In this document: piece by piece, positions 1 to 64,000 of the stretch
How positions within the stretch are numbered: the stretch's first letter is position 1
Layout of the letters: every line of letters starts with the position of its first letter
Virus record (IMG/VR): IMGVR_UViG_3300017989_000071
Location: 1 to 64,000 of that record
Reading direction: 5' to 3' (one strand)
Length of the DNA: 64,000 bases
Origin: a virus
Program-made: the position numbers and the translations under genes
Notes under the pieces: generated by a model
What the model was told of the DNA's origin: nothing
Seen by the model: only the letters and a program-made list of their open reading frames with translations
The model's database searches: none

Positions 1-536
1 ACGGGAAAATTCCGATCCGCCTTCAACGGATACGACCGGGAAAAAGATAGCGTGGTGTCCACACCGGGCGGAAGAGGGATATAGGGGATGCCATCCGTGA
101 ATTGCACCCGCGACATCGCGCACACCCCTTCGGGAGCCTCCGCGTCGATAATCACCGTCTCGGACAGCTTCAAATCCTCCAGAACCCCGAGCACGGTCTC
201 GCCGTGCGGAAGATCGCGCAGGACCACTTCACCGCTTCCGCATGTCGGGCAGGATGTCGGTGCCTCCAGCGCGGCCACCCTACCGAGCTCCGCACACGCC
301 AGACAATACACATACCACTCCGGGAGGGGAGTGCCGTCGTGTGCCGCCAGAACGACATCCAGCTGAGCCTCTTCGGGGCCAAGCAAATTTTCATCGAACG
401 TGCATTCCAGCACATCCGGTTCGTTCCAAACCAGCTCCTCAATCGCCTTCGGGATACCCGCATCCGCGTTGATCTCCGCTTTCAGGCGAACCAGATTGAT
501 CGGAGCGGATTTCGTCTTGATGTGCACATACGACAT
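1..536 (-). CDS. Tail-fibre-associated protein with Zn ribbon, partial (runs off the left edge)
   Basis: Not in the ORF track. ATG at 536 overlaps the tail fibre stop (TAATG); the frame stays open to the edge: MSYVHIKTKSAPINLVRLKAEINADAG...YCLAC...CPTCGSG. Confidence 0.7.
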   Translation of the reverse strand, partial: MSYVHIKTKSAPINLVRLKAEINADAGIPKAIEELVWNEPDVLECTFDENLLGPEEAQLDVVLAAHDGTPLPEWYVYCLACAELGRVAALEAPTSCPTCGSGEVVLRDLPHGETVLGVLEDLKLSETVIIDAEAPEGVCAMSRVQFTDGIPYIPLPPGVDTTLSFSRSYPLKADRNFP

Positions 537-2449
537 TAGGTCGGCACTCCTGCGGCTTCGACAGTTACACGATGAATTTCCAAACGTGCTCTACGAATAT
601 ATGCGATGACATTCGGGCTGGTGTTCGCTCGATAATCGATGTCGATGTCGTGAGAATCTTCATCCAAATCGACATAAGCAAAGCCGCCGCACGGATGCCA
701 ATCGCCCTTCATCGACGATGTGCTATCGAAATGCGCGGCATTCTCGATGCTTGCCAGCGTATCCGTATCGTCAACCTGCACACGAGCTTCGGTCACATCG
801 GTTTGCGTATTGTTGACATCGGTCTCGAAGTACCAGCCGATGCGATAACGACCAGCGGGAATCGCTCCCGTAGACAGCCTCAATTTCTGCTGCCACGTAT
901 TACTCGATGTTTGAGACTCGCCTTCGGACGCATCTTCGAGATGCCAGCCCATCGGCAAGTCTTCGATAGCTACATACTTCTTCGCACCGCTATCGTCCTG
1001 ATCCTCGATCAAGAGCAGATCGGATTCGTCCGGATCGTCCTTCTGATCGAACGACGAGAAGTCGTTGGCCGCACGCTTGAGCTGCGCATCGTCGGTCACG
1101 TTCCCCAGACTGACCTGCGTCTTGGTCACCGAATGGGGATTGTTGGTCAATCCGCGATGCGTCGTGTTCGCCGTTACCTCGGTGTTGTTCTCCACCTCGG
1201 TATCGAAGTCGGTAACCTCGGAGGCCGGGTGAGTATGCGAGGCATCCGCGAAGTCCGCCGGGGTCTCCCCACTACTTACGAGCTGGCCCGCAGCCGTGAA
1301 CAGTGGAATCTCTCCATCCGCTCCGGATACCTCGTCGATCTTCCCGTCTTCGAGCGCGTCGAGCTTGTCCGCAACGCTATTACTCGCATCGTACCTTACC
1401 TTGTCCGCCGTATTCCCGGCTTTACCGATGTCGGGCGGGCCGTTGATAAACGCGACGCTCGGCTCGTAGTAGTAATTATTCAGGTCGGTCAGGTTCCCCC
1501 CAACCGCAGAATGGTTCCACGCGAACAACTCCAGCTTCGACGTACCAGCCGGGATCAAGGTCCGCGTTGCGTCCTGAGCCAAAAGCGGATCGAGGATCGA
1601 AATGTTGTTCAACGCGACGATGTGCGTGTGGCCTTGGCCGTCCTGCTGAAAAATGGACTGGCCCGCGTTCCCCGCAACGAAGGTGTCGCCACCGACAATG
1701 GAGAGCTCGTTCAGAAACACAACCTTGGCCGCATCGTCGGCAAAGATATAAGCGTTCGCTCCCGCATCGCCCGCCAGCACGAGGCGCACGCTGACCAAAC
1801 GACACACACTTCCGACGACGTGGCCGTTCCCATTCATCAGCAAATAGGGCGGCGCAACAGCGTTCGGGACCGTCGATGCGAGGATGATCTGCGACAGATT
1901 GAGATCATCATCACCGAATGCCATCGAAGCATCGGTGAGGTAAATCGTTCCGCCGCCCTTCGCGTTCAACGCATCGACAGCGGACTTGAATGTCTCGTAG
2001 TCCTGCCCAACGCCGCAGGTGACCGTGCTGCGCTCCTCGAACGCAACCTGATCCACCTCGGGCTTCTGGTAGAGCACGGGCTGCCGGAAATAAAGCAAGT
2101 CGGCGCGGGTATCGTCGTGGTACTGAGGATGGTCGTCATTGGCAAGACCGGCCAGCGAGCTGTGATTGACCGCCGTCCCAAAGTCTTCCCAACCCGCACC
2201 CCCGAAAATCAGCACCGTACCCGAATCGTCGTTAAGTACCTGATCCCCACCTGCCGGAACGATCTCGACCCATACCGCGCCGTCCCACTGGTAGATATAA
2301 TTTTCCGTCCACCCGTTCGCCGTAGCCGATGCGATATACTGCTCGCCCACCGCGCCCGGTGTCGGCAGACCTCCGGTCGGATCGTAAAGCTCTTGGACCT
2401 CACCCTTCCAGTTGTCAGAAGAGATATTCGGATTGAATGCGTAGCTCAT
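536..2449 (-). CDS. Tail fibre-like protein, 637 aa
   Basis: N-terminal YIYQWDGAVWV module plus HSSLAGLANDDHPQYH and NNPHSVTKTQVSLGNV motifs typical of fibres; beta-rich middle and C-terminal domains. Confidence 0.75.
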   Translation of the reverse strand: MSYAFNPNISSDNWKGEVQELYDPTGGLPTPGAVGEQYIASATANGWTENYIYQWDGAVWVEIVPAGGDQVLNDDSGTVLIFGGAGWEDFGTAVNHSSLAGLANDDHPQYHDDTRADLLYFRQPVLYQKPEVDQVAFEERSTVTCGVGQDYETFKSAVDALNAKGGGTIYLTDASMAFGDDDLNLSQIILASTVPNAVAPPYLLMNGNGHVVGSVCRLVSVRLVLAGDAGANAYIFADDAAKVVFLNELSIVGGDTFVAGNAGQSIFQQDGQGHTHIVALNNISILDPLLAQDATRTLIPAGTSKLELFAWNHSAVGGNLTDLNNYYYEPSVAFINGPPDIGKAGNTADKVRYDASNSVADKLDALEDGKIDEVSGADGEIPLFTAAGQLVSSGETPADFADASHTHPASEVTDFDTEVENNTEVTANTTHRGLTNNPHSVTKTQVSLGNVTDDAQLKRAANDFSSFDQKDDPDESDLLLIEDQDDSGAKKYVAIEDLPMGWHLEDASEGESQTSSNTWQQKLRLSTGAIPAGRYRIGWYFETDVNNTQTDVTEARVQVDDTDTLASIENAAHFDSTSSMKGDWHPCGGFAYVDLDEDSHDIDIDYRANTSPNVIAYIRRARLEIHRVTVEAAGVPT

Positions 2450-2940
2450 TAGTTACCCCACCCCCGCGCAACGTGAACCTCGCAACTCGCTCCCGCCAGA
2501 TTTCCCTGTCCGTAGACGAATACCTTCAGCCACTGAAATCCGAAATTCGGCTGGGGAATAGGAAACGGTCCGTTGTCGTCACGGCGGTAAATCATATCGT
2601 TGAGCTTTACCGCGCCGCCCGCAGGAGGACTCGTATACGGGACCGGAAAGTACGGGCCGTCCTCTTTATACGAAACCTTGAGCTGGACGGCGACCCGCGT
2701 GCTTCCTGCCTTGACGTAGTTGCAATAGAGGCAAAGTTGGGTGAAGTCGCCGACGAAGATCGGCTCCACATCCTCATCGTTCGCGGGAGTATCGGAGAGC
2801 TCGCTGTCGTCCACCGCCTCGATCACATCGTGAACACCGTCAGTGAAAAAACCGACGATGCCCGCCACCTGAATCGACGCCACCTCGCGGGGAGATGCAG
2901 ACTCAAGATTCCGTCCACTGCGTTTCTTTTCGTAGGGCAT
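2449..2940 (-). CDS. Hypothetical virion-associated protein, 163 aa, beta-rich
   Basis: Stop/start overlap with the fibre gene; RBS-like GAG upstream. Confidence 0.7.
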   Translation of the reverse strand: MPYEKKRSGRNLESASPREVASIQVAGIVGFFTDGVHDVIEAVDDSELSDTPANDEDVEPIFVGDFTQLCLYCNYVKAGSTRVAVQLKVSYKEDGPYFPVPYTSPPAGGAVKLNDMIYRRDDNGPFPIPQPNFGFQWLKVFVYGQGNLAGASCEVHVARGWGN

Positions 2941-2949
2941 TAAGAGCTC

Positions 2950-3696
2950 CTAGTTATCCCTAAAAACCCACTCGACGACCGCAACGGGATCGCCATGGAT
3001 CGCCCACTGAATTAAGGTGTCCGCCGACTCCTTCATCACAAGGCGCGGCGGGAAAATTTTATTGAAGTCGTTTATCATCCGGTCCAGATCGAGGTAGCCG
3101 GATGCAATCATCGCTTTGGCCTCGTTGCGTAGCATGGTGTAGTCCGCGATTTTCGCTTCGAGTAATTCGAGCTCCTGAGTACGGAGCCACGCCGTCGTCC
3201 CCTCCAGCGGAGCCTTTGCCCAGACCTTGTGGAAGCCCTTCAGAAACGTCACCGCCTGATCCAGCATCCGCAAAAGCCGCTTGGCATCCCGCATGATCTC
3301 GCGATCATGGGACTGCGCCCCCCGCTTATAAGCATTCGGGTGGAAAGTACGTATCTCGTCCTCCTCGATCCCGCTGAGCTGCCTCTTCGAGATCGCCCCG
3401 AACTCCTTGTCGATCATATTCTGCAACTCGAAGGTGTCGCCATTCCACGCCCCCTCCAAGTTATCGCGCCACTGTCGGATCGCTTCACCGATCCCTTGGT
3501 ACTGTTTGTTCCACTTCGCCGTCTGGTCATTGATCGAGAGCGCGTTCGCCGACGGCTTAACCCGGAAGCCCCCCGCGAGGATCGTACCGAGATAGTCCTC
3601 GTAGGCAATCAGCTCCTCGGTGAAGTCGTAGACGAAATCGGCCAGCTCATCGCCGACCTTGGTTGCCTGCTGGTAGAGTCCACGCACGCCCATCAT
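2950..3696 (-). CDS. Hypothetical helical protein, 248 aa
   Basis: Overlap-coupled to the upstream gene; helical composition. Confidence 0.7.
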   Translation of the reverse strand: MMGVRGLYQQATKVGDELADFVYDFTEELIAYEDYLGTILAGGFRVKPSANALSINDQTAKWNKQYQGIGEAIRQWRDNLEGAWNGDTFELQNMIDKEFGAISKRQLSGIEEDEIRTFHPNAYKRGAQSHDREIMRDAKRLLRMLDQAVTFLKGFHKVWAKAPLEGTTAWLRTQELELLEAKIADYTMLRNEAKAMIASGYLDLDRMINDFNKIFPPRLVMKESADTLIQWAIHGDPVAVVEWVFRDN

Positions 3697-4874
3697 GCCG
3701 CTCCAAACAAACGCGCTTGTCGGGGGATACCCGGCTCGCGCTTCCGGCGTCGAATCTCGGTCGGATCGACCACCTGCTTGAACAACTGCTTCGCGTCGCT
3801 CTTCGCTTTCGACGGAAGCTTGCCGTAGATCACCTCGCCCCGTTGCGGAGAGCTGAATGCAATCACGGCCAGAATCTTGTTGCGGCCCCTGAAGTCGATC
3901 TTGTCCAGAACCCGGATCGAGAGATCGCCGTCCGGACTCTTCCCGAGAGACAGCCCCTTGAGCAGGCGGGTCATGCGGTCGATCCCCTCCCGCGAGTCCC
4001 GTTCCGCTTCAGCGGCGGACGGAATATCCAAACGGGTCTCCGGAATCAGCTCGTCCTTGATGAACTGCTCCAACTCCGAGTCGTCTTCGCTCACATCCCA
4101 ACCCATGTTCTCGACACGATCCCAATAGTGATAGGCATAAATCCCGCCGTAGAAATAGTCTGAAGCACGCTGCCGGGTGTGGCTAACCTGCCGCAAAACC
4201 TCGATCTCGAAGTGCGACTCGAAAAGCCGCCACAACAGATTATACAACTTCGGGTGCGCGTCCGACGGCGGCTCCACCTCGATCTCTCGGGCATACTGAT
4301 CGAGCCGGTCGAACAAATCCTGAGCAAACTCCGCACCCCCACCGGGGTCTTCGTTGTCGAGGTAGCTGGCGACCCAGTAACCGAGAGCCTCCCATTCGTT
4401 GAGCCGTCTCCCGTGATCGTCCTTCCACCTGTAGTAATCCGCCGTGGTTCGGATCGCATAGTCCGCCGCCTTGACCACCAGCGGGGACACCACGTCTTCG
4501 TCGAGGAAGGCGGATCGCGGCTGAATCTGCGCCACGATAATCACCTGCCGATCATCGCCGTACCGAACCTTCGACCGGGAACCGGCGTTACCGGCCTTCT
4601 CCATCTGGGGCGTGAAGTACACCCCTCCGAACGTGGTCAGGTTTTGGCGGGAAACCGTTCCCCGCACACCCTCATCTTCCTCATCGGTCCAGATCGGTTC
4701 GGCATCGGGATCGAGACCGCCCGCACGTTTGATGTGCTCCCACGCCGTCTCACTCGTACCGTGGTAGTAAATCCTCGGCTTGGCCGACTTCTGCCGCTTC
4801 TCGTACAGACGGGCCACTACCTGATCCGGGGCACAGCCGTTCAACACCTCTTGGATCAAGTCGTTTGCGTTCAT
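3693..4874 (-). CDS. ADP-ribosyltransferase-like protein with N-terminal leader (T4 Alt-like role inferred)
   Basis: Start moved to MNANDLIQEVLNG (GAGGA RBS). YYHGTS...GGLDP, GGVYFT and VIIVAQI...LDED fit the H-Y-acidic ART fold. Confidence 0.65.
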   Translation of the reverse strand: MNANDLIQEVLNGCAPDQVVARLYEKRQKSAKPRIYYHGTSETAWEHIKRAGGLDPDAEPIWTDEEDEGVRGTVSRQNLTTFGGVYFTPQMEKAGNAGSRSKVRYGDDRQVIIVAQIQPRSAFLDEDVVSPLVVKAADYAIRTTADYYRWKDDHGRRLNEWEALGYWVASYLDNEDPGGGAEFAQDLFDRLDQYAREIEVEPPSDAHPKLYNLLWRLFESHFEIEVLRQVSHTRQRASDYFYGGIYAYHYWDRVENMGWDVSEDDSELEQFIKDELIPETRLDIPSAAEAERDSREGIDRMTRLLKGLSLGKSPDGDLSIRVLDKIDFRGRNKILAVIAFSSPQRGEVIYGKLPSKAKSDAKQLFKQVVDPTEIRRRKREPGIPRQARLFGAA

Positions 4875-4893
4875 CGTTCCTCGCAGTAGAAAA

Positions 4894-4947
4894 TCGGTGC
4901 GTCCAACAGGAAGAGGAGGTTGTCGTCGTCTCTGCCGGACGCACCGA
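4894..4947 (-). terminator. Intergenic hairpin with short U-tract
   Basis: 11-bp inverted repeat tcggtgcgtcc/ggacgcaccga followed by TTTT on the minus strand. Confidence 0.55.
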
Positions 4948-4956
4948 TGGATCAAC

Positions 4957-5409
4957 TTACAGATTGGGGGCTTGGTCAATGACCATGTTCAGCCGGTCGC
5001 CGAAGGCGTCCAGCGCATCGGCCTCCGGATCGCCGATGGCCCGCAGATGCGCGGCCTGCTTCTCGATCCAGTTATTGATCCCAAGCAGCACCTCGACGTA
5101 ATCGTTCTTGGCGAGAAGCATGTCCACCGCCTTTGTGATCCGACTCGGCACCTTCGAGATCAGCGTCATCTGTCCCTCGGTCTTCGAGCGGCTTTCCTTT
5201 TTGAACTTGTCCACGTTGCGGGCAAACTTGGCGATGAGCTTCTTGCCTTCCGGCGAGTCGGGGTCTTTCCCCATGTTTTTGACCATCTTCTTCGCCGACG
5301 CGACGTTATCGGGTTCGGTCTCCTCGGACTCGTGCGCCCGCTCGATCACACTCGCCGGAGCGTCCCCCGCCAGCACTTTATCGATCATCTGATCCGCTGT
5401 TCGCAGCAT
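4957..5409 (-). CDS. Putative head-internal protein with shared leader motif
   Basis: AAGGAG RBS before MLRTADQMIDKVLAGDAPASVIE. Confidence 0.7.
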   Translation of the reverse strand: MLRTADQMIDKVLAGDAPASVIERAHESEETEPDNVASAKKMVKNMGKDPDSPEGKKLIAKFARNVDKFKKESRSKTEGQMTLISKVPSRITKAVDMLLAKNDYVEVLLGINNWIEKQAAHLRAIGDPEADALDAFGDRLNMVIDQAPNL

Positions 5410-5433
5410 AGGATCACTCCTTTCGTTGAGAGG

Positions 5434-5463
5434 CCGGGGGGCCAAGGTGAGTCAGCCCCCCGG
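5434..5463. other. GC-rich intergenic hairpin
   Basis: ccggggggc / gccccccgg 9-bp stem directly after the stop at 5471. Confidence 0.5.
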
Positions 5464-5470
5464 TGAGCGG

Positions 5471-6142
5471 TTAATTGATGCCCGAGCTGTCGTCGGTGAT
5501 CTGCGCCTCGACCGCGATGGCCTTCGCCACGTCCACGAAGCCCTGAATACTCAGACGGCCCCAGCGCGGCAGAATCGGCAGGCGGGTGTCGGCATCGGTC
5601 GGGATCAGCGTTACGCGTCCGTTCAGCGGAATCTCGGTGGTCCAATAGAACGTCGCGTCGATGGCCTCGGAAGCCTTCACATTCTTGCTGAACGTGCCGC
5701 TCCACGCGCTCGTAAAGTAGCTGATGGACCCGGCCTCGTTGCCATCCTCATCGTACAGCACGCCGTCGCCGTAGGTGTCTTCCAGCGAGATCACCTCATC
5801 GTCGGATTCGGCCAGCGTGTGAATGTTCACGGTGCCGGGAATCACGGCGTAGGTGGCGTCACCCGCCACGGTCGCCAGCGTACCAGAAAAGGCGGCTTTG
5901 TCGCCACCGACGGCACCGGCCTTGGTCGTGTCTTCGTCCTCGACCAGCGTACCGTTGACTTGCTCCACGGTCCCGTCGTCGAGCGTGTTCGTAATCTTCA
6001 GGAGGATCGAAGCGTCGTTCGTATCATCCTCCTCGAAGGACTGCGGCCCCATCCGAAGAGAAACCGGGAGCTGATTCTCTTCCAGATTGATGATGAGGTC
6101 CTGACCTTCGTTCGGGCGCATTCCCAGAAATCTTTCAGCCAT
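5471..6142 (-). CDS. Virion structural protein, paralogue of 6376-6996
   Basis: Acidic, beta-rich; VIPGTVNI...DGVLY...GSISYFT module; strong RBS. Confidence 0.7.
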   Translation of the reverse strand: MAERFLGMRPNEGQDLIINLEENQLPVSLRMGPQSFEEDDTNDASILLKITNTLDDGTVEQVNGTLVEDEDTTKAGAVGGDKAAFSGTLATVAGDATYAVIPGTVNIHTLAESDDEVISLEDTYGDGVLYDEDGNEAGSISYFTSAWSGTFSKNVKASEAIDATFYWTTEIPLNGRVTLIPTDADTRLPILPRWGRLSIQGFVDVAKAIAVEAQITDDSSGIN

Positions 6143-6375
6143 TCTCTTGTCTCCTTTCGTTCGTCACGTTGAACGATTATGATAACCGCCCCTCGCATTG
6201 AACGGCTGCGACGAGGAGCTACTCGTGGTTGCCCGGCCACTCCGGGCGATTCACTGTCGGGGTACGGGGGGCTTACGAGCCGAGGGAGTAACGACCACTG
6301 CTGCGTCCATCATGGTAGAGCACCAAGGCATCCATGCCGAGGTTGTCGGTTACGGCCCGCCGCCCCCCGATCAGG
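6143..6375. ncRNA. Candidate structured RNA in a 230-nt intergenic gap
   Basis: ggggggc(6266-6272)/gcccccc(6362-6368) closing stem, gtaacgac/gtcggttac inner stem, three further hairpins; no credible ORF. Confidence 0.35.
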
Positions 6376-6996
6376 TTATGGGACTTGCGCCCCGGAGAAC
6401 ACATCTTCGTCCACTTCCGCGAACGACTCCACAACCTGATCGGCGTAAGCAAAAAACTTGACCTCCTCCCAGAACCCGATGGGCGGGAAGTATTGGTCGC
6501 CGGTCGCCGGAGCAACCGCGAAAACGCCGCGAAGTGGAATCGCGTCTTGGTAGCTGTAAGAAACCAGAATCGCGGCCAGATTGTCGGGGGCGGCGGGGTA
6601 GGTGATCGCCGCATCCCCGGTATAGTAGTCGATAGTCCCGACTTCATCTTCGCCGATGTAGAGCTTGCCGGTCCCCCGATCCTCGGCCACCACGGTCTCG
6701 CCACCCACATCCGTACTGATCCGAACGCTGAATGGCAGCACCGACGTTTCGGCCAAAGTAAACTCGAAAGCGGTCTCCGCATCGTCGCCCGCCTCGCCGG
6801 TATCCTCATCGACCACGGCGGTCCCGTTTATCACCACTCCGTTCTTGACCATCGAGAGCAGGACGTTCGGTACGCCCGTGCGGTCCTCGCGGAGCACCTG
6901 CCCCACCCGCAAGGCGGTCGGACGCTCACTCTCGACGAAGCTGAACAGGAGCTTCGCCCGCTCGGGTTCGAGACTGCGAAATACCCTGCTGCTCAT
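6376..6996 (-). CDS. Virion structural protein, paralogue of 5471-6142
   Basis: INGTAVVDEDTGEAG vs VNGTLVEDEDTTKAG; VLPFSVRI...GTIDYYTG module; IPLRG vs IPLNG. Confidence 0.7.
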   Translation of the reverse strand: MSSRVFRSLEPERAKLLFSFVESERPTALRVGQVLREDRTGVPNVLLSMVKNGVVINGTAVVDEDTGEAGDDAETAFEFTLAETSVLPFSVRISTDVGGETVVAEDRGTGKLYIGEDEVGTIDYYTGDAAITYPAAPDNLAAILVSYSYQDAIPLRGVFAVAPATGDQYFPPIGFWEEVKFFAYADQVVESFAEVDEDVFSGAQVP

Positions 6997-7475
6997 GGAT
7001 GATCTCCTTGCCGTTGTACGGCCTGCTCGATTCTCCGGACGGATCGGCCAATCTCCTTCACGTCCTCTTGAACCTCGCCCACCGATTCCTTGATCGTTTC
7101 CATTTCCGTCCTGATCCGCGTCTGCTCGATGCGCAGGCCGTCTACGTGATTGACCAACTTATCCACGTTTTCCTTCTGCGTGTCGATCTTAACCTTCAAG
7201 GTCGTCGTCTCGGTTCCCTGAGCATGACGGTCCTCTTCGTTCTCCCGGCGAAGCCGCTCGGCCTTCGCGGCGGCACTCTCGACCTGCTCGTCGAGCTTAT
7301 CCACCGCCTTCTCCACCGACCCGACACGGCTGTTCAACCCCGCATCGCTGCGGGAGTACGCCATCGCACCACCAATAAGAGCGAGGAGAACCGTGAAAAT
7401 AAACGGGAGCCATCTCGCGAATCCTTCAGTCACTTTCCACTTCCCGTTACCGTTGGCATTTCCATTCGCCATCAC
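6993..7475 (-). CDS. Membrane-anchored coiled-coil protein (holin/spanin-like topology, unproven)
   Basis: One TM helix WLPFIFTVLLALIGGAMAY followed by a heptad coiled coil. Confidence 0.6.
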   Translation of the reverse strand: MMANGNANGNGKWKVTEGFARWLPFIFTVLLALIGGAMAYSRSDAGLNSRVGSVEKAVDKLDEQVESAAAKAERLRRENEEDRHAQGTETTTLKVKIDTQKENVDKLVNHVDGLRIEQTRIRTEMETIKESVGEVQEDVKEIGRSVRRIEQAVQRQGDHP

Positions 7476-7879
7476 GATTCTCCAGACAGGTCAGCGTATT
7501 CGACTTGGATTGCCGGGAGAACCGTCTGGCGGATCAGCTTGAAGATTTCCGCTGCGTCGCCTTCGACTACTCTCTTATAGCCCGTGGTGATACATTCCAC
7601 CCGGACCTTCGAGGGCAGGCCGTCCACCGACTCTACCCGGACCTTGTAATGCCGACGCTGGCCGTTCACGCACTCCGTAATGAAGGTTGAATGGCCGCGC
7701 TTCGGTTGAAACCGTTCGTTGCGGAACATCCGCACCCCGTGCGACTGCATGAACCCGATCAACAGCCCGGAGAAGCCCCCGTCCTCGTAGTCGCCAACGA
7801 GGCAGGCTTCAACCATGTCGGCGGGGTGCGCCCCGTCCATGACCTTCTGAATCAGGCTGTCAGCGGAGTAGTCGCTCAT
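7472..7879 (-). CDS. Putative head-internal protein with shared leader motif
   Basis: MSDYSADSLIQKVMDGAHPADMVEA. Confidence 0.65.
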   Translation of the reverse strand: MSDYSADSLIQKVMDGAHPADMVEACLVGDYEDGGFSGLLIGFMQSHGVRMFRNERFQPKRGHSTFITECVNGQRRHYKVRVESVDGLPSKVRVECITTGYKRVVEGDAAEIFKLIRQTVLPAIQVEYADLSGES

Positions 7880-7967
7880 CGTTGTTTCACGTTTCCGGGG
7901 TTTCGAGAATTAAAGGTATTTTAATTGCACGATGCGTAATTAAAGATTCCGCGCTTTGCTTTAATAC

Positions 7968-8029
7968 CGGAGCTCCGATACTTACGCCCGAAGCTCCGAT
8001 ACTTCGGGTTCGGTAGTATCGGAGCTCCG
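7968..8029. repeat. Triplicated AGCTCCGATACT element forming nested inverted repeats
   Basis: cggagctccgatact (7968-7982) is the exact reverse complement of 8015-8029; the middle copy lies in the cccgaag/cttcggg hairpin (7987-8008). Confidence 0.8.
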
Positions 8030-8057
8030 AACATTGAGGGTCACACATTGAACACAA

Positions 8058-8083
8058 CGGGGTTTGTCGATCACGAAACCCCG
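8058..8083 (-). terminator. Probable terminator hairpin after the polyprotein gene
   Basis: cggggttt/aaaccccg stem about 12 nt past the stop, weak U-rich tail. Confidence 0.5.
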
Positions 8084-8094
8084 GTTCGTGTCAA

Positions 8095-11000
8095 TCAAAC
8101 TCCCGCTTTGCCCGCCAGTAAACCGGTCTTCGGCTTATCGAGCGATCCACCCGCTGCTGAAGCCGGAATGTCCTTCTCGCCCCGCTGGATGCGGTTCATC
8201 AGACCGCCGTGGCCGCCGCCCCCATGCTGCGGGGTCGGGCAGTTATTGGCGATCTTGAACTCCTTCAGGGTCAGGCCCAGCTTCCGGGTGGACTCCTTGG
8301 GTTCGGTGACCGTCTCGAAATCAAAGCCGTCAACAGCCGGTCCGCCCGAAGCGTCCACCACACTCCACTGCCCCCCGTTCGGGCCAATGATCCAGAGCTG
8401 ACCGTGCTCGAACGCCCAATCATATCCCTTGCCCTTCGATCCCGAGATGCCCTGCTGCTTCAAAAACGCTTTGACGGCATCGTATCCATACGAGGGGTCC
8501 GCGCTCTTCAGCTCCGCTTCTCCGAGCCGCTTCATGGCGGTCCCGGTGACCCTGACCAACTGATCGAGGGGCAGGGCCAGATACTTCTTCTGATCGGATG
8601 CGGAGAGGTTGCCGTAAACCGTCAGCACGTTCGCGGCCACCTTCTTGTCGAGGCCGTCGTGAACCACCTCCCCGGCGGCGATCTTCTTCAGCGTCCCCAC
8701 ATCGAAGCCTTGCGCTTCCTCTTCCACCGACTCCAGAGCCTTCATGTCAATCATCGAGAGGATGTCGTAAACCTCGCTGGGGTTTATCGTCCAAGCACCG
8801 TAGCGATTGGACGCCTCATCTCTGATCCAGTCTTCGACATCACCCCGCCGCCGCACACCTGTTTTCCCGAAGTACAATCTCGCGGCTGAGGCAATCTTCT
8901 CTTTTTGTCGCTGCGTTAGACGCTTCGGCTCCCGAGAGGTACGAAATTCCTCAACCGCCTCGTACTGATAGGTGCCGGGGTTGGCGAGCGCGGCGACGGC
9001 GATCTTCTGCTGTTCGGGGGTCAGGTCTTCCCAATTCATCGCCTTGGCATTGCTCGGGATCGTGTTGCTCTCGTCGCCAACCACGACGGGAACCTGAGAC
9101 GTACCCTTTTTGATCGTGGTCGGGATCGCCACGGCGTTGTACGCCCCGTGCCGGTTCTTCGTCTTCCCGGTAACGGTGATCTCACCACCCTTCCGATAGA
9201 CCGCCATGACCGAAGCGGGTTTGGATGCTTCCTCGACCCGCTCGCCCTTCATCTTGCGAATCCGTTTGACCAGATCGACCAGACCGGCCCACCGCTTCTT
9301 ACCCCACGGGGTACTGACCATCTTCTCGTGATCGTCGGCGGCGGTCGGCCAGAGCGCACCAGCCACGGTCTCGGGGTCGCCCCCACCACGCAGCATCGAC
9401 ATGATGCCTTCGCGACTCTTCTTCCCGTAGCTGGTATCGACCTTCATCTTCCCCGACATCAGATCGTCCACGAATGCGGCGACGCTGGCCTCGGTCACCT
9501 CGGGCAACTCATCCCAATCGACATCGACCTCTTCGTCGTCATCGTCTTCTTCGTCGTCCTGCCCCATCATCACCGACTGGATGTCCATCCCGGCGATCAT
9601 GTGGGGGTACATCTTAATCGTCCCATGGCCGACCGGCATTGGAGCCGCCGCGAATCCCGTGGACATCACCGTCTCGGAAATGCCGCTCGCGAAATTCGTC
9701 ACGAACTGCATACCATCCCACGAGATAATCATCGGGTCGATCCCAGCGGACGCATCGAAGTCCATCATGTGAACCAAGCCCTTGTCCGCATCGACCTTGA
9801 TCTGCTCCATCCATGTCCGGGGGTCTTTCAGCCCCGCACCTTCGAGAGCCTTGCGGACCACCTCGTCGGTCGTCGGCTGCAACTCATCGGCGAACTGATC
9901 GCCCTTGACCTGCTTGAAACTGATCGTCGGCCCCATCGTCAGCGGCCACTGCATCGTCTCATCGAGCAGGTAGGCCGCCGCCGGGTACGCACTACCCTCA
10001 CGGGCTTCCTCGATGGCGAGATCGATGCGATCCAACTGCATCACCTCGCCGAACATCTGCCGGAGCATCGGCTTGGCGTTGTTCAGCGCACGCTTGCGGC
10101 CCATCGAGAGGTTGGACCCGGCACGGTTGATGTAGAAATTCAAGCGGCTCATCGCCTGCTTCAGACTTTCGCTTTGGTTGTGAAGAACCGTGGCGACCTC
10201 CTTGGCCGACCGGGTAAACAGACCCTTGGGCGGGGTCCACTTCGTCTTCACCTGTGCCGACCACCTCGCGCCCTGTTCCTCGATCTCCTGAACACGGCCC
10301 AACCGCCACGTCACCCGCGCATCCCACTCTTCGATCTCGGTATGCTCCTTGACACCGGCCAACTTGCGGAGCTGCGCGTCGCTCATATCGGCCAGCGGCA
10401 TAATCGTTGTGCCACCCTTGGGAGTCAGAACCAGCACCGCCGGTTTCCCCCCGTGCTTGCCCTTGTACTCGCCCGGCATCTTGGACCAAATCTTGTCCAT
10501 CCACGCCTTACGCTTCGTGTCCCGCTCGGTCTCCTCACCTATCGCCTCACCGTAAGTGTCCTGCGCCCACTTACTCATAATCGTTTTGTCATGCAAAATC
10601 GCCCTCTGGAAGTCGGACGGTACATCCTTCCACTCAATCTCCGTATCGTTTTGGAGGTTGCGGAGCCGAATCGGTCCAAGATCATACGAGATGATCCGAC
10701 CCGCGTGTTCGAGTACAAACTCCACCGCATGAACCGTATCCATCGGGGCGAGCCGATGAAACTTTGGATTCAAAGTAACGGTGTAGACATCGCGGGTAGC
10801 ACCCTCTTCGTTCTTGAAAATCTTCCCAATCGTCTTCGGCATCGCCGCCTCGAAGATCGGCTCACCCTTCATCGCCCGCTCGATCATCGCATCGGCTTCG
10901 TCGAGGGAGGACGCGGGCGCATCCCCACTCTCAGACGGGTGGTACCCGTAATCGCCGGGATTGCGGGTCATGTCTTTAATCACAGCACGGGACGCGCCGA

Positions 11001-11952
11001 TCAGCTCGTTGGCCGGGTCTCGCCGCAACTCCTCTTCGGCATCGTCCATCGTGAAGTCCTGCGGAAACACGCCGCTCATCATCGAGTCCTTCCACACCCG
11101 GTCGAGGTTGAAGACCAGCTCCACGTTCGACCCCCGGATCGTGTAATCCGTCAGGTGTCGGCTGTTCTGGTAAAGGCGTTCGATCACCGTCTCGGGATCG
11201 TACCGCTGGTAAACCGACCCGATCAGATCGGACAGCAACTTCTTGATGGGGACCGAAACCTTGACCGTGGACTTCGCCTCGGTCACATCGTCCTCATCCT
11301 CCACGACCTCGGTCACACCCTTGAACGAGGTGTAGGCACTGGCGTAGTTATTCTTCGCCGTACCCGCGCCGGACGGGCTGCTGAAGGTAAGGATCGCGGA
11401 CTTCCCCTTCACCGACCCCTTCTTGAAGCCGGTCGCATCCTTGCCGTCGGTTTTGATGTCGTCGAGAAATTCCTTGGCGTCGCCCGGACTCCCGAAATTG
11501 AAGGTCACCGTCGTTGCCTCGGTCAAATCCGATTCTCCATCCTCGACGGACTCGAAGGTCCATCCGTGTTTGTTCTCGGCCCACTGGACCATATCTCCCC
11601 ACGAGGTGAGGAGGAACTTGTTCTCGGTCGGGGAAAACACCACGGTCGTATCGTAGGTGTCCCCGAAATTGACGTACATTGCGACAACCCCCTGCCCCGC
11701 ATTCGCGCCCCAATAGCGTCCATCGACACCGCCGGGGTAGTCGTCAAGCGAAACGTCCGGGCTGGTGATCGCCTCGACGCCGTAACCGCCGATGAGCTCG
11801 TTGATCTCATCCAGCACCTTCTCGATCTGCCGACCGCCGCCACGCTTCTGCATCAGCTGAGCGACCTTCTTCGCCGTCGGGTCGTCGATCTTGAAGAGCT
11901 TCATCAACTCGGTCGGCTTGACTCGGGCTTCTTCGATTTTCGGTTTCGACAT
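8095..11952 (-). CDS. 1285-aa modular polyprotein, putative protease-processed head-internal protein (contains a DUF3175-like module)
   Basis: About 12 unrelated 60-170 aa segments separated by [ILV]-[TEGFK]-E-[AEFWQ] linkers; QAMSRLNFYINRAG at about 10045-10272 resembles DUF3175. Confidence 0.7.
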   Translation of the reverse strand: MSKPKIEEARVKPTELMKLFKIDDPTAKKVAQLMQKRGGGRQIEKVLDEINELIGGYGVEAITSPDVSLDDYPGGVDGRYWGANAGQGVVAMYVNFGDTYDTTVVFSPTENKFLLTSWGDMVQWAENKHGWTFESVEDGESDLTEATTVTFNFGSPGDAKEFLDDIKTDGKDATGFKKGSVKGKSAILTFSSPSGAGTAKNNYASAYTSFKGVTEVVEDEDDVTEAKSTVKVSVPIKKLLSDLIGSVYQRYDPETVIERLYQNSRHLTDYTIRGSNVELVFNLDRVWKDSMMSGVFPQDFTMDDAEEELRRDPANELIGASRAVIKDMTRNPGDYGYHPSESGDAPASSLDEADAMIERAMKGEPIFEAAMPKTIGKIFKNEEGATRDVYTVTLNPKFHRLAPMDTVHAVEFVLEHAGRIISYDLGPIRLRNLQNDTEIEWKDVPSDFQRAILHDKTIMSKWAQDTYGEAIGEETERDTKRKAWMDKIWSKMPGEYKGKHGGKPAVLVLTPKGGTTIMPLADMSDAQLRKLAGVKEHTEIEEWDARVTWRLGRVQEIEEQGARWSAQVKTKWTPPKGLFTRSAKEVATVLHNQSESLKQAMSRLNFYINRAGSNLSMGRKRALNNAKPMLRQMFGEVMQLDRIDLAIEEAREGSAYPAAAYLLDETMQWPLTMGPTISFKQVKGDQFADELQPTTDEVVRKALEGAGLKDPRTWMEQIKVDADKGLVHMMDFDASAGIDPMIISWDGMQFVTNFASGISETVMSTGFAAAPMPVGHGTIKMYPHMIAGMDIQSVMMGQDDEEDDDDEEVDVDWDELPEVTEASVAAFVDDLMSGKMKVDTSYGKKSREGIMSMLRGGGDPETVAGALWPTAADDHEKMVSTPWGKKRWAGLVDLVKRIRKMKGERVEEASKPASVMAVYRKGGEITVTGKTKNRHGAYNAVAIPTTIKKGTSQVPVVVGDESNTIPSNAKAMNWEDLTPEQQKIAVAALANPGTYQYEAVEEFRTSREPKRLTQRQKEKIASAARLYFGKTGVRRRGDVEDWIRDEASNRYGAWTINPSEVYDILSMIDMKALESVEEEAQGFDVGTLKKIAAGEVVHDGLDKKVAANVLTVYGNLSASDQKKYLALPLDQLVRVTGTAMKRLGEAELKSADPSYGYDAVKAFLKQQGISGSKGKGYDWAFEHGQLWIIGPNGGQWSVVDASGGPAVDGFDFETVTEPKESTRKLGLTLKEFKIANNCPTPQHGGGGHGGLMNRIQRGEKDIPASAAGGSLDKPKTGLLAGKAGV

Positions 11953-11982
11953 CGTGAATCTCGCTTTCGTGATTTACGGGGC

Positions 11983-12029
11983 GGACCGGGGAGGGAAACG
12001 GCTTTCGTGTAACCGCCCCTCCCCGGTCC
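11983..12029. promoter_or_regulatory. 13-bp perfect-stem hairpin in the polyprotein 5' leader
   Basis: ggaccggggaggg / ccctccccggtcc; no U-tract. Confidence 0.6.
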
Positions 12030-12054
12030 TAGGAGGAAGTAGAGAAACGTCCTG

Positions 12055-12264
12055 CTACAACCACGTATTCATCCGCACCCGCCGTCGGCCTGACACTGGA
12101 AGACCCAACTCTTCCAACGCCTCGATCTCCGACTGGAGCTCTCGACGCTCGCGGACCGACATCCGGACCCGCTTGCCGAAGCACTCCATCTTCTGCGGTG
12201 CGCCCATATTCCGGCCCCTCGTACTCTTCGGGCCTTTACGCTTTCGGGATTTCGGCTTTCCCAT
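12055..12264 (-). CDS. Small basic protein
   Basis: MGKPKSRKRK...; GGAG RBS. Confidence 0.55.
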   Translation of the reverse strand: MGKPKSRKRKGPKSTRGRNMGAPQKMECFGKRVRMSVRERRELQSEIEALEELGLPVSGRRRVRMNTWL

Positions 12265-12350
12265 GACTTGTCTCCTGTTCAAGTGACAGCCATTTGGAAG
12301 CCCTCCCGCTCGTTGACGATTTCAGCCGGTGGCATCGCAGCGCACCGGGA

Positions 12351-12704
12351 TCAATAATTCTCGCGCTTGGCGAATCCGGACTCGATCATGTGCTCCCCGT
12401 AGTCCTTGCCGGTCGGCAGGATCACGTCGCACGTCCACCGCCCGTACTTGCCGGGCTTGTAGGTCCGAACCTTCATCTTGTTTCCGAGTAGCAGGTTGAC
12501 CGCATGGGCCTTCGCCGCTTCCCCGTGAGTGCGCTCCGCTTCGTTGACCGGACGCCACGTCTCCGGGGCATCGTAGGCATTCAGACGGAAGCGCATGTGA
12601 ACCGTCACATAGAAACCGAGATCGACATCGGCGTCGAAGGTATCGGCGTCAACCACATTCGTAATCTTCGCCCAATACTCATAGCCTGCGCTTCCCGGCA
12701 TCAT
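12351..12704 (-). CDS. Thermonuclease/SNase-like nuclease
   Basis: NVVDADT, RFRLNAYDAPE, GKYGR and MIESGFA motifs. Confidence 0.85.
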   Translation of the reverse strand: MMPGSAGYEYWAKITNVVDADTFDADVDLGFYVTVHMRFRLNAYDAPETWRPVNEAERTHGEAAKAHAVNLLLGNKMKVRTYKPGKYGRWTCDVILPTGKDYGEHMIESGFAKRENY

Positions 12705-12710
12705 CCGCTC

Positions 12711-13628
12711 CTATATCGTGTCGTCGTACTTGCTCTTCTTCGTCTTCCCCGCCTCGGTCACCTCCTGCTCGATCAATTCGTCGGCTCGGCTCATCTCACT
12801 CTCCGGTAGGGGGTTGTTCTGGATCGCGGCCATAAACCGATTCGCCGCTTCCGGGGGCAACTTCTTCCCCTTGGGCGAAACGAAGTGCATGAAATTCTCG
12901 GCGAAATCTTCCTCGTGGTCGCTCTTGGCATAGGACGAGACAAACTGATTCGACTTCTTCCACTCTTCCCTATACCACACCCGCGCTTCACCGGAGAGGT
13001 GGCGACCCCACACATAGTGCGCGAGCTCGTGAAACAGCGAATCCTTCTCGGCTTCGCGAATCCGAATCACCCCGCCCCTGTGCTCCAAGAAGTTGTCCGC
13101 GTAGATCGCAAATTGTCCGAACGTCCTATCGAAAGCCGCAACCGCCGACGGGGGCGCACCGAGATGTATGGGGGGCTTCCTCCACACATGAACGCGCCAC
13201 AACTGATCGGAGAGCCATCCCAACCCCGCACGCTTCAAGTAATTCCGAAGCTGCGAGATGTGGTAGTTAATGACATCGGTTTCTTGCGGATTCTCGGAAT
13301 CCTTATTCCCCCAATGCACCTCATTCCGCTCGCTCACCTCGGGTAGATCGTTCGTTATGAGATGGGGGTGATCGTCGATCCAAATATCCACCTCGTATCC
13401 CGCATCGGCAGCGGCCTTGTCATTGCGCCGCTGGCCGCAGAAGACGATGGGGCACAGGCCGTCGATCTCATCCTTGACGGGTTGGGCCTCGAAGCCCGGA
13501 TCGCCGGGATCGCCGCGCCGGGTTACCACCACCGCATCGTGGCCGTGTGACCGAACCATCCCCACAAACCACTTGAAGAGCTCGGGGGCTTCGGTCCACG
13601 TCCCATCGTAGTCGATTCCGAAAAGCAT
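12711..13628 (-). CDS. HAD-like phosphatase fused to a zincin (HExxH) metallopeptidase-like domain
   Basis: FGIDYDGT...DIWIDD (HAD) then FHELAH...SSYAKSDHEEDFAENF (lethal-factor-like zincin pattern). Confidence 0.75.
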   Translation of the reverse strand: MLFGIDYDGTWTEAPELFKWFVGMVRSHGHDAVVVTRRGDPGDPGFEAQPVKDEIDGLCPIVFCGQRRNDKAAADAGYEVDIWIDDHPHLITNDLPEVSERNEVHWGNKDSENPQETDVINYHISQLRNYLKRAGLGWLSDQLWRVHVWRKPPIHLGAPPSAVAAFDRTFGQFAIYADNFLEHRGGVIRIREAEKDSLFHELAHYVWGRHLSGEARVWYREEWKKSNQFVSSYAKSDHEEDFAENFMHFVSPKGKKLPPEAANRFMAAIQNNPLPESEMSRADELIEQEVTEAGKTKKSKYDDTI

Positions 13629-13631
13629 GAA

Positions 13632-14051
13632 TCAGTAAACGGGCTTGAAGTCGCTCTCGCCCATCAACTTCTCGACCGACTGATCGAGCTGTTCGATAAG
13701 GGCCATAATCTTCGGCTTCAGCTCGCGGGCCATCGCCTGCATCTGCATCTCGACCTCGGCCTTCTGCTCCGGGGTCAGCGGCTCGTTGCTCGAATAGGGG
13801 AGCTGCTTTTCGTAGCAGCGCATCGGACCGCCGCAGGACATCGGGCCGTATCCGGACGCTCCCTCCATCTTGCAACGGATCGACCACTTCCGCCCCGCGC
13901 TGTACTGGCACAGGACCATCTTGAGCTCGATGTCCACGGGAGCCGCATCGGACCTCACGGACACGCCGGAGCGCAGATCGCTCGTGGCTTCATTCAGGGG
14001 ATTCCGCGTCCCCTTCAACTCCCGTTCGATCAACTTGTCCGCTCTGTTCAT
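13632..14051 (-). CDS. Putative head-internal protein with shared leader motif
   Basis: MNRADKLIERELKGTRNPLNEA; the leader ends in an L-x-E-A motif. Confidence 0.65.
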   Translation of the reverse strand: MNRADKLIERELKGTRNPLNEATSDLRSGVSVRSDAAPVDIELKMVLCQYSAGRKWSIRCKMEGASGYGPMSCGGPMRCYEKQLPYSSNEPLTPEQKAEVEMQMQAMARELKPKIMALIEQLDQSVEKLMGESDFKPVY

Positions 14052-14163
14052 GCTCGGCTCCATTCTGCTCCCCGTCGCAATGACAAGTCGCATAATACAT
14101 TGTCGTCAGGACCATGAAGATCAGGCACCCGATTGTCGTCTTCGTCTGCCACTTCATCGGCAC
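13990..14163 (-). CDS. Possible small membrane/exported peptide, 57 aa
   Basis: AAGGAA RBS, GTG start, hydrophobic IGCLIFMVLTTMYY; overlaps the next gene by 62 nt. Confidence 0.35.
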   Translation of the reverse strand: MPMKWQTKTTIGCLIFMVLTTMYYATCHCDGEQNGAEHEQSGQVDRTGVEGDAESPE

Positions 14164-14240
14164 TTCCTTTGAACCGGGGTTTCGTCAGACGGGCACCCCG
14201 GAAGCCTTTTTGAACCACGCTCTACCGCTGGTAGGTGGCG

Positions 14241-14268
14241 GACACCCCCACCCCGAGGTGAGGGTGTC
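14241..14268 (-). terminator. Hairpin directly after the stop at 14270
   Basis: gacaccc-tcacc/ggtgg-gggtgtc stem on the minus strand. Confidence 0.5.
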
Positions 14269-14269
14269 G

Positions 14270-14557
14270 TTACTCCTTCGGCAGCTTGGCCGATGAGCTA
14301 TTGAGGGACGCGATGTTCAACTCCATCGCCCCCTCGGACAGGAACTTGTAGGTGTCCGGCTTCGGATCGAGGGGATCGAAGGGGGTCAGCCCCTTCCCCT
14401 CCAGAAACGCGGTCACCGTCGCCTCGGTCACCGGGAACTCCCCGTCGTACTCTTCGGACACGACCTCCATGTCCACCGAGGGAATCTGCTCGGAGTGGCC
14501 CCTCCTGACCCGGCTGATCCGGATGAAAAAGAGCTTCGTCGCCATCTCGCCGTTCAT
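14270..14557 (-). CDS. Hypothetical protein, tandem paralogue of 14554-14868
   Basis: SEEYDGEFPVTEATVTAFLEGKG vs SAKYDGPLPATRDTLKQFLTEKG. Confidence 0.7.
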   Translation of the reverse strand: MNGEMATKLFFIRISRVRRGHSEQIPSVDMEVVSEEYDGEFPVTEATVTAFLEGKGLTPFDPLDPKPDTYKFLSEGAMELNIASLNSSSAKLPKE

Positions 14558-14868
14558 TGCTGCGCGTTGAGCGAGAGCAGGTTGGCCTCGACCGCCGGGG
14601 GCGAGAGGAAGCTGAAGGCCGGAGCCTTCCCGTCCCACGTCGGCGTCCACTCGACCATCCCCTTTTCGGTCAGAAATTGCTTCAGCGTGTCGCGGGTGGC
14701 GGGCAGCGGCCCGTCATACTTCGCACTCGCGATGTTCATATCCATCGGGGGGAGCGGAGAACCCGGAACCGTCTCGCCGATCCGCTTGTATTCGATGTAG
14801 AAGATAATATCCGAGGGCTTGACGCCTCCAACCGGAATCTGTGGGTCGATGAAGTCACCCGACATCAT
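14554..14868 (-). CDS. Hypothetical protein, tandem paralogue of 14270-14557
   Basis: Shared DM-x(5)-YDG, FL-x-x-KG and FLS...E-x-N-x-x-SLN pattern. Confidence 0.7.
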   Translation of the reverse strand: MMSGDFIDPQIPVGGVKPSDIIFYIEYKRIGETVPGSPLPPMDMNIASAKYDGPLPATRDTLKQFLTEKGMVEWTPTWDGKAPAFSFLSPPAVEANLLSLNAQQ

Positions 14869-15719
14869 GCACTCCTTTCGCTGTTGGCCGCCTCGTAGGT
14901 TTCGTACCACTCGTCTCGGAACTCGGAGTCCACTTCGAGATCGTCGTACCCGGCGGCTTCGAGGGCATCGCGGAGAGCGGCCACGGTCGGGGCACCGGAG
15001 CTCACCGTATCCTTCGCCTTCAGACACTTCCCGATGGCGGCGAACACGTCGGCCCGGAAGGTCTCTTCGTCGGCCTCTTCCTCTTCGGCCTCTTCTTCGA
15101 GCTCACCGTCTTCCTCGGCGGCTTCCTCTTCGGCCTCTTCCTCGGCGTCCTCGTTCTCCGTTTCCGGGGTCTCCACCTCGGGCGTTTCCGGCACGCTGGG
15201 AGACGTATCCGGCTCCTGTGGCGTCTCGGGCGTCTCGGGGGCACTCTCCCCCTCGGTTTCCGTCTCGGGCTTCTCCTGCGGCAATTCCGTGAGCGGCGGG
15301 GGCCGTTTCTTGGACTTCTTCTTGGGTTGGGCGGCCTGCATCGCCGGAGTATCGGCGGGAAGCCCGGAGTCCACGTCCCGTCCCACCCCCTCGGCCCGGA
15401 CGTACCACTCGCCCCCCTGAAGAGCCTTGCCCTTTTCGAGCGACCCGGAGAAGAGCTTGTAGACCACCCCTCGGGGCGGCTGCGGGCGGTTGAGACCCCA
15501 CCCCTCGCTCATCGAGACCACACCGTTCGCCAGCACGTAGCCGCTGAAGGTTCGGTCGAGATCGCTCGGGCTGACCCGGAAGCCTTGGCGGGCGACCCGG
15601 ATGCGCTGTCCACGCAGGGTCAAGATGCCCTCGCTCACCACGATCTGCGTCGGGGTGAAGGAAACTTTGAGTCCCTTGACGTTGACCCCCGGCTGGTGGC
15701 TTTTGAAATGCACTGCCAT
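14865..15719 (-). CDS. Hypothetical protein with acidic linker and small C-terminal helical domain
   Basis: E/A-rich low-complexity linker; SGAPTVAALRDAL...RDEWY resembles HeH/LEM-like phage domains. Confidence 0.7.
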   Translation of the reverse strand: MAVHFKSHQPGVNVKGLKVSFTPTQIVVSEGILTLRGQRIRVARQGFRVSPSDLDRTFSGYVLANGVVSMSEGWGLNRPQPPRGVVYKLFSGSLEKGKALQGGEWYVRAEGVGRDVDSGLPADTPAMQAAQPKKKSKKRPPPLTELPQEKPETETEGESAPETPETPQEPDTSPSVPETPEVETPETENEDAEEEAEEEAAEEDGELEEEAEEEEADEETFRADVFAAIGKCLKAKDTVSSGAPTVAALRDALEAAGYDDLEVDSEFRDEWYETYEAANSERSA

Positions 15720-15752
15720 GATGTTTCTCCCTTACCGACTGTGCGTTGACTG

Positions 15753-17762
15753 TTACGCCGCGAGGAGGTTGTCGATCCAGCACAGGCTGGTCGCCACCTT
15801 CGAGCGGTTCGCGAATTTGACCCGGATTACCTGATCGTGGTCCGGCTCGACTTCGACCGTCACGCCCTCCCACGTATCGTCCACGTCGGAAATGTAGTCG
15901 CTGACGGTATGCTCGGTCAGAGCACCGTCGTCCCATGTGAAGTAGGTCACCTCGATACCGGGCGGGTTGCTCGATCCGTAAGCGGCGTATCCACCCCCCG
16001 CGCTGTTCTTGCGGATCATGGCCGTAACCGCACGCTGACCCGCGCCGAGGGGAATGTCGAAGTAGACCGCCGCGTCGTCGTCGGTCGAATACTGCTCGAT
16101 CCGCGCCGAGTGGTCCAAGCTCAACTTCGTGGAGGGATCGGGTTCGACGTACCCGGCCATCTGGTACAGCTCGGTCGTTTCGTCGTAGGCCGCAACAATC
16201 TGTTTCTCTGCGCCCGGCAGAGCGGTCACCCCGTCGGTGTAGATAAACCGCAAGCGGCTCTCGCTGTCCCGCTGGAGCGTGGTTCCCAAGGCCACGATAT
16301 TGAAGAGCAGAATATCGGTATCGATCAGGGGATCGTCGATGGAGCAGTCGATCAGCATCGCGTCCCCCACCCCCGACCAGCTGATCGTCGCATCCGATGT
16401 CAGAAGCCGCTGAGCGATCTGAAGATTGACGATGGGGACCGGGCCACGGCACCGGCTCGGATCGAGGGACAGCACCACCGCCCCCGCCTCGCCCTCGGCC
16501 ATGTCCACTTGCACGTTGTCGATGCGCAGCTTCTCGGACCCTTGGAAGACCACAATGCCGAATCCGCCGATGAAGAAGGATTCGATGTCGTACAGGTCGA
16601 TGTCGGCGATCCGGTTCTCCACACTCGAAGATGAGCGCGGCATCAAAATCGCCTCGGGGACGAATGCGACACCGCCGCAACCCACGCCCCGGATATTCTC
16701 CCACTCGAAGCCTCGGAAATTTCCGCCGATCACCGAAACCACGCCGAACGTCTGGCTGCCGTAGCCATTGTCCGTCACCACGCAATCGGTGACCTTCAGG
16801 TCGTAGTCGATGGCGGGCAGGCGGTCGAGATAATTGATCGCGGCCAGCCCCGCATCCTGCCCCCGGCAATTCGAGATCGTCAAACCGTCGATGGTATGAT
16901 CGGCGTCCGTCGATCCGAGATTCAGAAGATTCCCGGTCGAGAGCAGACCGTACATCCCGTGCGCCGCGCACTCGTTGAGGAGGAAGCTATCCGCATCCTT
17001 CGTCTCCAGTAGAGCGTGCAACCCGTAGGCATGGCAATTCTGGAGGGTGACGTTATCCGACTCCGGCGCGTTGCCGAGGGAAACCGTATGCCCGCCCGGC
17101 GTACCCGAAAGGGGAAGCCCGAACGCAATGTCGCGGAAGGTCACATAGGAAACCGCCGAGGAAGGTGCCCAAAAATCGTTGTCCTCGTCATTCGTCAGCA
17201 ACAGCGTCGGGACCGTCCGGCCATTCACCGTCTCTTGCGCCGGAGTCCCCCCGCCGGAGTCGTACCACCCACCCGTAATCAGGGCCGGGTTGCCGCTCGA
17301 TCCGCTGAAGGCATCCGTGCCGATCACCCTCCCGGCTGCATCGACCGGGGTAACAACCCGCACGTAACCCGCGCCGGTATCGCTCACGTCCTCGGATTCG
17401 GTCTCGCCGACGTACCGCCCGTAGATCGCGATCCGACCGTTCGCGACGATGGATTGAGACTTGACGATGTAGAGCCGACCGTCGGGACCGATGAGGCCCA
17501 AGCCGTCCACGAAGTCTCCCGGATTTTCGAGATCGGTCGGGACTTCGATATAGCCCTGATCCTTCGTATAGACCGCATTGCCGCCACCCGGCGACTGCGA
17601 CCCGTCGAGCTGGGAACCGAGGATGCGGATTTCGTCCCCCGCCGTGGGCACACCTCCCAACTCCGTCTTGATCTGCGCCCACGTCAGTAGCGGATCGTCC
17701 ACTCCGGTTCCGCCACCGGGCGCGTCCACCCCATTTTCCAAGTCCCAATAGAGCGTTGCCAT
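15753..17762 (-). CDS. Tailspike/receptor-binding-like beta-helix protein, 669 aa
   Basis: Repeated right-handed beta-helix-like strands (VTLQNCH, LTISNCR, LKVTDC); paralogue of the upstream gene. Confidence 0.7.
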   Translation of the reverse strand: MATLYWDLENGVDAPGGGTGVDDPLLTWAQIKTELGGVPTAGDEIRILGSQLDGSQSPGGGNAVYTKDQGYIEVPTDLENPGDFVDGLGLIGPDGRLYIVKSQSIVANGRIAIYGRYVGETESEDVSDTGAGYVRVVTPVDAAGRVIGTDAFSGSSGNPALITGGWYDSGGGTPAQETVNGRTVPTLLLTNDEDNDFWAPSSAVSYVTFRDIAFGLPLSGTPGGHTVSLGNAPESDNVTLQNCHAYGLHALLETKDADSFLLNECAAHGMYGLLSTGNLLNLGSTDADHTIDGLTISNCRGQDAGLAAINYLDRLPAIDYDLKVTDCVVTDNGYGSQTFGVVSVIGGNFRGFEWENIRGVGCGGVAFVPEAILMPRSSSSVENRIADIDLYDIESFFIGGFGIVVFQGSEKLRIDNVQVDMAEGEAGAVVLSLDPSRCRGPVPIVNLQIAQRLLTSDATISWSGVGDAMLIDCSIDDPLIDTDILLFNIVALGTTLQRDSESRLRFIYTDGVTALPGAEKQIVAAYDETTELYQMAGYVEPDPSTKLSLDHSARIEQYSTDDDAAVYFDIPLGAGQRAVTAMIRKNSAGGGYAAYGSSNPPGIEVTYFTWDDGALTEHTVSDYISDVDDTWEGVTVEVEPDHDQVIRVKFANRSKVATSLCWIDNLLAA

Positions 17763-17774
17763 GATCGTCCCTTA

Positions 17775-19844
17775 TTATGCCGCGAGCAGATTATCGATCC
17801 AGCACAGGCTGGTCGGCACCTTGGAACGGTTCGCGAATTTGACCCGCACGATCTGATCGTGATCGGGATCGACCACCGCCGTCACCGTCTCCCACGAATC
17901 GTCCACATCGGACATGTAGTCGCTGACCACGTTCTCGGTCAAGGCACCGCCATCCCATGTGTAGTAGGTCACCTCGATACCGGGGAGGTTGCTCGACCCG
18001 TAAGGCGCATAGCCGCCACCCCCGCCATTCTTGCGGACCGAAGCGGTGATCGCCCGCTGCCCCGCCGGAAGCGGAATCAGAAACACCACCGGAGTATCGT
18101 CGTCCGCCGAAATCTGATTGATGCGGGTGGACTGAACGAGGCTCACCTTCGTCCCGGCATCCGGCTCCACGTACCCGACCAACTGCGCCTCGCCGGTCGG
18201 GCCGTTGAACCCGGAAACGATCTGCTTCTCGTTCTCGGGCAGCTGCGAAGTCGGGTTGGTATAGAGGAAGCGCATCCGGTTCGGCGCATCGCGTTTGATG
18301 AGGGAAGCAAAGTTGAATTGGGGAGGAAGAGTAAGAATCGTGACATCGGTGCCGATCACCGGATCGGTGATCGAGCAGTCGATCAGCATCATGTCGCCCA
18401 CACCGTCCCACATGATGTTCGTCGGGGTTCCGGGAACGCGCTGACCGAGCGTCACATCGACCACGGGGATCGGCTTGGGATCGCCGCGATCCGGGTCGAA
18501 GGAGATGAACAGGGGGGCACCCGTCGCGCCCTCAATCGTGTCGATCTCGATATTATCCATTCGGAAGCGTTCGCACGACTCCCGAATCCAGACAACCATC
18601 GTTCCGAGCAGGGGATTGTCGTTGCCGCCGAGGATGTCCACGTCGCGAATGTAATTCTCGGTCAGGGCCGAATCCGCGAGCGGGCTGAAAATCGAAGTCA
18701 CCTGAATATCCGGGCCGTAGATGCCAAAAGTCGCGTCCGTCGGGCAGACCATCGTAACCCCGTCGATAGCAAGACCGCGAGCGACGCCCGAGGTTTTGAT
18801 ATAGCCGAAGCCGAAGTTGCCGCCGCCGATCACACCGTTGGAGCTGCAATACACGTCCGAGATCACGATGTCCTCGAAGTAGGACGACTGCGAGGAATCC
18901 CCAAGCGCGACGAGGTAGCCGTTCTGCGCCCGGCAATTCGTAATCGTCAGGCCGCAAATCCATTGCGGGTTCGTGGTGTAGGACTCCTCGGGATACACGT
19001 CGATCATCGAGCCGCTGCTCCCGTTGGGATTACCCTGCCGGGAGCACTCGGTCAACGAGAACTGATCGGTCGCATGGGCGAAGATCAGAGCCTTCGTATC
19101 CTTGGCGTGGCAGTTATGCAGGATGATGTTCGAGGTGGGCACCACGTCTTCGTTCGTCCGCAGGTGAACCAGCGCACCCTCGGCGGTCAGGCCGCCATCC
19201 GGGAAATACCCGATATTCCGGAAGGTGACATAGGAGCTCTCGTCGCTCGGAATCCAGAACGAGTCGTCCACGTCCGCCGCGTCGATCAGGGTCGGGACGA
19301 TGCGCCCGTTCACGGTCTCCTGCGCCGGAGAGCCGCCGTTGTTGTACCACCCGCCCGTAATCGTAACCGGGCTGCCGTCGGAGCCGTTGATCGGATCGGT
19401 GCCGATGTCGCGCCCGGATGTCTGGACCACCTGCAACCGGCGAACCACACCCGCACCCGTATCGGTCACATCCTCGGACACCGTGGCCCCTTGGTACAGG
19501 CCGTAGATCGTGATCTCGCCGCTGGCAACGATGTCCTGATCGTAAACCCGGTACAGCCGACCGTCGGGTCCGATGATCGCCATATCCTCATCGTAGAGCG
19601 TCGGGTTGGTCAGGTCGTTCGGAACCTGAATGACAGCGGAGCCTTGGGTATAGACCGCATTGCCGCCGCCGTTGGAATTGTCGCCCTGAATCTGGGGAGA
19701 CATGATGCGGATTTCGTCGCCGGGTCCGGGCACACCCCCCAACTCGGTCTTGATCTGTGCCCACGTCAGAAGCGGATCGGCGGGGGTCGTCCCACCCGCA
19801 GGCGCATCCACTCCGTTTTCCAAATCCCAATATAGAATCGACAT
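17775..19844 (-). CDS. Tailspike/receptor-binding-like beta-helix protein, 689 aa
   Basis: N- and C-termini near-identical to 15753-17762 (LYWDLENGVDAP; RVKFANRSKVxTSLCWIDNLLAA); divergent core. Confidence 0.7.
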   Translation of the reverse strand: MSILYWDLENGVDAPAGGTTPADPLLTWAQIKTELGGVPGPGDEIRIMSPQIQGDNSNGGGNAVYTQGSAVIQVPNDLTNPTLYDEDMAIIGPDGRLYRVYDQDIVASGEITIYGLYQGATVSEDVTDTGAGVVRRLQVVQTSGRDIGTDPINGSDGSPVTITGGWYNNGGSPAQETVNGRIVPTLIDAADVDDSFWIPSDESSYVTFRNIGYFPDGGLTAEGALVHLRTNEDVVPTSNIILHNCHAKDTKALIFAHATDQFSLTECSRQGNPNGSSGSMIDVYPEESYTTNPQWICGLTITNCRAQNGYLVALGDSSQSSYFEDIVISDVYCSSNGVIGGGNFGFGYIKTSGVARGLAIDGVTMVCPTDATFGIYGPDIQVTSIFSPLADSALTENYIRDVDILGGNDNPLLGTMVVWIRESCERFRMDNIEIDTIEGATGAPLFISFDPDRGDPKPIPVVDVTLGQRVPGTPTNIMWDGVGDMMLIDCSITDPVIGTDVTILTLPPQFNFASLIKRDAPNRMRFLYTNPTSQLPENEKQIVSGFNGPTGEAQLVGYVEPDAGTKVSLVQSTRINQISADDDTPVVFLIPLPAGQRAITASVRKNGGGGGYAPYGSSNLPGIEVTYYTWDGGALTENVVSDYMSDVDDSWETVTAVVDPDHDQIVRVKFANRSKVPTSLCWIDNLLAA

Positions 19845-19859
19845 CTTGCTCTCCGTTCG

Positions 19860-21581
19860 TTAGGGCGTACACCCATTGACGAGGGTGAAGTTGATCCGGC
19901 CCGAGAGCCGCGATCCTTTGGTCTGTTCTCCCTTGGCAACCGCCCGGTAGGTTCCACTAGGCGGGCAAACCACGGTGTAGGTATCGCTGGCCGATGGAAC
20001 GGAGAAATCGCTATCCACCGGCTCGACTTTGAAACTGTACTGAATCGGCGATCCGCCGAAGCACTCGGTCGATCCCGCTCCCACGGTCAACTCCAGACCC
20101 GGATCGCTCGCACCGTCCACATAGCAGCTCCGCACTTCGTACCCCTCGTTCAGCGGATCGGGGTAGCAGCGCGTCACGCTCCCTGCATTCGTGGTGATCG
20201 ACTCGATCCACACCTCTTGGGGAATATCGTCGCAGGGGATCACCGCCTGATCGAGCACGATGTCCCGATAGTAGGCTCCACCCGACGCCAAGGCCGGATC
20301 GAGGAGCTGGTCGATCTGCCCGAACCGGCTCCCATCGAAATTGATGAAGCGGATATTGATCGTGTCCCACGGCGGCCCGCTGATCGGGGGGTCGATGCAG
20401 AAGCCCGTCGTCGTCACCGCGTACAGCCCGTAGCTGTACGGATTGCGGGGATGCTCCGGGGCGAGGTAGGAAACGTAGGTCTCCGCATTCACCCGCCAGT
20501 GCATCACATCGTCGGCCTCTTCGTCCCGCCACGTCAGCATGACCAAGTTATCGCTGAAGGCTGGAGAGATGCCGTCCTCGTCCACTACCAACCCCCACAG
20601 GAAATACTCTTGGGGATAGTCCACCTCGGAATCGCATCCGCGAACCCAGCGGGCCGTGAACGAGCTCTCGGTCGTCTGGTAGGGCATCCCGTAGGTTCCC
20701 GCTCCCGAACCGACCGCCGGGTAGCCGAAAATGTCGTCGCCCTCCACCCGCAGGTTCAGGCTCCCCCCACCCCATTGATCCGTATCGTAGGCGGTGAGAT
20801 CGAGCCACCCGTCGATCTGGCAGAGACCGATCAGATTCAGCGATCCCGTCCCGTCCCCGGCCACCGAGAGGTACGCCGAGGGGAACGTCGCGTGCGGCCC
20901 GTCACCGAACGCGGACCCTCGGGTGATCGAGTAGTCCGGACTCGCGGCGGTTCCGCCTCGCCAGAAGGTAACCGTCTCGTAGGCCGTCGGACCGTCCAGC
21001 GAGGGGTAGTCGGGATTGCTCCCGGTTATAAACATGCCCGAGTCGAAGCGGATCACCTTCCCCGCCAGCACCGCTTCGCAGGTGCCTTCTTCGAGGATGA
21101 TGTCCGGCTGAACCGGAAGCGTGATCCCAAACCCGGCCAACGGGAAGTCCCCGTCGGCGAACAGATCAGTCTCCACCGAGTACGTCGCACCGTCCGAGGA
21201 TCGCACCGAAGAGATTTCAAGGTGCATCGCCTCTCCGCTCCACTCCCGCTGACAAAGCAGGCCGGTGTCGATGCGGAACGAGTACGCCGATCCCGTCCAG
21301 TAGTAATCCAGCGCATCGTCGGCGAGGGTGTAGGTCTCGCCGGGGTAACCGATGAGCCAGAGCGTCGCCTCGAAGGTGTCACCGGTCCCAATGTTCGGTC
21401 GGGCACCCGAGGAAGGCAAACCCGCTCCCGCCTCATCCGCCGTCCAGTAACGCACCGGGCCGTCGTAGACGATCCGCGCATCGGGAAAGGGGCAGGCGTT
21501 GGCGCAGATCACCGTCATGCAAAGCGCAAACCCGGTCATTGCCAGCGCGATAATCAGCCATGTAATCCGTTTCGGGAGCAC
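19860..21581 (-). CDS. Large exported beta-rich protein with signal peptide, 573 aa
   Basis: Basic N-terminus plus hydrophobic ITWLIIALAMTGFALCMTVICANA; acidic and Cys/Gly/Tyr-rich body. Confidence 0.7.
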   Translation of the reverse strand: MLPKRITWLIIALAMTGFALCMTVICANACPFPDARIVYDGPVRYWTADEAGAGLPSSGARPNIGTGDTFEATLWLIGYPGETYTLADDALDYYWTGSAYSFRIDTGLLCQREWSGEAMHLEISSVRSSDGATYSVETDLFADGDFPLAGFGITLPVQPDIILEEGTCEAVLAGKVIRFDSGMFITGSNPDYPSLDGPTAYETVTFWRGGTAASPDYSITRGSAFGDGPHATFPSAYLSVAGDGTGSLNLIGLCQIDGWLDLTAYDTDQWGGGSLNLRVEGDDIFGYPAVGSGAGTYGMPYQTTESSFTARWVRGCDSEVDYPQEYFLWGLVVDEDGISPAFSDNLVMLTWRDEEADDVMHWRVNAETYVSYLAPEHPRNPYSYGLYAVTTTGFCIDPPISGPPWDTINIRFINFDGSRFGQIDQLLDPALASGGAYYRDIVLDQAVIPCDDIPQEVWIESITTNAGSVTRCYPDPLNEGYEVRSCYVDGASDPGLELTVGAGSTECFGGSPIQYSFKVEPVDSDFSVPSASDTYTVVCPPSGTYRAVAKGEQTKGSRLSGRINFTLVNGCTP

Positions 21582-21582
21582 G

Positions 21583-21951
21583 TCACCTCTTCCGCTTCGC
21601 CTTCGTCTTCATCTTCGACTTGGCCTCGGTTTTCGGTTTGCCCGGATTCACGAGGAACGACCCGCCGATCTGCTTGCTCACCTGAGCGTTCAATTCGGCA
21701 ATCGCGTCGATCTGCTCTTCGGTCAGATCGTAGGCCACGTGATCGGTACAACGCAGTTTCTCCACGCACTCGTGCCAGATCGCTTCTTCGATCAGGGCGT
21801 CCGGGAGATCGCGGTCGTAGGAAATGACCTCCTTCACCACATCGATCATCGCGTAGCAGGGCGTGCCGTCTTCCCGCTGGAGCCGCTGGACACCCTTCAG
21901 GGCGAACCACTGGTTGCCGAGCTGAAGGCGCGTCTTCTTCAGGCGAGCCAT
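21583..21951 (-). CDS. Small zincin-like protein (HECVE in place of HExxH)
   Basis: IEEAIWHECVE...TEEQIDAIA pattern; basic C-terminal tail. Confidence 0.55.
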   Translation of the reverse strand: MARLKKTRLQLGNQWFALKGVQRLQREDGTPCYAMIDVVKEVISYDRDLPDALIEEAIWHECVEKLRCTDHVAYDLTEEQIDAIAELNAQVSKQIGGSFLVNPGKPKTEAKSKMKTKAKRKR

Positions 21952-21952
21952 C

Positions 21953-22216
21953 TCAGACCTCGATCCGGTAGACGGGGACAAAGCGGCGAATCCCATCCCG
22001 GCTGTTTCGGGGCACCCGCTCGCAGCGCAGCACCCCGGCCTCTTCGCACATATCGAGCAGCTTGCGAACCTTGTACTCGGTCAGCCCGAGACCTCGCATC
22101 AACTGCTTCATCGTCAGACCCCGCGATTCGCCCTCGCGGTAGTATTCGTCTTCGAGCTCTTGCAGGTATCCGGCCAACTGCTCGACCGTGAGCTCGCCAT
22201 CCGGTTTCTTCGGCAT
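21953..22216 (-). CDS. Winged-helix DNA-binding protein
   Basis: LTMKQLMRGLGLTEYKVRKLL HTH plus beta wing ending VPVYRI. Confidence 0.65.
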   Translation of the reverse strand: MPKKPDGELTVEQLAGYLQELEDEYYREGESRGLTMKQLMRGLGLTEYKVRKLLDMCEEAGVLRCERVPRNSRDGIRRFVPVYRIEV

Positions 22217-22217
22217 G

Positions 22218-23036
22218 TCACCTCCCCACCTTGTAGATTTTCGGCTGCTTCGGGGCGTAGGTGCGCTTCCGCACCGTAAACGTCCCGTCGTCGAAAATCC
22301 GGATCAGGACGCCCCCCAACTGCGAGACCGACATCGGAGCCTTCTTGTAGACCCATCCCGTCTTGACCTGCCATGCCGGAAGCGTCACCAGTGCCCGACC
22401 TCCCTCCAGCTCGGTAAACGTGTACCGGTGCCGGTGAGATCGAACCTGAAGATCGGGCTGCTTCCACCCCACCCGTCCGTACTCGATGGACTGTGCGGTG
22501 AGCTGCCCTTGGGGAGCCGAGACATCGGTGTGGGGCTGGCCCGTCCCGATGTGGTGGGTGAAGTGAATATGCACCCCACCCACTTCGAGGTTCAACTCGT
22601 AGAAACTGTTCGATCCGGTTTCCTCGTTCAACCGCGCCCCGAGGTGCCAAGCGAGGAAGTCTTCATCCTTCCCTTCGTCACCCACATGGGAGTCGGTGCC
22701 ACGAACCACGAAGAATGCCTTCGCCTTCTCGGCCAGCGGTCGGATCACCGCATCGACCATCTTGACGTGATCCTTCGTGTTCGTCGAGATCAGCTGGGTC
22801 TTCCGATGATGGACTCCCTCGATCAGGTCGCCGTTGGTAACGAGCGTGTAGGGCTGACCCTCCAACTCCTTCGGCAACCACTTCGTGTTGAAGTCTCGCC
22901 AGCATCGGTTGATCCACTGCTGAATCTTATTGGGCCGGTATCGTCCTCCATCATCCAATCGGAACTCGGGGCACAAGGCTGTCACCGAGCCAAGATGAAG
23001 GTCCGAGATGACCAGCACATTCTCTGTGACTTTCAT
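22218..23036 (-). CDS. Calcineurin-like metallophosphoesterase
   Basis: SDLH, NGDLIEG, RGTDSH, HH and SHRH motifs. Confidence 0.85.
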   Translation of the reverse strand: MKVTENVLVISDLHLGSVTALCPEFRLDDGGRYRPNKIQQWINRCWRDFNTKWLPKELEGQPYTLVTNGDLIEGVHHRKTQLISTNTKDHVKMVDAVIRPLAEKAKAFFVVRGTDSHVGDEGKDEDFLAWHLGARLNEETGSNSFYELNLEVGGVHIHFTHHIGTGQPHTDVSAPQGQLTAQSIEYGRVGWKQPDLQVRSHRHRYTFTELEGGRALVTLPAWQVKTGWVYKKAPMSVSQLGGVLIRIFDDGTFTVRKRTYAPKQPKIYKVGR

Positions 23037-23039
23037 GCA

Positions 23040-23300
23040 ACGTCCTCTCCGTCAAATTGGCGAAGACCGACATTGCTCTACCATCATCGGGGGTAGGCCC
23101 GAGCCGCCACGGTGCGCAACGGTTAATTGCCCGATCTGTTTGGAGGAAAGGATGCGCGGGCGGCTCGGGCATTGGGCAGCGAAAAAAGGGGCCATCCTCC
23201 CGTCGCCGGTTGGCGGCCCGAATACACACACTTGCTGGTTTGGGATCGTCGATAGGCTTCGCCCAATCGCGCTGTTCCGTACCTCAGCGCGTCGGGCTTA
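23040..23300 (-). ncRNA. Candidate multi-helix structured RNA / late-operon leader
   Basis: 12-bp perfect IR gcccgagccgcc (23097-23108)/ggcggctcgggc (23159-23170), further helices gcgctg/cagcgc, attgggc/gcccaat, ctacc/ggtag, and a T6 run. Confidence 0.4.
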
Positions 23301-23480
23301 CTCTACTAAAGACAAATTTGCCGTAAATGTAGTGCGTAAACGCTAGAATACTAGCGATACCGAACGCCTCCGGAAATGGCCTATCCGAATATGCCCTTCC
23401 CGCGTTTCGTAGTAGTATTAACGTCTTACTTAATCCATTGTATACAATCGTCGGATTTTCCTTACCGGCATTATCGATTC
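23300..23480. promoter_or_regulatory. AT-rich control region at the accessory/late junction
   Basis: Marked drop in GC; palindromes cgctag-aata-ctagcg (23341-23356) and attgtatacaat (23437-23448). Confidence 0.5.
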
Positions 23481-23618
23481 GGCTTCCTCCCCCGAATCGA
23501 GTCGATCCCCGATCCGGGCACAGTAAGGCTCCCCACCGAATCGCCAACGATGGGGAGCCTGTCGGGAGGTTGGCGGCTTACGGAAAACCGCCTCGAAAAA
23601 CTCTATCCTTCGGTATCG

Positions 23619-24002
23619 TCAATGGCTGTAATGCGCCGTCATCACCCATCCCGTTTCCGTTTCTCGCGGGTCCATCCCGAACACCTCCATCATCGGTTTC
23701 AGGGCATCCTTCCAATCGAGATTCACCTTGGGAATCGAGACCACCTTATGCCCCCAATCCACCACCTCCCGACTCGCCTCAACCACGAAGGCCAACCCGC
23801 AGTCTTCCTCCTCATCGTCGGCCCCTGACCACTGGTGACGCACTCCCCTTGCGAGGGCTTGCTCGATCCGGTTTCCGATCCCCTCCTCATACTCCGCTTC
23901 GCTGAAGCAGGCCACACCCCACTCCTCCAGTTTTTCGGTCGCCACTTCTGGCGGTACGATGAACCCATACCCGATGCTGGCATCCACGCACATCCCCATC
24001 AT
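23619..24002 (-). CDS. Hypothetical acidic protein
   Basis: AAGGA RBS; last gene of the accessory block. Confidence 0.7.
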   Translation of the reverse strand: MMGMCVDASIGYGFIVPPEVATEKLEEWGVACFSEAEYEEGIGNRIEQALARGVRHQWSGADDEEEDCGLAFVVEASREVVDWGHKVVSIPKVNLDWKDALKPMMEVFGMDPRETETGWVMTAHYSH

Positions 24003-24059
24003 TCCGTCCTTTCATCCTTCCTCACCTGATCGTCATCGGACTCGATCTTGATCCCCACC

Positions 24060-24419
24060 TCACGCCTCCCACATCGACGGATGGCAATCACGGACCGAGT
24101 GGAACCATGCTTCAATCGCGGCGAGCCACAGGTCGGGATCGTGCTCGCTCCAAATCTCGATTCGTCCCCTGCGATAGTCCACCTTTCCCCCCGGATGATA
24201 CACGTCCCCCACGATTGAGGAATTGCCATCGTCCGTCGCGAAGAACCCACCCTGTTCGGGGGGCACCTGTAGGGAGAGCGAGCCGGGCCGAATCTCACCC
24301 CCCACCTCGGCAATCAGATAGCGCAACTCCGGTCTCCCTAGAATCCCATCCACCTTACCCTTCTCGACAAGCCGAACGCCGCACCACCCCCGCAGATAAT
24401 TTCTCGTTGTTCGGTCCAT
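24060..24419 (-). CDS. Stand-alone copy of a virion PGS...DDG...GxVDY module
   Basis: EIRPGSLSL...TDDGNSSI...GGKVDYRRGRIEI parallels the module in 5471-6142 and 6376-6996. Confidence 0.55.
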   Translation of the reverse strand: MDRTTRNYLRGWCGVRLVEKGKVDGILGRPELRYLIAEVGGEIRPGSLSLQVPPEQGGFFATDDGNSSIVGDVYHPGGKVDYRRGRIEIWSEHDPDLWLAAIEAWFHSVRDCHPSMWEA

Positions 24420-24434
24420 CTCACCCTTCTCCTT

Positions 24435-24701
24435 TTAGCCATCTCCCGTGATCCGCATGACCTGCTCCTTGATCGACTGATCCACCTCCGTCGGGGTAGG
24501 CCGAACCGGGAACGATCCCTCCTCCCCATGCAGGAAGATCGCGGCCTTGCAATCGCGAAACCGATCCTTCTCCCTCAGCGTCGTCGGGATGTCTTCCGCC
24601 GGGTAGTACCGCGTAACCGCCTTGATCTGCGTCGGGTCGAAAAACTGCCCGTCCACCTCCACCGTCAGGTAGACCGGCGGGCCTGTCAAATAGGTATACA
24701 T
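24435..24701 (-). CDS. Hypothetical protein (FlbD-like pattern)
   Basis: FFDPTQIKAV...IFL...PTPTEV. Confidence 0.6.
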   Translation of the reverse strand: MYTYLTGPPVYLTVEVDGQFFDPTQIKAVTRYYPAEDIPTTLREKDRFRDCKAAIFLHGEEGSFPVRPTPTEVDQSIKEQVMRITGDG

Positions 24702-24730
24702 ACCTTCTCCTTATTCATACTCCTCGTCTC

Positions 24731-25102
24731 CTATCCGTTATCCGGCTCTCCATAAACCGCGATCCGATCTTCCACCGAATCAATCGCGGATCGAATGAGC
24801 TGTTCCCGGAGCTCCGCCCCGTCCGTCCGGTTCGGATACGTGCATCCCAGCTCCCGCTTGATCTCGCGGATCACTTTCGCAAACATCCGGGCATCCACAA
24901 CCGCCTCGTCAAGTCTGCCTTGCGTCTCCAAACGCCGCACGATCTCCGCCCCCTTCGCGGCGGACTCTTCCCATCGCTTCGGGTCCATCCCATCACTCAT
25001 CGCTCTTCTCCCGTTCACACACATGTTATTGCACCCCACCGCGAGCTGAATCAGCTCCCGCTCCTGTTTCCGCGTAATCCTGACCATCGACGCCTTGCTC
25101 AT
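24731..25102 (-). CDS. Hypothetical helical protein
   Basis: Tightly packed minus-strand ORF. Confidence 0.65.
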   Translation of the reverse strand: MSKASMVRITRKQERELIQLAVGCNNMCVNGRRAMSDGMDPKRWEESAAKGAEIVRRLETQGRLDEAVVDARMFAKVIREIKRELGCTYPNRTDGAELREQLIRSAIDSVEDRIAVYGEPDNG

Positions 25103-25573
25103 CTATCGAAGCCCGTCGAGATTCAGCTGCATGTTCCCGATCAGATAAGCCATCCGCGTATCGCGCAAGCTCCGAGCATACGCGATCACCGCCTTCCGGG
25201 TCTCCGACATCACCCGTGACCGCAGCAAAAGCTCGACGTTACACGGATCGATCCACGGCGTCGCGAAGACGTGCTCCCCCTTCGCCAGATAGCTCTCCTC
25301 CGAGGGGCATCCGACATTGCGGTCCCCCCACCACCGCAGCGTCACGATCCCATCGTCGTCGTACTCCACCCGAGCTGTGATCCGGCACAGCTCCCAAAAC
25401 TCGGCATCCCGCAGATCGTCGCCTCGCATCTTCGCCGCCGTGTCCCACGTCCGGGGTCTCATATTCCCACCGTTGATGCTGTCCATCGTCGTGTCGAGGA
25501 AAACCCGCATCCGCCCCCACCACTCGCTCACCGGCTCAGCGTAAACCCGCCGAATCATCCGCTCACCCTTCAT
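25103..25573 (-). CDS. Hypothetical protein (C-terminus weakly neck-protein-like)
   Basis: Overlap-coupled ORF; ends YARSLRDTRMAYLIGNMQLNLDGLR. Confidence 0.6.
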   Translation of the reverse strand: MKGERMIRRVYAEPVSEWWGRMRVFLDTTMDSINGGNMRPRTWDTAAKMRGDDLRDAEFWELCRITARVEYDDDGIVTLRWWGDRNVGCPSEESYLAKGEHVFATPWIDPCNVELLLRSRVMSETRKAVIAYARSLRDTRMAYLIGNMQLNLDGLR

Positions 25574-25971
25574 CCCTCTTCATCCTCCTTGACAGGAACC
25601 GCCTCAATCGAGAACGATTCGAGCTCCAGATCGGTCACCACCCCGCCCTCGACCGTACCGCTCCCAATGGTATAGCCCCGCGCCCCGAGACGACCCTCCT
25701 GTATCGCGGCGAAGAGCTCCTTCAATTCCCTGCTCTTCGGCGTGTCGGGCAGCAACTCCAGATCGACCTCGATCACCCCCTCCTTGAAATCGGCGCGGGT
25801 AACGAGATGCGTCACGTCCTGAAGATTCCCCAGCATCTCACGATTCCTGATCCGCTCCTGAAACTTCGGGTCGTTGACGGCCTTCTCCAGCACCTCGGGG
25901 GGATACACCCTCCCATTGCGCCTTCCCATCTCATCCGCCGGAATCGTCACCGCGATCTTGCGCTTATCCAC
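25570..25971 (-). CDS. Degenerate T4 gp21-like prohead protease lacking catalytic His and Ser
   Basis: RNGRVYPPEVLEKAVND matches gp21 RNKRLYPKRILEKAVKD; GELNHP becomes GNLQD; VSSRG becomes ARGYT; GTG start at 25971. Confidence 0.75.
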   Translation of the reverse strand: MDKRKIAVTIPADEMGRRNGRVYPPEVLEKAVNDPKFQERIRNREMLGNLQDVTHLVTRADFKEGVIEVDLELLPDTPKSRELKELFAAIQEGRLGARGYTIGSGTVEGGVVTDLELESFSIEAVPVKEDEEG

Positions 25972-26179
25972 CTTCCCGCTCCTGCGCATGAAAATGCTTG
26001 TACTCCTCCCAATCCCGAAAGAGCTGGTTGAACGCCCCCTCGCTGATCTCGTGCCGTTGCCCGTAGATGTGGACATGGAACGCCCGCTCCTCCATCTCCA
26101 AAAACTGAACGTCCTCGATGGCGATATAGAAGCACCCCGGCGTGCGCGGCTTATCGACTCGCAATACACCTATGGCCAT
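25964..26179 (-). CDS. Hypothetical protein, 71 aa
   Basis: GGAGG RBS; overlap-coupled. Confidence 0.6.
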   Translation of the reverse strand: MAIGVLRVDKPRTPGCFYIAIEDVQFLEMEERAFHVHIYGQRHEISEGAFNQLFRDWEEYKHFHAQEREGG

Positions 26180-26529
26180 CACATACCTCCTGTCTTCGCA
26201 TCGAGGGTATCGCAAGCGGTCTCCAGCTCCCGATCCTCGTCGTCTCCGGGTTGCGAAGAGACCCGCATGTTCCACTTCCCAACCGCCGTAACCACCAGCT
26301 CGGACAACACCTGAAGGAGGCGCATCTGGTAATCCGAGGGGTTAGGCAGCGCGGGAGCCACGACCTGCAAATCGCACTTCGGGCACACCACCGAGCCAAC
26401 GAACTCCATCCCCGCTCCATTGCTCCTCCACCCGGAGCGGATTTCGGGTCCCGCGCCGCAGCACGGGCAGGGAGCCGCCGACACCCTCAGCTGGAACTTA
26501 CTGACCGGAAACGTCAAATCTCCTAGCAT
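26179..26529 (-). CDS. Lar-like zinc-ribbon protein
   Basis: APCPCCG...VVCPKC spacing resembles the Lar restriction-alleviation family. Confidence 0.55.
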   Translation of the reverse strand: MLGDLTFPVSKFQLRVSAAPCPCCGAGPEIRSGWRSNGAGMEFVGSVVCPKCDLQVVAPALPNPSDYQMRLLQVLSELVVTAVGKWNMRVSSQPGDDEDRELETACDTLDAKTGGM

Positions 26530-26822
26530 CCCGTTACCTCCTTCGGTTTGGATTCTATTTCGGAAGTCTCGATCACGATGTAATGCACCGTGTCGCCCGA
26601 CCCCACCTCCTCGCCCATCCGATGATGAACGCGAATCCGGGCATCGCACTTCGGGCACTCCCACATCTCGAACAGGTACGCCTGCCTGCTCCGCAACGTT
26701 CCGAGAAACAGCTCCTCGAAGGTCTTCGCAAGCCGACCCGATCCGCACTCCGGGCACATCCCGGTCCGGTTCATCCACCGCTCGTAACGGTCTCGGGCCT
26801 GATCGCCGTCAAGGAGCCGCAT
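26523..26822 (-). CDS. Zinc-ribbon protein (YgiT/MqsA-N-like spacing)
   Basis: MCPECGSG...WECPKC. Confidence 0.55.
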   Translation of the reverse strand: MRLLDGDQARDRYERWMNRTGMCPECGSGRLAKTFEELFLGTLRSRQAYLFEMWECPKCDARIRVHHRMGEEVGSGDTVHYIVIETSEIESKPKEVTGC

Positions 26823-27219
26823 GGGTCTCTGTATCCTCTTCGTCCCCTTCCGGGCCGTAGAACGCATCGTGGACCCGCCGCTTCAGCCGCTCCGCGAGCT
26901 CGTTATCGTTGCAGCGGTTCAGCTCGTCGATCATGTCGATAACCTCGTTGTAGATCATCTCCCGCGCCGTAACGATTCCTTCCACCTCTTCCTCAACCGA
27001 CTTCAACGCCTTCTCCCGATCCGCGATCACCGAGTACAGATGCTTGATCTCCTCGGCCTGTTGATTGACCAAACAGCTCGTCCCCTGCCGCAACTCGCCG
27101 GGAAACCGGTCCCCGCTCCGATGCGTCCCACAGACATAGACTACTCCGTGCTCCCGCTTCGACATCGCACTCGGGTCCAGCGGCGAACCGCAGAGTGGAC
27201 ACGTCGTTCCTTTCATCAT
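26809..27219 (-). CDS. Cys-module plus coiled-coil protein
   Basis: CPLCG...CGT...CL module shared with 35895-36554, followed by a coiled coil. Confidence 0.65.
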   Translation of the reverse strand: MMKGTTCPLCGSPLDPSAMSKREHGVVYVCGTHRSGDRFPGELRQGTSCLVNQQAEEIKHLYSVIADREKALKSVEEEVEGIVTAREMIYNEVIDMIDELNRCNDNELAERLKRRVHDAFYGPEGDEEDTETHAAP

Positions 27220-27419
27220 CCTCGTCTTCCTTCCCCGGTCGGGAACCCGGCCTGTTCCCACAGCTCCTCGACCAGATAATTATCGCCGGTCAGCTGGCCG
27301 ACGGAATACTCGAATCCTTTATCCTCCACCGACAAGACCTGAGCCTGCAACCGCGCCGACTCCAGCGAGGACGCCCACGCCGCGATCTGATCCCCCCGAA
27401 TGACGAAATACCGATTCAC
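27216..27419 (-). CDS. Hypothetical protein, 67 aa
   Basis: GTG start overlapping the upstream stop (GTGA). Confidence 0.55.
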   Translation of the reverse strand: MNRYFVIRGDQIAAWASSLESARLQAQVLSVEDKGFEYSVGQLTGDNYLVEELWEQAGFPTGEGRRG

Positions 27420-28192
27420 TCGGGTTCCCTCCCTCGCACCGTTTCCAATACCAGCCGCTCGGCCCATGACTCGACATCCTTCGGAGCCATCGGCGTAGCC
27501 TGCTTCATCTTCGCCGCCAGATTCACGGCGAGCTCGCGCAACTTCTCCATCCCCGGAGACGGACGAAGCAGCATTTTTCCCCCCGCATGGTAAGCAGGAG
27601 TAAACTCGTTCGTCCGCCCACACAACGGACACTCGCTGTGAACAGTCATCAGCTCCGAGCGCGGCCCAAGGTCTTCGGCGACCAACGGGAACCCACATTC
27701 CCAGCACGAAAAATGATGAACCCGTAGCACCCGATCCGCAACCAACTGCATCGTCCTCATTCGAGGTTGAAACTGGTCGGTAAGACCGCATGGAAACGCA
27801 CCGAGAAACAGGTAACCCCGCAACACCTCGGAACCGAGAACGAGCACGTTCCGCTTGTAGCTCGCCGCCGTGCCGGTCACCTGATCGAACCAGAAACCCA
27901 GCCACTCGGCAACCTGAGTGTCGTCGCACGGAACCGAGAAATCCAACCGGGCCGCCTCGCGATCCTCCCAAACCGGGAACCCGTTAGGATCGGGAACCAG
28001 CACTTTCACATACTTCGGGGGAATACCGAGCAAACGGCGAAACACCCCTCTCGGAGAGGGCTGCATCTCGTACCGAAACCGCTCCCCGTAATGATTCGGC
28101 AGACGATACCCGCCGCGCTGGACGAGAAACCTCCCCAACGCCCTCGGCGTATCGCCGTAGACCACAACCTCGCACAACCTGTCCTCGCTCAT
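27416..28192 (-). CDS. Protein with tail-tube (gp19-like) segment and C-terminal Zn ribbon
   Basis: QVAEW...QVTG...YKRNV...FLGAFP...QLVADR echoes the gp19 tube C-terminal half; CWEC/CPLC follows. Confidence 0.5.
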   Translation of the reverse strand: MSEDRLCEVVVYGDTPRALGRFLVQRGGYRLPNHYGERFRYEMQPSPRGVFRRLLGIPPKYVKVLVPDPNGFPVWEDREAARLDFSVPCDDTQVAEWLGFWFDQVTGTAASYKRNVLVLGSEVLRGYLFLGAFPCGLTDQFQPRMRTMQLVADRVLRVHHFSCWECGFPLVAEDLGPRSELMTVHSECPLCGRTNEFTPAYHAGGKMLLRPSPGMEKLRELAVNLAAKMKQATPMAPKDVESWAERLVLETVRGREPE

Positions 28193-28620
28193 TGCAACTC
28201 CTCCTGCGCTGGCGCAGATTTACCGTTTTCGTTCTTACCGTTCCTCTTCCCGTGCCCCCGCCTCTTCCACAACCCCTCGGCCATCGCGTGAAGCAGGTTA
28301 CCGTTCCCCTTCAGCCATTCGAGGTTCGAGAGGCGAGTGTTGTCCTTGTTCCCGTCCTTGTGGTTGACGACGATATACTGATCGGGGTGATCGAGCTCCG
28401 GGGCGGGAAGGAACGTCTCGGCAACCAGCACATGACATCCCACCTTGCGCTCCCTCCCGCTGTCCCGGAGTGTCCAGTAGGGGTATCCGTTCCCCGACTT
28501 CCATCGTTTGAGCTCCTTGATCTTCCCGTTCTTGTACTGCTTCCACAGATGCCCGTGATCGCTCACGTAGTACCTCGGCCAGTCCTTCACCGACCGGAAG
28601 GTCACCGTCAGATCACTCAT
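28189..28620 (-). CDS. NUMOD4-HNH homing endonuclease (free-standing)
   Basis: YYVSDHG, GYPYWTL, HVLVAETF and VNHKDGNKDNTRLSNLEW. Confidence 0.9.
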   Translation of the reverse strand: MSDLTVTFRSVKDWPRYYVSDHGHLWKQYKNGKIKELKRWKSGNGYPYWTLRDSGRERKVGCHVLVAETFLPAPELDHPDQYIVVNHKDGNKDNTRLSNLEWLKGNGNLLHAMAEGLWKRRGHGKRNGKNENGKSAPAQEELQ

Positions 28621-28864
28621 CGTTCACCATCCTGAGCAACACATCCCCATGACAGGGCTTCGGAGCGCACCAGCAACCCAACACCTTCCCCCGCAACTCC
28701 GAGAGCGAAGCCATCAACTCGGGCTGGGTCTTGACCCACTCTTCATACTTCTCGATCACCTCCCGGCGGGTACCGTCCTTGCCAATCTCGAAGGGATTCC
28801 CCCACTTCGAGGAGCGACCAATGTAAACGTCGTAATCGTCTCGTTTGCAATGAACAACGCGCAT
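28613..28864 (-). CDS. DUF4326 family protein
   Basis: VYIGR-x-SKWGNPF, LRGKVLGCWCAPKPCHGDVL. Confidence 0.9.
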   Translation of the reverse strand: MRVVHCKRDDYDVYIGRSSKWGNPFEIGKDGTRREVIEKYEEWVKTQPELMASLSELRGKVLGCWCAPKPCHGDVLLRMVNDE

Positions 28865-28869
28865 CCCGA

Positions 28870-29139
28870 TCACCCCTTCAAAAACCACCAGAACCGTTGT
28901 CTCGCCTCAGCAACGTGGGCCTTCCACCGCGCAATCACATCCGCGTTCTCCCCATCGCACTTCTCGCAAACCGTCACGTTTACCGTATCACCACTGTACA
29001 CCCACCTCCATTGATCCCCCGGCTGAAAACGATGTCCGCACAGCATACAGCGAAACCGCTCCCCGTTCGGAGCACCACCCCACGAGAGGGTACATTCCTC
29101 GGCAGTCGCAATCCGTGGCTTCTGATCGGTGAAACTCAT
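28870..29139 (-). CDS. Small zinc-binding protein
   Basis: FRCMLCG...VCEKC. Confidence 0.65.
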   Translation of the reverse strand: MSFTDQKPRIATAEECTLSWGGAPNGERFRCMLCGHRFQPGDQWRWVYSGDTVNVTVCEKCDGENADVIARWKAHVAEARQRFWWFLKG

Positions 29140-29462
29140 AATGGCTCCCTCGACGGATTGACCAACGACTCCGACCCGTCCAACTCCCGCGCCCGCCCGT
29201 TCTTAATCGCCGTCAATGCCGCCTCGGCGACCTTCGACCTGTCCTCAAGGATTTCGCCGTTCTCTCCTCCCCCGCAGCATTTGAATACCTGAACCAGCAC
29301 CACCTCCTCGGGCAACCCGGCAGGGAGATCGTCGCCCTTGAACTCCTCCTCCATATCCGAGCAATCACCGTACCCCTCATGCCAATCGTCGTGGCAGCTG
29401 GAGCAACACCTCCAGCCCCACTTCTCGAAATCACTGCAATAGAGGCGGACATACTTGCTCAA
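29136..29462 (-). CDS. Cys-containing hypothetical protein
   Basis: TTG start overlapping the upstream TGA; CCSSCH...KCC. Confidence 0.55.
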   Translation of the reverse strand: MSKYVRLYCSDFEKWGWRCCSSCHDDWHEGYGDCSDMEEEFKGDDLPAGLPEEVVLVQVFKCCGGGENGEILEDRSKVAEAALTAIKNGRARELDGSESLVNPSREPL

Positions 29463-29728
29463 GTTATATCCTCCGGGCCGTCGCGTTTGGCTTCCTTCTC
29501 CCACACCATCAGGAGGAACGCACCCATCCGGCGAACCTCTTCGAGGGTCTGAACCTCCAATGCCAACGACTCCCCCTGAAAGAAGGCGAAGTGATCCCCT
29601 GCCGGATTGCACTCTGCCGACAGGGAATCGTCCTTGGTCTTGTAGAACATCGCCATCGGAGCCTCTTCGATCTCCTCACGCTCGAAGGAAATCGGCTCCG
29701 GTTCGGGTGTCTTCTTCTTCGCCGTCAT
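29459..29728 (-). CDS. Hypothetical protein
   Basis: Packed ORF with phage-like codon pattern. Confidence 0.65.
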   Translation of the reverse strand: MTAKKKTPEPEPISFEREEIEEAPMAMFYKTKDDSLSAECNPAGDHFAFFQGESLALEVQTLEEVRRMGAFLLMVWEKEAKRDGPEDIT

Positions 29729-29732
29729 CGGA

Positions 29733-30116
29733 CTACTCGTCGTCCTTACACGCCGCCATGTTCCGCTCGACCGCCGAAATCGCCGCGACGCCGATGCGGG
29801 TCTGCGCCTCTTCCCGCGCCAACTGCCCTTCGAGGGCGGCGCGGGCGATCAGGACCACGTAGTTATCGGTGGACACCTCGGCCAGCGAACGGAGATCGTC
29901 TTCCGACCACAGCCGGAAAGGCACGTGCTCCACGGCCCACCCCACCGCGTTCCGCCGTTCCTCGAAGAGAGCCTTCAGGGAAACGAACCGGTGGATCGTC
30001 GCCACCTCCGAGCACCCCCGAGACGCCCCGCACTCGGAAGCGATCTTCTTGATGCGGCGGTGCCACTCCATATCATCGGCGTGAAACGCCCAATCGTGAT
30101 TCTGCTCTTCGTTCAT
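29733..30116 (-). CDS. Hypothetical helical protein
   Basis: AAGGAG RBS. Confidence 0.65.
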   Translation of the reverse strand: MNEEQNHDWAFHADDMEWHRRIKKIASECGASRGCSEVATIHRFVSLKALFEERRNAVGWAVEHVPFRLWSEDDLRSLAEVSTDNYVVLIARAALEGQLAREEAQTRIGVAAISAVERNMAACKDDE

Positions 30117-30119
30117 TCG

Positions 30120-31343
30120 TTACTCCTTTTCATAATCCAGATTCGTAACCGTAATCGGAAACGGCCCCTCGACAACCGAAGGCCGTGGCCGACGATCCAG
30201 CCTCGTAACTTTTCGATTCCGCTTCCCGTAAACAAACTCGGTGAAATAGATACTACCGGGAACGATCTGCCTCATCGGTTGAACACTGACCAGCTCCCGC
30301 GCACGTAGATCAGGTAACGCCGCCCGAACCAGTGAAAACGCCAAACGGCGAAACGTACCCCGGTCAAAAACCGGAGAATCGAGACTCGTTACCGGCGACA
30401 CCCTGATCCCCACCTCCTCGTAGAACTCCGCATTCTGAGGGGTGATCGAGAAGTCCATCGAAATCGACTCCGGCACGATCCTCGGCGCGACATCCACCTT
30501 GATCCGCTTCGGATAATTCTCGATGTCCACCTCACGGACATGCACACCGGGGCGAGACGGCCTCGGCGACCCCGAAAACACGTTGTCGTAAAACGCCTGC
30601 AACCGCGCCCGCGCCGTCTCGTTATCCGTTTCGTCGAAAATCAAATGATCGTTGGCATTCTTCACCACACCTTTAGCATGATGAAGTAACCGGCGGACGT
30701 TCACTCGATCAAGGGTCGTCACGGGGCTAGAATCAAACCGCGTAACAGGCCGCACAATCCGGTCTCTCCGAACACCCAGCTGCGGAATGTCCGCCTCGTC
30801 CAGTATCGCCGACGACGCCTGAAAGAAACGCGGCTCGACCGTCTTCACCCCATACCACTCGGCGAACGACCACATCTTCCGCGCCTGACGCTGAGCACCC
30901 GGCGACAGGCCGCTCCGCTGATCCAGACACGTCGGAAACCCCCGGCGGTGGGGACGCCCCGGAACGCCGAACTCCTCGATGAGCTCCCGCTCGCTTCCGA
31001 TGAACTTCGGGGGTCGGAACACCGGCACGTAAGGGGCCACGAAGTACCCCGGATCGCGAGAAGCCTCTTTCCGAAAGTCAAACTTCGTAACCGGTCGGCA
31101 CTGAATCCCCAGCCGCAAGCTCTCGGACAGCGCAGCGGGAAGACCATCAAAACTCGCCTCGATGTCCTCAGCCGACTCTACGGTCCACTCCGCTCGCAGT
31201 CGATTCTTGTGAATCTGCGACTGGATCGCCCGAGAAATTCCGATGCCCTTGTAGACCGGCTCCGACCGAACCTCGATCAGCTCCGTCGCATCGCCGGAGA
31301 TATTGACCTCGCCGGTATCGAGGTTGACGTAGGCTTCGCTCAC
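30120..31343 (-). CDS. Chimeric protein built from major-capsid (gp23-like) and tail-sheath (gp18-like) fragments
   Basis: RLRAEWTVESAEDI, GYFVAPYVP and LVRAALPDLRARELVSVQPM...GSIYF (MCP motifs) flank LDRVNVRRL...IFDETD...PESISMDFSIT (sheath C-terminus). Confidence 0.75.
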   Translation of the reverse strand: MSEAYVNLDTGEVNISGDATELIEVRSEPVYKGIGISRAIQSQIHKNRLRAEWTVESAEDIEASFDGLPAALSESLRLGIQCRPVTKFDFRKEASRDPGYFVAPYVPVFRPPKFIGSERELIEEFGVPGRPHRRGFPTCLDQRSGLSPGAQRQARKMWSFAEWYGVKTVEPRFFQASSAILDEADIPQLGVRRDRIVRPVTRFDSSPVTTLDRVNVRRLLHHAKGVVKNANDHLIFDETDNETARARLQAFYDNVFSGSPRPSRPGVHVREVDIENYPKRIKVDVAPRIVPESISMDFSITPQNAEFYEEVGIRVSPVTSLDSPVFDRGTFRRLAFSLVRAALPDLRARELVSVQPMRQIVPGSIYFTEFVYGKRNRKVTRLDRRPRPSVVEGPFPITVTNLDYEKE

Positions 31344-31681
31344 CACACCCTCCTTCGCTTTTCGACATAATCGCCGTCGCATAAACGAAATTCTTTATTC
31401 CATTTCCAGCCGCGACGCTGTTTACCGATCCGAAAAAATCGAATACGACCGAGCACTTCGCCATCTTCCCAATAATCGGTAGCCAAGTAATACCCGATCT
31501 TCGATAGCCACGGATTCACCATAAGCTTGATGAGCGAACGATGCGCGACGATCTTGCCCGTCCGGTCCCGAACCACCCCGAGCGTATGCACATGGGACCA
31601 CCCGCCTGTATAGCGATACATCGCCACCGCGACAACGGCGAAGAACCCCAACGCCGCAATATCACGCCAACTACTCGCCAT
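31340..31681 (-). CDS. Membrane-anchored hypothetical protein
   Basis: N-terminal TM IAALGFFAVVAVAMY; GGAGGA RBS. Confidence 0.6.
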   Translation of the reverse strand: MASSWRDIAALGFFAVVAVAMYRYTGGWSHVHTLGVVRDRTGKIVAHRSLIKLMVNPWLSKIGYYLATDYWEDGEVLGRIRFFRIGKQRRGWKWNKEFRLCDGDYVEKRRRVW

Positions 31682-31779
31682 CGTTCTTCCTCCTATCCTT
31701 CTTCGGCTTCTTGCACTTACCGGCGGTCTCCGCACCCTGCATCTGAGAGACGCCGCGAACGGTAAATATCGGAAGCGGC

Positions 31780-32004
31780 CTATACACCGCCCGCACGTCC
31801 TTCTTCCTTCCCATCAGACTCTCCTTTTAATTTTCGGTCGATCTTCCACTTGATCGGCAGGGTAGCCAGCCAAACCGCCTTGTACCAGAGCCAGCGACCG
31901 ACCCACGCCGTGCGAGCCATCCCGTAGCGATCCTCGATGTGGAGCATCTTCCGGTTCCACCACACCTGAAACAGCATAAATGCTGTATTAAACTTTTTCC
32001 TCAT
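31780..32004 (-). CDS. Small Trp-rich protein
   Basis: Overlap-coupled ORF. Confidence 0.55.
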   Translation of the reverse strand: MRKKFNTAFMLFQVWWNRKMLHIEDRYGMARTAWVGRWLWYKAVWLATLPIKWKIDRKLKGESDGKEEGRAGGV

Positions 32005-32578
32005 CTTCCTGCTCCAGCCCCGCCTTGCGCTTCATCCGTCCAAGCTGAGCATTAAGCACAGCCCCCGAGCTTCGGATCGACTCAATCGTTGGGGACGGCG
32101 GACCGCCACTCTTCGCCAGCTTCGCCATCGCCACAGCCCACGCCTCGTGCAGCTCGGGGGAGACCCCGAAGCGACCCGAGGCGATCCGAATGATGAAAAA
32201 GTGCGCGAGCTCGTGGTACACGTAATCGTCCGACAGGTCGCAGAGATAGATTCTGATCGGCCCATCGCTGCTCGGGACCGTCATGCCGTACATGTCGTAG
32301 TGCCCGAGCGGGTTACCGAAATTCAGATTCAGCCAACCCCGACCGACGAGGTTGATCTCGACCCCTTCGTACTTGACCATCGTATGACCGTAGGCTGCCA
32401 TCCGGGTTGCGTGGATGAACCGCTCGAAGAGGATGTCGAGACGTTTGATGTACTTCTCCTTCATCCCCTGCGGGTACTTCACGGTGAAATAACGGGTCTT
32501 CATCGTCTCGGTCACCTCGCCGTTCGGAACCGCCCGCTCGATGCCGAAGACCTCCTTGAACCATTCCCAAACCCTCAT
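31988..32578 (-). CDS. Zincin-like metallopeptidase
   Basis: YVYHELAHFF plus downstream HEAWA. Confidence 0.65.
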   Translation of the reverse strand: MRVWEWFKEVFGIERAVPNGEVTETMKTRYFTVKYPQGMKEKYIKRLDILFERFIHATRMAAYGHTMVKYEGVEINLVGRGWLNLNFGNPLGHYDMYGMTVPSSDGPIRIYLCDLSDDYVYHELAHFFIIRIASGRFGVSPELHEAWAVAMAKLAKSGGPPSPTIESIRSSGAVLNAQLGRMKRKAGLEQEDEEKV

Positions 32579-32976
32579 CGCTTCGTCTCCCGGTCCACCT
32601 CGGAAAAGAACAGCCGCAGCAGCTCGGTCACCGCATCCTCTCCGAACTCCCACATCTGCGCCTCGGCCTCGCGGCTCCAATTCGCCCGCAGTCCCCGGCC
32701 CTGCATCTGACCCAACAGCGCATCCACCTTATCGTTTTTCTTCCCCATCACCGCTGACGAGAACTCGGCCTTCCACACCCCGATGTCGAACGCCTCGACA
32801 TTCACCGCCGGATTCGGCTCCGGAGCCGTCTCCCCGGCGACACGTTCCAACCCCGCGATGTTCACCGCCGGGATCGAACCGCACTTCGGGCACAGCAGCG
32901 TCCCGACATCATCGCCACATCCGGCGCAGGACACAACCCGCGCCACCGTACCGCACTGCGGACACTTAGCGTGCAT
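32575..32976 (-). CDS. Zinc-ribbon protein
   Basis: CPQC, CAGC and CPKC. Confidence 0.65.
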   Translation of the reverse strand: MHAKCPQCGTVARVVSCAGCGDDVGTLLCPKCGSIPAVNIAGLERVAGETAPEPNPAVNVEAFDIGVWKAEFSSAVMGKKNDKVDALLGQMQGRGLRANWSREAEAQMWEFGEDAVTELLRLFFSEVDRETKR

Positions 32977-33739
32977 GATAAGCTCCTATAATCGACTCGA
33001 TAGCCTGCATCTGATCCGCCGTCGGCATCGCAGTCTTCGGCCACGTGAATAACTTCGGGGGATGCCCCTCGTAAGGCAACCCAACCGGAACGACCATCTG
33101 ATCGGCCTTCGCCGCATGGTACAGGCGACGAAGGTTCTCGCGCAGCGCGGTCTCCAAACAATCCGCATCCCATGTGAAATTCTGGACCGCAGTAGAAAAC
33201 GAAATCGAGACCACCACACGTACCTTGCCACACAGGTCCGAAATCAGAATTTGTAAAGGGCGAAACCACATAATCGCATCCAAGAGCTGTTGGGGAGAAA
33301 CCTTGCCCTGCTCCTCCAATTCCCCTATAGACTTTTTGACCCAACTATCGAGATGTTTGAGGTAGTCGCGGGTATCGGATGGAGTGAAGACCGGGGCGTA
33401 ATCCACACACACCAGTCGGTTACCGATGTACCCGTAGTTATCCGGATTCTCGTCCTGCGCTACCGGAACGTCGGCGAAGAACTCCCGAACCCCGATCTCC
33501 TCCACCTCGGACTCGGAATGGAGAACACGATCCACCCTCCGCATCACGAGAAAAAGACCAAGAGGAGCGCAGAACAAAACCGGGCACAGCCTCTCGTCAA
33601 AGCCCGACCACAGCCGTTCGTCCATGTTCGCAACCATCCCGAGGCAGAAGCGTCTCCAGCCATGACCGAGATGGGGAAGCTTAATTGCCCATCGGCCAAC
33701 AAGGATTACAACCCTCGATGCACCGCTCGTAATCTTCAT
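32966..33739 (-). CDS. Minimal protein-kinase-like fold protein
   Basis: GASRVVILVGRWAIKLP (beta-3 Lys), DENPDNYG (catalytic loop) and LVCVDY (DFG-equivalent). Confidence 0.6.
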   Translation of the reverse strand: MKITSGASRVVILVGRWAIKLPHLGHGWRRFCLGMVANMDERLWSGFDERLCPVLFCAPLGLFLVMRRVDRVLHSESEVEEIGVREFFADVPVAQDENPDNYGYIGNRLVCVDYAPVFTPSDTRDYLKHLDSWVKKSIGELEEQGKVSPQQLLDAIMWFRPLQILISDLCGKVRVVVSISFSTAVQNFTWDADCLETALRENLRRLYHAAKADQMVVPVGLPYEGHPPKLFTWPKTAMPTADQMQAIESIIGAYHAR

Positions 33740-34011
33740 CCCTTGTCCTCTTTTTTCATCCGCCGCTCTTTTGCATCTTCGGCTGACGAGATATGCCACT
33801 CGCAATCCCCGTGCGCCGGGCAGTACCCTTCGCCGTCCTCCCCGCCCGGCTCGGGGCAGGGAACCTTGTATCCCGCCTCGCAGTGTATGATCGAGTCGCC
33901 GCAGCAACACGCCATCAGATCGTCGATCTCGCACCCACATTCCTCCCCGGCCAGACCGTCGTAATCGTTCTCGATCAGATACGCCTCGACAATCTCTTTC
34001 ACGCTAGGCAT
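33736..34011 (-). CDS. Cys-rich small protein
   Basis: YDGL...ECGC...DLMACCC...C. Confidence 0.65.
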   Translation of the reverse strand: MPSVKEIVEAYLIENDYDGLAGEECGCEIDDLMACCCGDSIIHCEAGYKVPCPEPGGEDGEGYCPAHGDCEWHISSAEDAKERRMKKEDKG

Positions 34012-34486
34012 CGCTGACTCCCTTCGTCCTCTCGGCCAGCAACCCCCTTCTGATCTCGGCACGATTGATCGGCGCGTCCGGATCGAGCTGCGGCTCGATC
34101 TCTCCGTGACTCGGCCAGAACCCTTCTCGGTCCGGGGTCCGGGAGGTAGGCGGATGAGGGTCGGCAGCAGCGTCGGGTGGGGGTTGGGAACCCGACGCTG
34201 AAGAGGGTGTGCCGTTTTTATCCGCCCACCTCCCGGCCTTGATGAGCTTCTTCAAACCCCGGCCTTGACGCGGACCTTGAAACCAACCCTTGTACGGCCA
34301 GAAGTGAAACTTATGGCCCTGCATCGTTCGGACCTCGAAGCTCTTGTCGTCGGGACCGGCCCCCACACGCCACCCCAGCTCTTCGAGCTCGCGCTTGGCG
34401 TTCTGCATCCGGCCATCCTCTTTCCGGCCCCGCCGCTGCCTCGCCTCACGGCGCATGAACCGGAAATCGTCTCCCATATCCCCCAC
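34004..34486 (-). CDS. Hypothetical phage protein
   Basis: MGDMGDDF...FWPYKGWF...GRG. Confidence 0.65.
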   Translation of the reverse strand: MGDMGDDFRFMRREARQRRGRKEDGRMQNAKRELEELGWRVGAGPDDKSFEVRTMQGHKFHFWPYKGWFQGPRQGRGLKKLIKAGRWADKNGTPSSASGSQPPPDAAADPHPPTSRTPDREGFWPSHGEIEPQLDPDAPINRAEIRRGLLAERTKGVSDA

Positions 34487-34488
34487 GG

Positions 34489-35103
34489 CTACTTCCCAAC
34501 CCCGAGATGTTCGGCGACGATCCCCGCAAGCGCATCCGCGACGACCTGCTCCTTCGGTCGTTTATCGAAGAAGCTGATGTACTCCAAATGCTTCTCGGCC
34601 TTCGGGGAAAGGACCAGACCTTGCGTCTGCTCACGAGCGCACAGCACGCAGGTCTCCTCACGGGTTTCCGGATGCCGGAAGGCCACCCACCCCTGCGACT
34701 CGCTGCGGTGATAACGCAGATGATGAAACGAATGCTTACCGTGGCGGCAGCATTCCGCTTTCGCCCAAAACAGCTCCAAGTCGGGGGAGATGCCGTACTC
34801 TTCGTAGATCGCCGCAATCGTCTCGGCGTCTATCATCCCCGCCTTTTCACGGCTATCCCCGGCCACCTCCCGCAGACAGAAAACGCACATCCGAGCACTC
34901 AGGTAGTAAACCGAACGCTCGCCGAAACGATGCGACTCATCGTCGCAAGGAATATCGTAGACCAGCTTCGTCCCCTTCTTGACCCAATCGAGCTCGGGGG
35001 GATACTCACTCCGGCGGATCACCTCCTCGCTCATCGGCTGCGACTTGGGGATCGCTTTCCCCTTCGGGTTCGTCCGTAACGGTGTCGGTTTCGCTGTCTC
35101 CAT
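34489..35103 (-). CDS. Protein with two C-x-x-G/H...RY...CV-x-C repeats
   Basis: CDDESHRFGERSVYYLSARMCVFC and CCRHGKH...RY...TCVLC; start uncertain. Confidence 0.65.
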   Translation of the reverse strand: METAKPTPLRTNPKGKAIPKSQPMSEEVIRRSEYPPELDWVKKGTKLVYDIPCDDESHRFGERSVYYLSARMCVFCLREVAGDSREKAGMIDAETIAAIYEEYGISPDLELFWAKAECCRHGKHSFHHLRYHRSESQGWVAFRHPETREETCVLCAREQTQGLVLSPKAEKHLEYISFFDKRPKEQVVADALAGIVAEHLGVGK

Positions 35104-35443
35104 TTTTCGGTTCCTTCTTGCAAGTCATGTGTAACGTGAATGGTTCCACGGTCTCGATCCCACTGTCCTTGACCGAGACCGGGTACATCGAATCAGGGTC
35201 GATCCATTCCCGGATCAGCAGCTCCCGGATGCACGAGGGCCGCCCGCATGTCGTATACTCCAGACCACCGGAACGCCGAAGAACCACCCGGTTACCGGAT
35301 GCGAGGATCGGCATCCCACAGATTTCGCACCGCTCGGGACAGAGAGCCATTTTCAGCGTCTCCAACCACCTCAGAAGGCTCCGAGGTAGGGCCAAGCCCT
35401 CCGGACCGCTCACGGCCCCGCTCCTTTGCGATTTTGGGGTCAT
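35006..35443 (-). CDS. Zinc-binding hypothetical protein
   Basis: CEICG...CGRPSC; overlaps the next gene. Confidence 0.5.
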   Translation of the reverse strand: MTPKSQRSGAVSGPEGLALPRSLLRWLETLKMALCPERCEICGMPILASGNRVVLRRSGGLEYTTCGRPSCIRELLIREWIDPDSMYPVSVKDSGIETVEPFTLHMTCKKEPKNGDSETDTVTDEPEGESDPQVAADERGGDPPE

Positions 35444-35601
35444 TTGGACTTCTTCCGGGGTGCCCGAGGCACCTGTCCGGTGCCGTTGCAGATTCGGCAG
35501 CACGCGAGGGGCCGCTCCCAGCCCTTACCCGGAACGAAGGTCTGCTTCTGGGGGTCCGGCTCCCGGCCAGTCCCCTTACAGGTCGGACACTTCTTTTTCA
35601 A
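35440..35601 (-). CDS. Stand-alone DnaJ-type zinc finger, 53 aa
   Basis: CPTCKGTG and CRICNGTG; TTG start overlapping the upstream stop. Confidence 0.65.
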   Translation of the reverse strand: MKKKCPTCKGTGREPDPQKQTFVPGKGWERPLACCRICNGTGQVPRAPRKKSK

Positions 35602-35885
35602 CGCTGTTCCCACTCGAACTCCTCCTCTCCGGTAACGACCGCCTCGTGAAGCGGCCCGTCTTGGAGATTGTTCTGATCCCACACCCACTTCGTGACGTAC
35701 CCCGAGAAACGATCCCCCTCGATCCGCACGTCTTCCGTCTGCGACTTCGGAACCCACGTCGCCCGGCCCTCCTCCCGGTCCACGTCGTCGGCCTTACCGC
35801 CCTCGATCCCAATCAAGTAGGCCAGCGGCGACTCGTAGAACAGGTGAGCGTCAGTCACTTCCCAATATGCTTTCATCCTCGGCAA
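35598..35885 (-). CDS. Hypothetical protein (WVPKSQ-type small beta-barrel)
   Basis: ESPLAYL...WVPKSQ...W. Confidence 0.65.
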   Translation of the reverse strand: MPRMKAYWEVTDAHLFYESPLAYLIGIEGGKADDVDREEGRATWVPKSQTEDVRIEGDRFSGYVTKWVWDQNNLQDGPLHEAVVTGEEEFEWEQR

Positions 35886-35894
35886 GGTATCCTC

Positions 35895-36554
35895 CTATCC
35901 GTATGCGTAGCCATCGATTTTAATGTGGACCAGCGGAATGTGGTGAAGCCGGTGATCGTCGATCTTGAAAATTCGCCCACAAGGTTCGATGCTCCCCGTC
36001 GGAAGACCCGACAGCAGCGAATCGTTCACCGGCCAGACCTCGCAACCGATGCACCCCTGATGAAGCTCCCCAAGTCCGGGAAGCAAGGGGAACGGCCCGA
36101 AGACGCCGACACAACGAACCCCCAGCGGAGATTGGTGGTCTTCCGTGGGGTCCGAATTGTGTATCGCGATCCCGGCAAACGTGGTATGCTCCACACCGCG
36201 CCAGTAAGGCACATACGCCCCGGTCCCGATATAGCGACCGACGAGGTTCCCCTGAAAAATCTGAACACCCTCGCGGACGTAACCCGAGGAGTGCGACCCC
36301 GCTTCCCACTTCCGCTCCTGACCGGCCTTCGCCGGTTCGGGCATGAACACCGCATCGGGGTCCATCGGCCCGTTGACCAGCTCCGTTTCGAGTAGACATC
36401 GGTTGGAAGGAATCGGGAGGCGTTCGTGATTGTTGCCCTGTATCGTATGTATCGTACCGCACTTGAACTGGCGACCGAACAGGCGCGAGGCCACCGCCAC
36501 TCCCGCACCGCACAGCGGGCATCGCTCGGAAGGTTGATCGTCGAAAGGATTCAT
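35895..36554 (-). CDS. Cys-module fused to a head cement/decoration-like (Mu gp35/DUF2190-like) domain
   Basis: VQIFQGNLV...GAYVP...FAGIA...VRCVGVF...IGCEVWPVND...CGRIFKID...VHIKI; first gene after a sigma70 promoter. Confidence 0.5.
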   Translation of the reverse strand: MNPFDDQPSERCPLCGAGVAVASRLFGRQFKCGTIHTIQGNNHERLPIPSNRCLLETELVNGPMDPDAVFMPEPAKAGQERKWEAGSHSSGYVREGVQIFQGNLVGRYIGTGAYVPYWRGVEHTTFAGIAIHNSDPTEDHQSPLGVRCVGVFGPFPLLPGLGELHQGCIGCEVWPVNDSLLSGLPTGSIEPCGRIFKIDDHRLHHIPLVHIKIDGYAYG

Positions 36555-36589
36555 TGCAAGGCTCCTTCGTTGTTGAAAAACGTACTCCT

Positions 36590-36617
36590 ATTATACACCG
36601 ATTCAAGTACGTGTCAA
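36590..36617 (-). promoter_or_regulatory. sigma70-type promoter
   Basis: TTGACA (36617-36612), 16-nt spacer, TATAAT (36595-36590). Confidence 0.85.
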
Positions 36618-37312
36618 GGCTTTTCTTCCTCCCCCCGAAACTCGAAGAATCCAGTCATCTCGGGGTGGTTTCTAATTAGCAACTTCGCATATCGCCGGAC
36701 CATCGTATTGCTGATCTTGAAACGGCCCGGACCATGGAGATCGGTATGCCAGCGGATCACGTGCATAATCGCCCGCGCACTGTACCTCTTCCTCCCGGTG
36801 TTCCACATCTCCAACGCCAGCCGCTCGAACTCCCGATAGATTTCGGGACGCCGATGATGATACATCGCGAAGGCCACATCGTGCTTTTCCGAGCCGACGC
36901 CGGGAATATAGACGCTGACCAGATTCCCCTCTTCCTCCATCGTTTCGATCATGTGGGCGGTCCCTTTACTCTTCCCGTCCCAGATCGCAATCAGACAATT
37001 CGCGTACTGCGCCATCTCTTCATTGCGGATGAAACCCGCCCGCTTTCCGTAGGTATCCCAATCCGCATGGAACACCGTAACGGGTATCCGGCACTTCACC
37101 GCCCACTGCGCCCCGAGGCGATCCACACCCCGCGCACCACCGCACACCACTTCGAGGATTGGGTGAACCAGACGCGCCGACTCCACCGCCTCGCCGACAA
37201 CAGACAAGTCCGTGATCGAGCGGCTACCGGCAATGATCGCCTTGTACCCCCATCGGTTCGGATGCTCGAAGCGCGACGGGATCACACCTAATGGGTCTTG
37301 TGGGTTTTCCAT
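36614..37312 (-). CDS. SLOG (DUF2493/YspA-like) domain fused to a conserved phage helical domain
   Basis: IIAGSR, VCGGARGVD, AGFIRNEEM, IWDGKSKGT; C-terminal PEIYREF...IRWH...RYA. Confidence 0.85.
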   Translation of the reverse strand: MENPQDPLGVIPSRFEHPNRWGYKAIIAGSRSITDLSVVGEAVESARLVHPILEVVCGGARGVDRLGAQWAVKCRIPVTVFHADWDTYGKRAGFIRNEEMAQYANCLIAIWDGKSKGTAHMIETMEEEGNLVSVYIPGVGSEKHDVAFAMYHHRRPEIYREFERLALEMWNTGRKRYSARAIMHVIRWHTDLHGPGRFKISNTMVRRYAKLLIRNHPEMTGFFEFRGEEEKP

Positions 37313-37638
37313 TCTTCCAAAAACTTCTCGACTGACTCGACCATCTCATTGTCGTGCGACGATGCAAGGAAATCGCGGGCGATGTTTTCGATCAGATGCT
37401 CCAAGTAAGCCTCGTCCTTCATTGTCTGTAACATCTCCGGTCGGATTACGTGCCGGATCGCCAAACCTCTACCTCGGGTTGGCTGAATCGTCACCTCCCA
37501 CGGAGACCACGGATCGGGAACCCCGTCCGGGTTTACCCGAGACATGTGCGGAGAAGGCCCAACACGAATCTCGTACCCCTTCCGCAGCAACCAGCCAACG
37601 AAGCTGGCGAAACCAATCGGGTGACGCTTAACGCTCAA
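37288..37638 (-). CDS. Hypothetical protein
   Basis: Overlap-coupled ORF. Confidence 0.6.
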   Translation of the reverse strand: MSVKRHPIGFASFVGWLLRKGYEIRVGPSPHMSRVNPDGVPDPWSPWEVTIQPTRGRGLAIRHVIRPEMLQTMKDEAYLEHLIENIARDFLASSHDNEMVESVEKFLEEWKTHKTH

Positions 37639-38297
37639 AACTTCTTCCCATGCTTGTACGGACGGGTCCGGTTATACTTCATCTTCTCCAGCAACGCCTC
37701 GGCGACCCTCCACCCTCGGGAGTGCGTGAAGTCCAGCAGCCGAATAATCGCGTCGGCCACCTCCTCCTCGATCCCGTGGAACTCGGGAATTTTGTCCGAA
37801 GCCACATCGAGACGCAACGCTTCCAAACCTTCGGCGAGCTCGCTGACAACCAGCATCAGCATCTCCCCGTCGTTGCGCTCCTCTTCCCACCACCCCTTCT
37901 GGACGGCGTTCTCGTGGATCATCAAGGAAACCTTATTTGTCACATCGACAAACTTTTCAGCCAGCTCGGGATCGGGCAGGAGATCGTCCTGACCGGCATC
38001 CAAGCAGGGCTTAACCGGCTTGCCGAGCTCGCGCCGTTGCTTCTGATCCTCGACGGCTTTCGCATAGTCCCCCGTCTTGTGAATCATCACAACCAGACAC
38101 GTCGAGCAGTAGTGCCGAATCGTATCGTAAGCGGGATTGTGGTAGGCACCTTGCGGCTCCTCCCCCTCCTTCCGGCTGTTCACCGAAAAGCGAATATCGA
38201 AATCCAGACCGGAGATGACCTGAACCGGAATAGGGTCTCCGGGAACCGCATCCCCAATTTCGCAGCCGCAGCGGTTGCAGTGAATCTTAATCGACAT
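37635..38297 (-). CDS. MazG-like NTP pyrophosphatase with N-terminal Zn ribbon
   Basis: LVVSELAEGLEA...EEEVADAIIRLLD...KMKYNRTRPYKHGKKF. Confidence 0.85.
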   Translation of the reverse strand: MSIKIHCNRCGCEIGDAVPGDPIPVQVISGLDFDIRFSVNSRKEGEEPQGAYHNPAYDTIRHYCSTCLVVMIHKTGDYAKAVEDQKQRRELGKPVKPCLDAGQDDLLPDPELAEKFVDVTNKVSLMIHENAVQKGWWEEERNDGEMLMLVVSELAEGLEALRLDVASDKIPEFHGIEEEVADAIIRLLDFTHSRGWRVAEALLEKMKYNRTRPYKHGKKF

Positions 38298-38784
38298 TGT
38301 GAGCTCCTTGTTCCGTAAAGATAATTCCGCAGTGATCGAACAAAACCTTTTCCAGCCGCTCGATGATCGGAGACGTTCTCGGGAAGTTGTAACCGAGAAC
38401 CATCTGCTTCCGTAGGTCCATCAGGTCACCAGCCAACGTCCCTTCGGGGGGAACCAGCATGATCCTCCCGACAATATCTTCCAACCGGGCAACCCGCTCT
38501 TCGAGTCCTCCCCGTGGCTCGGCCTTCGGAGCCGCAGGTTTTTCAGGCTCAGTAATATCGGCAGGTTGAGACACCGTATTTTTCCACCGGACAACGACGT
38601 TCCTCCCATCGTACCCCTTCTCGATCTTACCGTCGCCCTCCAACTTCCGGATAACATGAGAAACCTGATTGGAGGAAAGGTCGAGGTTCCGCCGGATGTC
38701 GGCCTGCCGAACCGGATCGGGACGATGCGCAAGGATAATATCCTGTACCGCCAGCTCGATCTCTCCGTGCTTACGGCCCTTCAT
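38287..38784 (-). CDS. Winged-HTH (MarR-like) protein
   Basis: VRQADIRRNLDLSSNQVSHVIRKLEGDGKIEK. Confidence 0.75.
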   Translation of the reverse strand: MKGRKHGEIELAVQDIILAHRPDPVRQADIRRNLDLSSNQVSHVIRKLEGDGKIEKGYDGRNVVVRWKNTVSQPADITEPEKPAAPKAEPRGGLEERVARLEDIVGRIMLVPPEGTLAGDLMDLRKQMVLGYNFPRTSPIIERLEKVLFDHCGIIFTEQGAHNVD

Positions 38785-39338
38785 CGCTTCCCCGCAATCA
38801 ATTCATACAGCCTCGGAGTGTACGACGTAATCGACCGCCCCGTCGCTATCGTCTTCATCCGACCGCACATCTCACACCACAGGATACGCTGACCCCCTGC
38901 CTCTCCGAGATCGAGCATCTTCCGGTCGCCGCATCCACACAGCGCATCCGAGCGAACAAACGGGTCCACGCCGTCTTCCAGATCAGTGATCTCGTAGTTG
39001 TCCGGGTCGATCAAGCGCACCGGCTTCCCGAGCCGCCGCGCCAACGCGAGCTCGGCACGCACCCCCTTGGAATCCTCCCATCCCGAAAGAGCAACGATCA
39101 GCAGTACATCGCAGAAGGCGATATACTCCTCGTCGAACTGACCCCAAAAACTCCAGTCACCCGGCAACTTCCCGATCACCGCCATTGGATGAGTCATTGA
39201 GATCGGAGAGAAGACATTCCACCGATGCGTTTGAATCAGATGAGCCGCCACGCGATTCACCGTCTCAAAAGAGAGCTGCGGGTCAGCTGTGTACGGAATT
39301 GCCAGATAGACCCGGAGAAGCGGCGTTGGAGACGCCAT
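38781..39338 (-). CDS. DUF1937 / nucleoside deoxyribosyltransferase-like protein with C-terminal Cys motif
   Basis: VYLAIPY, FSPISMTH, CDVLL...GWEDSKGVRAE. Confidence 0.8.
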   Translation of the reverse strand: MASPTPLLRVYLAIPYTADPQLSFETVNRVAAHLIQTHRWNVFSPISMTHPMAVIGKLPGDWSFWGQFDEEYIAFCDVLLIVALSGWEDSKGVRAELALARRLGKPVRLIDPDNYEITDLEDGVDPFVRSDALCGCGDRKMLDLGEAGGQRILWCEMCGRMKTIATGRSITSYTPRLYELIAGKR

Positions 39339-39799
39339 CAGACCACCTCCCCCTTCTCCAACAGCTTCCGCATCACCGAAGAAAAGGTCCGAGGCTCCAA
39401 CCACCCCACCACTTCGGCACGGATCGGAAACTTGGAATTTTCGGTATTCTCAATCACCGCCGGAACGCCGTCCAGAACCGACAAAGTACCTAGGGGTGTC
39501 TTCACCGACCAATCCAGCTTCCCCCGAACCGGATAGTGCTCCAGCACGTCCGCCAGTAGATCAATCTTATCCGTGTGAACGTCGAAGCGTAGATGGAAAC
39601 GACCAGTCGGGGGTTTCCATCTACGCTTCGACGGCTTACGCCCCAACGACTTCAGGCATCGAAACGCCAATTCCAATTCCACCTTGTTCGCAGGGAATAC
39701 ACCGACATTCGTTTCGATACCGTCGAACGCCACCTCCCCCGACGGAAACACGATCCGCGCCAGCGATCCAACTCGGCTGATTTTGATGTCGTGGCCCAC
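39338..39799 (-). CDS. Hypothetical protein
   Basis: Overlap-coupled ORF. Confidence 0.6.
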   Translation of the reverse strand: MGHDIKISRVGSLARIVFPSGEVAFDGIETNVGVFPANKVELELAFRCLKSLGRKPSKRRWKPPTGRFHLRFDVHTDKIDLLADVLEHYPVRGKLDWSVKTPLGTLSVLDGVPAVIENTENSKFPIRAEVVGWLEPRTFSSVMRKLLEKGEVV

Positions 39800-39811
39800 G
39801 CTTCACCCTCT

Positions 39812-39922
39812 CTATTTTTCGTAGATGATCCGACCAACCTCACCGAGAACGACGAGGCCGACCAGAATACCGAAAAACACAGCCAGACGGGATAGACCGG
39901 CAAGACCGCCCGCGCTAAGCAT
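39812..39922 (-). CDS. Small membrane peptide, 36 aa
   Basis: Not in the track; MLSAGGLAGLSRLAVFFGILVGLVVLGEV; fills the gap with coupled ends. Confidence 0.5.
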   Translation of the reverse strand: MLSAGGLAGLSRLAVFFGILVGLVVLGEVGRIIYEK

Positions 39923-40109
39923 CGGACTGCGACCTGAGAGGCTTCCGATGTGCCACCCGGCGAAGAACAATGTCTTTCGCGGATACCCGATGAATCTTCA
40001 TCGGCATCCCGAGGAACAGTACAACGTCCCCCACCTTCGGGGTATGAGTCGGGGGTGCGCTGGGATTCGGATACGTCCGTTTTCCCTGTGGCGGTTTTTG
40101 CTCGGCCAT
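39915..40109 (-). CDS. Small basic protein
   Basis: AAAGGA RBS. Confidence 0.55.
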   Translation of the reverse strand: MAEQKPPQGKRTYPNPSAPPTHTPKVGDVVLFLGMPMKIHRVSAKDIVLRRVAHRKPLRSQSDA

Positions 40110-40118
40110 CCTTTACTC

Positions 40119-40322
40119 CTAGTCCAATAAAATCTGCGGGGCCGGTTTTCCGGACTCTTCCTTGTTCGTCGGGCACGAGGGGTTGATACACTTCCGACCC
40201 GCAAACCCTCGAACCGCTTCGGCGGCCTCGACCTCACTGTCGTAGCCGTCCACAATAATCTTCCCGCACTTCTCGCAAGCAATGCAGAACGATCCCTGTT
40301 TTTTCACATAGTAATTATTCAA
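40119..40322 (-). CDS. Small zinc-ribbon protein
   Basis: CEKCG...CINPSC; TTG start. Confidence 0.55.
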   Translation of the reverse strand: MNNYYVKKQGSFCIACEKCGKIIVDGYDSEVEAAEAVRGFAGRKCINPSCPTNKEESGKPAPQILLD

Positions 40323-40671
40323 GGCGTTCGTCCTCCTTGATCGTCGCCTCGTTCTCCTCCCCACGCCGCAGACTCTCACTCCAATGGAGCTGGCAGTAGT
40401 GCGCCATCTTCAGGATTTCCCCGCCCTTCCCTTTCCCATTGAGCATCCTGACCACATACTTCAGGATGTTCCCGAGGAAGAAACTGACCGGAACGAAGCG
40501 GGCCACGTCGATCTCGACGGTGCCGGTTTTATACTTGTCGATAGTCGAGGCCCGAATGTACTCCTCCATCTTCGCGGAGAACTGCCGCCACTCCAAGATG
40601 CGGGGATGCTCCTCACGCACCCGCAACGGATTCTTCGGGACCGGATGGGTCGCCTTACGCGCCATCGTCAA
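40315..40671 (-). CDS. DUF3310-like protein
   Basis: KY..G..EID...FFLGNILKYVVR...K...ILKMAHY. Confidence 0.6.
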   Translation of the reverse strand: MTMARKATHPVPKNPLRVREEHPRILEWRQFSAKMEEYIRASTIDKYKTGTVEIDVARFVPVSFFLGNILKYVVRMLNGKGKGGEILKMAHYCQLHWSESLRRGEENEATIKEDERLE

Positions 40672-40904
40672 CTACCTTCGACGAGCTTCTGATGCTCGTA
40701 CTTGTCCTTGACGTTTTCGTTGAGGAACTTCCCGCTGGACGGGGAGAGAGCCAGCCGCATCGCTACCGATTCCACAACCCCGTGGTAAACGTATCGACCG
40801 CCGTTGTTGAACACCACCATCAGATCGCCCAGCGGATTGTTCGCTGCCGACTCCGTAGGCTCCCAGCCCACCGAGTCGATATTGGAACTCTGCACTTTAA
40901 TCAT
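40668..40904 (-). CDS. KTSC domain protein
   Basis: VQSSNIDSVGW, VVFNNGGRYVY and SSGKFLN. Confidence 0.9.
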   Translation of the reverse strand: MIKVQSSNIDSVGWEPTESAANNPLGDLMVVFNNGGRYVYHGVVESVAMRLALSPSSGKFLNENVKDKYEHQKLVEGS

Positions 40905-41529
40905 GTCTCGCTCCTCGTCTGTTGATTAACGCTTTGCGCACCTCGACGCACGGATGATCCTCGCACTCGCCCCAACGCACGTCGGGGCTATGGTACTCCC
41001 GGTGATATGACTCAGCCATCCACCGCTGAACCTCGTCCGGGCGGATGCCGACATAGGCCGAATCCTGCGGGGGAAACCCCGCAACCTGCGGACGGATGAA
41101 ACCACGCTCGAAGAGCTCTGCGAACAGGGGACCGAGATCGGTCTTCCCGGCATCTCCACTGAGCATCCCCCGTTCGCCGAGAAGTGCATAGAACTGACGG
41201 AGCAGATCGAAACCGAGATCGACCGCATCGGGAGAGATGAATCCGGGTTTGTCGTCGATCCAGATGTCCACGGGATACCCCGCCGCAATCGCCGCCTTCT
41301 CTTTATACATCGCCCCGGCGAAAACAGTCGGAATCCGGCTCCCAACCAGCGACCGCACCTCGGCTGCGGGATACGGAGTATCGTCCCGGTCCTCCCGGCC
41401 TGTGACCAGCACCGCCGAATGTCCGCGCTCCAGAATCGCGTCAAGGATTCGGTGAAACAGCCCCGGACAGGCGGCAAAGGTGCCGTCGAAGTCGATCCCG
41501 AATCGAACCTTTTCCGTCGCTTCGCTCAA
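40897..41529 (-). CDS. HAD-like phosphatase, paralogue of the 12711-13628 N-terminal domain
   Basis: FGIDFDGT, VLVTGR and VDIWIDD. Confidence 0.8.
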   Translation of the reverse strand: MSEATEKVRFGIDFDGTFAACPGLFHRILDAILERGHSAVLVTGREDRDDTPYPAAEVRSLVGSRIPTVFAGAMYKEKAAIAAGYPVDIWIDDKPGFISPDAVDLGFDLLRQFYALLGERGMLSGDAGKTDLGPLFAELFERGFIRPQVAGFPPQDSAYVGIRPDEVQRWMAESYHREYHSPDVRWGECEDHPCVEVRKALINRRGARHD

Positions 41530-41995
41530 TGTCTAATCTCCATTTAATACGCCGCACAAGATAAAAACGACTTTCGGGGTGTAGGTTGGTTGGAATCCTG
41601 AAGTCCTCCGGACTCGAATACCGCTTACCGTTCGCCAACCCCCACCCGATCCAGTCAGCGATCATCTCGTCCAAATACTTCTCCGGAACCTTCACCCGAC
41701 CCATCCCCTCCGGAACACCCCACGAAAAATCGTGGTGTTTGTTCCGGCGAAGATGAAGCGAAAAGGCATGGACAAAATCACCCGCAATATCCGGAGACTC
41801 CGACCGGCCCCACCAGTACCGCGCATACGGAAAAAACTCGTCAGGGAAGAACTTACTCAAATCGTGAGTAACCCCCCGCCACACCCGACCCATAATCAGG
41901 CACTCGATGAAGACATAATACTTATGCCGCAAAATATACAGGAGGTACTTACCGTACTGTACTCTCCCCCCGTTCGGGTCGCTGAGGTGGCTCAT
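41441..41995 (-). CDS. DUF5662 (HD-like) protein
   Basis: RHKYYV, HDLSKF, HLRRNKHH and EMIADW. Confidence 0.8.
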   Translation of the reverse strand: MSHLSDPNGGRVQYGKYLLYILRHKYYVFIECLIMGRVWRGVTHDLSKFFPDEFFPYARYWWGRSESPDIAGDFVHAFSLHLRRNKHHDFSWGVPEGMGRVKVPEKYLDEMIADWIGWGLANGKRYSSPEDFRIPTNLHPESRFYLVRRIKWRLDIERSDGKGSIRDRLRRHLCRLSGAVSPNP

Positions 41996-42336
41996 GTTTT
42001 CTTCCTTTTCCGTTTTGCTTCCGCTCGTCTTCGCGGCGTTCCTTCCGCTTTTCGAGCCGTCGCTTCAGATGCTTCCGTTTCTTTCGGGACAACGCCACAA
42101 CCTCCATCTGGATCGTAGAAGAGGGCGACCGGATCACAGTCCGTATCGACCACCACATTTGGAATCTGTCCTCGGATCGCCATCCGTAGTATCAGCGCAG
42201 CCGCGATGCCGTTATTCGCATACGAGTGATTGCACCGCCTCACCAGCTCCCCCGGAGACAGGGCAGGAACCCGCTTGACGTGCTGACGGACGAGACGCTT
42301 CAACTGCGCCCGCCTCGGATCGTTCACCACCCCCAT
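41992..42336 (-). CDS. Hypothetical basic protein
   Basis: Overlap-coupled ORF. Confidence 0.6.
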   Translation of the reverse strand: MGVVNDPRRAQLKRLVRQHVKRVPALSPGELVRRCNHSYANNGIAAALILRMAIRGQIPNVVVDTDCDPVALFYDPDGGCGVVPKETEASEATARKAEGTPRRRAEAKRKRKKT

Positions 42337-42467
42337 TGCTCACCCTTCTCATCGAGCCAGTCAGCGAAGGCGGCAACCCACCCCTTGCCGATTACGTAAC
42401 CGATGGGGATACCCGCCAACAGGCCGACGCCCAACGGACCGAAAAGGTATAATATGAAACTATCCAT
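42324..42467 (-). CDS. Small membrane protein
   Basis: LFGPLGVGLLAGIPIGYVIG; GGGAG RBS. Confidence 0.55.
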   Translation of the reverse strand: MDSFILYLFGPLGVGLLAGIPIGYVIGKGWVAAFADWLDEKGEQWGW

Positions 42468-43059
42468 CACTGAACTCCCTCGCTCGGTTTGACAGACATG
42501 TTCTGATGATCTGCGCGGGATCGGTCTGACCATCCTCAATCGCCTGCTCGACAGCAGACTTCGCATCGCCCTTCTTCCAACCCAACTTCGCCAGACCCTC
42601 AATGGAGTCCCTCGCGATCTCCTGATCCAAGCTCGGAATCGCTTCCGCACTCGCCATCCTCTTCGCGGCATCGCGTAGATCGGTGATAATCCGGTCTCGG
42701 GTCTTCTTCCCTGTACCGGCGATCTTCGACCCCGCTCCCGCCGCGATGAAATCAATCACCTGTTGCGCCGACTCGTTCTTCCCGACAATCTTCATCGCTG
42801 TCTGGGGGCCGACCCCGCTTACCCGGAGCAAGAGCTGGAATAATCGGTGATCGAGCTCTTCGAGAAAACCGTACAACTTGTACCCCGATCCCTCGCTGAA
42901 TATCGGATGCACCCGGAAGGAAAGATGGTGATTATACCGGACAGACAAGTACCGCTCGGGAACCTCCAAGCAGAACGTGATCCACTCCGCACCCGCCGGA
43001 GTCACCTCAACGGCGTTCGGCTCAACCCACTGATAACGGCCTTCTAACCGAGAGATCAC
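42460..43059 (-). CDS. ruvA: Holliday junction branch-migration protein RuvA
   Basis: MISRLEG, LYGF, VSGVGPQTAM (HhH), GTGKKTRDRII and C-terminal LAKLGW domain. Confidence 0.9.
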   Translation of the reverse strand: MISRLEGRYQWVEPNAVEVTPAGAEWITFCLEVPERYLSVRYNHHLSFRVHPIFSEGSGYKLYGFLEELDHRLFQLLLRVSGVGPQTAMKIVGKNESAQQVIDFIAAGAGSKIAGTGKKTRDRIITDLRDAAKRMASAEAIPSLDQEIARDSIEGLAKLGWKKGDAKSAVEQAIEDGQTDPAQIIRTCLSNRAREFSDG

Positions 43060-43337
43060 TTTTTCGCTCTCCCCTGCAACAAGAAGACCTTCAGGTCCGC
43101 CGATTCCGGCTTCGCGCTCGCCAGACCCCCGGTCGTCGCTTCCTTCATCAACAACCGCAGAATCTTGCTCGCATCGAGGTTAGATTTCGTCTTGATGCGG
43201 GTCCGGAGAATCTGCTCCTCGAACTGATCGCGCAGGCCGTCCTCCACCTTGAACGAAACGATCTTCGTCTTCAGGAGCTTCCCCGTCTTCTTGTTCCGAG
43301 GCCGGGATGGCTTCTTCTTTTTCTTTACTTGTGGCAT
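43056..43337 (-). CDS. Ribbon-helix-helix-like DNA-binding protein
   Basis: IVSFKVEDGLRDQF...SKILRLLM; Lys-rich N-terminus. Confidence 0.55.
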   Translation of the reverse strand: MPQVKKKKKPSRPRNKKTGKLLKTKIVSFKVEDGLRDQFEEQILRTRIKTKSNLDASKILRLLMKEATTGGLASAKPESADLKVFLLQGRAKK

Positions 43338-45269
43338 CTATACGCCTCCGACAAACATTCCCATATCCCGCAGCGACCCGTTGAACATTGGCGGCAGCGA
43401 CCCGACAAAAATATGGCCGTACCGCTTCGTGCGAACCCGCTCATCGAGGAGAATGACAACGCCGCGATCCTCGGTAGATCGGATCAGCCGACCCACACCC
43501 TGACGAAGAGAGATCGCAGCACGTGGAACTTGATACTGCATAAACGATTTACCCTTACCGGCAATCCGGTCGATCCGCTCCGAACGGGCCTCGTGAATCG
43601 GCTCGTTCGGCGGGGAAAAAGGAATCCGGTCGATCAGCACACACGACAGCGATTCGCCGGGAACGTCGATCCCCTCCCAGAACGAAGCCGTCGCCACCAG
43701 TACCGACGATGTTTCCTCTCGGAACTGGCGCAGCAGCTCGGTCCGGGTTGTCTCGCCCTGAATCAGAACCGTGTAACCCAGCTCCTCTCGAAGCTGGTCA
43801 CCGAACCAGCGCATATTCGCGTAGGACGTACACAGGAAGAGAGCCTTACCCCCGGTGTGCTTGATCGCCCGGCACGCCACCTCCAACGCCTTCTCCCGAT
43901 ACCCCTCGGCGTTCGGCTCCGCATCCAACTGAGGAATCACCAGCAGGGCTTGACTCTCGTAATCGAACACCTCATCCAGAATCATCGACTGCGACCAATT
44001 CGGAAGCCCGAGCCGCGCCGTCGTGTACGTAAACGAGCGGTCCACGGTCAGCGTCGCCGATGTCAGCACAAACGCCTTGTCATCAGACCACAAGTTGTCT
44101 TCGAGAAATTCGTTAATGTTCAAAGGAGTCAGATGCAACTTCACCATCCCCTTCGCATCCTTCTCAACCCACCGCACTACGTTCTCGTCGATGTCAGCCG
44201 CAATAGCGTCTACCGCCGAGGCGAGAACGCTGACCCGCTCGATCAGCTTGAACACCGCCGACTCCCCGGTCCCGTCCGGAAACGCCCGAGCGATAGCCCG
44301 TTTCAAGCCGCTCACCGCCCCGAGGAAATCGTTGCACACCCCTCGCAGATGCTCCATATCCTCGTTTCCGATCTTCGCGCTGCGGCGGTTACCCAGCCAC
44401 TTACCGAAGGCAGCGAACATCCGACCTGACAACGCCTGCATCTCCCGGCTAGACCGCGCCCACATGTGAGCCGGTGCGCTCGCGAGATAATGCTCGGCGT
44501 CCCGCACGATACCCTTGACCTTGTAGGGGAACAGATCGGTTCCGAGAAACCCACACGCCACGTCTTCGAGGTGGTGAGCTTCGTCAAAAACCACAGCATC
44601 GTAGTCAGGCAAAAACCCCTTCTCGGGGTCTTCCAAACGAACGTGAAGATCGGCGAAGAAGAGAGCATGGTTTACGACGATAATGTTTGCTGCCCGAGCC
44701 TGTTCCCTAATCATCTTGGTAAAGCTGTCGGCGAACGGACAGGATTGCCCAAGGCAGGTATCCGAACTACTCATCACCCAGCTCAGAAATTCCGCTGTGT
44801 CGGGAATGCCCCGCAACTCCTCGCGGTCCCCGGTCTCGGTGTTCTCGGCCCACGTCTTGAACGGCTTCCAGTACCCCAACTCTTCTCGCCGCTCCCACGT
44901 CGGAGACTTCTGGAAATCAAGAAATCGTTTACGGCATAAATAATTGCCCTTGCCCTTCAGGATGCAGGCTTTGATGTCACGCCCGATGATCTCTCGGACC
45001 AGCGGAATGTCCTTTTCCCAGAGCTGATGCTGAAGAGCCTTGGAGTGAGTGGAGACGATCACCTTCTTCCCTGACAGGACTGCCGGGATCAGGTACGCCA
45101 AACTCTTCCCCGTTCCCGTCGGAGCCTCGATGCACGTCACCGACCGCCCCCCTCGAAAACTCTCCAGAATCGAATTGGCAGCACGAAGCTGTCCGGGGCG
45201 GAAATGGTACGAATCCATGATCCGCGACATCCGGCCCGCCGGCTCAAAAATATCGCCTAACTCAGACAT
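43338..45269 (-). CDS. DinG/YoaA-family Fe-S helicase
   Basis: EAPTGTGKS, YLC plus CLG..CP Cys, DEAH, TSATL, SFWEGID and QGVGRLIRS. Confidence 0.92.
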   Translation of the reverse strand: MSELGDIFEPAGRMSRIMDSYHFRPGQLRAANSILESFRGGRSVTCIEAPTGTGKSLAYLIPAVLSGKKVIVSTHSKALQHQLWEKDIPLVREIIGRDIKACILKGKGNYLCRKRFLDFQKSPTWERREELGYWKPFKTWAENTETGDREELRGIPDTAEFLSWVMSSSDTCLGQSCPFADSFTKMIREQARAANIIVVNHALFFADLHVRLEDPEKGFLPDYDAVVFDEAHHLEDVACGFLGTDLFPYKVKGIVRDAEHYLASAPAHMWARSSREMQALSGRMFAAFGKWLGNRRSAKIGNEDMEHLRGVCNDFLGAVSGLKRAIARAFPDGTGESAVFKLIERVSVLASAVDAIAADIDENVVRWVEKDAKGMVKLHLTPLNINEFLEDNLWSDDKAFVLTSATLTVDRSFTYTTARLGLPNWSQSMILDEVFDYESQALLVIPQLDAEPNAEGYREKALEVACRAIKHTGGKALFLCTSYANMRWFGDQLREELGYTVLIQGETTRTELLRQFREETSSVLVATASFWEGIDVPGESLSCVLIDRIPFSPPNEPIHEARSERIDRIAGKGKSFMQYQVPRAAISLRQGVGRLIRSTEDRGVVILLDERVRTKRYGHIFVGSLPPMFNGSLRDMGMFVGGV

Positions 45270-45312
45270 GCGTTTTCCCTTCTAGGCGCAAGGTTCCAAT
45301 CGTCACGCAGGT

Positions 45313-45342
45313 ACTATAGCAAACACCGTAGTACGATGTCAA
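45313..45342 (-). promoter_or_regulatory. sigma70-type promoter for the DinG-RHH-RuvA operon
   Basis: TTGACA (45342-45337), 18-nt spacer, extended -10 TGcTATAGT. Confidence 0.8.
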
Positions 45343-45668
45343 GTCTTCACCGCATCCACCTCGACCCCAGCCAACTCCGTCAGGTTCTCCGAACAGCTCT
45401 CCGCATACTTATAGTCAATCTCGATGATCCCCTTCTGACCGGGGTTCTGGTTCAACCAACGCAGCTGGCCCATTAACTTCTTCTGCGACCGCTCGTTGAC
45501 GTTCAAATCCTTGGGCTTCTTGACGACAATGTTCTCGGTCGGATAGAAACCAACAATAGCGTTCTCCGGAACCCAAAACCGAACACCGTCATACTCGATA
45601 AGCCAACCAAGATTGCTCTTCTTGATCGCCTTGCACGGCTTCATCCGAAGAATCTTTTTTCGCTTCAT
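45339..45668 (-). CDS. Hypothetical protein
   Basis: GWLIEYDGVRFWVPE. Confidence 0.6.
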   Translation of the reverse strand: MKRKKILRMKPCKAIKKSNLGWLIEYDGVRFWVPENAIVGFYPTENIVVKKPKDLNVNERSQKKLMGQLRWLNQNPGQKGIIEIDYKYAESCSENLTELAGVEVDAVKT

Positions 45669-45967
45669 CGTCGTAACGCCTTATCGAGATCAGGACCAGC
45701 AAACGCCCGAAGCAGATCAAGGTCTTCCTCGTGCATCTTCCGACCGAGCAGATACTTACGCCGTAGAAAATCCAACCGAGACGAAACAGTATTCACCACA
45801 ACACCGACCATGAAGACAAACAGGTGGAGTGGAGTCGGGGGTACACTCTCCCCCTCCATAAACGTGACGCGGATCATCCGACACTGAGGGTAGGACAAAA
45901 AGATCGTTATCCGATCATCCTCCATCGCCCACTGGTCGATCTCAATCCGGTCGATCTCCCACCTCAT
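45665..45967 (-). CDS. Hypothetical protein
   Basis: Overlap-coupled ORF. Confidence 0.6.
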   Translation of the reverse strand: MRWEIDRIEIDQWAMEDDRITIFLSYPQCRMIRVTFMEGESVPPTPLHLFVFMVGVVVNTVSSRLDFLRRKYLLGRKMHEEDLDLLRAFAGPDLDKALRR

Positions 45968-47274
45968 TCGATCACCTCACGACTCCGGTGAATGCGACGC
46001 CCTCTCAGCTCCTTCCGGATACGCTTCCGGGCCATGTCGCAGTATTCCCTGCTCAGCTCGACCCCGACACACTCTCGACCGTAGGTTCTCGACGCGATGA
46101 TCGTCGTCCCTGTCCCAACAAACGGATCGAGCACACGACACGGAATCGGATCGTGATCGGAGCAATCGCAGGAGGGAACCCAACCAATCGTCTTCCGGGT
46201 CACCTCCCACCCGCGTTCGGGCGGCGGGGATTTCCCCATCCGCTGCTCCGCAAGACTCGACTTCCGCCCTCGGTCGTCCCGCGCCTTCGGGTACGTTTTC
46301 TCCATCACCCGCACCCACGCCGCGCCGCACGTCGGGCAGCACCCCACATCCGATGTCGCCGACAGAATCGGATTGACAATCAAGCCTTCCGAGTAAACCG
46401 CAAAATGCGCTTCCTTGAACGGGTACGTCGCATGGGTCCATACACTCCGGGGATTACGTCCAGTCGTGTCGTCCGGATCGACCGGGCGGTTAGCCTTATC
46501 CTCGACGCGACGACCCCCTTTGAACTTCGACCTCTCCATCTCCTCCCGCACCGCTTCCTGATCGCAAAAGTACGTTCGGCTCGGGGTGAGCATCAAAACA
46601 TATTCGTGCGACTTCGTAGGACGCCACGACGCCCGCCGGGTGCGAACTTCCCAACCATCCCAACACTCCCCGCAGGAACCATCCTCGCACTTTTCGCATG
46701 GAACCTTCTTGCGGTTCTTATCCAGAACGAGCTCGTTCGACCATCCCGACACAGATTCCGGGGTAGGATTCTTTTTGGAGTAAATAATGTCGCACCGTAG
46801 ATACCACCCATCGGCTTGCAACGCCATCCCCAATCGCCACGGGATTCCGATCAGGTCGCCCGGCTTGATACCGCCCCTCGATCCCTGATCCCAATACGAA
46901 TCTCCGATAACGATGTAGCAAACCCCGTCCTTCCGCAGCACCCGCCGAACGGACCGCATCACCTCGACGAAGTGCTCCACGAACAAATCAGGAGTAGGCT
47001 CCAGTCCAAGAGAACCCTCCCACGCTTCACACTGCTTACAGAAACGACCGAGCCGCATCGAAGAACCCGTAGCCACCTTCCGCGTGATCTGTGGACCCCA
47101 TTGATGCTTACACTTCGCATCCCCACCCCACACCTGCCGAGGAAGATCGTAGTCACGCAACTGGAAGTACGGCGGACTCGTTACCATGCAGTGAAAATGA
47201 TGCGGCGGCAGCTTCGACAGCTCCTTCCGAACATCGCCGCAGGCTATCTTCCACCCATCATCGGCCTTAGCCAT
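45964..47274 (-). CDS. Beta-class N4-C/N6-A DNA methyltransferase with Cys-rich insertions
   Basis: VTSPPY (motif IV) precedes LDPFVGTGTT (motif I). Confidence 0.92.
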   Translation of the reverse strand: MAKADDGWKIACGDVRKELSKLPPHHFHCMVTSPPYFQLRDYDLPRQVWGGDAKCKHQWGPQITRKVATGSSMRLGRFCKQCEAWEGSLGLEPTPDLFVEHFVEVMRSVRRVLRKDGVCYIVIGDSYWDQGSRGGIKPGDLIGIPWRLGMALQADGWYLRCDIIYSKKNPTPESVSGWSNELVLDKNRKKVPCEKCEDGSCGECWDGWEVRTRRASWRPTKSHEYVLMLTPSRTYFCDQEAVREEMERSKFKGGRRVEDKANRPVDPDDTTGRNPRSVWTHATYPFKEAHFAVYSEGLIVNPILSATSDVGCCPTCGAAWVRVMEKTYPKARDDRGRKSSLAEQRMGKSPPPERGWEVTRKTIGWVPSCDCSDHDPIPCRVLDPFVGTGTTIIASRTYGRECVGVELSREYCDMARKRIRKELRGRRIHRSREVIE

Positions 47275-47464
47275 CGGACCCGACCTGATTCGGGGGATAG
47301 TAACCGGCCTGTGCGAGGGCGTGCTCGGGGAGCTGGCGGATCATCTCAGCCAACTCCTCCGGGGTCATTTCGATCTTCGTGCGGCGAACCGACAGCACCC
47401 AATTCCCGGTGCGCGTACCGGCTCCTTTCCCGATTCGTTCGAGACTAACCTGTTCCTTCGGCAT
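47267..47464 (-). CDS. Hypothetical protein, 65 aa
   Basis: GGAG RBS before MPKEQV. Confidence 0.5.
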   Translation of the reverse strand: MPKEQVSLERIGKGAGTRTGNWVLSVRRTKIEMTPEELAEMIRQLPEHALAQAGYYPPNQVGSDG

Positions 47465-47819
47465 CGGTTTCTCCGTTATCGGTGGCTGCGGGCATAAGAG
47501 AGTCGTAAGCCTGAGCAGCCGCGTTCTCGATAGCTTCAAGGTTGAACGGCGACGCCCGGCGAAGCTCTTCCCGAGCGAGCGAAAACCCGTAAGGTAGCGA
47601 CTCCAGCGGATGTGCCAGCTTCGGTATTTCCAATTTGAAACGATCCACATCGGTCTTCCCTTCTGAATAGGCCATGATCGCAGCGATCAGGTCGTAGAAG
47701 GCGTGGTAAACCACCTGCGCCTCTTCAGCGATCTCCCGCTTCCGGATCGCTTCTCGACGCCGCTGAAGAAGACCCGTCTTCGGCTTCTTATCGCGCCGTG
47801 ATTTCTTCCCCTTACTCAT
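47445..47819 (-). CDS. Hypothetical basic protein
   Basis: Start at MSKGKK overlapping the epimerase stop. Confidence 0.6.
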   Translation of the reverse strand: MSKGKKSRRDKKPKTGLLQRRREAIRKREIAEEAQVVYHAFYDLIAAIMAYSEGKTDVDRFKLEIPKLAHPLESLPYGFSLAREELRRASPFNLEAIENAAAQAYDSLMPAATDNGETDAEGTG

Positions 47820-48795
47820 CGACCCGTTCCCGCTTCGTAAAGATGCCGATCTGTTTGTCGTTGTGGAAGAAGGGGTCGGTCCACTCGATCTCCGAAGGGA
47901 TTTCCTTGGCCGCTTTGATCGTCTCACGGATGCCGTCGGTCAAATTCGTACAGGAAATCCCCGGATCGGGAACGCCGATCTCAAAACTCTCCCCATCCTC
48001 GGGAGTAGTCGGTTGGTGAATCTCTACTCCCGGAAGCAGCTCGACGATCATCTCCGCAACGGCACGGTCACTCCTCACCGTATCCGAGCCGAAGGGACGC
48101 ACGACCTTCGATCCCACATCCTTCTCCGACAGGAGACTCTTCAGATACCTCGCCGCATCCTCGACGAAAAGATGAACGCCGATGCGATGCGGATCGGCGA
48201 GCGTAATCATCCGCTCCTTCACCGCCTGACCAACCATCATATTGATCCCGCGATCCATCCGGAAGCGACAGCTCCTATAGGGGCCGAAGAGCTCGGGCAA
48301 TTCGACGTAACGAAACACCGCATCCGTAATCTGCCGACCCGAAATACCGTACTCGTAAGCCTCCCGCCGGGCGGTGCAAACCGCGCCGTACACCCCGTCG
48401 TCGAACTTACCCATCATATCCCCCACCACGAACACCCGAGGCACCTCGTGGTCAAAAACGGCCCGGAGCATCTGCGAAACCGTCGTCGCGTTCACGTCGA
48501 AAAGCATAGCGCGTCCCGATCCCGTTTCCGCAACCCGCCGCGCCGCGCTCGCCCCGTTAATATCAACGAGGTGGTAAACCGCATCGCAATGCTGCAAATT
48601 TCGATACCACTGTTCGACCAGACGAACATCCATCGGGAGGGGGAAGAAATTCTTCGACCCGTGCCACGCCGCACCGCTCGGCACCGACATGTAGTGACCC
48701 GCATCCATCCCGACGACAGTGTGACCCGCTTCGAGGAGCATCCGCGTCAACGCAGACCCCAAGTACCCTTGCCAACCAGCAACAACAACTCTCAT
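47812..48795 (-). CDS. Extended-SDR NAD-dependent epimerase/dehydratase-like, degenerate active site
   Basis: VAGWQGYLGS Rossmann motif, DAVYHL, FGP...IN.MV; YxxxK appears as YGAVC. Confidence 0.8.
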   Translation of the reverse strand: MRVVVAGWQGYLGSALTRMLLEAGHTVVGMDAGHYMSVPSGAAWHGSKNFFPLPMDVRLVEQWYRNLQHCDAVYHLVDINGASAARRVAETGSGRAMLFDVNATTVSQMLRAVFDHEVPRVFVVGDMMGKFDDGVYGAVCTARREAYEYGISGRQITDAVFRYVELPELFGPYRSCRFRMDRGINMMVGQAVKERMITLADPHRIGVHLFVEDAARYLKSLLSEKDVGSKVVRPFGSDTVRSDRAVAEMIVELLPGVEIHQPTTPEDGESFEIGVPDPGISCTNLTDGIRETIKAAKEIPSEIEWTDPFFHNDKQIGIFTKRERVDE

Positions 48796-49115
48796 TGGAC
48801 CGACCTCCCGATGAACTGATGGTTTATCTTACGCAGTAAATAATCGCTTGGTTTATACCGGACAACAAAACGATCCGGCATCTCAACGACATTCCCATCC
48901 AGATTGCTTCTCATCCGCCGACCGCGCCGCCGGACAGGGGTAAATTTTCCGAAACACCGTATCCCAACCGCCCGGCCAAGAACAAGCGAACGGCTGATCT
49001 CCTCGAAGGTAGCCTTGAACACCACCCGTACAACGTCGCGGTCAACCCCGGAGCGAGCCGCGATGCGGCGAACCAGCCCCTTGTTCCAATCGACACCTCC
49101 ATCAATTTTGACCAC
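48792..49115 (-). CDS. HU/IHF-family DNA-binding protein
   Basis: LVRRIA...VGIRCFGKF...RSNLDG...VRYKPS; GGAGG RBS before the GTG at 49115. Confidence 0.9.
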   Translation of the reverse strand: MVKIDGGVDWNKGLVRRIAARSGVDRDVVRVVFKATFEEISRSLVLGRAVGIRCFGKFTPVRRRGRRMRSNLDGNVVEMPDRFVVRYKPSDYLLRKINHQFIGRSVQ

Positions 49116-51069
49116 TGAATACCTCCTGCAACTGCCCCACAACCGGATCGGGACGCTCCTCGATCAGGCCGGGGTCGGGACCGGAAACCTGCACCGTAGG
49201 AACCGCCGACGGTTTCAACGCAGCGGCGGCCTCGGGAGAATTGAGTGCGCTGAATACACAGCCACACAACGCATCGGAAACATCCTTCGATTTCGTCGGC
49301 GGATGATCCACCTTCACCTTCTTCAGGTTTCCGGTAAAGAACCGCTCCAGACTCGATAACTCATCGAGCAGCACATCGTGCTTCGGATACTCGATACGCA
49401 ATTCGAGGATCGCCTGCTTCAGCGTCTCGTAGGGGTCCATCGTCCGGTCCACGCTTTGCAGGGACGTATTAAAACCCTCCTTCGCCAACTTCTGCAACGA
49501 ATGCGCCGATTGAAAACCATCGTAGGTCACAAGTTGAATCGGCAACCCCGAGTCGCGAAGGTAGTGAATGAACTCGATGATCCGGTCGTAGTCGATCTCG
49601 GCATACTGCGTGTTTACAACCCGCGCCACGAAATCGACGTGAACCCGATAATCTCGGGTATCGTACTTATGGCCGTACTGGTCGTACCGTGTCACCGTAC
49701 TTACATCGCTTAGGCAGCAACACGCGATTCCCGCCGCATCGTTGTTCAGCGCAAGGTCCACGTGAATAAACCTCAACGACATCGGGTGGTCACGAACCGC
49801 CCACCGATCCCTCACCTTGTCCCGCAGAACGAATACCTCGTTCCGCTTGAAGTCGAGAATCAAATTATTCTTGTCGTCGTCCGTCCCGAGCAACACCGTC
49901 GGGTGAGTAAACGGATTCTGCCGAACTTCTGAAACGCACCCTTGAATCCGATCCCGCCGATAGATGTACGAATTATACCCGTAGGTCGATACCCCACCGA
50001 TGTCGCGGATCGAACCCTCCAAATCAGACTCGAACAGCGGCCACAACGACACGGGCGGGCAAATCAACTGACAGTCTTCCGGAACCGACTGCGGCTTCCG
50101 TTTGTGCATCGAAGATCGCCGCGTCTGCGAACCGACCACCACATAAAACCGCCGCTCCTTCTTCAAGTCCTCCCGCACATCCCACAGCGAATAATCACTG
50201 ACATGGACATTCGCCTCGCCCTCGTGCTCCCGGCGGTGAGTGGTCAACCACGCCGATTCATCCCTCTTCTGCGACAACAGGCATAGTAAACCTCGGGGTC
50301 CGCCCTTCCCGTGAAAGCGCGAAACGATCCTGCCGCGCACCTCCTTGTAGGTCTCCTGAATCACCGGACCGGCGGCTCCCATCTTCGAGAAATTGGCCTC
50401 GTCCAACAGCCCCCCGTACACCGCCTGACCCAGCGCATGTGTCGCCGTACTCCCGACGGTGAAAACCAGATTCTTCGGAAGCTTTCCGTACCTCGCGTTC
50501 GGATGTCGTGTCATAATCCGCTTGAAGTACCGAGACCGCTGCATCGTCTCGCGTATCCGATGAAACGCCACCGAATCGGACAGGCGAATCGTGATATTGA
50601 AAAGTATAATTGCGATCTGGGTGTCCGGAGTAAGACCGAACATGTGCTGAGGATTGCGGATCATCGTCAGAGAATAGATTTTGTAGAGCTGCGCCACCAC
50701 CGCCGCCGTGGTCTTCCCGGTTCCAATCGCACCCTCGATGATCCACTCGCGGATGTCGTTCGCCGGGTCGCACACGTAGCGCAGCTCATCTCGCCAGATC
50801 GGCCAGATGTCGTCACGCATCCCCATATAATCGTCGCTCTCGATAAAAGTGTCGATGTCAACCGGCTTCGTTTCGTAGTCCTCCTCCCACGTGCTCGCCA
50901 GTAAGGGAGAATGCGCCTTCTCCTTCAACTCTTGTATGATATTGAGGATCAACTCACGCTCGGGGCGGGAGTACACGTCCAACACAGCAAGGTTCCCCCG
51001 CTCCAGCTCATCCCATATCGAGCGGATTCCAAGAGCAGTGTCCGGACTGAATTGCGCAGGAGCGAACAT
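49102..51069 (-). CDS. terL: Terminase large subunit
   Basis: GAIGTGKT (Walker A), LLDE (Walker B), IHVDLA, YDGFQS and KDVSDA nuclease motifs. Confidence 0.92.
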   Translation of the reverse strand: MFAPAQFSPDTALGIRSIWDELERGNLAVLDVYSRPERELILNIIQELKEKAHSPLLASTWEEDYETKPVDIDTFIESDDYMGMRDDIWPIWRDELRYVCDPANDIREWIIEGAIGTGKTTAAVVAQLYKIYSLTMIRNPQHMFGLTPDTQIAIILFNITIRLSDSVAFHRIRETMQRSRYFKRIMTRHPNARYGKLPKNLVFTVGSTATHALGQAVYGGLLDEANFSKMGAAGPVIQETYKEVRGRIVSRFHGKGGPRGLLCLLSQKRDESAWLTTHRREHEGEANVHVSDYSLWDVREDLKKERRFYVVVGSQTRRSSMHKRKPQSVPEDCQLICPPVSLWPLFESDLEGSIRDIGGVSTYGYNSYIYRRDRIQGCVSEVRQNPFTHPTVLLGTDDDKNNLILDFKRNEVFVLRDKVRDRWAVRDHPMSLRFIHVDLALNNDAAGIACCCLSDVSTVTRYDQYGHKYDTRDYRVHVDFVARVVNTQYAEIDYDRIIEFIHYLRDSGLPIQLVTYDGFQSAHSLQKLAKEGFNTSLQSVDRTMDPYETLKQAILELRIEYPKHDVLLDELSSLERFFTGNLKKVKVDHPPTKSKDVSDALCGCVFSALNSPEAAAALKPSAVPTVQVSGPDPGLIEERPDPVVGQLQEVFSGQN

Positions 51070-51752
51070 TATTTACTCTCCCTTTTCTTCTGGGGAAGAC
51101 GTTTGCGTTTATTGACCGCCTTCTTCCGCTTCGCCGCCTTCTGTTTCTTCTTCTTCTTCTTCTTCGGTGGCGTGGAAGACTGAGGGGAAACAGGTTTCGG
51201 GGCGGGTGTAACATCAACGACATCCGCCATCTCGAACAGTCTGCGAACCCGCTCTCGCCCCTGCGCCCCGAGCTCTTGCATTTTGACCAACTGATCCTGC
51301 ATGGTCCGCCCGCTAATACCCGCAGCCAACTCTCGTGGGTCGCCAAGAGCATCAGGGTTCCGCGACGCACCGTCGAGCATCTTCTGAAGATTGGCGACGC
51401 TGTTCTGGATATTCCCGTTGTACTCCTTGGCTAACATAATCAGCTCTTCGGTCGTGCTGTTCCTGATCCGTTCCTCGTCGAACAGCTCCGCCTCCACACT
51501 CATCAGCGCACGGAAGACACGAACGATTCGCTCCTGACTCACCGATCCGTAGGCCATCAGGAATGTTCGCGCCTTCTCCTCGAAGTGCGACACCGATTCG
51601 CGGATCACGGTCAATGCCAAACCCGGATCGGGGTTTTCCGCGTGCAACACCTCGACAAGCGGGGCCAGCAGGCGGTCTACCTGCTCCGTCCGCTCGTGAT
51701 AAGTCGGCGGCTTCGGTTCTTCAGGCCGACCGCGCATCGAACTCCAACCCAT
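51069..51752 (-). CDS. Probable terminase small subunit
   Basis: Directly upstream of and coupled to terL; helical; poly-Lys C-terminus. Confidence 0.55.
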   Translation of the reverse strand: MGWSSMRGRPEEPKPPTYHERTEQVDRLLAPLVEVLHAENPDPGLALTVIRESVSHFEEKARTFLMAYGSVSQERIVRVFRALMSVEAELFDEERIRNSTTEELIMLAKEYNGNIQNSVANLQKMLDGASRNPDALGDPRELAAGISGRTMQDQLVKMQELGAQGRERVRRLFEMADVVDVTPAPKPVSPQSSTPPKKKKKKKQKAAKRKKAVNKRKRLPQKKRESK

Positions 51753-52803
51753 CTAAGTCGAACTCCAACCCGTCTAAGTCGATAACTCCACCCAACACCG
51801 CCGCCACATCCCGGTAGATCATCCCTAACCGCTGAGGGGTCAAGCCGTATTGCTCGGACAGAGCCTTTCGCACTTCAGGATTGTCCTCCTTAGTTAATGC
51901 AGCGAATATAAGAATATCGCGGTAAGCCTGTTGCAACTCCTCGAAGCGAGGGATCGGGAACACCGCCCCCTCGCGGCTGGTCAAGGACATCCCCCCGAAA
52001 CGGAAGAGAAAATCCGCGAACCGCTCAGTCCCGATACACTCATGGAGAAGGGGAAGAACACCGATCTTGTCGTTCAGTAGCATCAGCAGGTTCGCCCCGT
52101 CGATCCGTACTCCATCTTTCGTCACCATAGAAATCGGTCTCCCGCCCACCCCCTCAGATCGTAGATTTTCGCGCTCAGCAATACGCCACAAAATCCGGCA
52201 GTACGCCGCGATGCGGGCAGCCCCCCGAGGCGATAGTCCGTAAATCGTCTGCAACCCGTGTAGGGGACTCCACTCCCCGCCGACAATCGAGTCGAGAACA
52301 TAGAGGCACGCCTCACGTCCTTGACCTTGAAGCGCAACCCGATCCGCCGCCCTCGCCCGGATGTCCCGCGTCCGGTATTGCCGGTCCAGCTCCCGGTCAA
52401 CCTGTTCCTGACCCCCGCGCACCGCACAGTGAATCCCCTCCGAAAGCTCTTCGTGGACCTCGATCCTTGTAATTTTTGATCTCTCGCGCTCCATCGCCCC
52501 GACGATAAACTGCTCAATATAGGAAACAAACGCTGAGGGGTTAGTGGCCCTCGCCTTGGAACTACCCCTCCGCACCAGCAAAACAAACTCCGTGATCCCT
52601 GCCGAGAACAAGTCCTCCCGGTCCGCCGGGTCGTAGTACCTGTAGTCGTGGTTGACAAGATACCGAACAAAGGGCATAACCTCCATCACTAGACGGGAAA
52701 GGGCCACCGGCTTCCCGCGATTTCCTACAGCGCGATAGTCCTTGAACGCTGAAAAAATCTTGTCCCGATCAAACCGTTTCCTTACGTTCGTCGTGTCGGA
52801 CAT
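51721..52803 (-). CDS. Sigma70 region-2-like domain fused to a Mor-family activator domain
   Basis: PFVRYLV...DREDLFSAG...FVSYI...I.GAM (region 2); ECIG.E...FGG...PIP...YRDILI...LSEQYGLT (Mor). Confidence 0.65.
   Translation of the reverse strand: MSDTTNVRKRFDRDKIFSAFKDYRAVGNRGKPVALSRLVMEVMPFVRYLVNHDYRYYDPADREDLFSAGITEFVLLVRRGSSKARATNPSAFVSYIEQFIVGAMERERSKITRIEVHEELSEGIHCAVRGGQEQVDRELDRQYRTRDIRARAADRVALQGQGREACLYVLDSIVGGEWSPLHGLQTIYGLSPRGAARIAAYCRILWRIAERENLRSEGVGGRPISMVTKDGVRIDGANLLMLLNDKIGVLPLLHECIGTERFADFLFRFGGMSLTSREGAVFPIPRFEELQQAYRDILIFAALTKEDNPEVRKALSEQYGLTPQRLGMIYRDVAAVLGGVIDLDGLEFDLDGLEFDARSA
51739..51780. repeat. 21-bp tandem duplication (encodes DLDGLEF twice)
   Basis: gaactccaacccatctaagtc / gaactccaacccgtctaagtc. 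Confidence 0.85.
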
Positions 52804-53306
52804 GCTGCCTCACATTCTTCCATGAATGAGTCCAGCGGGATACGATCTCCGGTCGTGTCAAGAATGCCTGCTTCCATGCTGGCCTCTTCGATCACGACAT
52901 GAATCAGAAACCCGTCTCCCGACCCGCGTGGTCGTACTCTCTTGTAGGGATGAAACTCCAGAACCTCGGAGTCGTCAGATTGAATATATCCGAGGATCGA
53001 GTCCTCGGTCAACTTAATGAAATTCGACAAGTCCTCCTTCCGGAGCCTGCCGTTTTTGTAGAACATCGCGTGTTGGGGAAGCCAGAAGATGTAGGTCACA
53101 CAGTAGAAGGGGAAATGGGGGCGGTCGAGCTTGCGGAGCGAATCTTCGACCCACATCGCCTGCTCGACCGCCTTCGAGAAACCAGATGCCGCTTTCGACT
53201 TCCGCCGACCAACAACCTTCCCTTCCCGATCTCGTTTATCCGGGTAAGCGTTGTTGAGCGAAATCGGTCTCAACTCAAAACGATATGTCCGTCTCGTGGA
53301 ATCCAT
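52782..53306 (-). CDS. rusA: RusA-family Holliday junction resolvase
   Basis: PISLN, EDLSNFIKLTEDSI...DDSEV. Confidence 0.8.
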   Translation of the reverse strand: MDSTRRTYRFELRPISLNNAYPDKRDREGKVVGRRKSKAASGFSKAVEQAMWVEDSLRKLDRPHFPFYCVTYIFWLPQHAMFYKNGRLRKEDLSNFIKLTEDSILGYIQSDDSEVLEFHPYKRVRPRGSGDGFLIHVVIEEASMEAGILDTTGDRIPLDSFMEECEAACPTRRT

Positions 53307-53358
53307 TCCATTCTCCGGGTCTCCAGTCCCTAATCATAATACCAAACACATACGCCAG

Positions 53359-56300
53359 TCAAGCCGCAAGGGCGGAAACGCCGTTCGACTTCACCACCGA
53401 AACACGATCAGGCACAAGACCACGCAGGAACGAGTGCTGCGTTACCAAAAAAACCGACAACCCTTCGTCGGCCTTCATCCGCAACACATCGGCCAATGCT
53501 TCCATCCCGGTCCGGTCGAGCTTGTCGTCGATCTCGTCGCAGACCAGAATGTTCGTTGTCAACCCGGTCGATACCCGCGCCAGCGCATTGAGAGCCAACT
53601 GGACAACCAGATCGGCCCGGCGTCGCTCCCCGGACGAACAGGCCAGATACGACTTCCCCGAAGTCAGCTCGACGGTGATCTTGTCGGTCGTCGTCTTGTC
53701 CTTCAGCTCGGTCTGCGAGTGGATCACCACCGCATCCTTCCCGATCAGCACATCCGAGTATTCGGCCAGCCGGACATTCAGGAACTCCACCGCTCCGGAA
53801 AGGAGACGCGCCCGGATACCCGTCGGAGAGAACAAACCGGCCACGATCTGCGACCGCTTCTCCTCCACCTCGGCGACCCGCTTCCGGTCCCCGGCCTTGC
53901 AACGCCGCTTATGGGCCTCTCGAACCTCCTCCTTCAGATGCTCCATCCGACTCTCAGCCGACCGGATGGACTCCCGAATCGACTGCTCCTCCTCGCCAAT
54001 CTCCGCAATCCGAGACGCACAGTCCTTCACCAGCCGCCCCAACTGATCCAAGGCAGCCTCGGCCCCGGAAACCTCCTCCATCGCCTCAGCGAGCCGATCT
54101 GACCCCTCCTCGGCGGTGTTTTCGGCATCCCTGACGGACTTATCGGCTTGCGAGATCAGTTTTTGAGCCGCTTTGACCTTCTCATCGAGGTTTTCGCGGG
54201 GTTCCACCACCTCGACCTTGATCCGGTCCTTGATGGTCTGGATCGCCTGCTCCTCCTCCTTCCACGCCGCGTTGTTCCTCGCGATCTCCTGCTCGGTGGA
54301 CTCCACGTCCCGCTTGATCCGCTCAACTTCGGCGTCGAGCTGCTCCGTGGTCTGCGGCTTCTCCGCATCCTCGGTCAACCCGGCTTCCCGATGCAGATCG
54401 TGGGCCTCGTTGAGGGGCTGAAAGCACGTCGGGCACTTCCCACCCTCGATCATCTTCCGGGCCTTCTCCTGCCGCTCGGCCAGAGCCTTGTTCGCTGTCT
54501 CGATCCGAACAACCTCCTCGCGCAGCCCATGAATCCTCAGTCGCAGATCGCCAGCCCGCTCTTGTAGATCGTTCTCTGTAACATCCAACTCCCGCTGCAC
54601 CTGCTTATGCGTCTCGATCTCCGCTTTGAGCTCTTCCTCCCGCTTGGACAGCGGACCGTATTCGAGCCTGTACTCCTCTTCCCTCTTTCGGAGATCGCTC
54701 GCCAGACCCCGCAGCCGCTCGACCTCCTTGCGATGGACCTCGGCGTGTTCCTCGCGGAGACGATTCACCTCCCCGCGTTTGGCTTCAAGCTCCTTACGGG
54801 CTTCCTCCACCCGGCCCTCGAACTCGGACCGATTGTGTTCGATGGTCTTCTTCCGTTCGGCAAGAGCTTCGACCTCCCGCCGCTTGGAATCCAAATCGCC
54901 GATCTCCTCTTCGGCGGCCTTCCACTTCTTCGTTACGCGATCCACCTCCTCATCGCGCACCTCGACCTCGGCGGAAGCAGACCCCATCTCGACCGCCGTC
55001 TTCCGCTTTCGGTCCCGCGCCAGATCGGACATTCGGTCCAGCGCGTCTAGCCCGAGGATGCTCTCGATCAGCTTCTTCCGGTCTCCATCATTCAGGTCGA
55101 TGAACCGATGCGACAGACCTTGGGTCATAATCGAAAGATGCTGTAGGGCATCGTGTGTAACCCCGAGAATCCGCAGCAGCTCGATCTGCGCATCGGCAGC
55201 CAACCGGGGAGTGATCGAATCGTCGCCGTTCTTCTCGATAGTCAAGCCGGTCTTGTAAGTCTTGTGCTTCCGGCTCCGGCGCACTAGGTAGTGATCGTCG
55301 TCGATATGAAACTCGACTTCGACCATGCAGCCCGACGCCCTCTTCGACCTCCCGTTCCGCCACCCGACATCTGCCTTAGACAACCCACGCAGCGTCCGGT
55401 CATAGAGGCACCAGAACAACGCCTCGATCAATGTGCTTTTCCCCGACCCGTTCGACATCGCACCGGGATCGTCTTGGTTCACGCCCTCGATCAGGACCAA
55501 CCCTCGGTCCCGCAAATGGAAGTAGGCTCCATCCTTGAACGACATGAAGCCCTCCATCCGCACCGAGTCGAAGCGGATATTCGAGTGCTGAACATCGCCG
55601 GTCGTGTCCTCACCGGCCTTGATAATCCCCTTGACGATCTCGACCGTTTCCTCGTCACGCCACTTCGCGTCCGTGAGGTACTGAATCGCTTCTTCCTCGA
55701 TGTTCACATCGAATCCGTACTGATCCCCCTCCTCGTCCCCCTTCTTCCGTTTGTCCTGCGAGACGCCGGGGGCGAGAATCGCCCGCTTGAACTTGGCAAG
55801 CGTTCCCTCCAGCGTTTCGATGGGATAGTTGTTATAATAATAAACCTTCACGAAGGTCCGCTTCTTGTCCTCAATCATGTCGAGGGCGTAACGCTCCTCC
55901 TCGGTCCGCACATGGACCGTCTCGTACTTCGAGTGGTGGGGACCGGGAATCCGGCGCACCTTTACCGGACCGCGCTCCTCCCACTCCACGATGTCGATCC
56001 CGCGCTCGATACCGGCGTTCTCCGAATCGGTGAAGGTGCGCGTGGTGATCGAACCGACTACCCGCGCATAGCACTCCGGCGTCGCCACCACCTGACAAGG
56101 CCGGTGGTAGTGACCGGCGAAGATGTGCTTACCGTCGGGAAACGAGTGTGGGTCGATGCCGTTGACCTCGGGAATCCCCAGATGCCGCAGCGCACCGTTG
56201 AGCGGGAGGTGCATCATCACGAGATCGTACTCGTCCGCTCGGGCGTTCGCCGCCATCACCGCCCCCTCGATGTCGTTCGTGTGGGGCATGTAGAGAATCC

Positions 56301-56679
56301 GATCCCGTATCGTCTGCGTCGGAATCACCCGATCCCGCATAAACGACAGGGTATGAATCCCCGCGTTCTCGTTGTAGACCTCGTGATTGCCGAGCAGCAG
56401 ACTGAAGTCACCGGCAGCTCCGCCCGCAACCAGCGCAACGTGCTCGCGGAAGATCATCTCCGCGACGTGCTGCGATTGCGGGTCCACGTGATCGTGGGTG
56501 TGGTAGTAGTCCCCCAACCCGATAACTAGATCGGGCTGCTCCTCGCGAATCACCTCGTGGACCCAACGGAAGATTGCCATGATCTCGTGAAGATGCGTCG
56601 TCAGCCCATCCGTTGTCGGAGACGAAAAAGCGTTATGGGGATAAATGTGGGGGTCAGCCCACAGTAATAGTTTCTTCAT
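53359..56679 (-). CDS. Single-chain Mre11(SbcD/gp47)-Rad50(SbcC/gp46) nuclease-ATPase
   Basis: DPH, GDYYH, GNHE and GHYH nuclease motifs; NGSGKS, CPTC hook, SSGE and CDEIDD ATPase motifs in one frame. Confidence 0.9.
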   Translation of the reverse strand: MKKLLLWADPHIYPHNAFSSPTTDGLTTHLHEIMAIFRWVHEVIREEQPDLVIGLGDYYHTHDHVDPQSQHVAEMIFREHVALVAGGAAGDFSLLLGNHEVYNENAGIHTLSFMRDRVIPTQTIRDRILYMPHTNDIEGAVMAANARADEYDLVMMHLPLNGALRHLGIPEVNGIDPHSFPDGKHIFAGHYHRPCQVVATPECYARVVGSITTRTFTDSENAGIERGIDIVEWEERGPVKVRRIPGPHHSKYETVHVRTEEERYALDMIEDKKRTFVKVYYYNNYPIETLEGTLAKFKRAILAPGVSQDKRKKGDEEGDQYGFDVNIEEEAIQYLTDAKWRDEETVEIVKGIIKAGEDTTGDVQHSNIRFDSVRMEGFMSFKDGAYFHLRDRGLVLIEGVNQDDPGAMSNGSGKSTLIEALFWCLYDRTLRGLSKADVGWRNGRSKRASGCMVEVEFHIDDDHYLVRRSRKHKTYKTGLTIEKNGDDSITPRLAADAQIELLRILGVTHDALQHLSIMTQGLSHRFIDLNDGDRKKLIESILGLDALDRMSDLARDRKRKTAVEMGSASAEVEVRDEEVDRVTKKWKAAEEEIGDLDSKRREVEALAERKKTIEHNRSEFEGRVEEARKELEAKRGEVNRLREEHAEVHRKEVERLRGLASDLRKREEEYRLEYGPLSKREEELKAEIETHKQVQRELDVTENDLQERAGDLRLRIHGLREEVVRIETANKALAERQEKARKMIEGGKCPTCFQPLNEAHDLHREAGLTEDAEKPQTTEQLDAEVERIKRDVESTEQEIARNNAAWKEEEQAIQTIKDRIKVEVVEPRENLDEKVKAAQKLISQADKSVRDAENTAEEGSDRLAEAMEEVSGAEAALDQLGRLVKDCASRIAEIGEEEQSIRESIRSAESRMEHLKEEVREAHKRRCKAGDRKRVAEVEEKRSQIVAGLFSPTGIRARLLSGAVEFLNVRLAEYSDVLIGKDAVVIHSQTELKDKTTTDKITVELTSGKSYLACSSGERRRADLVVQLALNALARVSTGLTTNILVCDEIDDKLDRTGMEALADVLRMKADEGLSVFLVTQHSFLRGLVPDRVSVVKSNGVSALAA

Positions 56680-56986
56680 CGTGTGTGTCTCCTTCTACCC
56701 GAACAATCGGAACGGACGGGGGAGCATCAATCGAATACTTAACCCGCGCACCGCTTATCCGGTAGAACGTAATCCGTACAGGACCGAGCTCGATGACCGA
56801 TCCTTGAAAAAGCGTCAGGCGCATCCCGGCATAATCGACAACGACCCTCCGGTTCTCCGCGCTCAAAAACTTCAGGTAGTGCCTCCCGACCCGAACAGCG
56901 CATCCGGTCCTCCCCGTCAACCCAAGCCTACCCCGTCCGTCGTTCATCGCCAATTCCCTCGCAAAATCCTGAACGGACCGATCCAT
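56654..56986 (-). CDS. CsrA-like protein with apparent internal duplication
   Basis: LTLFQGSVIELGPVRITFYRISGARVKYSIDAPPSVPIVRVE matches CsrA; LTGRTGCAVRVG resembles a second CsrA N-terminus. Confidence 0.6.
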   Translation of the reverse strand: MDRSVQDFARELAMNDGRGRLGLTGRTGCAVRVGRHYLKFLSAENRRVVVDYAGMRLTLFQGSVIELGPVRITFYRISGARVKYSIDAPPSVPIVRVEGDTHDEETITVG

Positions 56987-57861
56987 GAAGCGAACGAATC
57001 GGAAATCTCATCCAACTCGAATCTCCGCAGAATCGGTAGCAGAGAGAGATCGACCCCGACCGACTTTCCCGCCTGAACTCGCGCCTGATACACCTCGTCG
57101 GGAGTAAACCGTTCGAGGGCGATGTCGATCAGCTTCACGTTGCGGCGGAAGATGTCTCCCTGCTCAGCAATCAGCCGAATCCGCCGGTCCTCAGACTTCG
57201 CGCAACGAGTCAGAAACCCCTCGGGGTGGTCCGCCCGAATCTCGTTGACCGCTCGGGCAGCCGTCTTCGCACCGGCACCCTTCACACCGTCAATCATATC
57301 GGACGGGTCTCCGAGAATCGCCTTGTACCAAATCAGATACTTCGGCCCCGGAACTCCGGTCCGCGTCGAGAAATCCTTCTCGGTTACCAACTCCGGCTTC
57401 ATCGGACGCCATACCGATGTCCGATCATCGACTAACTGAAGCAAGTCCTTGTCGTCGCTGACCACGATCACCTTGCCCCGCACGATGTCGCGCAGCAGGC
57501 GGATCACATCATCCCCTTCGCGGCCATCGAGGTACACCGGGCGGATTCCGAGTCGCCGGAGAATCGAGCAGCGCAGCACGGACCGCTGGAAGCTGGCCGC
57601 CTCGTACTCGGCCTGCTCCTCCTCGGTTAGCGGCGGCTTATTCTTGTAGCCGGGAAACAAGGCCAAACGGCGAGCCGAATGCCCCCGGTCGAACACCACA
57701 TAAACCTCCCGAATAGCCGGAAAACTCATCAGGAACCCATGCAGCGACCGCAGCGATCCGAGTAGCACACCCGTCTTGTAACCGTTAGAAGACAATTCCG
57801 CCAACGCCTTTACGTGCATCATTCTATACGTTAAGTAATGTCCGTCGAAGATCGCAATCAT
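56944..57861 (-). CDS. 5'-3' exonuclease / flap endonuclease (T4 RNase H, Pol I N-terminal-like)
   Basis: FDGH, VFD, YK..K, EGDD, SDDKDLLQL and GDPSD..DGVKGAG. Confidence 0.92.
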   Translation of the reverse strand: MIAIFDGHYLTYRMMHVKALAELSSNGYKTGVLLGSLRSLHGFLMSFPAIREVYVVFDRGHSARRLALFPGYKNKPPLTEEEQAEYEAASFQRSVLRCSILRRLGIRPVYLDGREGDDVIRLLRDIVRGKVIVVSDDKDLLQLVDDRTSVWRPMKPELVTEKDFSTRTGVPGPKYLIWYKAILGDPSDMIDGVKGAGAKTAARAVNEIRADHPEGFLTRCAKSEDRRIRLIAEQGDIFRRNVKLIDIALERFTPDEVYQARVQAGKSVGVDLSLLPILRRFELDEISDSFASWIGPFRILRGNWR

Positions 57862-57876
57862 CGTTTCATCCGTTGA

Positions 57877-57903
57877 TCCGGGGAGGGATATACCCTCCCC
57901 GGA
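57877..57903. terminator. Hairpin after the SSB gene sharing its stem with 11983-12029
   Basis: tccggggaggg-atata-ccctccccgga. Confidence 0.65.
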
Positions 57904-57909
57904 AGCTGC

Positions 57910-59049
57910 CTATTCGCCGGTCGCCGCCATGCACCCTTCCTGATGATCGCAGGTCAGGCATTTGTCGATGACCTCGGAATACCCCCTGACCTTGGTTCCA
58001 CTGTGAGGCACCGCACCTCCGTAGCAGGCGAACTCCACCGGATCGACGCCCGGCGGGTAGGTCAAGCCCTTCCCTTTGGGTTTCTTCGGGGCCGCCTGCT
58101 TCTTGGGAACCTTTTTGGTTTTGGACTTCTTCGCGGCGGGTTTCTCCTCTTCGTCCTCTTCTTCGGTGTCTTCGGTTTCCTCCTCGTCGTCCTCCCCCTT
58201 ACCACCGAAATCCGGAATGTCGTCCGGCTCTTCTTCCTCCTCGTCGTCACCCTCACCGACCTCGTTGATGCCGACACGGGAACCCGGAGCACCCTTGGCC
58301 GCCTCGCCCTGAAAATGCTTATACAAGGCTTCGGCACCCTTCTTGATGTCCTCCATTTCCTCCTCGGTCGGGAAGTAGATCGCCGACGCCAGATCGCGGG
58401 CACCCCTAACGATCTTTTCGAGGATCGCTTCGTCCTCGTGGATCGGCTCGCGGAAGATCGCGTTCTCTCCCCGCTTCTTCGGGTCCGGAACCAGCATCAC
58501 CGAATACTCGACGCGGTTGCTCCCCTTCGACTTCTCGACCTGAAAGACGGCGGCGTTGTTCGGGTCGATGATGGTCCAGTCCTCTTGGAGCATCATCCAA
58601 ATTTTGTTGGTAACGCTGAAAGGCAGCTCGCGGATGTCGATCAGCTCGATCAGCTTCGTAACGTCCTTACCGGCATCCGCCGCCGGGTTGCGCTCCAGCA
58701 GGTTCGCATACCCTTTGTTCTGCGCCCGCGAACGCTTCAGGCTATCGGCCAGCTCGGGGTAAGACGTGGACAGCTCGGTGATCGCCGAGCAGATCGGACA
58801 CTCGGCTCTCCGATGCGTAAACGAAGCCGGACAGACCAGCGGATACTTGTAACCCGGAATCTGCCAGTGCTGCGCCATCTCGACAATCGGATCGCCTCCC
58901 TCGCCGCCGGGGGGAAGAAGCCAGAACGTCACCTTCCCGTTATCGAACCCCTTGTAGCGGGGTCGGCTGTTGAGGAACCCCCCCTCGCGGGCGGTCTCCG
59001 CTCGCTTGTTTACCCGGTCCATGTTCGGCCTGTTGAATTTCACGCCCAT
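57910..59049 (-). CDS. T4 gp32-like single-stranded DNA-binding protein
   Basis: FWLLPP, HW...VCP...CPIC Zn site, DPNN...VEK..Y, long acidic tract; extra C-terminal Cys module. Confidence 0.8.
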   Translation of the reverse strand: MGVKFNRPNMDRVNKRAETAREGGFLNSRPRYKGFDNGKVTFWLLPPGGEGGDPIVEMAQHWQIPGYKYPLVCPASFTHRRAECPICSAITELSTSYPELADSLKRSRAQNKGYANLLERNPAADAGKDVTKLIELIDIRELPFSVTNKIWMMLQEDWTIIDPNNAAVFQVEKSKGSNRVEYSVMLVPDPKKRGENAIFREPIHEDEAILEKIVRGARDLASAIYFPTEEEMEDIKKGAEALYKHFQGEAAKGAPGSRVGINEVGEGDDEEEEEPDDIPDFGGKGEDDEEETEDTEEEDEEEKPAAKKSKTKKVPKKQAAPKKPKGKGLTYPPGVDPVEFACYGGAVPHSGTKVRGYSEVIDKCLTCDHQEGCMAATGE

Positions 59050-59101
59050 TGTTGCTTCTCCTGTGTATGACTGTTTATGACTTCTACTCGGCTGAGAGTA
59101 G

Positions 59102-59572
59102 CTATACGCTTTGTGACATCCCCTTCATTTCGGCGCGGGCGTTGTTCGACAACTGCTCCGCTGAACGCAATCGGGAACGGATCGCCCACGACAGCTGACT
59201 GATAAACTCGTGCGCCACGTGGAACCGATCCGCCCGCTCATCCAACCCGGCAAACTCGGGATCGTTCCGTGCCGCTGTATCCACCCGCCATTGAGGATTC
59301 TTGTCGTGACGGCTACCGGCATTCGTAAAGACGATCTGATGATAGGCCAAGTCCGCCGCCCGACGAGCTTTGCGCGACATCCACAGATACTTCCCGAGGA
59401 GGTATCCCATCATCGCTTCCATCTCTCCCTGCTTTCGGAACGCCTCATCGAGGTTGTCTCCGATATAGATGTCGTCGATAAGCTGTAAGACAATTTCCCG
59501 GTCCTCTTCGAGCAGGGCGGGAATCGCCTCTTCCTCCATTAGTTTAGATTTCAACAAATCCCCGTAATTCAT
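59102..59572 (-). CDS. UvsY-like recombination mediator
   Basis: Helical, 156 aa, next to the SSB gene; LDEAF...KYL...DPEF...AIRSR...L.N pattern; ATGA overlap with pol. Confidence 0.55.
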   Translation of the reverse strand: MNYGDLLKSKLMEEEAIPALLEEDREIVLQLIDDIYIGDNLDEAFRKQGEMEAMMGYLLGKYLWMSRKARRAADLAYHQIVFTNAGSRHDKNPQWRVDTAARNDPEFAGLDERADRFHVAHEFISQLSWAIRSRLRSAEQLSNNARAEMKGMSQSV

Positions 59573-62500
59573 GCGGCCTCCGCTGTTTTCGGGTGCAGCC
59601 GAGGAGTGAAGCGGTACTCGTCGATGAACTCTACATTCTCCTCGAACTCGGGAATCTCGCACTCGACGATCAACTTCTCCTCGGTATGCAGATATGTAAA
59701 CTCGACATCGCAGGGCCAGCCCCGCATCACATCGAGCACCTTCTTCATATTTGACGACACGTCGTGCTCGCACTTCAGGCGCAAGCCACGGCGACCGTCG
59801 GACAGCAGCTCCGCATCAACCATCTCGCCCCACGAGGTTCCAACCTCGAAGTCGATCTCCAGCGGAACCGTCAAGTGCTCCTTGAACCGCTCGACCAAAT
59901 CGTCAACCATGCAGCGGGACGCCAGCTCGATGTAGTCAACCACCTCGGAGCCGGGGCAGTCCGCCTCGAACGAATCGTGAATGAAGCCCCAAATCACTGT
60001 CCACATATCCTCTCCCCGAACCGCATCGAAGAGCATCTGCAACGCCAGTGTCGCCCAATCGCTCGATCCCCCCTGAATTGGGGTATTCATTGCCTGACGC
60101 TCAGCCGACGACCGTTTGTATTGGTTCTTACTATAAATGTCCGGAAGCAGCCGACGCGACCCGAGGCTGGTCCACACCGCACCGTGCTCTTTCAGAATCG
60201 CGGACTGCTTGTCCCACAACTCCCTCAGCCCCGGAAACTCCCGGAAGATACCCTCTTGGAAAAGCTTGGCCTCTTCAAGAGTAATCCCGTACATGTCCGC
60301 GATCCCCGGTGGACCCGCCCCGTACATCGTCCCGAAATTGGCTGCCTTCGCACCGCGCCGCTCATCGCCCGTTACCGCCTCCAGAGCCTTCTTCAGAATC
60401 CGGGCCGCCGACGTGCGGTGAATGTCCAGACCGATCAGGAAGATTTCCATCATGTTCGCGTCGCCGGACAACCGGCAGCCGTCACGCAACTCCATCTGGC
60501 CGTAATCGACAACGACGAGCAGTCCGCCCTTGAAGCGGGTCTTGTAAACACTCTTCGCACCGCCGCGAAACGGGATCGTCTGGATCGGGGGGTCGTTCGC
60601 CGACCACCGCCCTGTACCTGTCGTCCGCACACCCCAATTCGCGTGAGCGCATCCGTCGTATCCGGTCAGGTCGGGAAGTGGCTTTAGGTAGCTCGAATAA
60701 TTCTTGCCGACCTTCTTCCACAGCAACAACTTCTCCAGCATCTCGGCGCAACGCTCGCAGAACTCCTTCACCTCGGGATCGTCGGACTTTTTCCCCCGGT
60801 CCCGAATCCAAACCTCCATCCGGGAAAGCACATCCTTCTCGGTGCTACCCTGCAACACCCGACCGTCGGGCTGGCGGAAATTTCTCCGGGTCAACGAATT
60901 TTTCGGGTCGGCGGTCTTGTCGGTAAAATGATTTCCCATATAAGGAAGACCGAGAACGCCGTGGATCAGGAAATTCAAACTGACCCACGACCCCAATCCG
61001 AGCTTGTAGTTGTACTGCTCCTCCACCGCTGCGTCGTAACCCTCATCCCGAAACCAATCCCGAATCTCGGTCAACTCCTCTACCGCCGCGTCCGCGACTT
61101 CCTTGTTTCGTTCAAGATCGACATACACCCCGGAAACGCGCATCCACAGCGCAAAGGTGTGGCTGTTCATCGTCAGCATCTCGAAAGGTTCGAGCAGATT
61201 CTCCTCCTCCAGCAGCTCCCGCTGAATCGGAACCAGACGTGCCGTAGAGATCGCATCGAAGCAGGCATACTCGACGAAGATTTCATACTCTACATCCTCG
61301 TAAGGATCAGCCCCCTTCGGCAGCTCCGCTTGCGCCTCGTGCATCCGCTCCTTCGGATGCAGCATACCCGCCCATCGCGTCGCCATGTAATCCAAATCGT
61401 GAGGCTCGGTGTCGTTCGTCAGGGACCAACCGGCCAGCATCGTATCGTGGAACAAACCGGGAGCTAGACCGCGCCCCCTCCACATCGGTATCCACACCTT
61501 CGTCCGGGCAACGAACGCCGTCTGATCGTACTGGAAATTCTGACCGGCGACAGGCACCGTCCGGAATAAACGGGTGAGGTGGTGGTCGATAGCTTGTCGG
61601 GATAGAGCATCGTTGGCGAACGGAGATAACTTATGCTGATACGGAATATAGAGCGGAACCGAGTCGGTATGCGCCTCGACTCCCCCGCCCGCCTTACCCC
61701 CGCAAACTGTCACGCACAGCATCTTCCACGTTGGGTGAAAGATTTCCAGACCTCCATCCTCGCCCTTACTCGTTGCCTCGATGTCCACCGCAACGAAGTC
61801 GATCTCGCCCTTGGCGTACCGCTCCAGATACGTGTCCACTGCCGCCTCGACCTTACCGAGCGTGTCTCCGTGGTTGATCCCCAGATCGGTCTTCTCCCCC
61901 GACACGCGGCGTCGAACCATCGCCAAGTCTTCGAGGATCATCTGCTCGTACTGCACATTCCCCCGGAGAACCGCCGAGGGATGAATCGTTGGAATGACCG
62001 TGTAGGAATGGGTGATCCCGTCGAGCTCGAACGTCAGGTCCATCTTCCGACCGTGAACCGTTGTAATCTTCTGCTTCGATCCGGTCAGCCCGTTCAACGA
62101 AACCCCGCCAACCGCAACGATCACTTCGGGATCGTGCTTAACGATCTCCCGCAACACGTAAGGCCGACACGCGCTGATCTCGCTCGGCGACGGCTTCGGG
62201 TTACTCCGCACACCCAGCGGGCAGCAGCGGACCACGTTCGAGAAGCGGACCCACTCCAGCGGTATCTCTGAATCCGCCAGATATTCCCGCAACTTCTTCC
62301 CCGCCGGGCCGACGAACGGCTCCCCTTCGCGGTCCTCTACCTGACCCGGAGCCTCCCCAATCAGCATGACCTTCGGCTTCTCCGCGCCCGATCCGTACAT
62401 CTTGATCGTCGTCGCCCCCTCGGACAACGAACACCGCTCGCACGGTCCGGGCGTCAGGTCCGGTATTTCGTCGCCGGAGCAGAAGGAGCACAAATAGGAC

Positions 62501-62661
62501 TCGTCGCGGACATCTCCGTCGAGAGGAAAAAGAAGCGGATGGGATTCGATGTAGGCCATGCAGTCCGCACAGCCGATATGGACCATCCCATCCTCGGGAA
62601 ACGGCAGGACGTTCTTTCGGCGGTCCTTCTTCGCTGCCTTCTTTTTCTTCGGTTTCGCCAT
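59569..62661 (-). CDS. polA: Family A DNA polymerase with N-terminal Zn finger and family-4 uracil-DNA glycosylase domain
   Basis: IGEAPG, PFVGPAG, NVVRCCP, HPS (UDG); DIE, NFQYD, YACFD (exonuclease); TGRWS, DYGQMELR, AKAANFGTMYG, HDS (polymerase). Confidence 0.95.
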   Translation of the reverse strand: MAKPKKKKAAKKDRRKNVLPFPEDGMVHIGCADCMAYIESHPLLFPLDGDVRDESYLCSFCSGDEIPDLTPGPCERCSLSEGATTIKMYGSGAEKPKVMLIGEAPGQVEDREGEPFVGPAGKKLREYLADSEIPLEWVRFSNVVRCCPLGVRSNPKPSPSEISACRPYVLREIVKHDPEVIVAVGGVSLNGLTGSKQKITTVHGRKMDLTFELDGITHSYTVIPTIHPSAVLRGNVQYEQMILEDLAMVRRRVSGEKTDLGINHGDTLGKVEAAVDTYLERYAKGEIDFVAVDIEATSKGEDGGLEIFHPTWKMLCVTVCGGKAGGGVEAHTDSVPLYIPYQHKLSPFANDALSRQAIDHHLTRLFRTVPVAGQNFQYDQTAFVARTKVWIPMWRGRGLAPGLFHDTMLAGWSLTNDTEPHDLDYMATRWAGMLHPKERMHEAQAELPKGADPYEDVEYEIFVEYACFDAISTARLVPIQRELLEEENLLEPFEMLTMNSHTFALWMRVSGVYVDLERNKEVADAAVEELTEIRDWFRDEGYDAAVEEQYNYKLGLGSWVSLNFLIHGVLGLPYMGNHFTDKTADPKNSLTRRNFRQPDGRVLQGSTEKDVLSRMEVWIRDRGKKSDDPEVKEFCERCAEMLEKLLLWKKVGKNYSSYLKPLPDLTGYDGCAHANWGVRTTGTGRWSANDPPIQTIPFRGGAKSVYKTRFKGGLLVVVDYGQMELRDGCRLSGDANMMEIFLIGLDIHRTSAARILKKALEAVTGDERRGAKAANFGTMYGAGPPGIADMYGITLEEAKLFQEGIFREFPGLRELWDKQSAILKEHGAVWTSLGSRRLLPDIYSKNQYKRSSAERQAMNTPIQGGSSDWATLALQMLFDAVRGEDMWTVIWGFIHDSFEADCPGSEVVDYIELASRCMVDDLVERFKEHLTVPLEIDFEVGTSWGEMVDAELLSDGRRGLRLKCEHDVSSNMKKVLDVMRGWPCDVEFTYLHTEEKLIVECEIPEFEENVEFIDEYRFTPRLHPKTAEAA

Positions 62662-63656
62662 TAGATCACCTGCCGTTGCATCAACTCAATCCCTGTTCGG
62701 AACGGATCGTAGTCAATCGCCTGATCGAGGTGCCGCTGCATCTCGGGTCCGAGGGATGAGGGGTCTTCGTTTTGGGGGAGAGTAACGAGACGGGCTTCGC
62801 GTTCGTGGGAGAAGAGAAACTGACAAATCTCGATGGATTGCTGCAACGCATCGGGATCGAGGGCCACAGAAAACTTAACATGTTTACCTAGTTGAAGAAG
62901 CATGTCGTACTGCTCCGCGCTGGCCCTGCTTCCGAGAATCGCCACCCCGTTCTTCCCGGTCGAGATCGCATCGAACACCCCTTCCGTTATCACCACGTGA
63001 TCGAACTTCGCCCGGCGCACCCGGTCGTAGTTGTAAACCCATCTCGATTTCCGGCTGTCGATTGGGAACTCGTACTTCCGATACTGACGAGGATTCCGGT
63101 TGACGAGATCGAGCATTTCGAGGGTGTAGGCCCGCGCCACCCAAATCCGCAGCTCGTCCTCCCCCAACACCCGCTCGTAGTCCGGGCAAACGATTCGGCC
63201 CCGGAGATCGCCCAGCCCGTCACCGAGGCCGTACCACTCCGCAATCTCCGGGGTCACCCCGCGCTTCGCGAGGTAGAATCGAATCTCCCCTTCCCAGCGA
63301 ATCGGTCGAATCATCTCCGGCTCCGGGCAGTACGCCGGTCCGCTCTCCTCCTCCTCCTCGGCGAGCTGGCCGAAACGCAGCGTCCGGATCGTCCGCGCCA
63401 TCGAGTCCTCCCAACCGACCAGTGAAGGCTTATCCGGGTCTACCCCGATCAGGAAATACAGATAAGTCAACGTCCCCGCCGCCTTACAGCGTTGACAGAT
63501 AAACATGCGCTTCCGGGTGTTGTAGTAGAGATGGTACTTCGTATCGGGCGACTTCTTCCCGTTCCGTAGACAGACCGGGCAGCAGAAACGAACTTCGTTT
63601 CTCGGGGCATTCAGCGGCGTCCCGAGACGACCAATTAGATTCGCCGGGACTACCAT
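62661..63656 (-). CDS. DNA primase (Zn finger plus TOPRIM)
   Basis: CPVC...CQRC, YLAKRG, ITEGVFDA and ALDPDA. Confidence 0.9.
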   Translation of the reverse strand: MVVPANLIGRLGTPLNAPRNEVRFCCPVCLRNGKKSPDTKYHLYYNTRKRMFICQRCKAAGTLTYLYFLIGVDPDKPSLVGWEDSMARTIRTLRFGQLAEEEEESGPAYCPEPEMIRPIRWEGEIRFYLAKRGVTPEIAEWYGLGDGLGDLRGRIVCPDYERVLGEDELRIWVARAYTLEMLDLVNRNPRQYRKYEFPIDSRKSRWVYNYDRVRRAKFDHVVITEGVFDAISTGKNGVAILGSRASAEQYDMLLQLGKHVKFSVALDPDALQQSIEICQFLFSHEREARLVTLPQNEDPSSLGPEMQRHLDQAIDYDPFRTGIELMQRQVI

Positions 63657-63763
63657 CGCTCACCTGTTTGTATCATGCAAGGTTCCGTGTCTTCCGTAAC
63701 ACAGGCGACCCACCGCCGAACGAGGAGTAAGTACGATGGGCCGCCCCACAAAAGGTAAGACCG

Positions 63764-63792
63764 ATAATACCTCGGTCGTTAGGGGTTGTCAA
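63764..63792 (-). promoter_or_regulatory. sigma70-type promoter for the primase-polymerase operon
   Basis: TTGACA (63792-63787), 17-nt spacer, TATTAT (63769-63764). Confidence 0.85.
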
Positions 63793-64000
63793 GCGAAATC
63801 TTCCTCCTTCTGAGAAATCGCCACGAAGCGGTTATCCCCGAGAATCCAGCCGATCCCTCCCTTAACGGTGGACCAGTCCAGCTCCCCAGCACCGCATCCG
63901 GGCCGGGGCAGCCAAACCTCGTCGTATTCCTCCCACACCCGGAGAACCTTCACCTTCTCGACGAGCTGTTTGGCACTACGGATAATCAGGTCCATATCGG
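63789..64000 (-). CDS. Macro-domain (ADP-ribose-processing) protein, C-terminal part only
   Basis: VWLPRPGCGAGELDW matches the macro-domain PxxGCGxGGLxW loop; true start lies off the window. Confidence 0.75.
   Translation of the reverse strand, partial: DMDLIIRSAKQLVEKVKVLRVWEEYDEVWLPRPGCGAGELDWSTVKGGIGWILGDNRFVAISQKEEDFA

Follow-up and report, generated by a model that had tools for sequence, protein, structure and literature searches.

A candidate head-targeted polyprotein of unrelated small modules, joined by predicted prohead-protease sites, in a T4-type myovirus

The window analysed here (64,000 nucleotides of viral DNA, positions 1 to 64,000 of IMG/VR record IMGVR_UViG_3300017989_000071) encodes on its minus strand (8095-11952) a single 1285-aa open reading frame with an ATG start, P0001, which on balance we take to be a late, head-targeted polyprotein, its modules joined by linkers ending in hydrophobic-x-Glu and destined to be cut apart and injected. 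The joints look like cutting sites of a head-maturation protease and cleavage is predicted at them. As modules are exchanged at such joints in related phages, P0001 may be a multi-cargo package cut inside the capsid.

ORF calling confirmed the reading frame of the original prediction, which was right about the ORF and its joints and has been corrected to the minus strand. The precursor has a mass of 141 kDa and a pI of 5.3. An identical protein occurs on six contigs of a public collection and is therefore no assembly artefact; stem-loops lie on both sides of the gene. Self-BLAST of the ~13 segments revealed no similarity between modules, in line with the claim that they are mutually unrelated. 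Some 12 unrelated modules of 54-172 aa make up the chain, and three of its segments have different families of stand-alone homologues. DUF3175 was the sole match in a Pfam search at E up to 1, PHROGs gave no match at E 0.001 or better and no peptidase domain was found in domain searches. The segments are as follows (all on the minus strand; a slash marks a candidate cut):

11929..11952, minus: N-terminal octapeptide MSKPKIEE/A, a candidate short propeptide
11518..11928, minus: residues 9-145; core 30-127 with stand-alone homologues, acidic linker ...GESDLTE/A at the end
11278..11517, minus: residues 146-225; orphan, closing with the triple-site linker VTE/VVE/DEDDVTE/A
10897..11277, minus: residues 226-352; orphan, last residues SSLDE/A
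10849..10896, minus: residues 353-368; internal leader ADAMIERAMKG-EPIFE/A, candidate cut sites on either side
10534..10848, minus: residues 369-473; orphan, GC3 0.64 against ~0.8 in most other segments
10327..10533, minus: residues 474-542; basic orphan (pI 9.0), ending VKE/HTEIEE/W
10006..10326, minus: residues 543-649; DUF3175 module and flanks, pI ~10.7, ending DLAIEE/A
9490..10005, minus: residues 650-821; very acidic orphan (net charge -25), ending in a D/E run and LPE/VTE/A
9229..9489, minus: residues 822-908; predicted helical, with a 12-residue internal repeat, ending GERVEE/A
8947..9228, minus: residues 909-1002; orphan, ending YEAVEE/F, pLDDT <50 at 906-922 and 993-1003
8719..8946, minus: residues 1003-1078; helical, pLDDT 84-94 over 1010-1069, GC3 0.64
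8518..8718, minus: residues 1079-1145; helical unit (pLDDT 72-86), ending KRLGE/A
8302..8517, minus: residues 1146-1217; FEHGQLW module of a phage-borne family, pLDDT 92-98
8098..8301, minus: residues 1218-1285; C-terminal tail, Gly-rich, basic and predicted disordered, containing LKE/F

The opening octapeptide can be likened to the six-residue ITE propeptide of T4 Alt (PMC5694885). An internal repeat described earlier was recovered as VDTSYGKKSREG at residues 838-849 and VSTPWGKKRWAG at 879-890.

A homologue search with each module bore out the expectation of stand-alone relatives for three of the ~13 segments (residues 30-127, DUF3175 and 1146-1217) and left the rest as orphans; each of the three is a compact domain that unrelated phages and bacteria carry as a free-standing protein. 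Residues 30-127, for which no Pfam family was found, match P0002 (101 aa) and P0003 (169 aa) at pairwise E-values of 8e-16 and 2e-16. The DUF3175-like module proved to be a genuine match to PF11373 (residues 591-635, profile positions 41-85 of 86, 44.8 bits against a gathering cut-off of 27) and tblastn recovered it in Burkholderia phage BCSR5 and Thermus phage phiLo; what is a free-standing protein of ~96 aa in BCSR5, encoded by its own 96-aa CDS, makes up a single stretch in the interior of the 1285-aa P0001. DUF3175 is mentioned in none of the papers searched. For the FEHGQLW module (1146-1217), 69 homologues were found among 1.84 billion representatives, each matching solely this stretch and most being stand-alone proteins of 71-95 aa; in five of nine aligned, the start Met falls within one residue of A1146, the N-terminus that the predicted cut LGE/A would create. 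This family occurs at 28 IMG/VR loci as against one in 185,579 prokaryote genomes. The alignment of P0012 spans residues 1099-1237 of P0001.

All 14 joints named in the original prediction were located:

Residues 6-471: IEE/A 6, LTE/A 143, VTE/A 223, IFE/A 366, IGE/E 471
Residues 540-819: IEE/W 540, IEE/Q 557, IEE/A 647, VTE/A 819
Residues 906-1229: VEE/A 906, VEE/F 1000, VEE/EA 1076, LGE/A 1143, LKE/F 1229

The motif [LIV]xEA occurs nine times in P0001 against 1.59 expected by shuffling (0 of 5000 shuffles reached nine), a rate 4.4 times that of the remaining proteome, while [LIV][TE]EA occurs six times against 0.22 expected and plain [LIV]xE 27 times against 17.8 (P = 0.01). Placement was assessed with folded units set independently by homologues or pLDDT and covering 35% of P0001: three of 28 [LIVM]xE motifs lie inside these units against 9.8 expected, as does none of the nine [LIV]xEA sites, so the joints do sit between homologous or confidently modelled segments, as had been proposed. 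The putative modules contain six [LIVM]xE motifs, and several linkers carry two or three stacked candidate sites; stacked cleavage sites have been reported in propeptides of phiKZ and SPN3US (PMC9026906). IEE/Q (557-559) is present as claimed but probably belongs within the N-terminal region of the DUF3175 module; the 96-aa BCSR5 homologue projects onto about residues 542-637. VTE/P (1215-1217) is kept in most stand-alone homologues of module 1146-1217 and is therefore a family feature, not only a joint. The joints agree with the specificity of gp21, as predicted: in T4 this protease cleaves at L/I-x-E, cutting a Glu-Ala bond in gp22 and Alt at ITE-6 and LTE-619 (PMC9026906, PMC5694885).

AlphaFold returned a model with a pTM of 0.36, in which confident islands are split by low-confidence linkers that contain the candidate sites and which is not one continuous fold, consistent with the modular reading. 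Confident globular units cover residues 1010-1069, 1080-1145 and 1150-1219; between confident units, confidence falls below 50 at VEE/A, VEE/F and VEE/EA, the joint SVEE/EA lying within a pLDDT dip at 1075-1080. The N-terminal half has a pLDDT of 35 and no usable model, and its boundaries therefore rest on motifs and one homologous module.

P0001 shares an 11-residue leader, AD-x-[LM]-I-x3-[LM]-x-G, with about four or five other late ORFs, where it is N-terminal, whereas in P0001 it is internal: the copy noted earlier was found at residues 353-368 as LDE/ADAMIERAMKGEPIFE/A. Among the called ORFs the core motif appears five times where 0.32 would be expected, for a pattern drawn up only after the sequences had been seen. 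A six-frame scan gave six copies, four of them N-terminal, with [LIVM]xE 4-6 residues after each. The capsid-targeting sequence of T4 offers a parallel for a leader followed by a cut site (PMC9026906); in sequence the two are not alike. The other leader-bearing ORFs, with P0073, are:

13632..14093, minus: late ORF, N-terminal leader MNR-ADKLIERELKG-TRNPLNE/A
12711..13628, minus: P0073, with a HAD-like N-terminal and an HExxH zincin-like C-terminal domain, ending ...EVTE/AGKTKKSKYDDTI
7472..7879, minus: ORF, N-terminal leader MSDYS-ADSLIQKVMDG-AHPADMVE/A
4957..5445, minus: ORF, N-terminal leader MLRT-ADQMIDKVLAG-DAPASVIE/R
3693..4979, minus: 428-aa ORF, variant leader MN-ANDLIQEVLNG-CAPDQVV... 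from an internal Met; weak PF01885 match (E 0.031)
2950..3696, minus: 248-aa ORF, C-terminal leader ADTLIQWAIHG-DPVAVVE/W

The source phage is an uncultured 118-kb myovirus with T4-type head proteins, including a T4-type capsid protein (phrog_138, 3.6e-52) and portal (PF07230, 9.6e-45); a separate coiled-coil scaffold ORF is also present. Three relatives, with capsid proteins 57-60% identical, carry a gp21-type Peptidase_S77 (PF03420, 54.6 bits) with intact His and Ser motifs, fused to the scaffold and encoded directly upstream of the capsid gene. The sole gp21-like ORF of the window (17.3 bits) is without both catalytic motifs and, judged by its sequence, is an inactive paralogue. The source contig ends inside a protease-scaffold ORF homologous to those of the relatives, and from this truncated ORF we infer that the phage's own active protease probably lies beyond the contig.

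Two of the relatives (G001/L040 and L039) have polyproteins of 530-1072 aa that immediately precede protease-scaffold-capsid or lie among head-neck genes, with R-rich linkers of the form ER(R/K)RxRRR-[VI]-x-E; Kyano_Gp96, a stand-alone family defined by Pfam, lies between two such linkers. While these polyproteins can adjoin the protease immediately upstream, P0001 and the head genes are separated by 8 kb or more, P0001 lying amid tail-fibre-like, spanin-like and leader-bearing ORFs. Comparison of module order across the relatives upheld the notion of swappable modules, revealing both gain or loss and replacement of cassettes: in one pair, orthologues 55% identical differ by an 89-aa insertion that consists of the FEHG module and a duplicated linker, and in other orthologues the end modules are conserved and the middles unrelated. 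The earlier interpretation was thus upheld in part, on joint specificity, module boundaries, the protease of the clade and swapping.

Recruitment, cleavage, head retention, injection and an effector role for the modules of P0001 are steps that we infer, and they could run as follows. The 11-residue leader would bring the 141-kDa precursor to the prohead core, where the scaffold-fused Peptidase_S77 would cut after Glu at the joints, freeing the modules and trimming leader and linkers. The freed modules would stay alongside the DNA inside the capsid and pass into the host on infection, as do Alt and the internal proteins of T4, and module-plus-linker cassettes would be gained, lost and replaced through recombination at the linkers. 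Several observations weigh against this scheme: no active S77 protease is encoded on the contig, Val is common at P3, P0001 is distant from the head genes, six [LIVM]xE motifs fall within putative modules, VTE/P and IEE/Q have the placements described above, the boundaries in the N-terminal half lack a model and the leader pattern was drawn up after the fact. Tentatively, and with rather more doubt than for P0001 itself, the scheme might extend to a whole clade of T4-core myoviruses, in which the prohead-protease site would be a universal cassette joint and any small protein could be inserted along with a linker into a polyprotein bearing the leader, loaded into the prohead a single time, cut free by the protease and injected together with the DNA. 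If true, this would amount to modular, rapidly reshuffled delivery of multiple effectors and a source of many early-acting, possibly anti-defence, proteins.

It is fairly unlikely that P0001 remains uncleaved, as a virion-associated protein of polyvalent type or a structural accessory in which the joints are an inherited style of fusion linker. More than 75% of polyvalent proteins have been described without demonstrated processing (PMC5512222) and VTE/P is intrinsic to a stand-alone family, but the same P3-P1 pattern ends unrelated R-rich linkers in relatives and follows every leader copy, and the sites, stacked inside linkers, fit the specificity reported in the literature for the clade's protease family. 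Cleavage would also be expected of a sacrificial core or scaffold-type substrate, cut like T4 gp22, gp67 and gp68, with pieces that leave the head or act solely in assembly or in setting head size: in T4, core proteins are processed into numerous fragments at this motif (PMC9026906), many linkers of P0001 are acidic, as in scaffold proteins, and 10 of the ~13 segments have no homologues. We judge this unlikely, as three modules are compact domains with stand-alone counterparts in unrelated phages and bacteria, P0001 is not a charged coiled-coil chain devoid of globular domains in the manner of gp22, a separate coiled-coil scaffold exists and fast module turnover among relatives is more in keeping with conflict-driven cargo than with parts for assembly.

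Processing might instead fall to the zincin-like metallopeptidase domain of P0073, two genes upstream, rather than to the prohead serine protease. Its HELAH followed by EEDFAENF conforms to the zincin pattern, and the domain matches Peptidase_Mx weakly; in polyvalent proteins no domain is more common than zincin-like peptidases, which are the predicted processors of these proteins (PMC5512222). This seems very unlikely, however, given that the Peptidase_Mx match (E 0.0026) scores below the Pfam cut-off (17.7 against 27), that cutting after Glu with a hydrophobic P3 is a signature of the gp21 family and not of zincins, that P0073 has its own VTE/A near the C-terminus, resembling a substrate feature, and that the relatives' polyproteins adjoin an S77 protease with no P0073 homologue within the 27-40 kb examined. 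We give just as little credence to the idea that small accessory genes have fused to encode a cytoplasmic protein that stays out of the virion, be it whole or cut by another protease. The hairpins bounding P0001 could make it its own transcription unit, the modules with homologues, DUF3175 among them, are typical of small proteins of the cytoplasm, and no structural domain was recognised in P0001 by Pfam or PHROGs; against this, P0001 contains the leader common to late-block proteins, and the analogous polyproteins of relatives are flanked by head genes or immediately precede protease-scaffold-capsid.

Should cleavage and delivery of the head-targeted polyprotein be confirmed, P0001 would exemplify the bundling in one gene of many unrelated cargos that are separated by the head-maturation protease, and would link the capsid-targeted internal proteins of T4 with polyvalent proteins, two groups so far treated apart. 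Cassette gain and loss between relatives would then provide a concrete mechanism for rapid cargo turnover. Most injected proteins of uncultured phages have no known function, and the leader with hydrophobic-x-Glu joints would supply a sequence rule for finding such proteins. The T4 targeting sequence has already been used to load foreign proteins into phage heads, and leader plus joint might serve the same end.

A close parallel is with T4 IPI-III and Alt, which are loaded through a capsid-targeting sequence and trimmed by gp21: a short targeting peptide is followed by a hydrophobic-x-Glu cut site (PMC9026906, PMC5694885), much as proposed for P0001, and T4 and the clade share the same families of capsid, portal and protease. 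The T4 cargo is small, unrelated, fast-evolving, packaged in the head and injected, as is predicted for the modules of P0001. However, every T4 cargo protein has a gene to itself, carries an N-terminal targeting sequence and is cut once or twice, whereas P0001 fuses ~12 modules with a candidate site at each joint and an internal leader; P3 in its joints is often Val or Met, whereas the preference described for T4 gp21 is Leu or Ile. Like polyvalent proteins (Iyer et al. 2017, PMC5512222), P0001 unites disparate domains in one polypeptide (2-15 in polyvalent proteins) with extensive module shuffling, a gene near late or virion genes and predicted delivery with the DNA and proteolytic release. 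Its modules are nevertheless small non-enzymatic domains or orphans, unlike the polyvalent catalogue, of which Pfam revealed no domain in P0001 (MuF, zincin MPTase, ART, methylase-helicase or LPDs); the embedded peptidase common in polyvalent proteins is absent, and the prohead protease is predicted to free the modules in trans, at regularly placed short joints. In phiKZ, 201phi2-1 and SPN3US, jumbo phages unrelated to this 118-kb clade, a diverged gp21-family protease cleaves many proteins inside the head after Glu, at a 3-residue motif and often at several redundant sites, and ejection brings this cargo into the host (PMC9026906, PMC5694885). Those proteases use S/A-x-E or A-x-E where the joints of P0001 are hydrophobic-x-Glu, and their cuts strip propeptides from single proteins, whereas cuts in P0001 would separate a chain of unrelated modules.

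P0001, the predicted polyprotein, is encoded by a single uninterrupted ORF (window 8095-11952) on the minus strand—the main coding strand—and comprises 1285 aa (141 kDa, pI 5.3). An identical protein occurs on six contigs in a public protein collection, the longest of 129 kb, so that P0001 is no assembly accident and an assembly or fusion artefact was ruled out as its source. The gene lies between GC-rich stem-loops. The source genome, a 117,644-bp linear IMG/VR record with a completeness estimate of 91%, is that of a myovirus.

Genes recognised in the source genome
Major capsid protein, T4-type (phrog_138, 3.6e-52)
Portal, T4-type (PF07230, 9.6e-45)
Tail sheath (6.5e-81)
Tape measure protein

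We rejected a tape-measure or fibre identity for P0001, which has no repeats or fibre domains and is accompanied by a separate tape-measure gene. Between P0001 and its neighbour P0073 lies an ORF of an endonuclease family (window 12351-12704, minus strand; phrog_452, 9.3e-21), which may be a homing endonuclease insertion. The intergenic stretch after P0001 (window 7930-8095, minus-strand reading) contains a terminator-like hairpin, then three CGGAGCT-containing repeats (TATCGGAGCT) and an AT-rich stretch; it directly precedes a leader-bearing ORF (7472-7879) and could be a regulatory region.

The original prediction portrayed P0001 as a chain of unrelated modules separated by joints, short linkers ending in hydrophobic-x-Glu with a predicted cut (↓) after the Glu. 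All fourteen listed joint motifs were found in the sequence, although one, IEE↓Q, is probably internal to the DUF3175 module. The 12-residue internal repeat was located at residues 838-849 and 879-890, and PF11373 recognised the DUF3175-like module at residues 591-635 with 44.8 bits (cut-off 27). The shared leader has a copy inside the protein at residues 353-368, and no similarity was detected between the modules. In shuffled sequences, [LIV]xEA was expected 1.59 times, against nine observed, a count reached by none of 5000 shuffles and amounting to 4.4 times the rate in the remaining proteome; [LIV][TE]EA occurred six times (0.22 expected) and the looser [LIV]xE 27 times (17.8 expected, P = 0.01). 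The claimed preference for boundaries was borne out: just three of 28 [LIVM]xE motifs fell inside independently defined units, which make up 35% of the chain, where 9.8 were expected, and all nine [LIV]xEA sites lay outside them. Six further motifs are stacked in linkers beside a proposed site, resembling the site redundancy reported for phiKZ and SPN3US propeptides (PMC9026906).

Structure prediction gave a similar picture for the C-terminal half. The AlphaFold model of residues 650-1285 has a pTM of only 0.36 and is thus, as anticipated, not one continuous fold; confident islands lie at 1010-1069, 1080-1145 and 1150-1219, while confidence falls below 50 at 906-922, 993-1003 and 1075-1080, the VEE↓A, VEE↓F and VEE↓EA joints. 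For residues 1-649, modelled without an alignment, pLDDT was 35 and the model was not usable. Searched with Foldseek against PDB and BFVD, the C-terminal model gave only meaningless long low-TM alignments, and neither a PDB sequence search nor the ESM Atlas yielded a match.

Stand-alone homologues exist for residues 30-127 (two proteins, 101 aa and 169 aa), for the DUF3175 part (a 96-aa CDS of Burkholderia phage BCSR5) and for residues 1146-1217, the FEHGQLW module; among shorter proteins there were none for residues 146-545. When residues 640-1285 were searched exhaustively with HMMER (1.84 billion representatives), 69 matches besides the query came back, all on residues ~1144-1222 and none elsewhere, most of them stand-alone proteins of 71-95 aa. 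In five of nine aligned stand-alone homologues the start Met aligns no more than one residue away from A1146, which would become N-terminal after an LGE↓A cut; VTE↓P is shared by most of this module's stand-alone homologues. Homologues, predicted structure and motif counting are three independent lines that place the putative joints at domain boundaries wherever testable.

No full-length homologue of P0001 was found among 5.8 billion proteins or, by peptide-pattern search, in IMG/VR; cultured phages yielded none except for the DUF3175 part, and tblastn of residues 9-145 and 1146-1231 against them gave no match. The homologous stand-alone proteins have no Pfam family, and no paper in the searched literature mentions DUF3175. 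The FEHGQLW family was present at 28 IMG/VR loci versus a single occurrence in 185,579 prokaryote genomes. It also occurs within longer multi-module ORFs, among them two giants of 1682 and 2002 aa (L020:3190-8238 and L024:2182-8190, on viral contigs of 455 kb and 155 kb). In these giants a FEHGQWW module sits among many Cys-rich, zinc-ribbon-like modules with recurrent linkers of the [AS]-S-K-[KT]-[AS] type between them; they may be polyproteins of another design, built with a different joint. Within P0001, GC3 is 0.64 in residues 369-473 (window 10534-10848) and 1003-1078 (window 8719-8946), both minus strand, and 0.72-0.88 in the other long segments (~0.8 in most), a difference that hints at recent acquisition of these two segments.

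Other multi-module proteins are encoded directly upstream of the protease gene in two relatives, G001/L040 and L039.

Multi-module proteins of relatives
L040:151-1848, 565 aa
L040:1727-4945, 1072 aa
L039:3423-5015, 530 aa
L039:4975-7320, 781 aa

Their linkers are arginine-rich, unlike those of P0001, yet have the same type of ending, ER(R/K)RxRRR-[VI]-x-E↓. A Kyano_Gp96 (Pfam) module, known as a small stand-alone protein of T4-like cyanophages, is placed between two such linkers. The suggestion that modules are swappable between related phages was upheld by two comparisons showing turnover at linkers, with FEHGQLW in varied contexts. Between two relatives, a 406-aa head-neck-region protein and its 320-aa counterpart show 55% identity; the longer one carries an 89-aa insertion exactly after the linker, consisting of the FEHGQLW module and a second linker copy. 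In the 565-aa and 530-aa orthologues, the modules at both ends are conserved around unrelated middles. The 1072-aa protein ends in two tandem module copies of ~130 aa, each following a 30-residue basic linker common to both, ERKRRAARK(R/H)RMEALKAKRRKQVRE↓QDE; a module with its own linker can therefore duplicate within a chain. FEHGQLW is the only part that P0001 shares with these relatives' proteins.

The leader, AD-x-[LM]-I-x3-[LM]-x-G, is followed 4-6 residues on by [LIVM]-x-E.

Leader copies in this genome
ORF 13632-14093, N-terminal
ORF 7472-7879, N-terminal
ORF 4957-5445, N-terminal
Genome 115195-115416, N-terminal
Window 3693-4979 (minus strand), 428-aa ORF, variant (MNANDLIQEVLNG), N-terminal from an internal Met
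ORF 2950-3696, C-terminal
P0001 residues 353-368, internal, LDE↓ADAMIERAMKGEPIFE↓A

The called ORF set contains five copies of the core motif where 0.32 would be expected, a figure that is indicative only, because the pattern was drawn up with the sequences already in view. The same leader is present on the relatives' own proteins. It parallels the 10-residue capsid-targeting sequence of T4 internal proteins, likewise a short element closed by a gp21 motif (PMC9026906). The 428-aa ORF also has a weak Tpt1/KptA match (PF01885, E 0.031) at YYHGTS.

The prohead protease gp21 cuts after Glu in L/I-x-E, with documented sites at a Glu-Ala bond in gp22 and at ITE-6 and LTE-619 in Alt (PMC9026906, PMC5694885); in T4, an Asp at P1 prevents processing by gp21 (PMC9026906). 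Three relatives (L037/L040, L039 and L038), whose capsid proteins are 57-60% identical to that of our phage, encode an S77 domain (PF03420, 54.6 bits) that retains both catalytic motifs, located at L039:8245-8790 and L037:4152-4700 in two of them. The C-terminal half of the fusion protein is scaffold-like, and its gene lies directly upstream of the capsid gene. In the present genome the Peptidase_S77 score reaches only 17.3 bits, in ORF 25570-26169 (minus strand), which we rejected as the active protease: the His-bearing segment (EADHPEDGKT in relatives) is deleted and GARGY replaces GISSRG, which by sequence makes it an inactive gp21-like paralogue. Since its first ~60 residues resemble out-of-frame Arg/Ser-rich sequence, translation probably begins at the Met at residue 61. 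Beside the capsid gene there is a scaffold-like ORF.

Scaffold-like gene at the contig end
Genome 116997-117644 (L003:12997-13644), scaffold-like ORF, open to the contig end

The apparent start of this ORF is separated by 27 bases from the contig end further upstream, where the frame is still open. Its product could be aligned to the relatives' protease-scaffold fusion, in the C-terminal half of the latter (31% over 174 aa, E 1.8e-9). The contig therefore breaks inside a protease-scaffold gene, and the active protease is most likely encoded just beyond its end. The contig ends do not join, and an exact-match search of metagenomes did not find the contig-end sequence.

From the observations made here—the architecture, motif statistics, boundary coincidence, leader, protease family of the clade, and gain, loss and replacement of cassettes in relatives—we infer a packaged polyprotein: P0001 would be recruited by its leader and cleaved at the joints, and the pieces would be retained in the head and injected, possibly as effectors. 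For an uncultured phage, the comparative evidence fits together unusually well, and the biochemical steps are predictions from it.

P0001 might instead remain an uncleaved multi-domain protein or a purely cytoplasmic fusion protein, or act as a sacrificial core substrate, its fragments then being expelled. It might also be processed by the zincin-like domain of P0073, two genes upstream (window 12711-13628, minus strand; 305 aa), which has a HAD-like N-terminal domain (phrog_4256 and phrog_4919), a C-terminal zincin-like motif (HELAH...EEDFAENF) and EVTE↓A 13 residues ahead of its stop; the N-terminus of ORF 40897-41529 is similar to that of P0073. All four alternatives account less well for the recurrence of a single P3-P1 pattern at the end of two unrelated kinds of linker and of every leader copy, given that the clade encodes a protease whose published specificity is exactly that.

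We found no description of a phage polyprotein cut by the prohead protease in the literature searched, many subscription papers lying outside it. By analogy, P0001 may work like the polyvalent proteins (Iyer et al., 2017), although none of the domains catalogued for them was found in it, and like the capsid-targeted internal proteins and Alt of T4, from which it differs in fusing about a dozen cargos in one chain and in carrying its leader internally.

Follow-up and report, generated by a model that had tools for sequence, protein, structure and literature searches.

Phage genes apparently built from diverged pieces of capsid, sheath and prohead-protease proteins in an early-type operon of an uncultured T4-type myovirus

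Genomic context

The window analyzed here is a stretch of 64,000 nt (positions 1 to 64,000) of the IMG/VR record IMGVR_UViG_3300017989_000071. It comes from an uncultured, novel T4-type myovirus with a high-GC genome of ~129 kb, represented by contigs from sediment and seawater. The coding signal is that of minus-strand frames, and all genes considered here (Table 1) lie on that strand. The virion-like ORFs are predicted to belong to an operon of small orphan genes that follows a promoter of the host (sigma70) type, noticed already in the preliminary description, which is the final consensus sigma70 site ahead of the late tail genes. All 15 near-consensus sigma70 sites of the whole genome are on the minus strand, with 14 of them at 36.6-80.8 kb and the remaining one (a 10/12 match) at 108.4 kb. 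Given its position behind a promoter of this type, the operon is probably expressed early. Each of the ORFs has a ribosome-binding site, an SD site in the case of the five named in the preliminary description, and shows the codon usage of coding sequence. Neighboring ORFs of the operon are closely spaced or share 4 to 8 nt, in agreement with the translational coupling suggested earlier. The real genes for the major capsid protein (MCP), sheath, tube and portal map to 83-117 kb, apart from the virion-like ORFs, which bears out the earlier view that the latter are not working structural genes; the true prohead protease gene probably lies beyond the end of the record. The same sequence was recovered in contigs from five runs of four studies (at most 3 differences across the region), and indels and replacements between strains concentrate in a hot spot at 24.7-26.6 kb.

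Table 1. Features of the operon and of its promoter (positions in the window)
Feature	Positions	Strand	Remarks
MCP-like ORF, 119 aa	24060..24419	-	aa 41-88 (24156-24299) correspond to the MCP insertion-domain motif
Predicted prohead-protease (S77/gp21-like) domain, 133 aa	25570..25971	-	GTG start, SD; PHROG, PDB, local HMM
Zinc-ribbon ORF, 258 aa	27416..28192	-	CxxC...CxxC zinc ribbon at 27575-27715
HNH homing-type endonuclease gene	28189..28620	-	PHROG 59, E-value 1e-27; Pfam HNH_3; operon context, not virion-like
Orphan chimera, 407 aa	30120..31343	-	GTG start (gene callers), strong SD; alternative ATG at 31382
Chimera, piece 4 (C-terminus)	30123..30359	-	MCP aa 82-148, AFxLVRAxxPxLxAxELVSVQPM; T4 gp23 98-133
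Chimera, piece 3	30417..30719	-	last ~110 aa of the sheath, C-terminal domain, LDRVNVRR motif; T4 gp18 542-657
Chimera, piece 2b	30804..30896	-	C-terminal end of MCP, aa ~442-473 (YGxKxV...FF); weak match by itself
Chimera, piece 2a	31008..31076	-	MCP aa 417-439, GYxxAPYVP motif; T4 gp23 445-454
Chimera, piece 1	31083..31208	-	MCP aa ~254-295, LRAxWTVE strand and start of spine helix; T4 gp23 265-280
Zinc ribbon and MCP motif ORF, 133 aa	32575..32976	-	addition to the ORFs of the preliminary description
First gene of the operon past the promoter, 219-aa ORF	35895..36554	-	SD AAGGAG; N-terminal CxxC zinc knuckle
sigma70-type promoter, TTGACA-16-TATAAT	36590..36617	-	12/12 consensus match; faces the operon

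Sequence analysis of the virion-like ORFs

ORF 30120 is, judging from its sequence, a scrambled in-frame chimera of three MCP motifs and the sheath C-terminal domain, which upholds its earlier assignment to major capsid plus sheath (residue numbers of the matches follow the longer form, 30120-31382). In intragenomic BLAST, piece 4 (aa 342-420) matched aa 82-148 of the MCP of this phage (39% identity, E-value 5e-8), and piece 3 (aa 222-322) matched aa 394-501 of its sheath (30% identity, E-value 3e-7). The ORF also scored above the cut-off of Pfam Gp23 (25.2 bits; cut-off 24.4) and was identified among 32 ORFs by the local HMMs of MCP (E-value 5e-17) and sheath (E-value 1.4e-4), with the best reversed-sequence control at 0.14-0.6. 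The LRAxWTVE and GYxxAPYVP motifs match several unrelated MCPs as well, and all three MCP motifs agree with many independent MCPs at homologous positions. The motif of piece 4 is the most conserved one of the MCP family and corresponds to the Gol-peptide region of T4 (which we take to span about residues 93-122 of gp23). All MCP-like and sheath-like pieces share a single frame, their order is scrambled and non-collinear, and the ORF covers about 160 of the 480 MCP residues. The MCP pieces show 30-34% identity to the phage's own MCP and to the other MCPs of the subgroup alike, the own one being no closer. Of the near-invariant MCP columns 35/59 are retained, compared to 31% of the other columns; the N-motif keeps 12 of 16 near-invariant residues, with ELVSVQPM complete (8/8), and the remainder of the fold is absent. 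ORF 30120 exhibits no polymorphism among the contigs compared.

ORF 25570, described earlier as a prohead protease, is confidently related to this family (PHROG head maturation protease, E-value 6e-6; best PDB match, T4 gp21; local S77 HMM, E-value 1e-6). It is predicted to be a catalytically dead domain that has lost both the catalytic His and Ser: when aligned to T4 gp21 and to three fused proteases, it lacks the His-bearing loop between codons 48 and 49 (25827/25828) and has LGARG in place of the Ser motif GxSSRG, while the whole core of the domain is retained. In a strain variant the gene and its SD are intact, the sole change being one in-frame insertion of 21 nt exactly at the site of the His loop; SNPs number 0 in this gene vs 7 in the two adjoining ORFs.

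ORF 24060 is MCP-like and carries a 45-aa insertion-domain motif (RPGS...DDGNxxIVGD...G.VDYRxG; hhalign P-value 2.5e-6, HMM E-value 7e-6, for aa 41-88). It had been described as a sheath/baseplate-type module, and its relation to a virion protein is upheld. The small domain of this ORF is also present in late tail-fibre-like proteins.

ORF 32575 combines two elements, a double zinc ribbon at aa 3-35 (32872-32970; matches to Zn_ribbon_3/DZR) and, at the C-terminus, the strand and spine helix of MCP (aa 92-130, 32587-32703; LRANWSxEA...GED...EVDRE), a motif that thereby occurs in two separate proteins, ORFs 30120 and 32575. The MCP relationship was reported by the HMM search among the 32 ORFs (E-value 3.4e-3; best reversed control 0.21) and by hhalign (P-value 1.3e-4, probability 54%), over a short match of 39 columns.

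ORF 27416 was proposed earlier to be a tail tube homolog, an assignment that our analysis does not support: searches of PHROG, Pfam and PDB reported no matches, and the tube HMM reached an E-value of 0.15, at the level of noise, limited to a faint 30-aa motif (AAxYKR...GxFP, 27791-27880). What clearly stands out in this sequence is the zinc ribbon. ORF 35895, likewise proposed to be a head cement protein, had no match in Pfam or PHROG, and PF09956 was not detected anywhere in the genome. Its structural neighbors in the ESM-Atlas include DUF2190/Phage_cement_2 clusters (TM-score 0.49-0.53 by query and 0.63-0.79 by hit in the cement-linked matches), and its AF2 model has a pLDDT of 35; residues 83-219 at the C-terminus, about 137 aa, may be decoration- or cement-like, which we regard as a lead only. 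As two of the five ORFs lack profile support, the "arsenal" of virion-protein mimics announced in the preliminary description is overstated; what stands of it is the homology of the other three (30120, 25570 and 24060) by profiles, the retention of reading frames, and the location of the real structural genes elsewhere.

That the similarities result from chance or sequence composition, or that the region is an assembly artifact, is extremely improbable. The matches of ORFs 27416 and 35895 are indeed at noise level, and that of ORF 32575 is short. For ORFs 30120, 25570 and 24060, however, this explanation is essentially refuted by E-values of 1e-6 to 1e-17 with reversed controls at 0.14 or worse, by the same families being named independently by Pfam, PHROG and PDB, and by the contigs of four studies crossing the region.

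Origin and possible function

We conclude that at least four genes of this single early-type operon appear, from their sequences, to encode real proteins maintained by selection and made of old, strongly diverged pieces of capsid, sheath and head protease, partly scrambled or catalytically dead. Identity has fallen to the chance level at third codon positions (0.33-0.36) but remains at 0.54-0.67 at positions 1 and 2. In frame-blind tblastn searches all significant pieces of ORF 30120 were found in the same frame, which continues through three junctions and through several internal indels, and no out-of-frame fragments were detected. Judged by the codon usage of this genome, each segment of the ORF, including the linkers, looks coding in the ORF's own frame. 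Synonymous sites are saturated, yet the pieces remain in frame and so appear to be under selection and not in decay, and the objection of neutral evolution, which the preliminary description had raised against itself, does not hold for the core ORFs.

These observations bear on the possibility that the pieces are recent, non-functional relics, i.e. fragments of structural genes lately acquired from a distant phage and open by luck in a high-GC genome, in which stop codons are rarer. Such an origin would fit the equal distance of the pieces from every sampled MCP (if the donor is unsampled) and the lack of polymorphism in ORF 30120. Nonetheless, we find it highly unlikely, considering an open frame of 407 codons that keeps four pieces together with their indels in frame, the coding signature of the linkers, the lack of out-of-frame fragments, the strong SD sites and compact coupling, and the fast purging of useless DNA from phage genomes.

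An alternative, which we hold to be somewhat unlikely, is the birth of genes from recombination debris: illegitimate recombination or template switching could have moved pieces of a duplicated or foreign head-tail module into the early region, which is plastic, where they became parts of new ORFs whose products are perhaps expressed and useful, their virion likeness being historical baggage. The scrambled order of the pieces, the hot spot of strain variation, the HNH endonuclease in the region and the unconfident single-sequence folds agree with this scenario, and so does the codon adaptation of the virion-like ORFs, which is lower (0.12-0.26) than that of most neighbors (0.3-0.56), with the exception of ORF 32575 (0.44). 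The proteins are also orphans without a family, with no homologs of the four found among 1.8 billion representative proteins. On the other hand, debris would hardly be expected to retain mostly those residues that are invariant in real MCPs, to contain the strand and spine-helix motif twice in different proteins, or to preserve the whole domain core of a dead protease rather than a random fragment; moreover, an early gene of T4 (gp61.1, see below) likewise holds a free MCP piece.

The pieces could also serve as docking tags that attach the proteins to the prohead core, shell or sheath, making them minor virion components or cargo to be packaged and injected. Internal proteins of T4 are packaged and injected by means of a capsid-targeting sequence, and T4 gp21 co-assembles with the core formed by the scaffold, for which a dead gp21-like domain would also be a candidate; the region of gp23 covered by gp61.1 is that of maturation cleavage. 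We consider this role distinctly unlikely, as the ORFs are situated in a non-structural region behind a sigma70-type promoter, a late-promoter motif is not definable in this genome, and the MCP pieces are internal elements of the fold, unlike terminal targeting peptides.

Our best guess, which we put forward tentatively, is that the proteins mimic conserved surfaces of virion proteins. We speculate that they could present the most conserved peptide or interface elements (the Gol-type N-motif and the strand and spine-helix motif of MCP, the C-terminal domain of the sheath, and the protease core) to the usual binders of these elements, ahead of the late proteins. The partners might be host factors or immune sensors (blocking of a sensor or of EF-Tu) or, alternatively, assembling head and tail subunits of the phage itself or of a co-infecting one (interference with assembly or its regulation); taken singly, each of the two is unlikely, and to the same degree. 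As a free peptide, the Gol region, the most conserved part of gp23, binds EF-Tu (PMC3014915), host sensors recognize MCP, tube and further core proteins (bioRxiv 10.64898/2026.01.04.697583), and the prohead protease of phage T1 is a cue for CBASS according to a review (PMC13728456). Mimicry is consistent with the homology indicated by intragenomic, Pfam, HMM and hhalign comparisons, with the intact frames and with the separate real structural genes. Several points argue against it: the equal distance from all MCPs may reflect recent capture from an unsampled distant donor, shortly after which the invariant residues would be expected to persist too, the codon adaptation is lower than in most neighbors (ORF 32575 excepted), and dominant-negative subunits should also damage the phage's own assembly. 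In addition, a sensor should be activated, not blocked, by a simple copy of its trigger (for example the Gol peptide), so a decoy would have to bind without activation.

Comparison with known systems

The product of T4 gene 61.1, a hypothetical protein of 54 aa encoded next to the primase gene, resembles the proteins described here in being a free-standing piece of the phage's own MCP among early replication genes (aa 2-38 vs gp23 aa 57-93, 46% identity, E-value 6e-9). Unlike ORF 30120, it is a single short, unscrambled piece without sheath or protease parts, and it copies the maturation-cleavage region rather than the Gol-type, spine-helix or C-terminal motifs. We found no paper describing gp61.1, and by sequence it represents an unstudied precedent.

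Piece 4 of ORF 30120, at the C-terminus, is aligned with residues 98-133 of gp23 and corresponds to the region of T4 Gol, which binds EF-Tu as a free peptide of 29 residues (PMC3014915). In the Gol/EF-Tu/Lit system, however, the peptide is a segment of the genuine capsid protein and sets off a suicide protease of the host, while in ORF 30120 a diverged copy appears to end an early chimera. T4 gp24, the vertex protein and classical paralog of gp23, is likewise a diverged extra MCP copy within one genome, but it is a late, full-length and collinear HK97-fold protein, in contrast to the partial, out-of-order and sheath-fused ORF 30120. Preservation of the fold core without the catalytic residues, as predicted for ORF 25570, is characteristic of pseudoenzymes, pseudo-proteases included, which regulate the active enzyme or compete with it; T4 Inh, annotated as a dedicated inhibitor of gp21, differs in not being a gp21 homolog.

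The phage protein DSAD1 is not known to be derived from the tail tube protein. It is described as an antagonist of the tail-tube sensor DSR2 (PMC11087589). DSAD1 and other sensor-blocking anti-defence proteins share the concept of countering a virion-protein sensor, as the preliminary description had proposed for the ORFs studied here, which are candidates for such a role by sequence. The satellite proteins Sid, CpmB and Ccm act on capsid assembly by binding or imitating parts of the capsid or scaffold; their genes belong to satellites and their target is a helper phage, whereas the virion-like ORFs are encoded by the phage itself, and Ccm is a whole HK97-fold protein, whereas ORF 30120 seems to consist of shuffled fragments.

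Genome organization and the early operon

The viral record IMGVR_UViG_3300017989_000071 comprises 117,644 bp (about 91% complete), the window being its first 64 kb; its GC content is about 59% and nearly all of its genes are located on the minus strand. The sequence was found in five metagenome runs (sediment or seawater) from four studies, and identical proteins are encoded on contigs of 128.8-129.2 kb (up to 129,202 bp). The major capsid protein (MCP) is of the gp23 type, with the best cultured relatives (only 29-35% identity) in Listeria phage LIS04, Bacillus phages SP-15 and HSE3, and Maribacter phage Colly_1. A related MCP, P0002, shows 59% identity overall and 75% over the columns of the capsid pieces described below, and offers a lead to a related genome. 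IMG/VR, queried with the MCP and with the DNA polymerase, revealed no relatives, and megablast and tblastn searches against phages, together with IMG/VR, found no DNA or protein relatives of the 22-39 kb region. According to the preliminary description, several accessory-region ORFs resemble broken pieces of virion proteins and lie away from the late block; the true structural genes were located elsewhere in the record, the MCP, sheath and tube genes in a head-tail module and the portal gene separately (Table). Among the late genes, two adjacent paralogs of 669 and 689 aa (window 15753-19844) are 49% identical over their full length and neither belongs to a PHROG family. In the window at 53359-56679, a single 1106-aa ORF matches SbcD-like profiles in aa 1-302 and SbcC-like profiles in aa 331-1103, an apparent SbcD-SbcC fusion.

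Table. Positions of the genomic features discussed in the text
Feature	Position in the record	Strand
Late tail genes	0.5-22 kb	
Late protein with MCP insertion-region domain	5471-6142	
Late protein with MCP insertion-region domain	6376-6996	
Small orphan genes (stretch under study)	22-39 kb	
ORF 24060	24060-24419	minus
ORF 25570	25570-25971	minus
ORF 27416	27416-28192	minus
ORF 30120	30120-31343	minus
ORF 32575	32575-32976	minus
ORF 35895	35895-36554	minus
Replication genes (helicase, methyltransferase, SbcCD, DNA polymerase)	beyond the 22-39 kb stretch	
Portal	82.7-84.6 kb	
Late protein with MCP insertion-region domain	86841-91199	
Late protein with MCP insertion-region domain	93706-96015	
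Late protein with MCP insertion-region domain	98090-99502	
Head-tail module	104-117 kb	
Tube	108337-108852	
Sheath	108888-110408	
True MCP	115486-116928	

Three further points of that description were borne out: the ORFs are preceded by a consensus sigma70 promoter (12/12 match, minus strand, 36617-36590), all five ORFs it named possess good Shine-Dalgarno sites, and coupling is tight, with neighbors that adjoin directly or share 4 to 8 nt. The genome has 15 near-consensus sigma70 sites, all in minus-strand orientation, of which 14 fall within the non-structural part (36.6-80.8 kb); five are 12/12 matches, and the sole site outside that part is a 10/12 match at 108.4 kb (108362). The 36617-36590 promoter is the last one ahead of the tail genes, and the ~14-kb run of small genes below it plausibly constitutes one early unit. 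The T4-type late promoter motif (TATAAATA) is absent from the whole genome. Coding signal was detected in the minus-strand ORFs and in none of the overlapping plus-strand ORFs; gene callers assigned GTG starts to two ORFs (31343 and 25971).

The operon also carries accessory genes encoding an HNH endonuclease, DUF4326, a SLOG/YAcAr protein, MazG, a nucleoside 2-deoxyribosyltransferase-like protein and several zinc-ribbon proteins. The last are unusually dense between 26179 and 36554 (ORFs 35895, 32575, 28870, 27416, 26809 and the Lar-like 26179), and in two of them the ribbon is joined to a virion-protein-like part. The genes for the HNH homing-type endonuclease and the stand-alone DUF4326 protein overlap by 8 nt (28189-28888), and the start of ORF 27416 sits 4 nt inside the HNH stop. 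ORF 28613-28888 was considered as a fragment of a larger NrdA-like PHROG and rejected as such, as it is a complete stand-alone DUF4326 domain. Likewise, an origin of the virion-protein pieces as homing-endonuclease cargo was rejected, since the intron in the SP-15 MCP shows no link to the piece boundaries. At the operon end, a 272-aa ORF (22218-23036) exhibits two weak partial matches to exonuclease PHROGs in swapped order (aa 5-87 correspond to profile positions 131-205 and aa 93-140 to 15-62) and may be a further shuffled derivative, of a non-structural parent.

ORF 30120, a chimera of capsid and sheath pieces

An all-versus-all BLAST within the genome matched aa 342-420 of ORF 30120 to residues 82-148 of the phage's own MCP (39% identity, E-value 5e-8) and aa 222-322 to residues 394-501 of its own sheath (30% identity, E-value 3e-7). 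In a frame-blind tblastn with all proteins encoded outside the stretch, these were the only strong matches, both in the frame of the ORF, and no out-of-frame remnants of the parents were found. The protein matches the family profile of T4-type MCPs (PF07068, PHROG 138, HK97 fold): PF07068 (Gp23) scores 25.2 bits on the C-terminal piece against a cut-off of 24.4, covering model positions 3-44 of 376 only, and a local MCP HMM gives an E-value of 5e-17. Against 1.84 billion representative proteins, ORF 30120 retrieved itself and six MCPs only, all at aa ~338-408. Two MCP motifs are found in its N-terminal part, LRAEWTVE.A.D (aa 61-76) and D.GY..APYVP (aa 110-122), and aa 163-193 show a weaker match to the C-terminal end of the MCP; each of the three matches several unrelated MCPs at homologous positions. 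In T4 numbering the pieces correspond to gp23 265-280, 445-454 and 98-133 and to gp18 542-657, and they are arranged in the order MCP-middle, MCP-C-terminal, sheath-C-terminal, MCP-N-terminal.

The preliminary description of this ORF as a broken MCP plus sheath was correct. The protein lacks a collinear full-length HK97-fold domain, only about 160 of 480 MCP residues being represented, and by this measure it is not a member of the T4-type MCPs as a capsid protein. Similarly, the C-terminal domain of the contractile tail sheath (PHROG 23) is present (sheath HMM E-value 1.4e-4), and nothing in the ORF matches the N-terminal and middle sheath domains beyond the last ~110 sheath residues. With its parts in this scrambled order, ORF 30120 is a chimera unable to adopt an HK97 fold or to make up a sheath subunit. 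The AlphaFold2 single-sequence model (pLDDT 32) is too poor for a fold search.

ORF 25570, a predicted inactive prohead protease

ORF 25570 matches the PHROG 31489 "head maturation protease" (E-value 6e-6) and, below the cut-off of 27 bits, Pfam S77 (PF03420; E-value 1e-3, 18.9 bits); no other S77-like stretch occurs in the record, and the PDB sequence search reported T4 gp21 (5JBL) as the top match. A protease HMM built from T4 gp21 and three protease-scaffold fusions identified it with an E-value of 1e-6 among the 32 ORFs of the stretch (best reversed control 0.14), the alignment spanning the domain core (T4 gp21 residues ~50-165). Another match of this HMM, at 28009-28188, was rejected as Arg-rich and in the wrong frame. 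We take the catalytic residues of T4 gp21 to be His85 (GELNHP loop) and Ser140 (GVSSRG), a role supported by the invariance of both in four aligned proteases. In ORF 25570 the whole His loop (GE.[ND]HP), about 15 residues or more, is absent, and the motif G[VI]S[SI]RG of all four proteases is replaced by LGARG, with both Ser residues lost. Consequently, we predict that it is a catalytically dead protease domain, in agreement with its earlier reading as a broken prohead protease.

The working protease is probably encoded just past the end of the record, because in LIS04, HSE3 and Colly_1 a protease-scaffold fusion gene lies directly upstream of the MCP, and the corresponding position here (116997-117644) contains an acidic and basic scaffold-like frame that remains open off the record end. 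No match emerged when metagenome contigs were pattern-scanned for the end of the record.

ORFs 24060, 32575, 27416 and 35895

ORF 24060 was previously taken for a sheath/baseplate-type module. It does contain a virion-protein piece, but an MCP-like one: aa 41-88 resemble the motif of the MCP insertion region (RPGS...DDGN..IVGD...G.VDYR.G; hhalign P-value 2.5e-6, HMM E-value 7e-6), and five MCPs match it at one shared position. The insertion-region domain (DDG.G..VG...G.IDY.TG) recurs in five late tail-fiber-like proteins (Table); to judge from these occurrences, it is a promiscuous structural-protein domain with its closest copy to ORF 24060 in the MCP. One small domain is therefore common to the capsid shell and the tail appendages, and one of the five late proteins, of 1452 aa, contains three copies of it.

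ORF 32575, added here to the set, consists of a double zinc ribbon followed by LRANWS.EA...GED...EL...EVDRE, which corresponds to the strand and spine-helix motif of the MCP (HMM E-value 3e-3 among the 32 ORFs, hhalign P-value 1.3e-4); the match is short and clearly above the controls.

The proposed tail-tube identity of ORF 27416 (gp19-like, PHROG 4542/45) found no support in PHROG, Pfam or PDB searches. The pairwise E-value to the tube is 1.5, a local tube HMM gives 0.15-1.2, and only a 30-aa segment (G.AA.YKR...G.FP) aligns to the most conserved tube motif, with an E-value of 0.15. A zinc ribbon is clearly present. A match between its N-terminus and a 67-aa late ORF was too weak to be used.

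For ORF 35895, suggested to be a head cement protein, there is no profile support: PF09956 (Phage_cement_2, DUF2190) failed to match it in Pfam even at an E-value of 5 and matches nothing in the genome. Structural comparison keeps the idea as a lead only, as the ESM-Atlas model of aa 83-219 has neighbors that include DUF2190/Phage_cement_2 clusters (TM-score about 0.48-0.49 by query, 0.63-0.73 by hit). The AlphaFold2 single-sequence model (pLDDT 35) is too low in confidence for a fold search.

Relics or maintained genes

Every segment of ORF 30120, linkers included, shows the codon usage of coding sequence in the frame of the ORF and in no other, and its four pieces and several internal indels are all in frame. 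Compared with the parents, identity at codon position 3 is at chance level (0.33-0.36), and at positions 1 and 2 it is 0.54-0.67. Of the near-invariant MCP columns 35/59 are kept, with ELVSVQPM complete, compared with a 31% match to the commonest residue in the other columns.

The region is reproduced with at most 3 differences by contigs from four studies, and the second members of the ORF 30120 and ORF 25570 clusters differ solely in whether the GTG start is read as M or V. A strain-level hot spot of indels and replacements was observed in the window at 24725-26600. In one sediment run a variant occurs at ~3x the reference depth, sharing only 24725-26096, with unlike flanks. It retains the dead-protease gene and its Shine-Dalgarno site intact, with 0 SNPs in 402 nt versus 7 SNPs in two neighboring ORFs, and carries an in-frame 21-nt insertion in ORF 25570 precisely where the His loop is missing; the insertion adds SIGGELG and no His. 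Elsewhere in this variant, 238 nt within ORF 25103-25573 are swapped for 15 nt and the leader ahead of ORF 25570 is shorter by 81 nt. Three other runs display a possible 1098-nt skip (25493 to 26592), one side of which rests on only 22 letters. The codon, frame, invariant-column and strain data together favor real, maintained genes; recent non-functional relics appear improbable, and chance similarity highly so.

As to their origin, the pieces are about equidistant (30-34%) from all subgroup MCPs, which are 44-51% identical to each other over the same columns, and share residues in only 2 of 41 columns specific to the phage's own clade; an own-lineage origin marked by such residues was rejected. 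These two observations indicate long-branch copies: they may be duplicates that are old or evolve rapidly, or may have been captured from a donor not yet sampled. Searches of 5.8 billion protein clusters revealed no relatives of the candidate mimic ORFs (the core set 30120, 25570, 24060 and 32575), and a search for short proteins with the MCP N-motif recovered none.

Mimicry of virion proteins and its alternatives

The elements kept in these ORFs are the most conserved ones of each parent, placed away from their native folds. One such retained element has a direct precedent for autonomous action: the Gol region, where gp23 is most strongly conserved, binds EF-Tu in the form of a free peptide of 29 residues (PMC3014915). 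The complex in which Avs7 senses the MCP likewise contains EF-Tu (bioRxiv 10.64898/2026.01.04.697583), many defense families sense the MCP, tube, portal and other core proteins (bioRxiv 10.64898/2026.01.04.697583; review: PMC13728456), and the T1 prohead protease has been named as a CBASS cue (review: PMC13728456). On account of the retained elements, the Gol precedent and the sensing of virion proteins, we tentatively consider mimicry of conserved virion surfaces the best single explanation, divided evenly between the blocking of host factors or sensors and interference with, or regulation of, assembly. Both versions meet an objection, however: a copy of a trigger would be expected to set off the sensor itself, and a poison subunit to damage the phage's own assembly. 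A complex prediction for ORF 30120 together with the alignment of the own MCP (score 0.00) gave no informative answer. The same pieces could instead be shuffled debris co-opted for unrelated functions, which seems somewhat unlikely, or docking tags for incorporation into virions, which we regard as distinctly unlikely.

Returning to mimicry, we speculate, with considerable doubt, that the operon could be an early set of genes devoted to "self-mimicry", which would make it a phage weapon of a new class. Such a set would display non-assembling copies of the most conserved and least mutable elements of virion proteins (the Gol-type peptide and spine-helix strand of the MCP, the handshake domain of the sheath and the core of the protease), which would saturate or jam pattern-recognition defenses keyed on those elements, candidate targets being MCP/EF-Tu sensing of the Lit or Avs7 type, protease-sensing CBASS and similar systems. 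Alternatively, the copies would poison the assembly of competing phages.

Significance and comparison with known genes

The capsid, tube, portal and protease of phages, core virion proteins that they cannot readily mutate, are sensed by bacterial immunity. If the self-mimic idea were true, early harmless look-alikes of conserved virion elements would represent a general and so far undescribed counter-strategy, which a similar capsid-piece copy in T4 (gp61.1) suggests would be widespread, and a class of orphan early genes, gp61.1 included, would gain a function. Even without mimicry, ORF 30120 provides a clear example from nature of a new gene that was put together by shuffling parts of two unrelated structural genes and has long stayed open, which bears on how phage orphan genes arise, and the dead protease domain of ORF 25570 offers a ready probe for the binding partners of the prohead protease.

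T4 gp61.1, annotated only as hypothetical in the T4 record, is similar in aa 2-38 to gp23 57-93 (46% identity, E-value 6e-9), a region that spans the maturation cleavage site; our literature search found no paper on this likeness. We define free-standing capsid-piece genes of the gp61.1 type, which are not a curated family, as small or orphan ORFs of the non-structural region that carry a diverged MCP segment and coexist with a separate true MCP gene, and ORFs 30120, 24060 and 32575 fit this description. Since for each of the MCP, sheath and S77 families defining features were examined and found missing, we place the set outside these families, as a variation on a barely characterized kind, the free capsid-piece genes. 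As in T4, where the free MCP piece occurs in an early gene, the capsid pieces here are separate from the true MCP; unlike T4 gp61.1, the operon combines several parents (MCP, sheath and protease) and includes a scrambled multi-piece chimera.

Follow-up and report, generated by a model that had tools for sequence, protein, structure and literature searches.

Why would a phage keep, far from its structural genes, an open reading frame (ORF) that joins motifs of its capsid protein to the C-terminal block of its contractile sheath, and what could the product of such a frame do? The locus lies in the first 64 kb (hereafter the window) of a 117,644-bp IMG/VR virus record with an estimated completeness of 91%. 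Beyond the window, and likewise on the minus strand, lie the genes for a major capsid protein (MCP) of T4 type with 480 aa (115486-116928; Pfam Gp23, E 1e-58) and for a contractile sheath of 506 aa (108888-110408). This MCP is at most 35% identical to the MCP of any cultured phage, and we therefore regard the phage as a distant, uncultured myovirus of the gp23 type. The true MCP gene, at 115.5-116.9 kb, adjoins a scaffold-like gene and is far from the frame at 30 kb, which we call the mosaic ORF. The public runs listed for this locus are sediment and seawater metagenomes, with no RNA run among them.

An earlier reading of the letters alone (the sequence-only reading) had proposed an intact frame of 407 codons behind a strong ribosome-binding site (RBS), and this proposal is borne out (table 1). 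The frame is open over 30120-31382, and an ATG at 31382 would give a product of 420 aa but has no RBS. We favor the GTG at 31343 as the start because AAGGAGG lies 5 nt upstream of it, because it shares bases with the stop codon TGA (31342-31340) of the preceding gene in a GTGA coupling, and because public gene calls give the 407-aa form. The downstream gene begins 3 nt past the stop. Codon usage is native to the phage, with a log-likelihood of +0.38 bits/codon in frame compared with -0.52 to -0.58 in the other two frames (+0.52 +/- 0.15 bits/codon in the phage's long genes, which served for training), and the linkers of the mosaic ORF are also coding-like by this measure. An assembly chimera, the artifact against which the sequence-only reading had cautioned, is excluded by contigs from four runs in four studies, assembled per run, each of which bridges 29400-32100 without a break and with 0 differences. 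About 10 recorded contigs of up to 129 kb (NCBI, ENA, Logan, and JGI) carry exactly this protein. Since 29400-32100 is invariant across metagenomes of sediment from 2018 and of seawater from 2021, we seem to be dealing with a clonal phage population, unless the samples are connected.

Table 1. Features of the mosaic ORF and its probable promoter. Q, residue number in the 407-aa form; i-E, independent E value against the clade-specific HMM.
Feature	Position	Strand	Protein residues or sequence	Details
Mosaic ORF	30120..31343	(-)	407 aa	GTG start; stop TAA 30120-30122
Translation start region	31340..31355	(-)		AAGGAGG 31355-31349, 5-nt spacer, GTG 31343-31341; read from sequence
MCP piece 1	31155..31211	(-)	Q45-63, HKNRLRAEWTVESAEDIEA	Similar to own MCP 253-271; HMM i-E 3.4e-4
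Linker	31059..31154	(-)	Q64-95, 32 residues	In place of MCP 272-422 (remainder of the spine helix, then the A domain)
MCP piece 2	30999..31058	(-)	Q96-115, RDPGYFVAPYVPVFRPPKFI	Similar to own MCP 423-442; HMM i-E 4.9e-4
MCP piece 3 (weak)	30804..30908	(-)	Q146-180, including WYGVKTVEPRFF	Similar to own MCP 443-474; HMM i-E 0.27
Sheath C-terminal block	30411..30722	(-)	Q208-311, TLDRVNVRRLL...DFSITPQNAEFYEE	Similar to own sheath 390-503 of 506
MCP piece 4	30123..30371	(-)	Q325-407, ...FRRLAFSLVRAALPDLRARELVSVQPM...GSIYFTEFVYG...VVEGPFPITVTNLDYEKE	Similar to own MCP 76-148; HMM i-E 1.5e-16
Promoter (probable)	36590..36617	(-)	TTGACA, 16 nt, TATAAT	Sigma-70 type; 12/12; ~5.3 kb upstream of the mosaic ORF

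The mosaic ORF is a genuine coding gene, peculiar to this phage lineage and built from parts of two virion proteins. When it was compared by BLASTP with the genome's 140 ORFs, only the MCP and the sheath of the phage itself matched significantly: residues 342-420 align with MCP 82-148 (39% identity, E 5.6e-8) and residues 222-322 with sheath 394-501 (30% identity, E 3.2e-7), the BLASTP hits being given in the numbering of the 420-aa form. Segment-wise profile comparison, a check suggested with the sequence-only reading, agrees, as hhalign aligned Q325-384 with positions 76-134 of the MCP family (96.7%, E 4e-10) and Q208-311 with positions 390-500 of the sheath family (96.5%, E 8e-10). The four motifs originally pointed out are all present at their positions in one open frame, and the description of the ORF as a chimera of the most conserved MCP motifs with a sheath C-terminal block is upheld by BLASTP, HMM, and hhalign alike. 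In a genome-wide scan, no other ORF matched both the clade-specific MCP HMM and the clade-specific sheath HMM.

Along the ORF, the order of segments is MCP 253-271, the 32-aa linker, MCP 423-474, sheath 390-503, and MCP 76-148; on the clade-specific MCP HMM (458 positions) the capsid matches fall successively at 240-258, 406-425, weakly at 436-450, and then at 67-122. Pfam Gp23 is matched over positions 3-44 of 376 (E 1.4e-5; 25.2 bits against a cut-off of 24.4 bits). The two short pieces near the N-terminus stand out in ungapped windows of 16 residues, KNRLRAEWTVESAEDI scoring 52 against MCP 254-269 and DPGYFVAPYVPVFRPP scoring 54 against MCP 424-439, compared with a maximum of 43 in 2000 shuffles (mean 26.5, sd 3.5) and a best score of 36 in any other ORF of the genome. 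Mapped to T4 gp23 through a profile-to-PDB alignment, piece 1 probably corresponds to about residues 262-281, comprising the strand before the spine helix and the start of that helix, and piece 2 probably to the P-domain strands at about 444-461. Piece 3 keeps to the MCP order of pieces 1 and 2 and is no more than a suggestive match to the MCP C-terminal end (local score 40, shuffle P 0.024). Piece 4 corresponds to about T4 gp23 87-143, the most conserved ("Gol") region, and stops where the I-domain linker begins. The linker between pieces 1 and 2 has no detectable MCP similarity (P 0.52), and nothing in the mosaic ORF matches the A-domain span of the MCP. Resemblance of the ORF's N-terminus to the MCP I domain (P 0.05-0.2) and of Q64-95 and Q312-326 to the MCP was not significant, and these candidates were dropped.

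The native MCP order (N-arm, linker/E-loop, P, A, P) is not kept in the mosaic ORF, where the N-proximal MCP element sits at the C-terminus. In T4 gp23, residues 66-105 form the N-terminal region and residues 132-160 the first I-domain linker (PMC9546572). The mosaic ORF ends at MCP 148, where the stretch aligned with T4 I-domain linker 1 begins, and so stops short of the I domain. Going by the alignment and by what is generally known of the fold, we take the first MCP piece to be a segment that follows the I domain. Judged by these alignments, the capsid part is a single circular permutation of a T4-type (HK97-fold) MCP, stripped of its A and I domains. What seems to be kept is the set of conserved P-domain strands, together with the N-arm's end and the stem of the linker equivalent to the E-loop, and the new chain ends fall where the I domain had been inserted. 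The old MCP termini are bridged by ~150 residues, including the last ~110 residues of the sheath. The pieces had been called scrambled, and this part of the sequence-only reading does not stand, as they are collinear within one circular permutation and the deletions from the MCP are located near domain boundaries. Going by what is generally known of HK97-fold proteins, the three MCP elements still present would form one P-domain sheet. The accompanying claim that the pieces are too short to fold as a capsid does hold, the ORF being too incomplete to build a capsid or a sheath; as far as sequence tells, the mosaic protein cannot form a capsomer.

The sheath block matches the clade-specific sheath HMM (full E 7e-11) at positions 388-422 and 460-495 only, and the sheath N-terminal and middle domains are absent from the mosaic ORF by both HMM and hhalign. 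All 120 of the 120 sheaths tested match the block about equally, at ~30% identity, and the phage's own sheath is not the closest. Pfam PF17482 reports nothing on the block up to the requested E of 10, HMMER filters dropping most matches above ~0.1, and a protein atlas gave weak sheath-family leads for the mosaic ORF (score about 0.90). The MCP-derived N-half reaches residue 474 of 480 and the sheath block residue 503 of 506, so that both end near the native C-termini of their parents. AlphaFold2 gave a pLDDT of 32 for the mosaic ORF as a single sequence and of 59.6 for the sheath block with a 50-row alignment. A Foldseek comparison of the predicted block with the PDB returned nothing at E <= 0.001, and phmmer of the mosaic ORF against PDB sequences returned nothing. 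Independent folding is not known for the ~110 C-terminal residues of a sheath or for MCP pieces such as these.

The mosaic ORF is an orphan in the public data searched. It had no tblastn match in 50,697 phage records, and its 85-aa C-terminal piece searched alone matched annotated MCPs only. A word-indexed search of 5.8 billion proteins returned the ORF itself and nothing else, whether the query was the whole protein or the sheath block, and an exhaustive HMMER scan of 1.84 billion cluster representatives returned the ORF together with MCPs that matched through the N-proximal motif, none of them similar along the whole ORF. Scans of IMG/VR with the mosaic ORF, a neighboring gene, and the MCP found no relatives. 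An alignment of sheaths recovered ten fragmentary related contigs with sheaths 53-58% identical, all of them fragments of structural modules only, and in the five that were searched the ORF matches just the MCP and sheath genes. The search for similar chimeras in relatives, which had been put forward with the sequence-only reading, therefore found none among these fragments. PADLOC gave no hit for the mosaic ORF at E <= 0.01 with a library of 2023 that may lack Tab and Tai, and NCBIfam gave one far sub-threshold match (acylphosphatase, 17 bits against a 119-bit cut-off). No description of genes mimicking capsid or sheath fragments was found in the literature searched.

Two comparisons bear on the age of the pieces and on what has kept them. 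Foreign MCPs match piece 4 as well as the phage's own MCP does, and since the sheath block is likewise no closer to the phage's own sheath, the pieces are not recent copies; they are either old or fast-evolving. The mosaic ORF retains 19 of the 26 columns that are invariant in MCPs (73%) against 11 of 43 variable columns, and 14 of the 20 sheath columns conserved at >=90% (70%) against 9 of 39 variable ones. Together with a frame open over 407 codons, this retention argues for purifying selection on those residues that are also constrained in the parents, and it bears a signature of selection, in keeping with the original description of the ORF as a selected patchwork.

The mosaic ORF belongs to a same-strand run of small genes, most without an assigned family. 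The consensus sigma-70-type site upstream of it is probably the early promoter of the operon holding the mosaic ORF, and no strong terminator-like site was found between the two. This accessory operon would be early and driven by the host polymerase, a timing that we infer from the match to the promoter consensus alone. The product of the coupled upstream gene (31340-31735, minus strand) is small, has a single hydrophobic stretch resembling a membrane anchor (...IAALGFFAVVAVAMY...), and matches no family. Some 1.5 kb downstream of the mosaic ORF, an ORF for a homing-type endonuclease (HNH_3; 28189-28620, minus strand) and the end of a DUF4326 gene (28613-28888, minus strand; E 5e-32) share 8 nt. 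A weak match to Lar-like restriction alleviation proteins (26179-26778, minus strand; phrog_599, E 3.9e-4) hints at a region with host-takeover or anti-defense genes. Tube-likeness of 27416-28192 and cement-likeness of 35895-36554 were not significant and were dropped.

Two further ORFs of this region resemble head proteins over short stretches. Residues ~76-116 of a 199-aa ORF (25570-26169, minus strand) match prohead protease profiles (phrog_31489, E 6e-6; Pfam Peptidase_S77, 54-91 of 198 positions at a sub-threshold E of 1.5e-4). This is a real but tiny fragment and the sole S77-like match in the record, and the true prohead protease may be located in the missing ~9% of the genome. In a 119-aa ORF (24060-24419, minus strand), residues 42-89 are significantly similar to the I-domain part of the MCP profile (E 1.2e-4) through a motif, DDGNSSIVGD...VDYRRG, similar to MCP 188-213. 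The same profile region is matched more weakly by ORFs of 769 and 1452 aa (93706-96015 and 86841-91199), so the 119-aa ORF may carry a shared small module, not a capsid fragment.

The reading that we tentatively favor is that segments of structural genes were duplicated, truncated, and fused into this gene, which then diverged to about 30-40% identity, and that it would be transcribed early from the host-type promoter alongside the other small accessory genes. Its product, soluble and unable to assemble, would imitate surfaces that are conserved on free capsid and sheath subunits, and would occupy whatever normally recognizes such surfaces. The likeliest candidate for this target is a host sensor of virion proteins, bacterial immunity reportedly being triggered directly by capsid proteins; another would be a host factor such as EF-Tu, the binder of the equivalent Gol region in T4 gp23. 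We prefer this reading because the gene is probably early, because its protein seemingly cannot assemble, and because selection appears to have acted on exactly the invariant surfaces. Taken as a whole, this reading is a serious possibility that falls short of being probable. A point against it is that a trigger epitope carried by the mimic could activate the sensor instead of blocking it. The broader proposition, that T4-type phages encode early "virion-mimic" mosaics of invariant capsid and sheath cores that neutralize immune sensors or EF-Tu-like factors, with the mosaic ORF as a lineage-specific, circularly permuted example of a wider counter-defense class, is more doubtful, and no description of such a gene class was found in the literature searched.

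We rank the mimic first among the readings and an assembly modulator next, followed by functionless debris and a minor virion protein. Sheath C-terminal elements mediate subunit contacts in the parent sheath, and a modulator or poison could bind the MCP or sheath of its own phage or of a competitor through the retained P-domain and sheath "handshake" elements, so as to time, chaperone, or block head or tail assembly, for example excluding co-infecting related phages. The retained MCP pieces include elements that serve subunit contacts in the parent (PMC9546572), and assembly blockers encoded by phages or satellites are known, namely Tab (PMC10884400) and Tai (PMC11364771). The position of the gene, which is remote from the structural module and probably belongs to an early operon, and the absence of similarity to any PADLOC model speak against a modulator; moreover, foreign proteins resemble the motifs at least as closely as those of the phage itself, which a poison would thus also hit, and we consider this role quite unlikely. 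An evolutionary leftover, that is, an in-frame fusion of duplicated structural-module remnants that is functionless and stays open only through the tightly coupled operon, would be in keeping with an orphan among 1.84 billion cluster representatives that yielded no confident fold, and MCP and sheath segments running almost to their native C-termini are what gene-end to gene-interior deletions would give. Such debris is nevertheless unlikely, given that 407 codons remain open despite deep divergence (30-40% identity to any parent), that codon use is native even in the linkers, and that identity is concentrated on family-invariant residues (73% and 70% compared with about 25% at variable columns), which neutral decay would not yield.

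MCP paralogs with structural roles exist (T4 gp24), and the mosaic protein carries capsid-contact elements through which, by its P-domain-like part, it might dock as a minor component of the virion or prohead, whether decorating, vertex-associated, or internal. That role is improbable for a gene outside the late structural module whose product is without the A domain that a place in a capsomer requires and which has no homologs in the structural regions of related phages (five fragmentary contigs searched). The sequence-only reading had also raised roles at the DNA level, as a recombination donor or a spacer-matching decoy, and the latter would act on CRISPR spacers aimed at capsid and sheath genes. 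Short DNA matches to the MCP and sheath genes do occur at the motif cores, but the longest are of 24-38 nt at 79-92% identity, too short and imperfect in our judgment for a donor or a spacer-matching decoy. With the locus unbroken and identical in four independent assemblies, we attach hardly any weight to a DNA-level role or to a chimeric assembly.

Many bacterial defenses are triggered by conserved phage structural proteins, which are hard for phages to mutate. If the mimic reading is true, an expendable gene of its own, displaying nothing but these invariant surfaces, would be a new answer to such sensors or to competitors' assembly, and it would show new phage genes arising by the permuting and fusing of core-gene pieces. 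Function aside, the mosaic ORF is a clear example from nature of an HK97-type capsid protein that has been circularly permuted, stripped of domains, and fused to a sheath module, known so far from a single orphan sequence in an uncultured phage.

Among known systems, Tab and Tai are accessory proteins of mobile elements aimed at virion assembly, the same logic as in the assembly-modulator reading. They are encoded by prophages and satellites, their abstracts do not describe them as built from fragments of their target proteins, and no sequence relation to the mosaic ORF was found; the mosaic ORF, in contrast, is encoded by a phage in which no integrase was noticed in the parts examined. With the C-terminal domain of contractile sheaths (PF17482; T4 gp18 type) the mosaic ORF shares the LDRVNVRR helix and the terminal strands, including 14/20 conserved residues, and it is without the N-terminal and middle domains of contractile sheaths (PF04984/PF22671/PF17482). 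Because the sheath block is internal in the ORF, the sheath C-terminal arm is not a free end there. Proteins that consist of a single "handshake" domain are represented by gp25/TssE.

Another close relation is to the T4-type gp23/gp24 family (gp24 being the vertex paralog; PF07068, HK97 fold; PDB 6UZC, 7VS5, 5VF3, and 1YUE), with which the mosaic ORF shares 19/26 invariant residues and the motifs ...LVRa.P.L.A.ELVSVQPM..., KLRA.W.vE, GY..APYVP, and probably RYG.K....FY. It differs from this family in representing about 150 of about 480 residues, in lacking the A and I domains and the propeptide, in being circularly permuted with a sheath segment inserted, and in the location of its gene outside the structural module. 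In the Gol/EF-Tu/Lit exclusion system, Lit comes from prophage e14, and Gol, which we take to be gp23 residues 93-122, binds domains II and III of EF-Tu. Within the first quarter of gp23, conservation is highest in Gol, which is described as binding EF-Tu and as the trigger of the Lit protease (PMC3014915). Profile positions 77-112 align to T4 gp23 97-132 and the ORF piece covers positions 67-122, so that it matches Gol by position; in T4 gp23 this stretch belongs to a late capsid protein, whereas in the mosaic ORF its counterpart is part of a separate, probably early protein.
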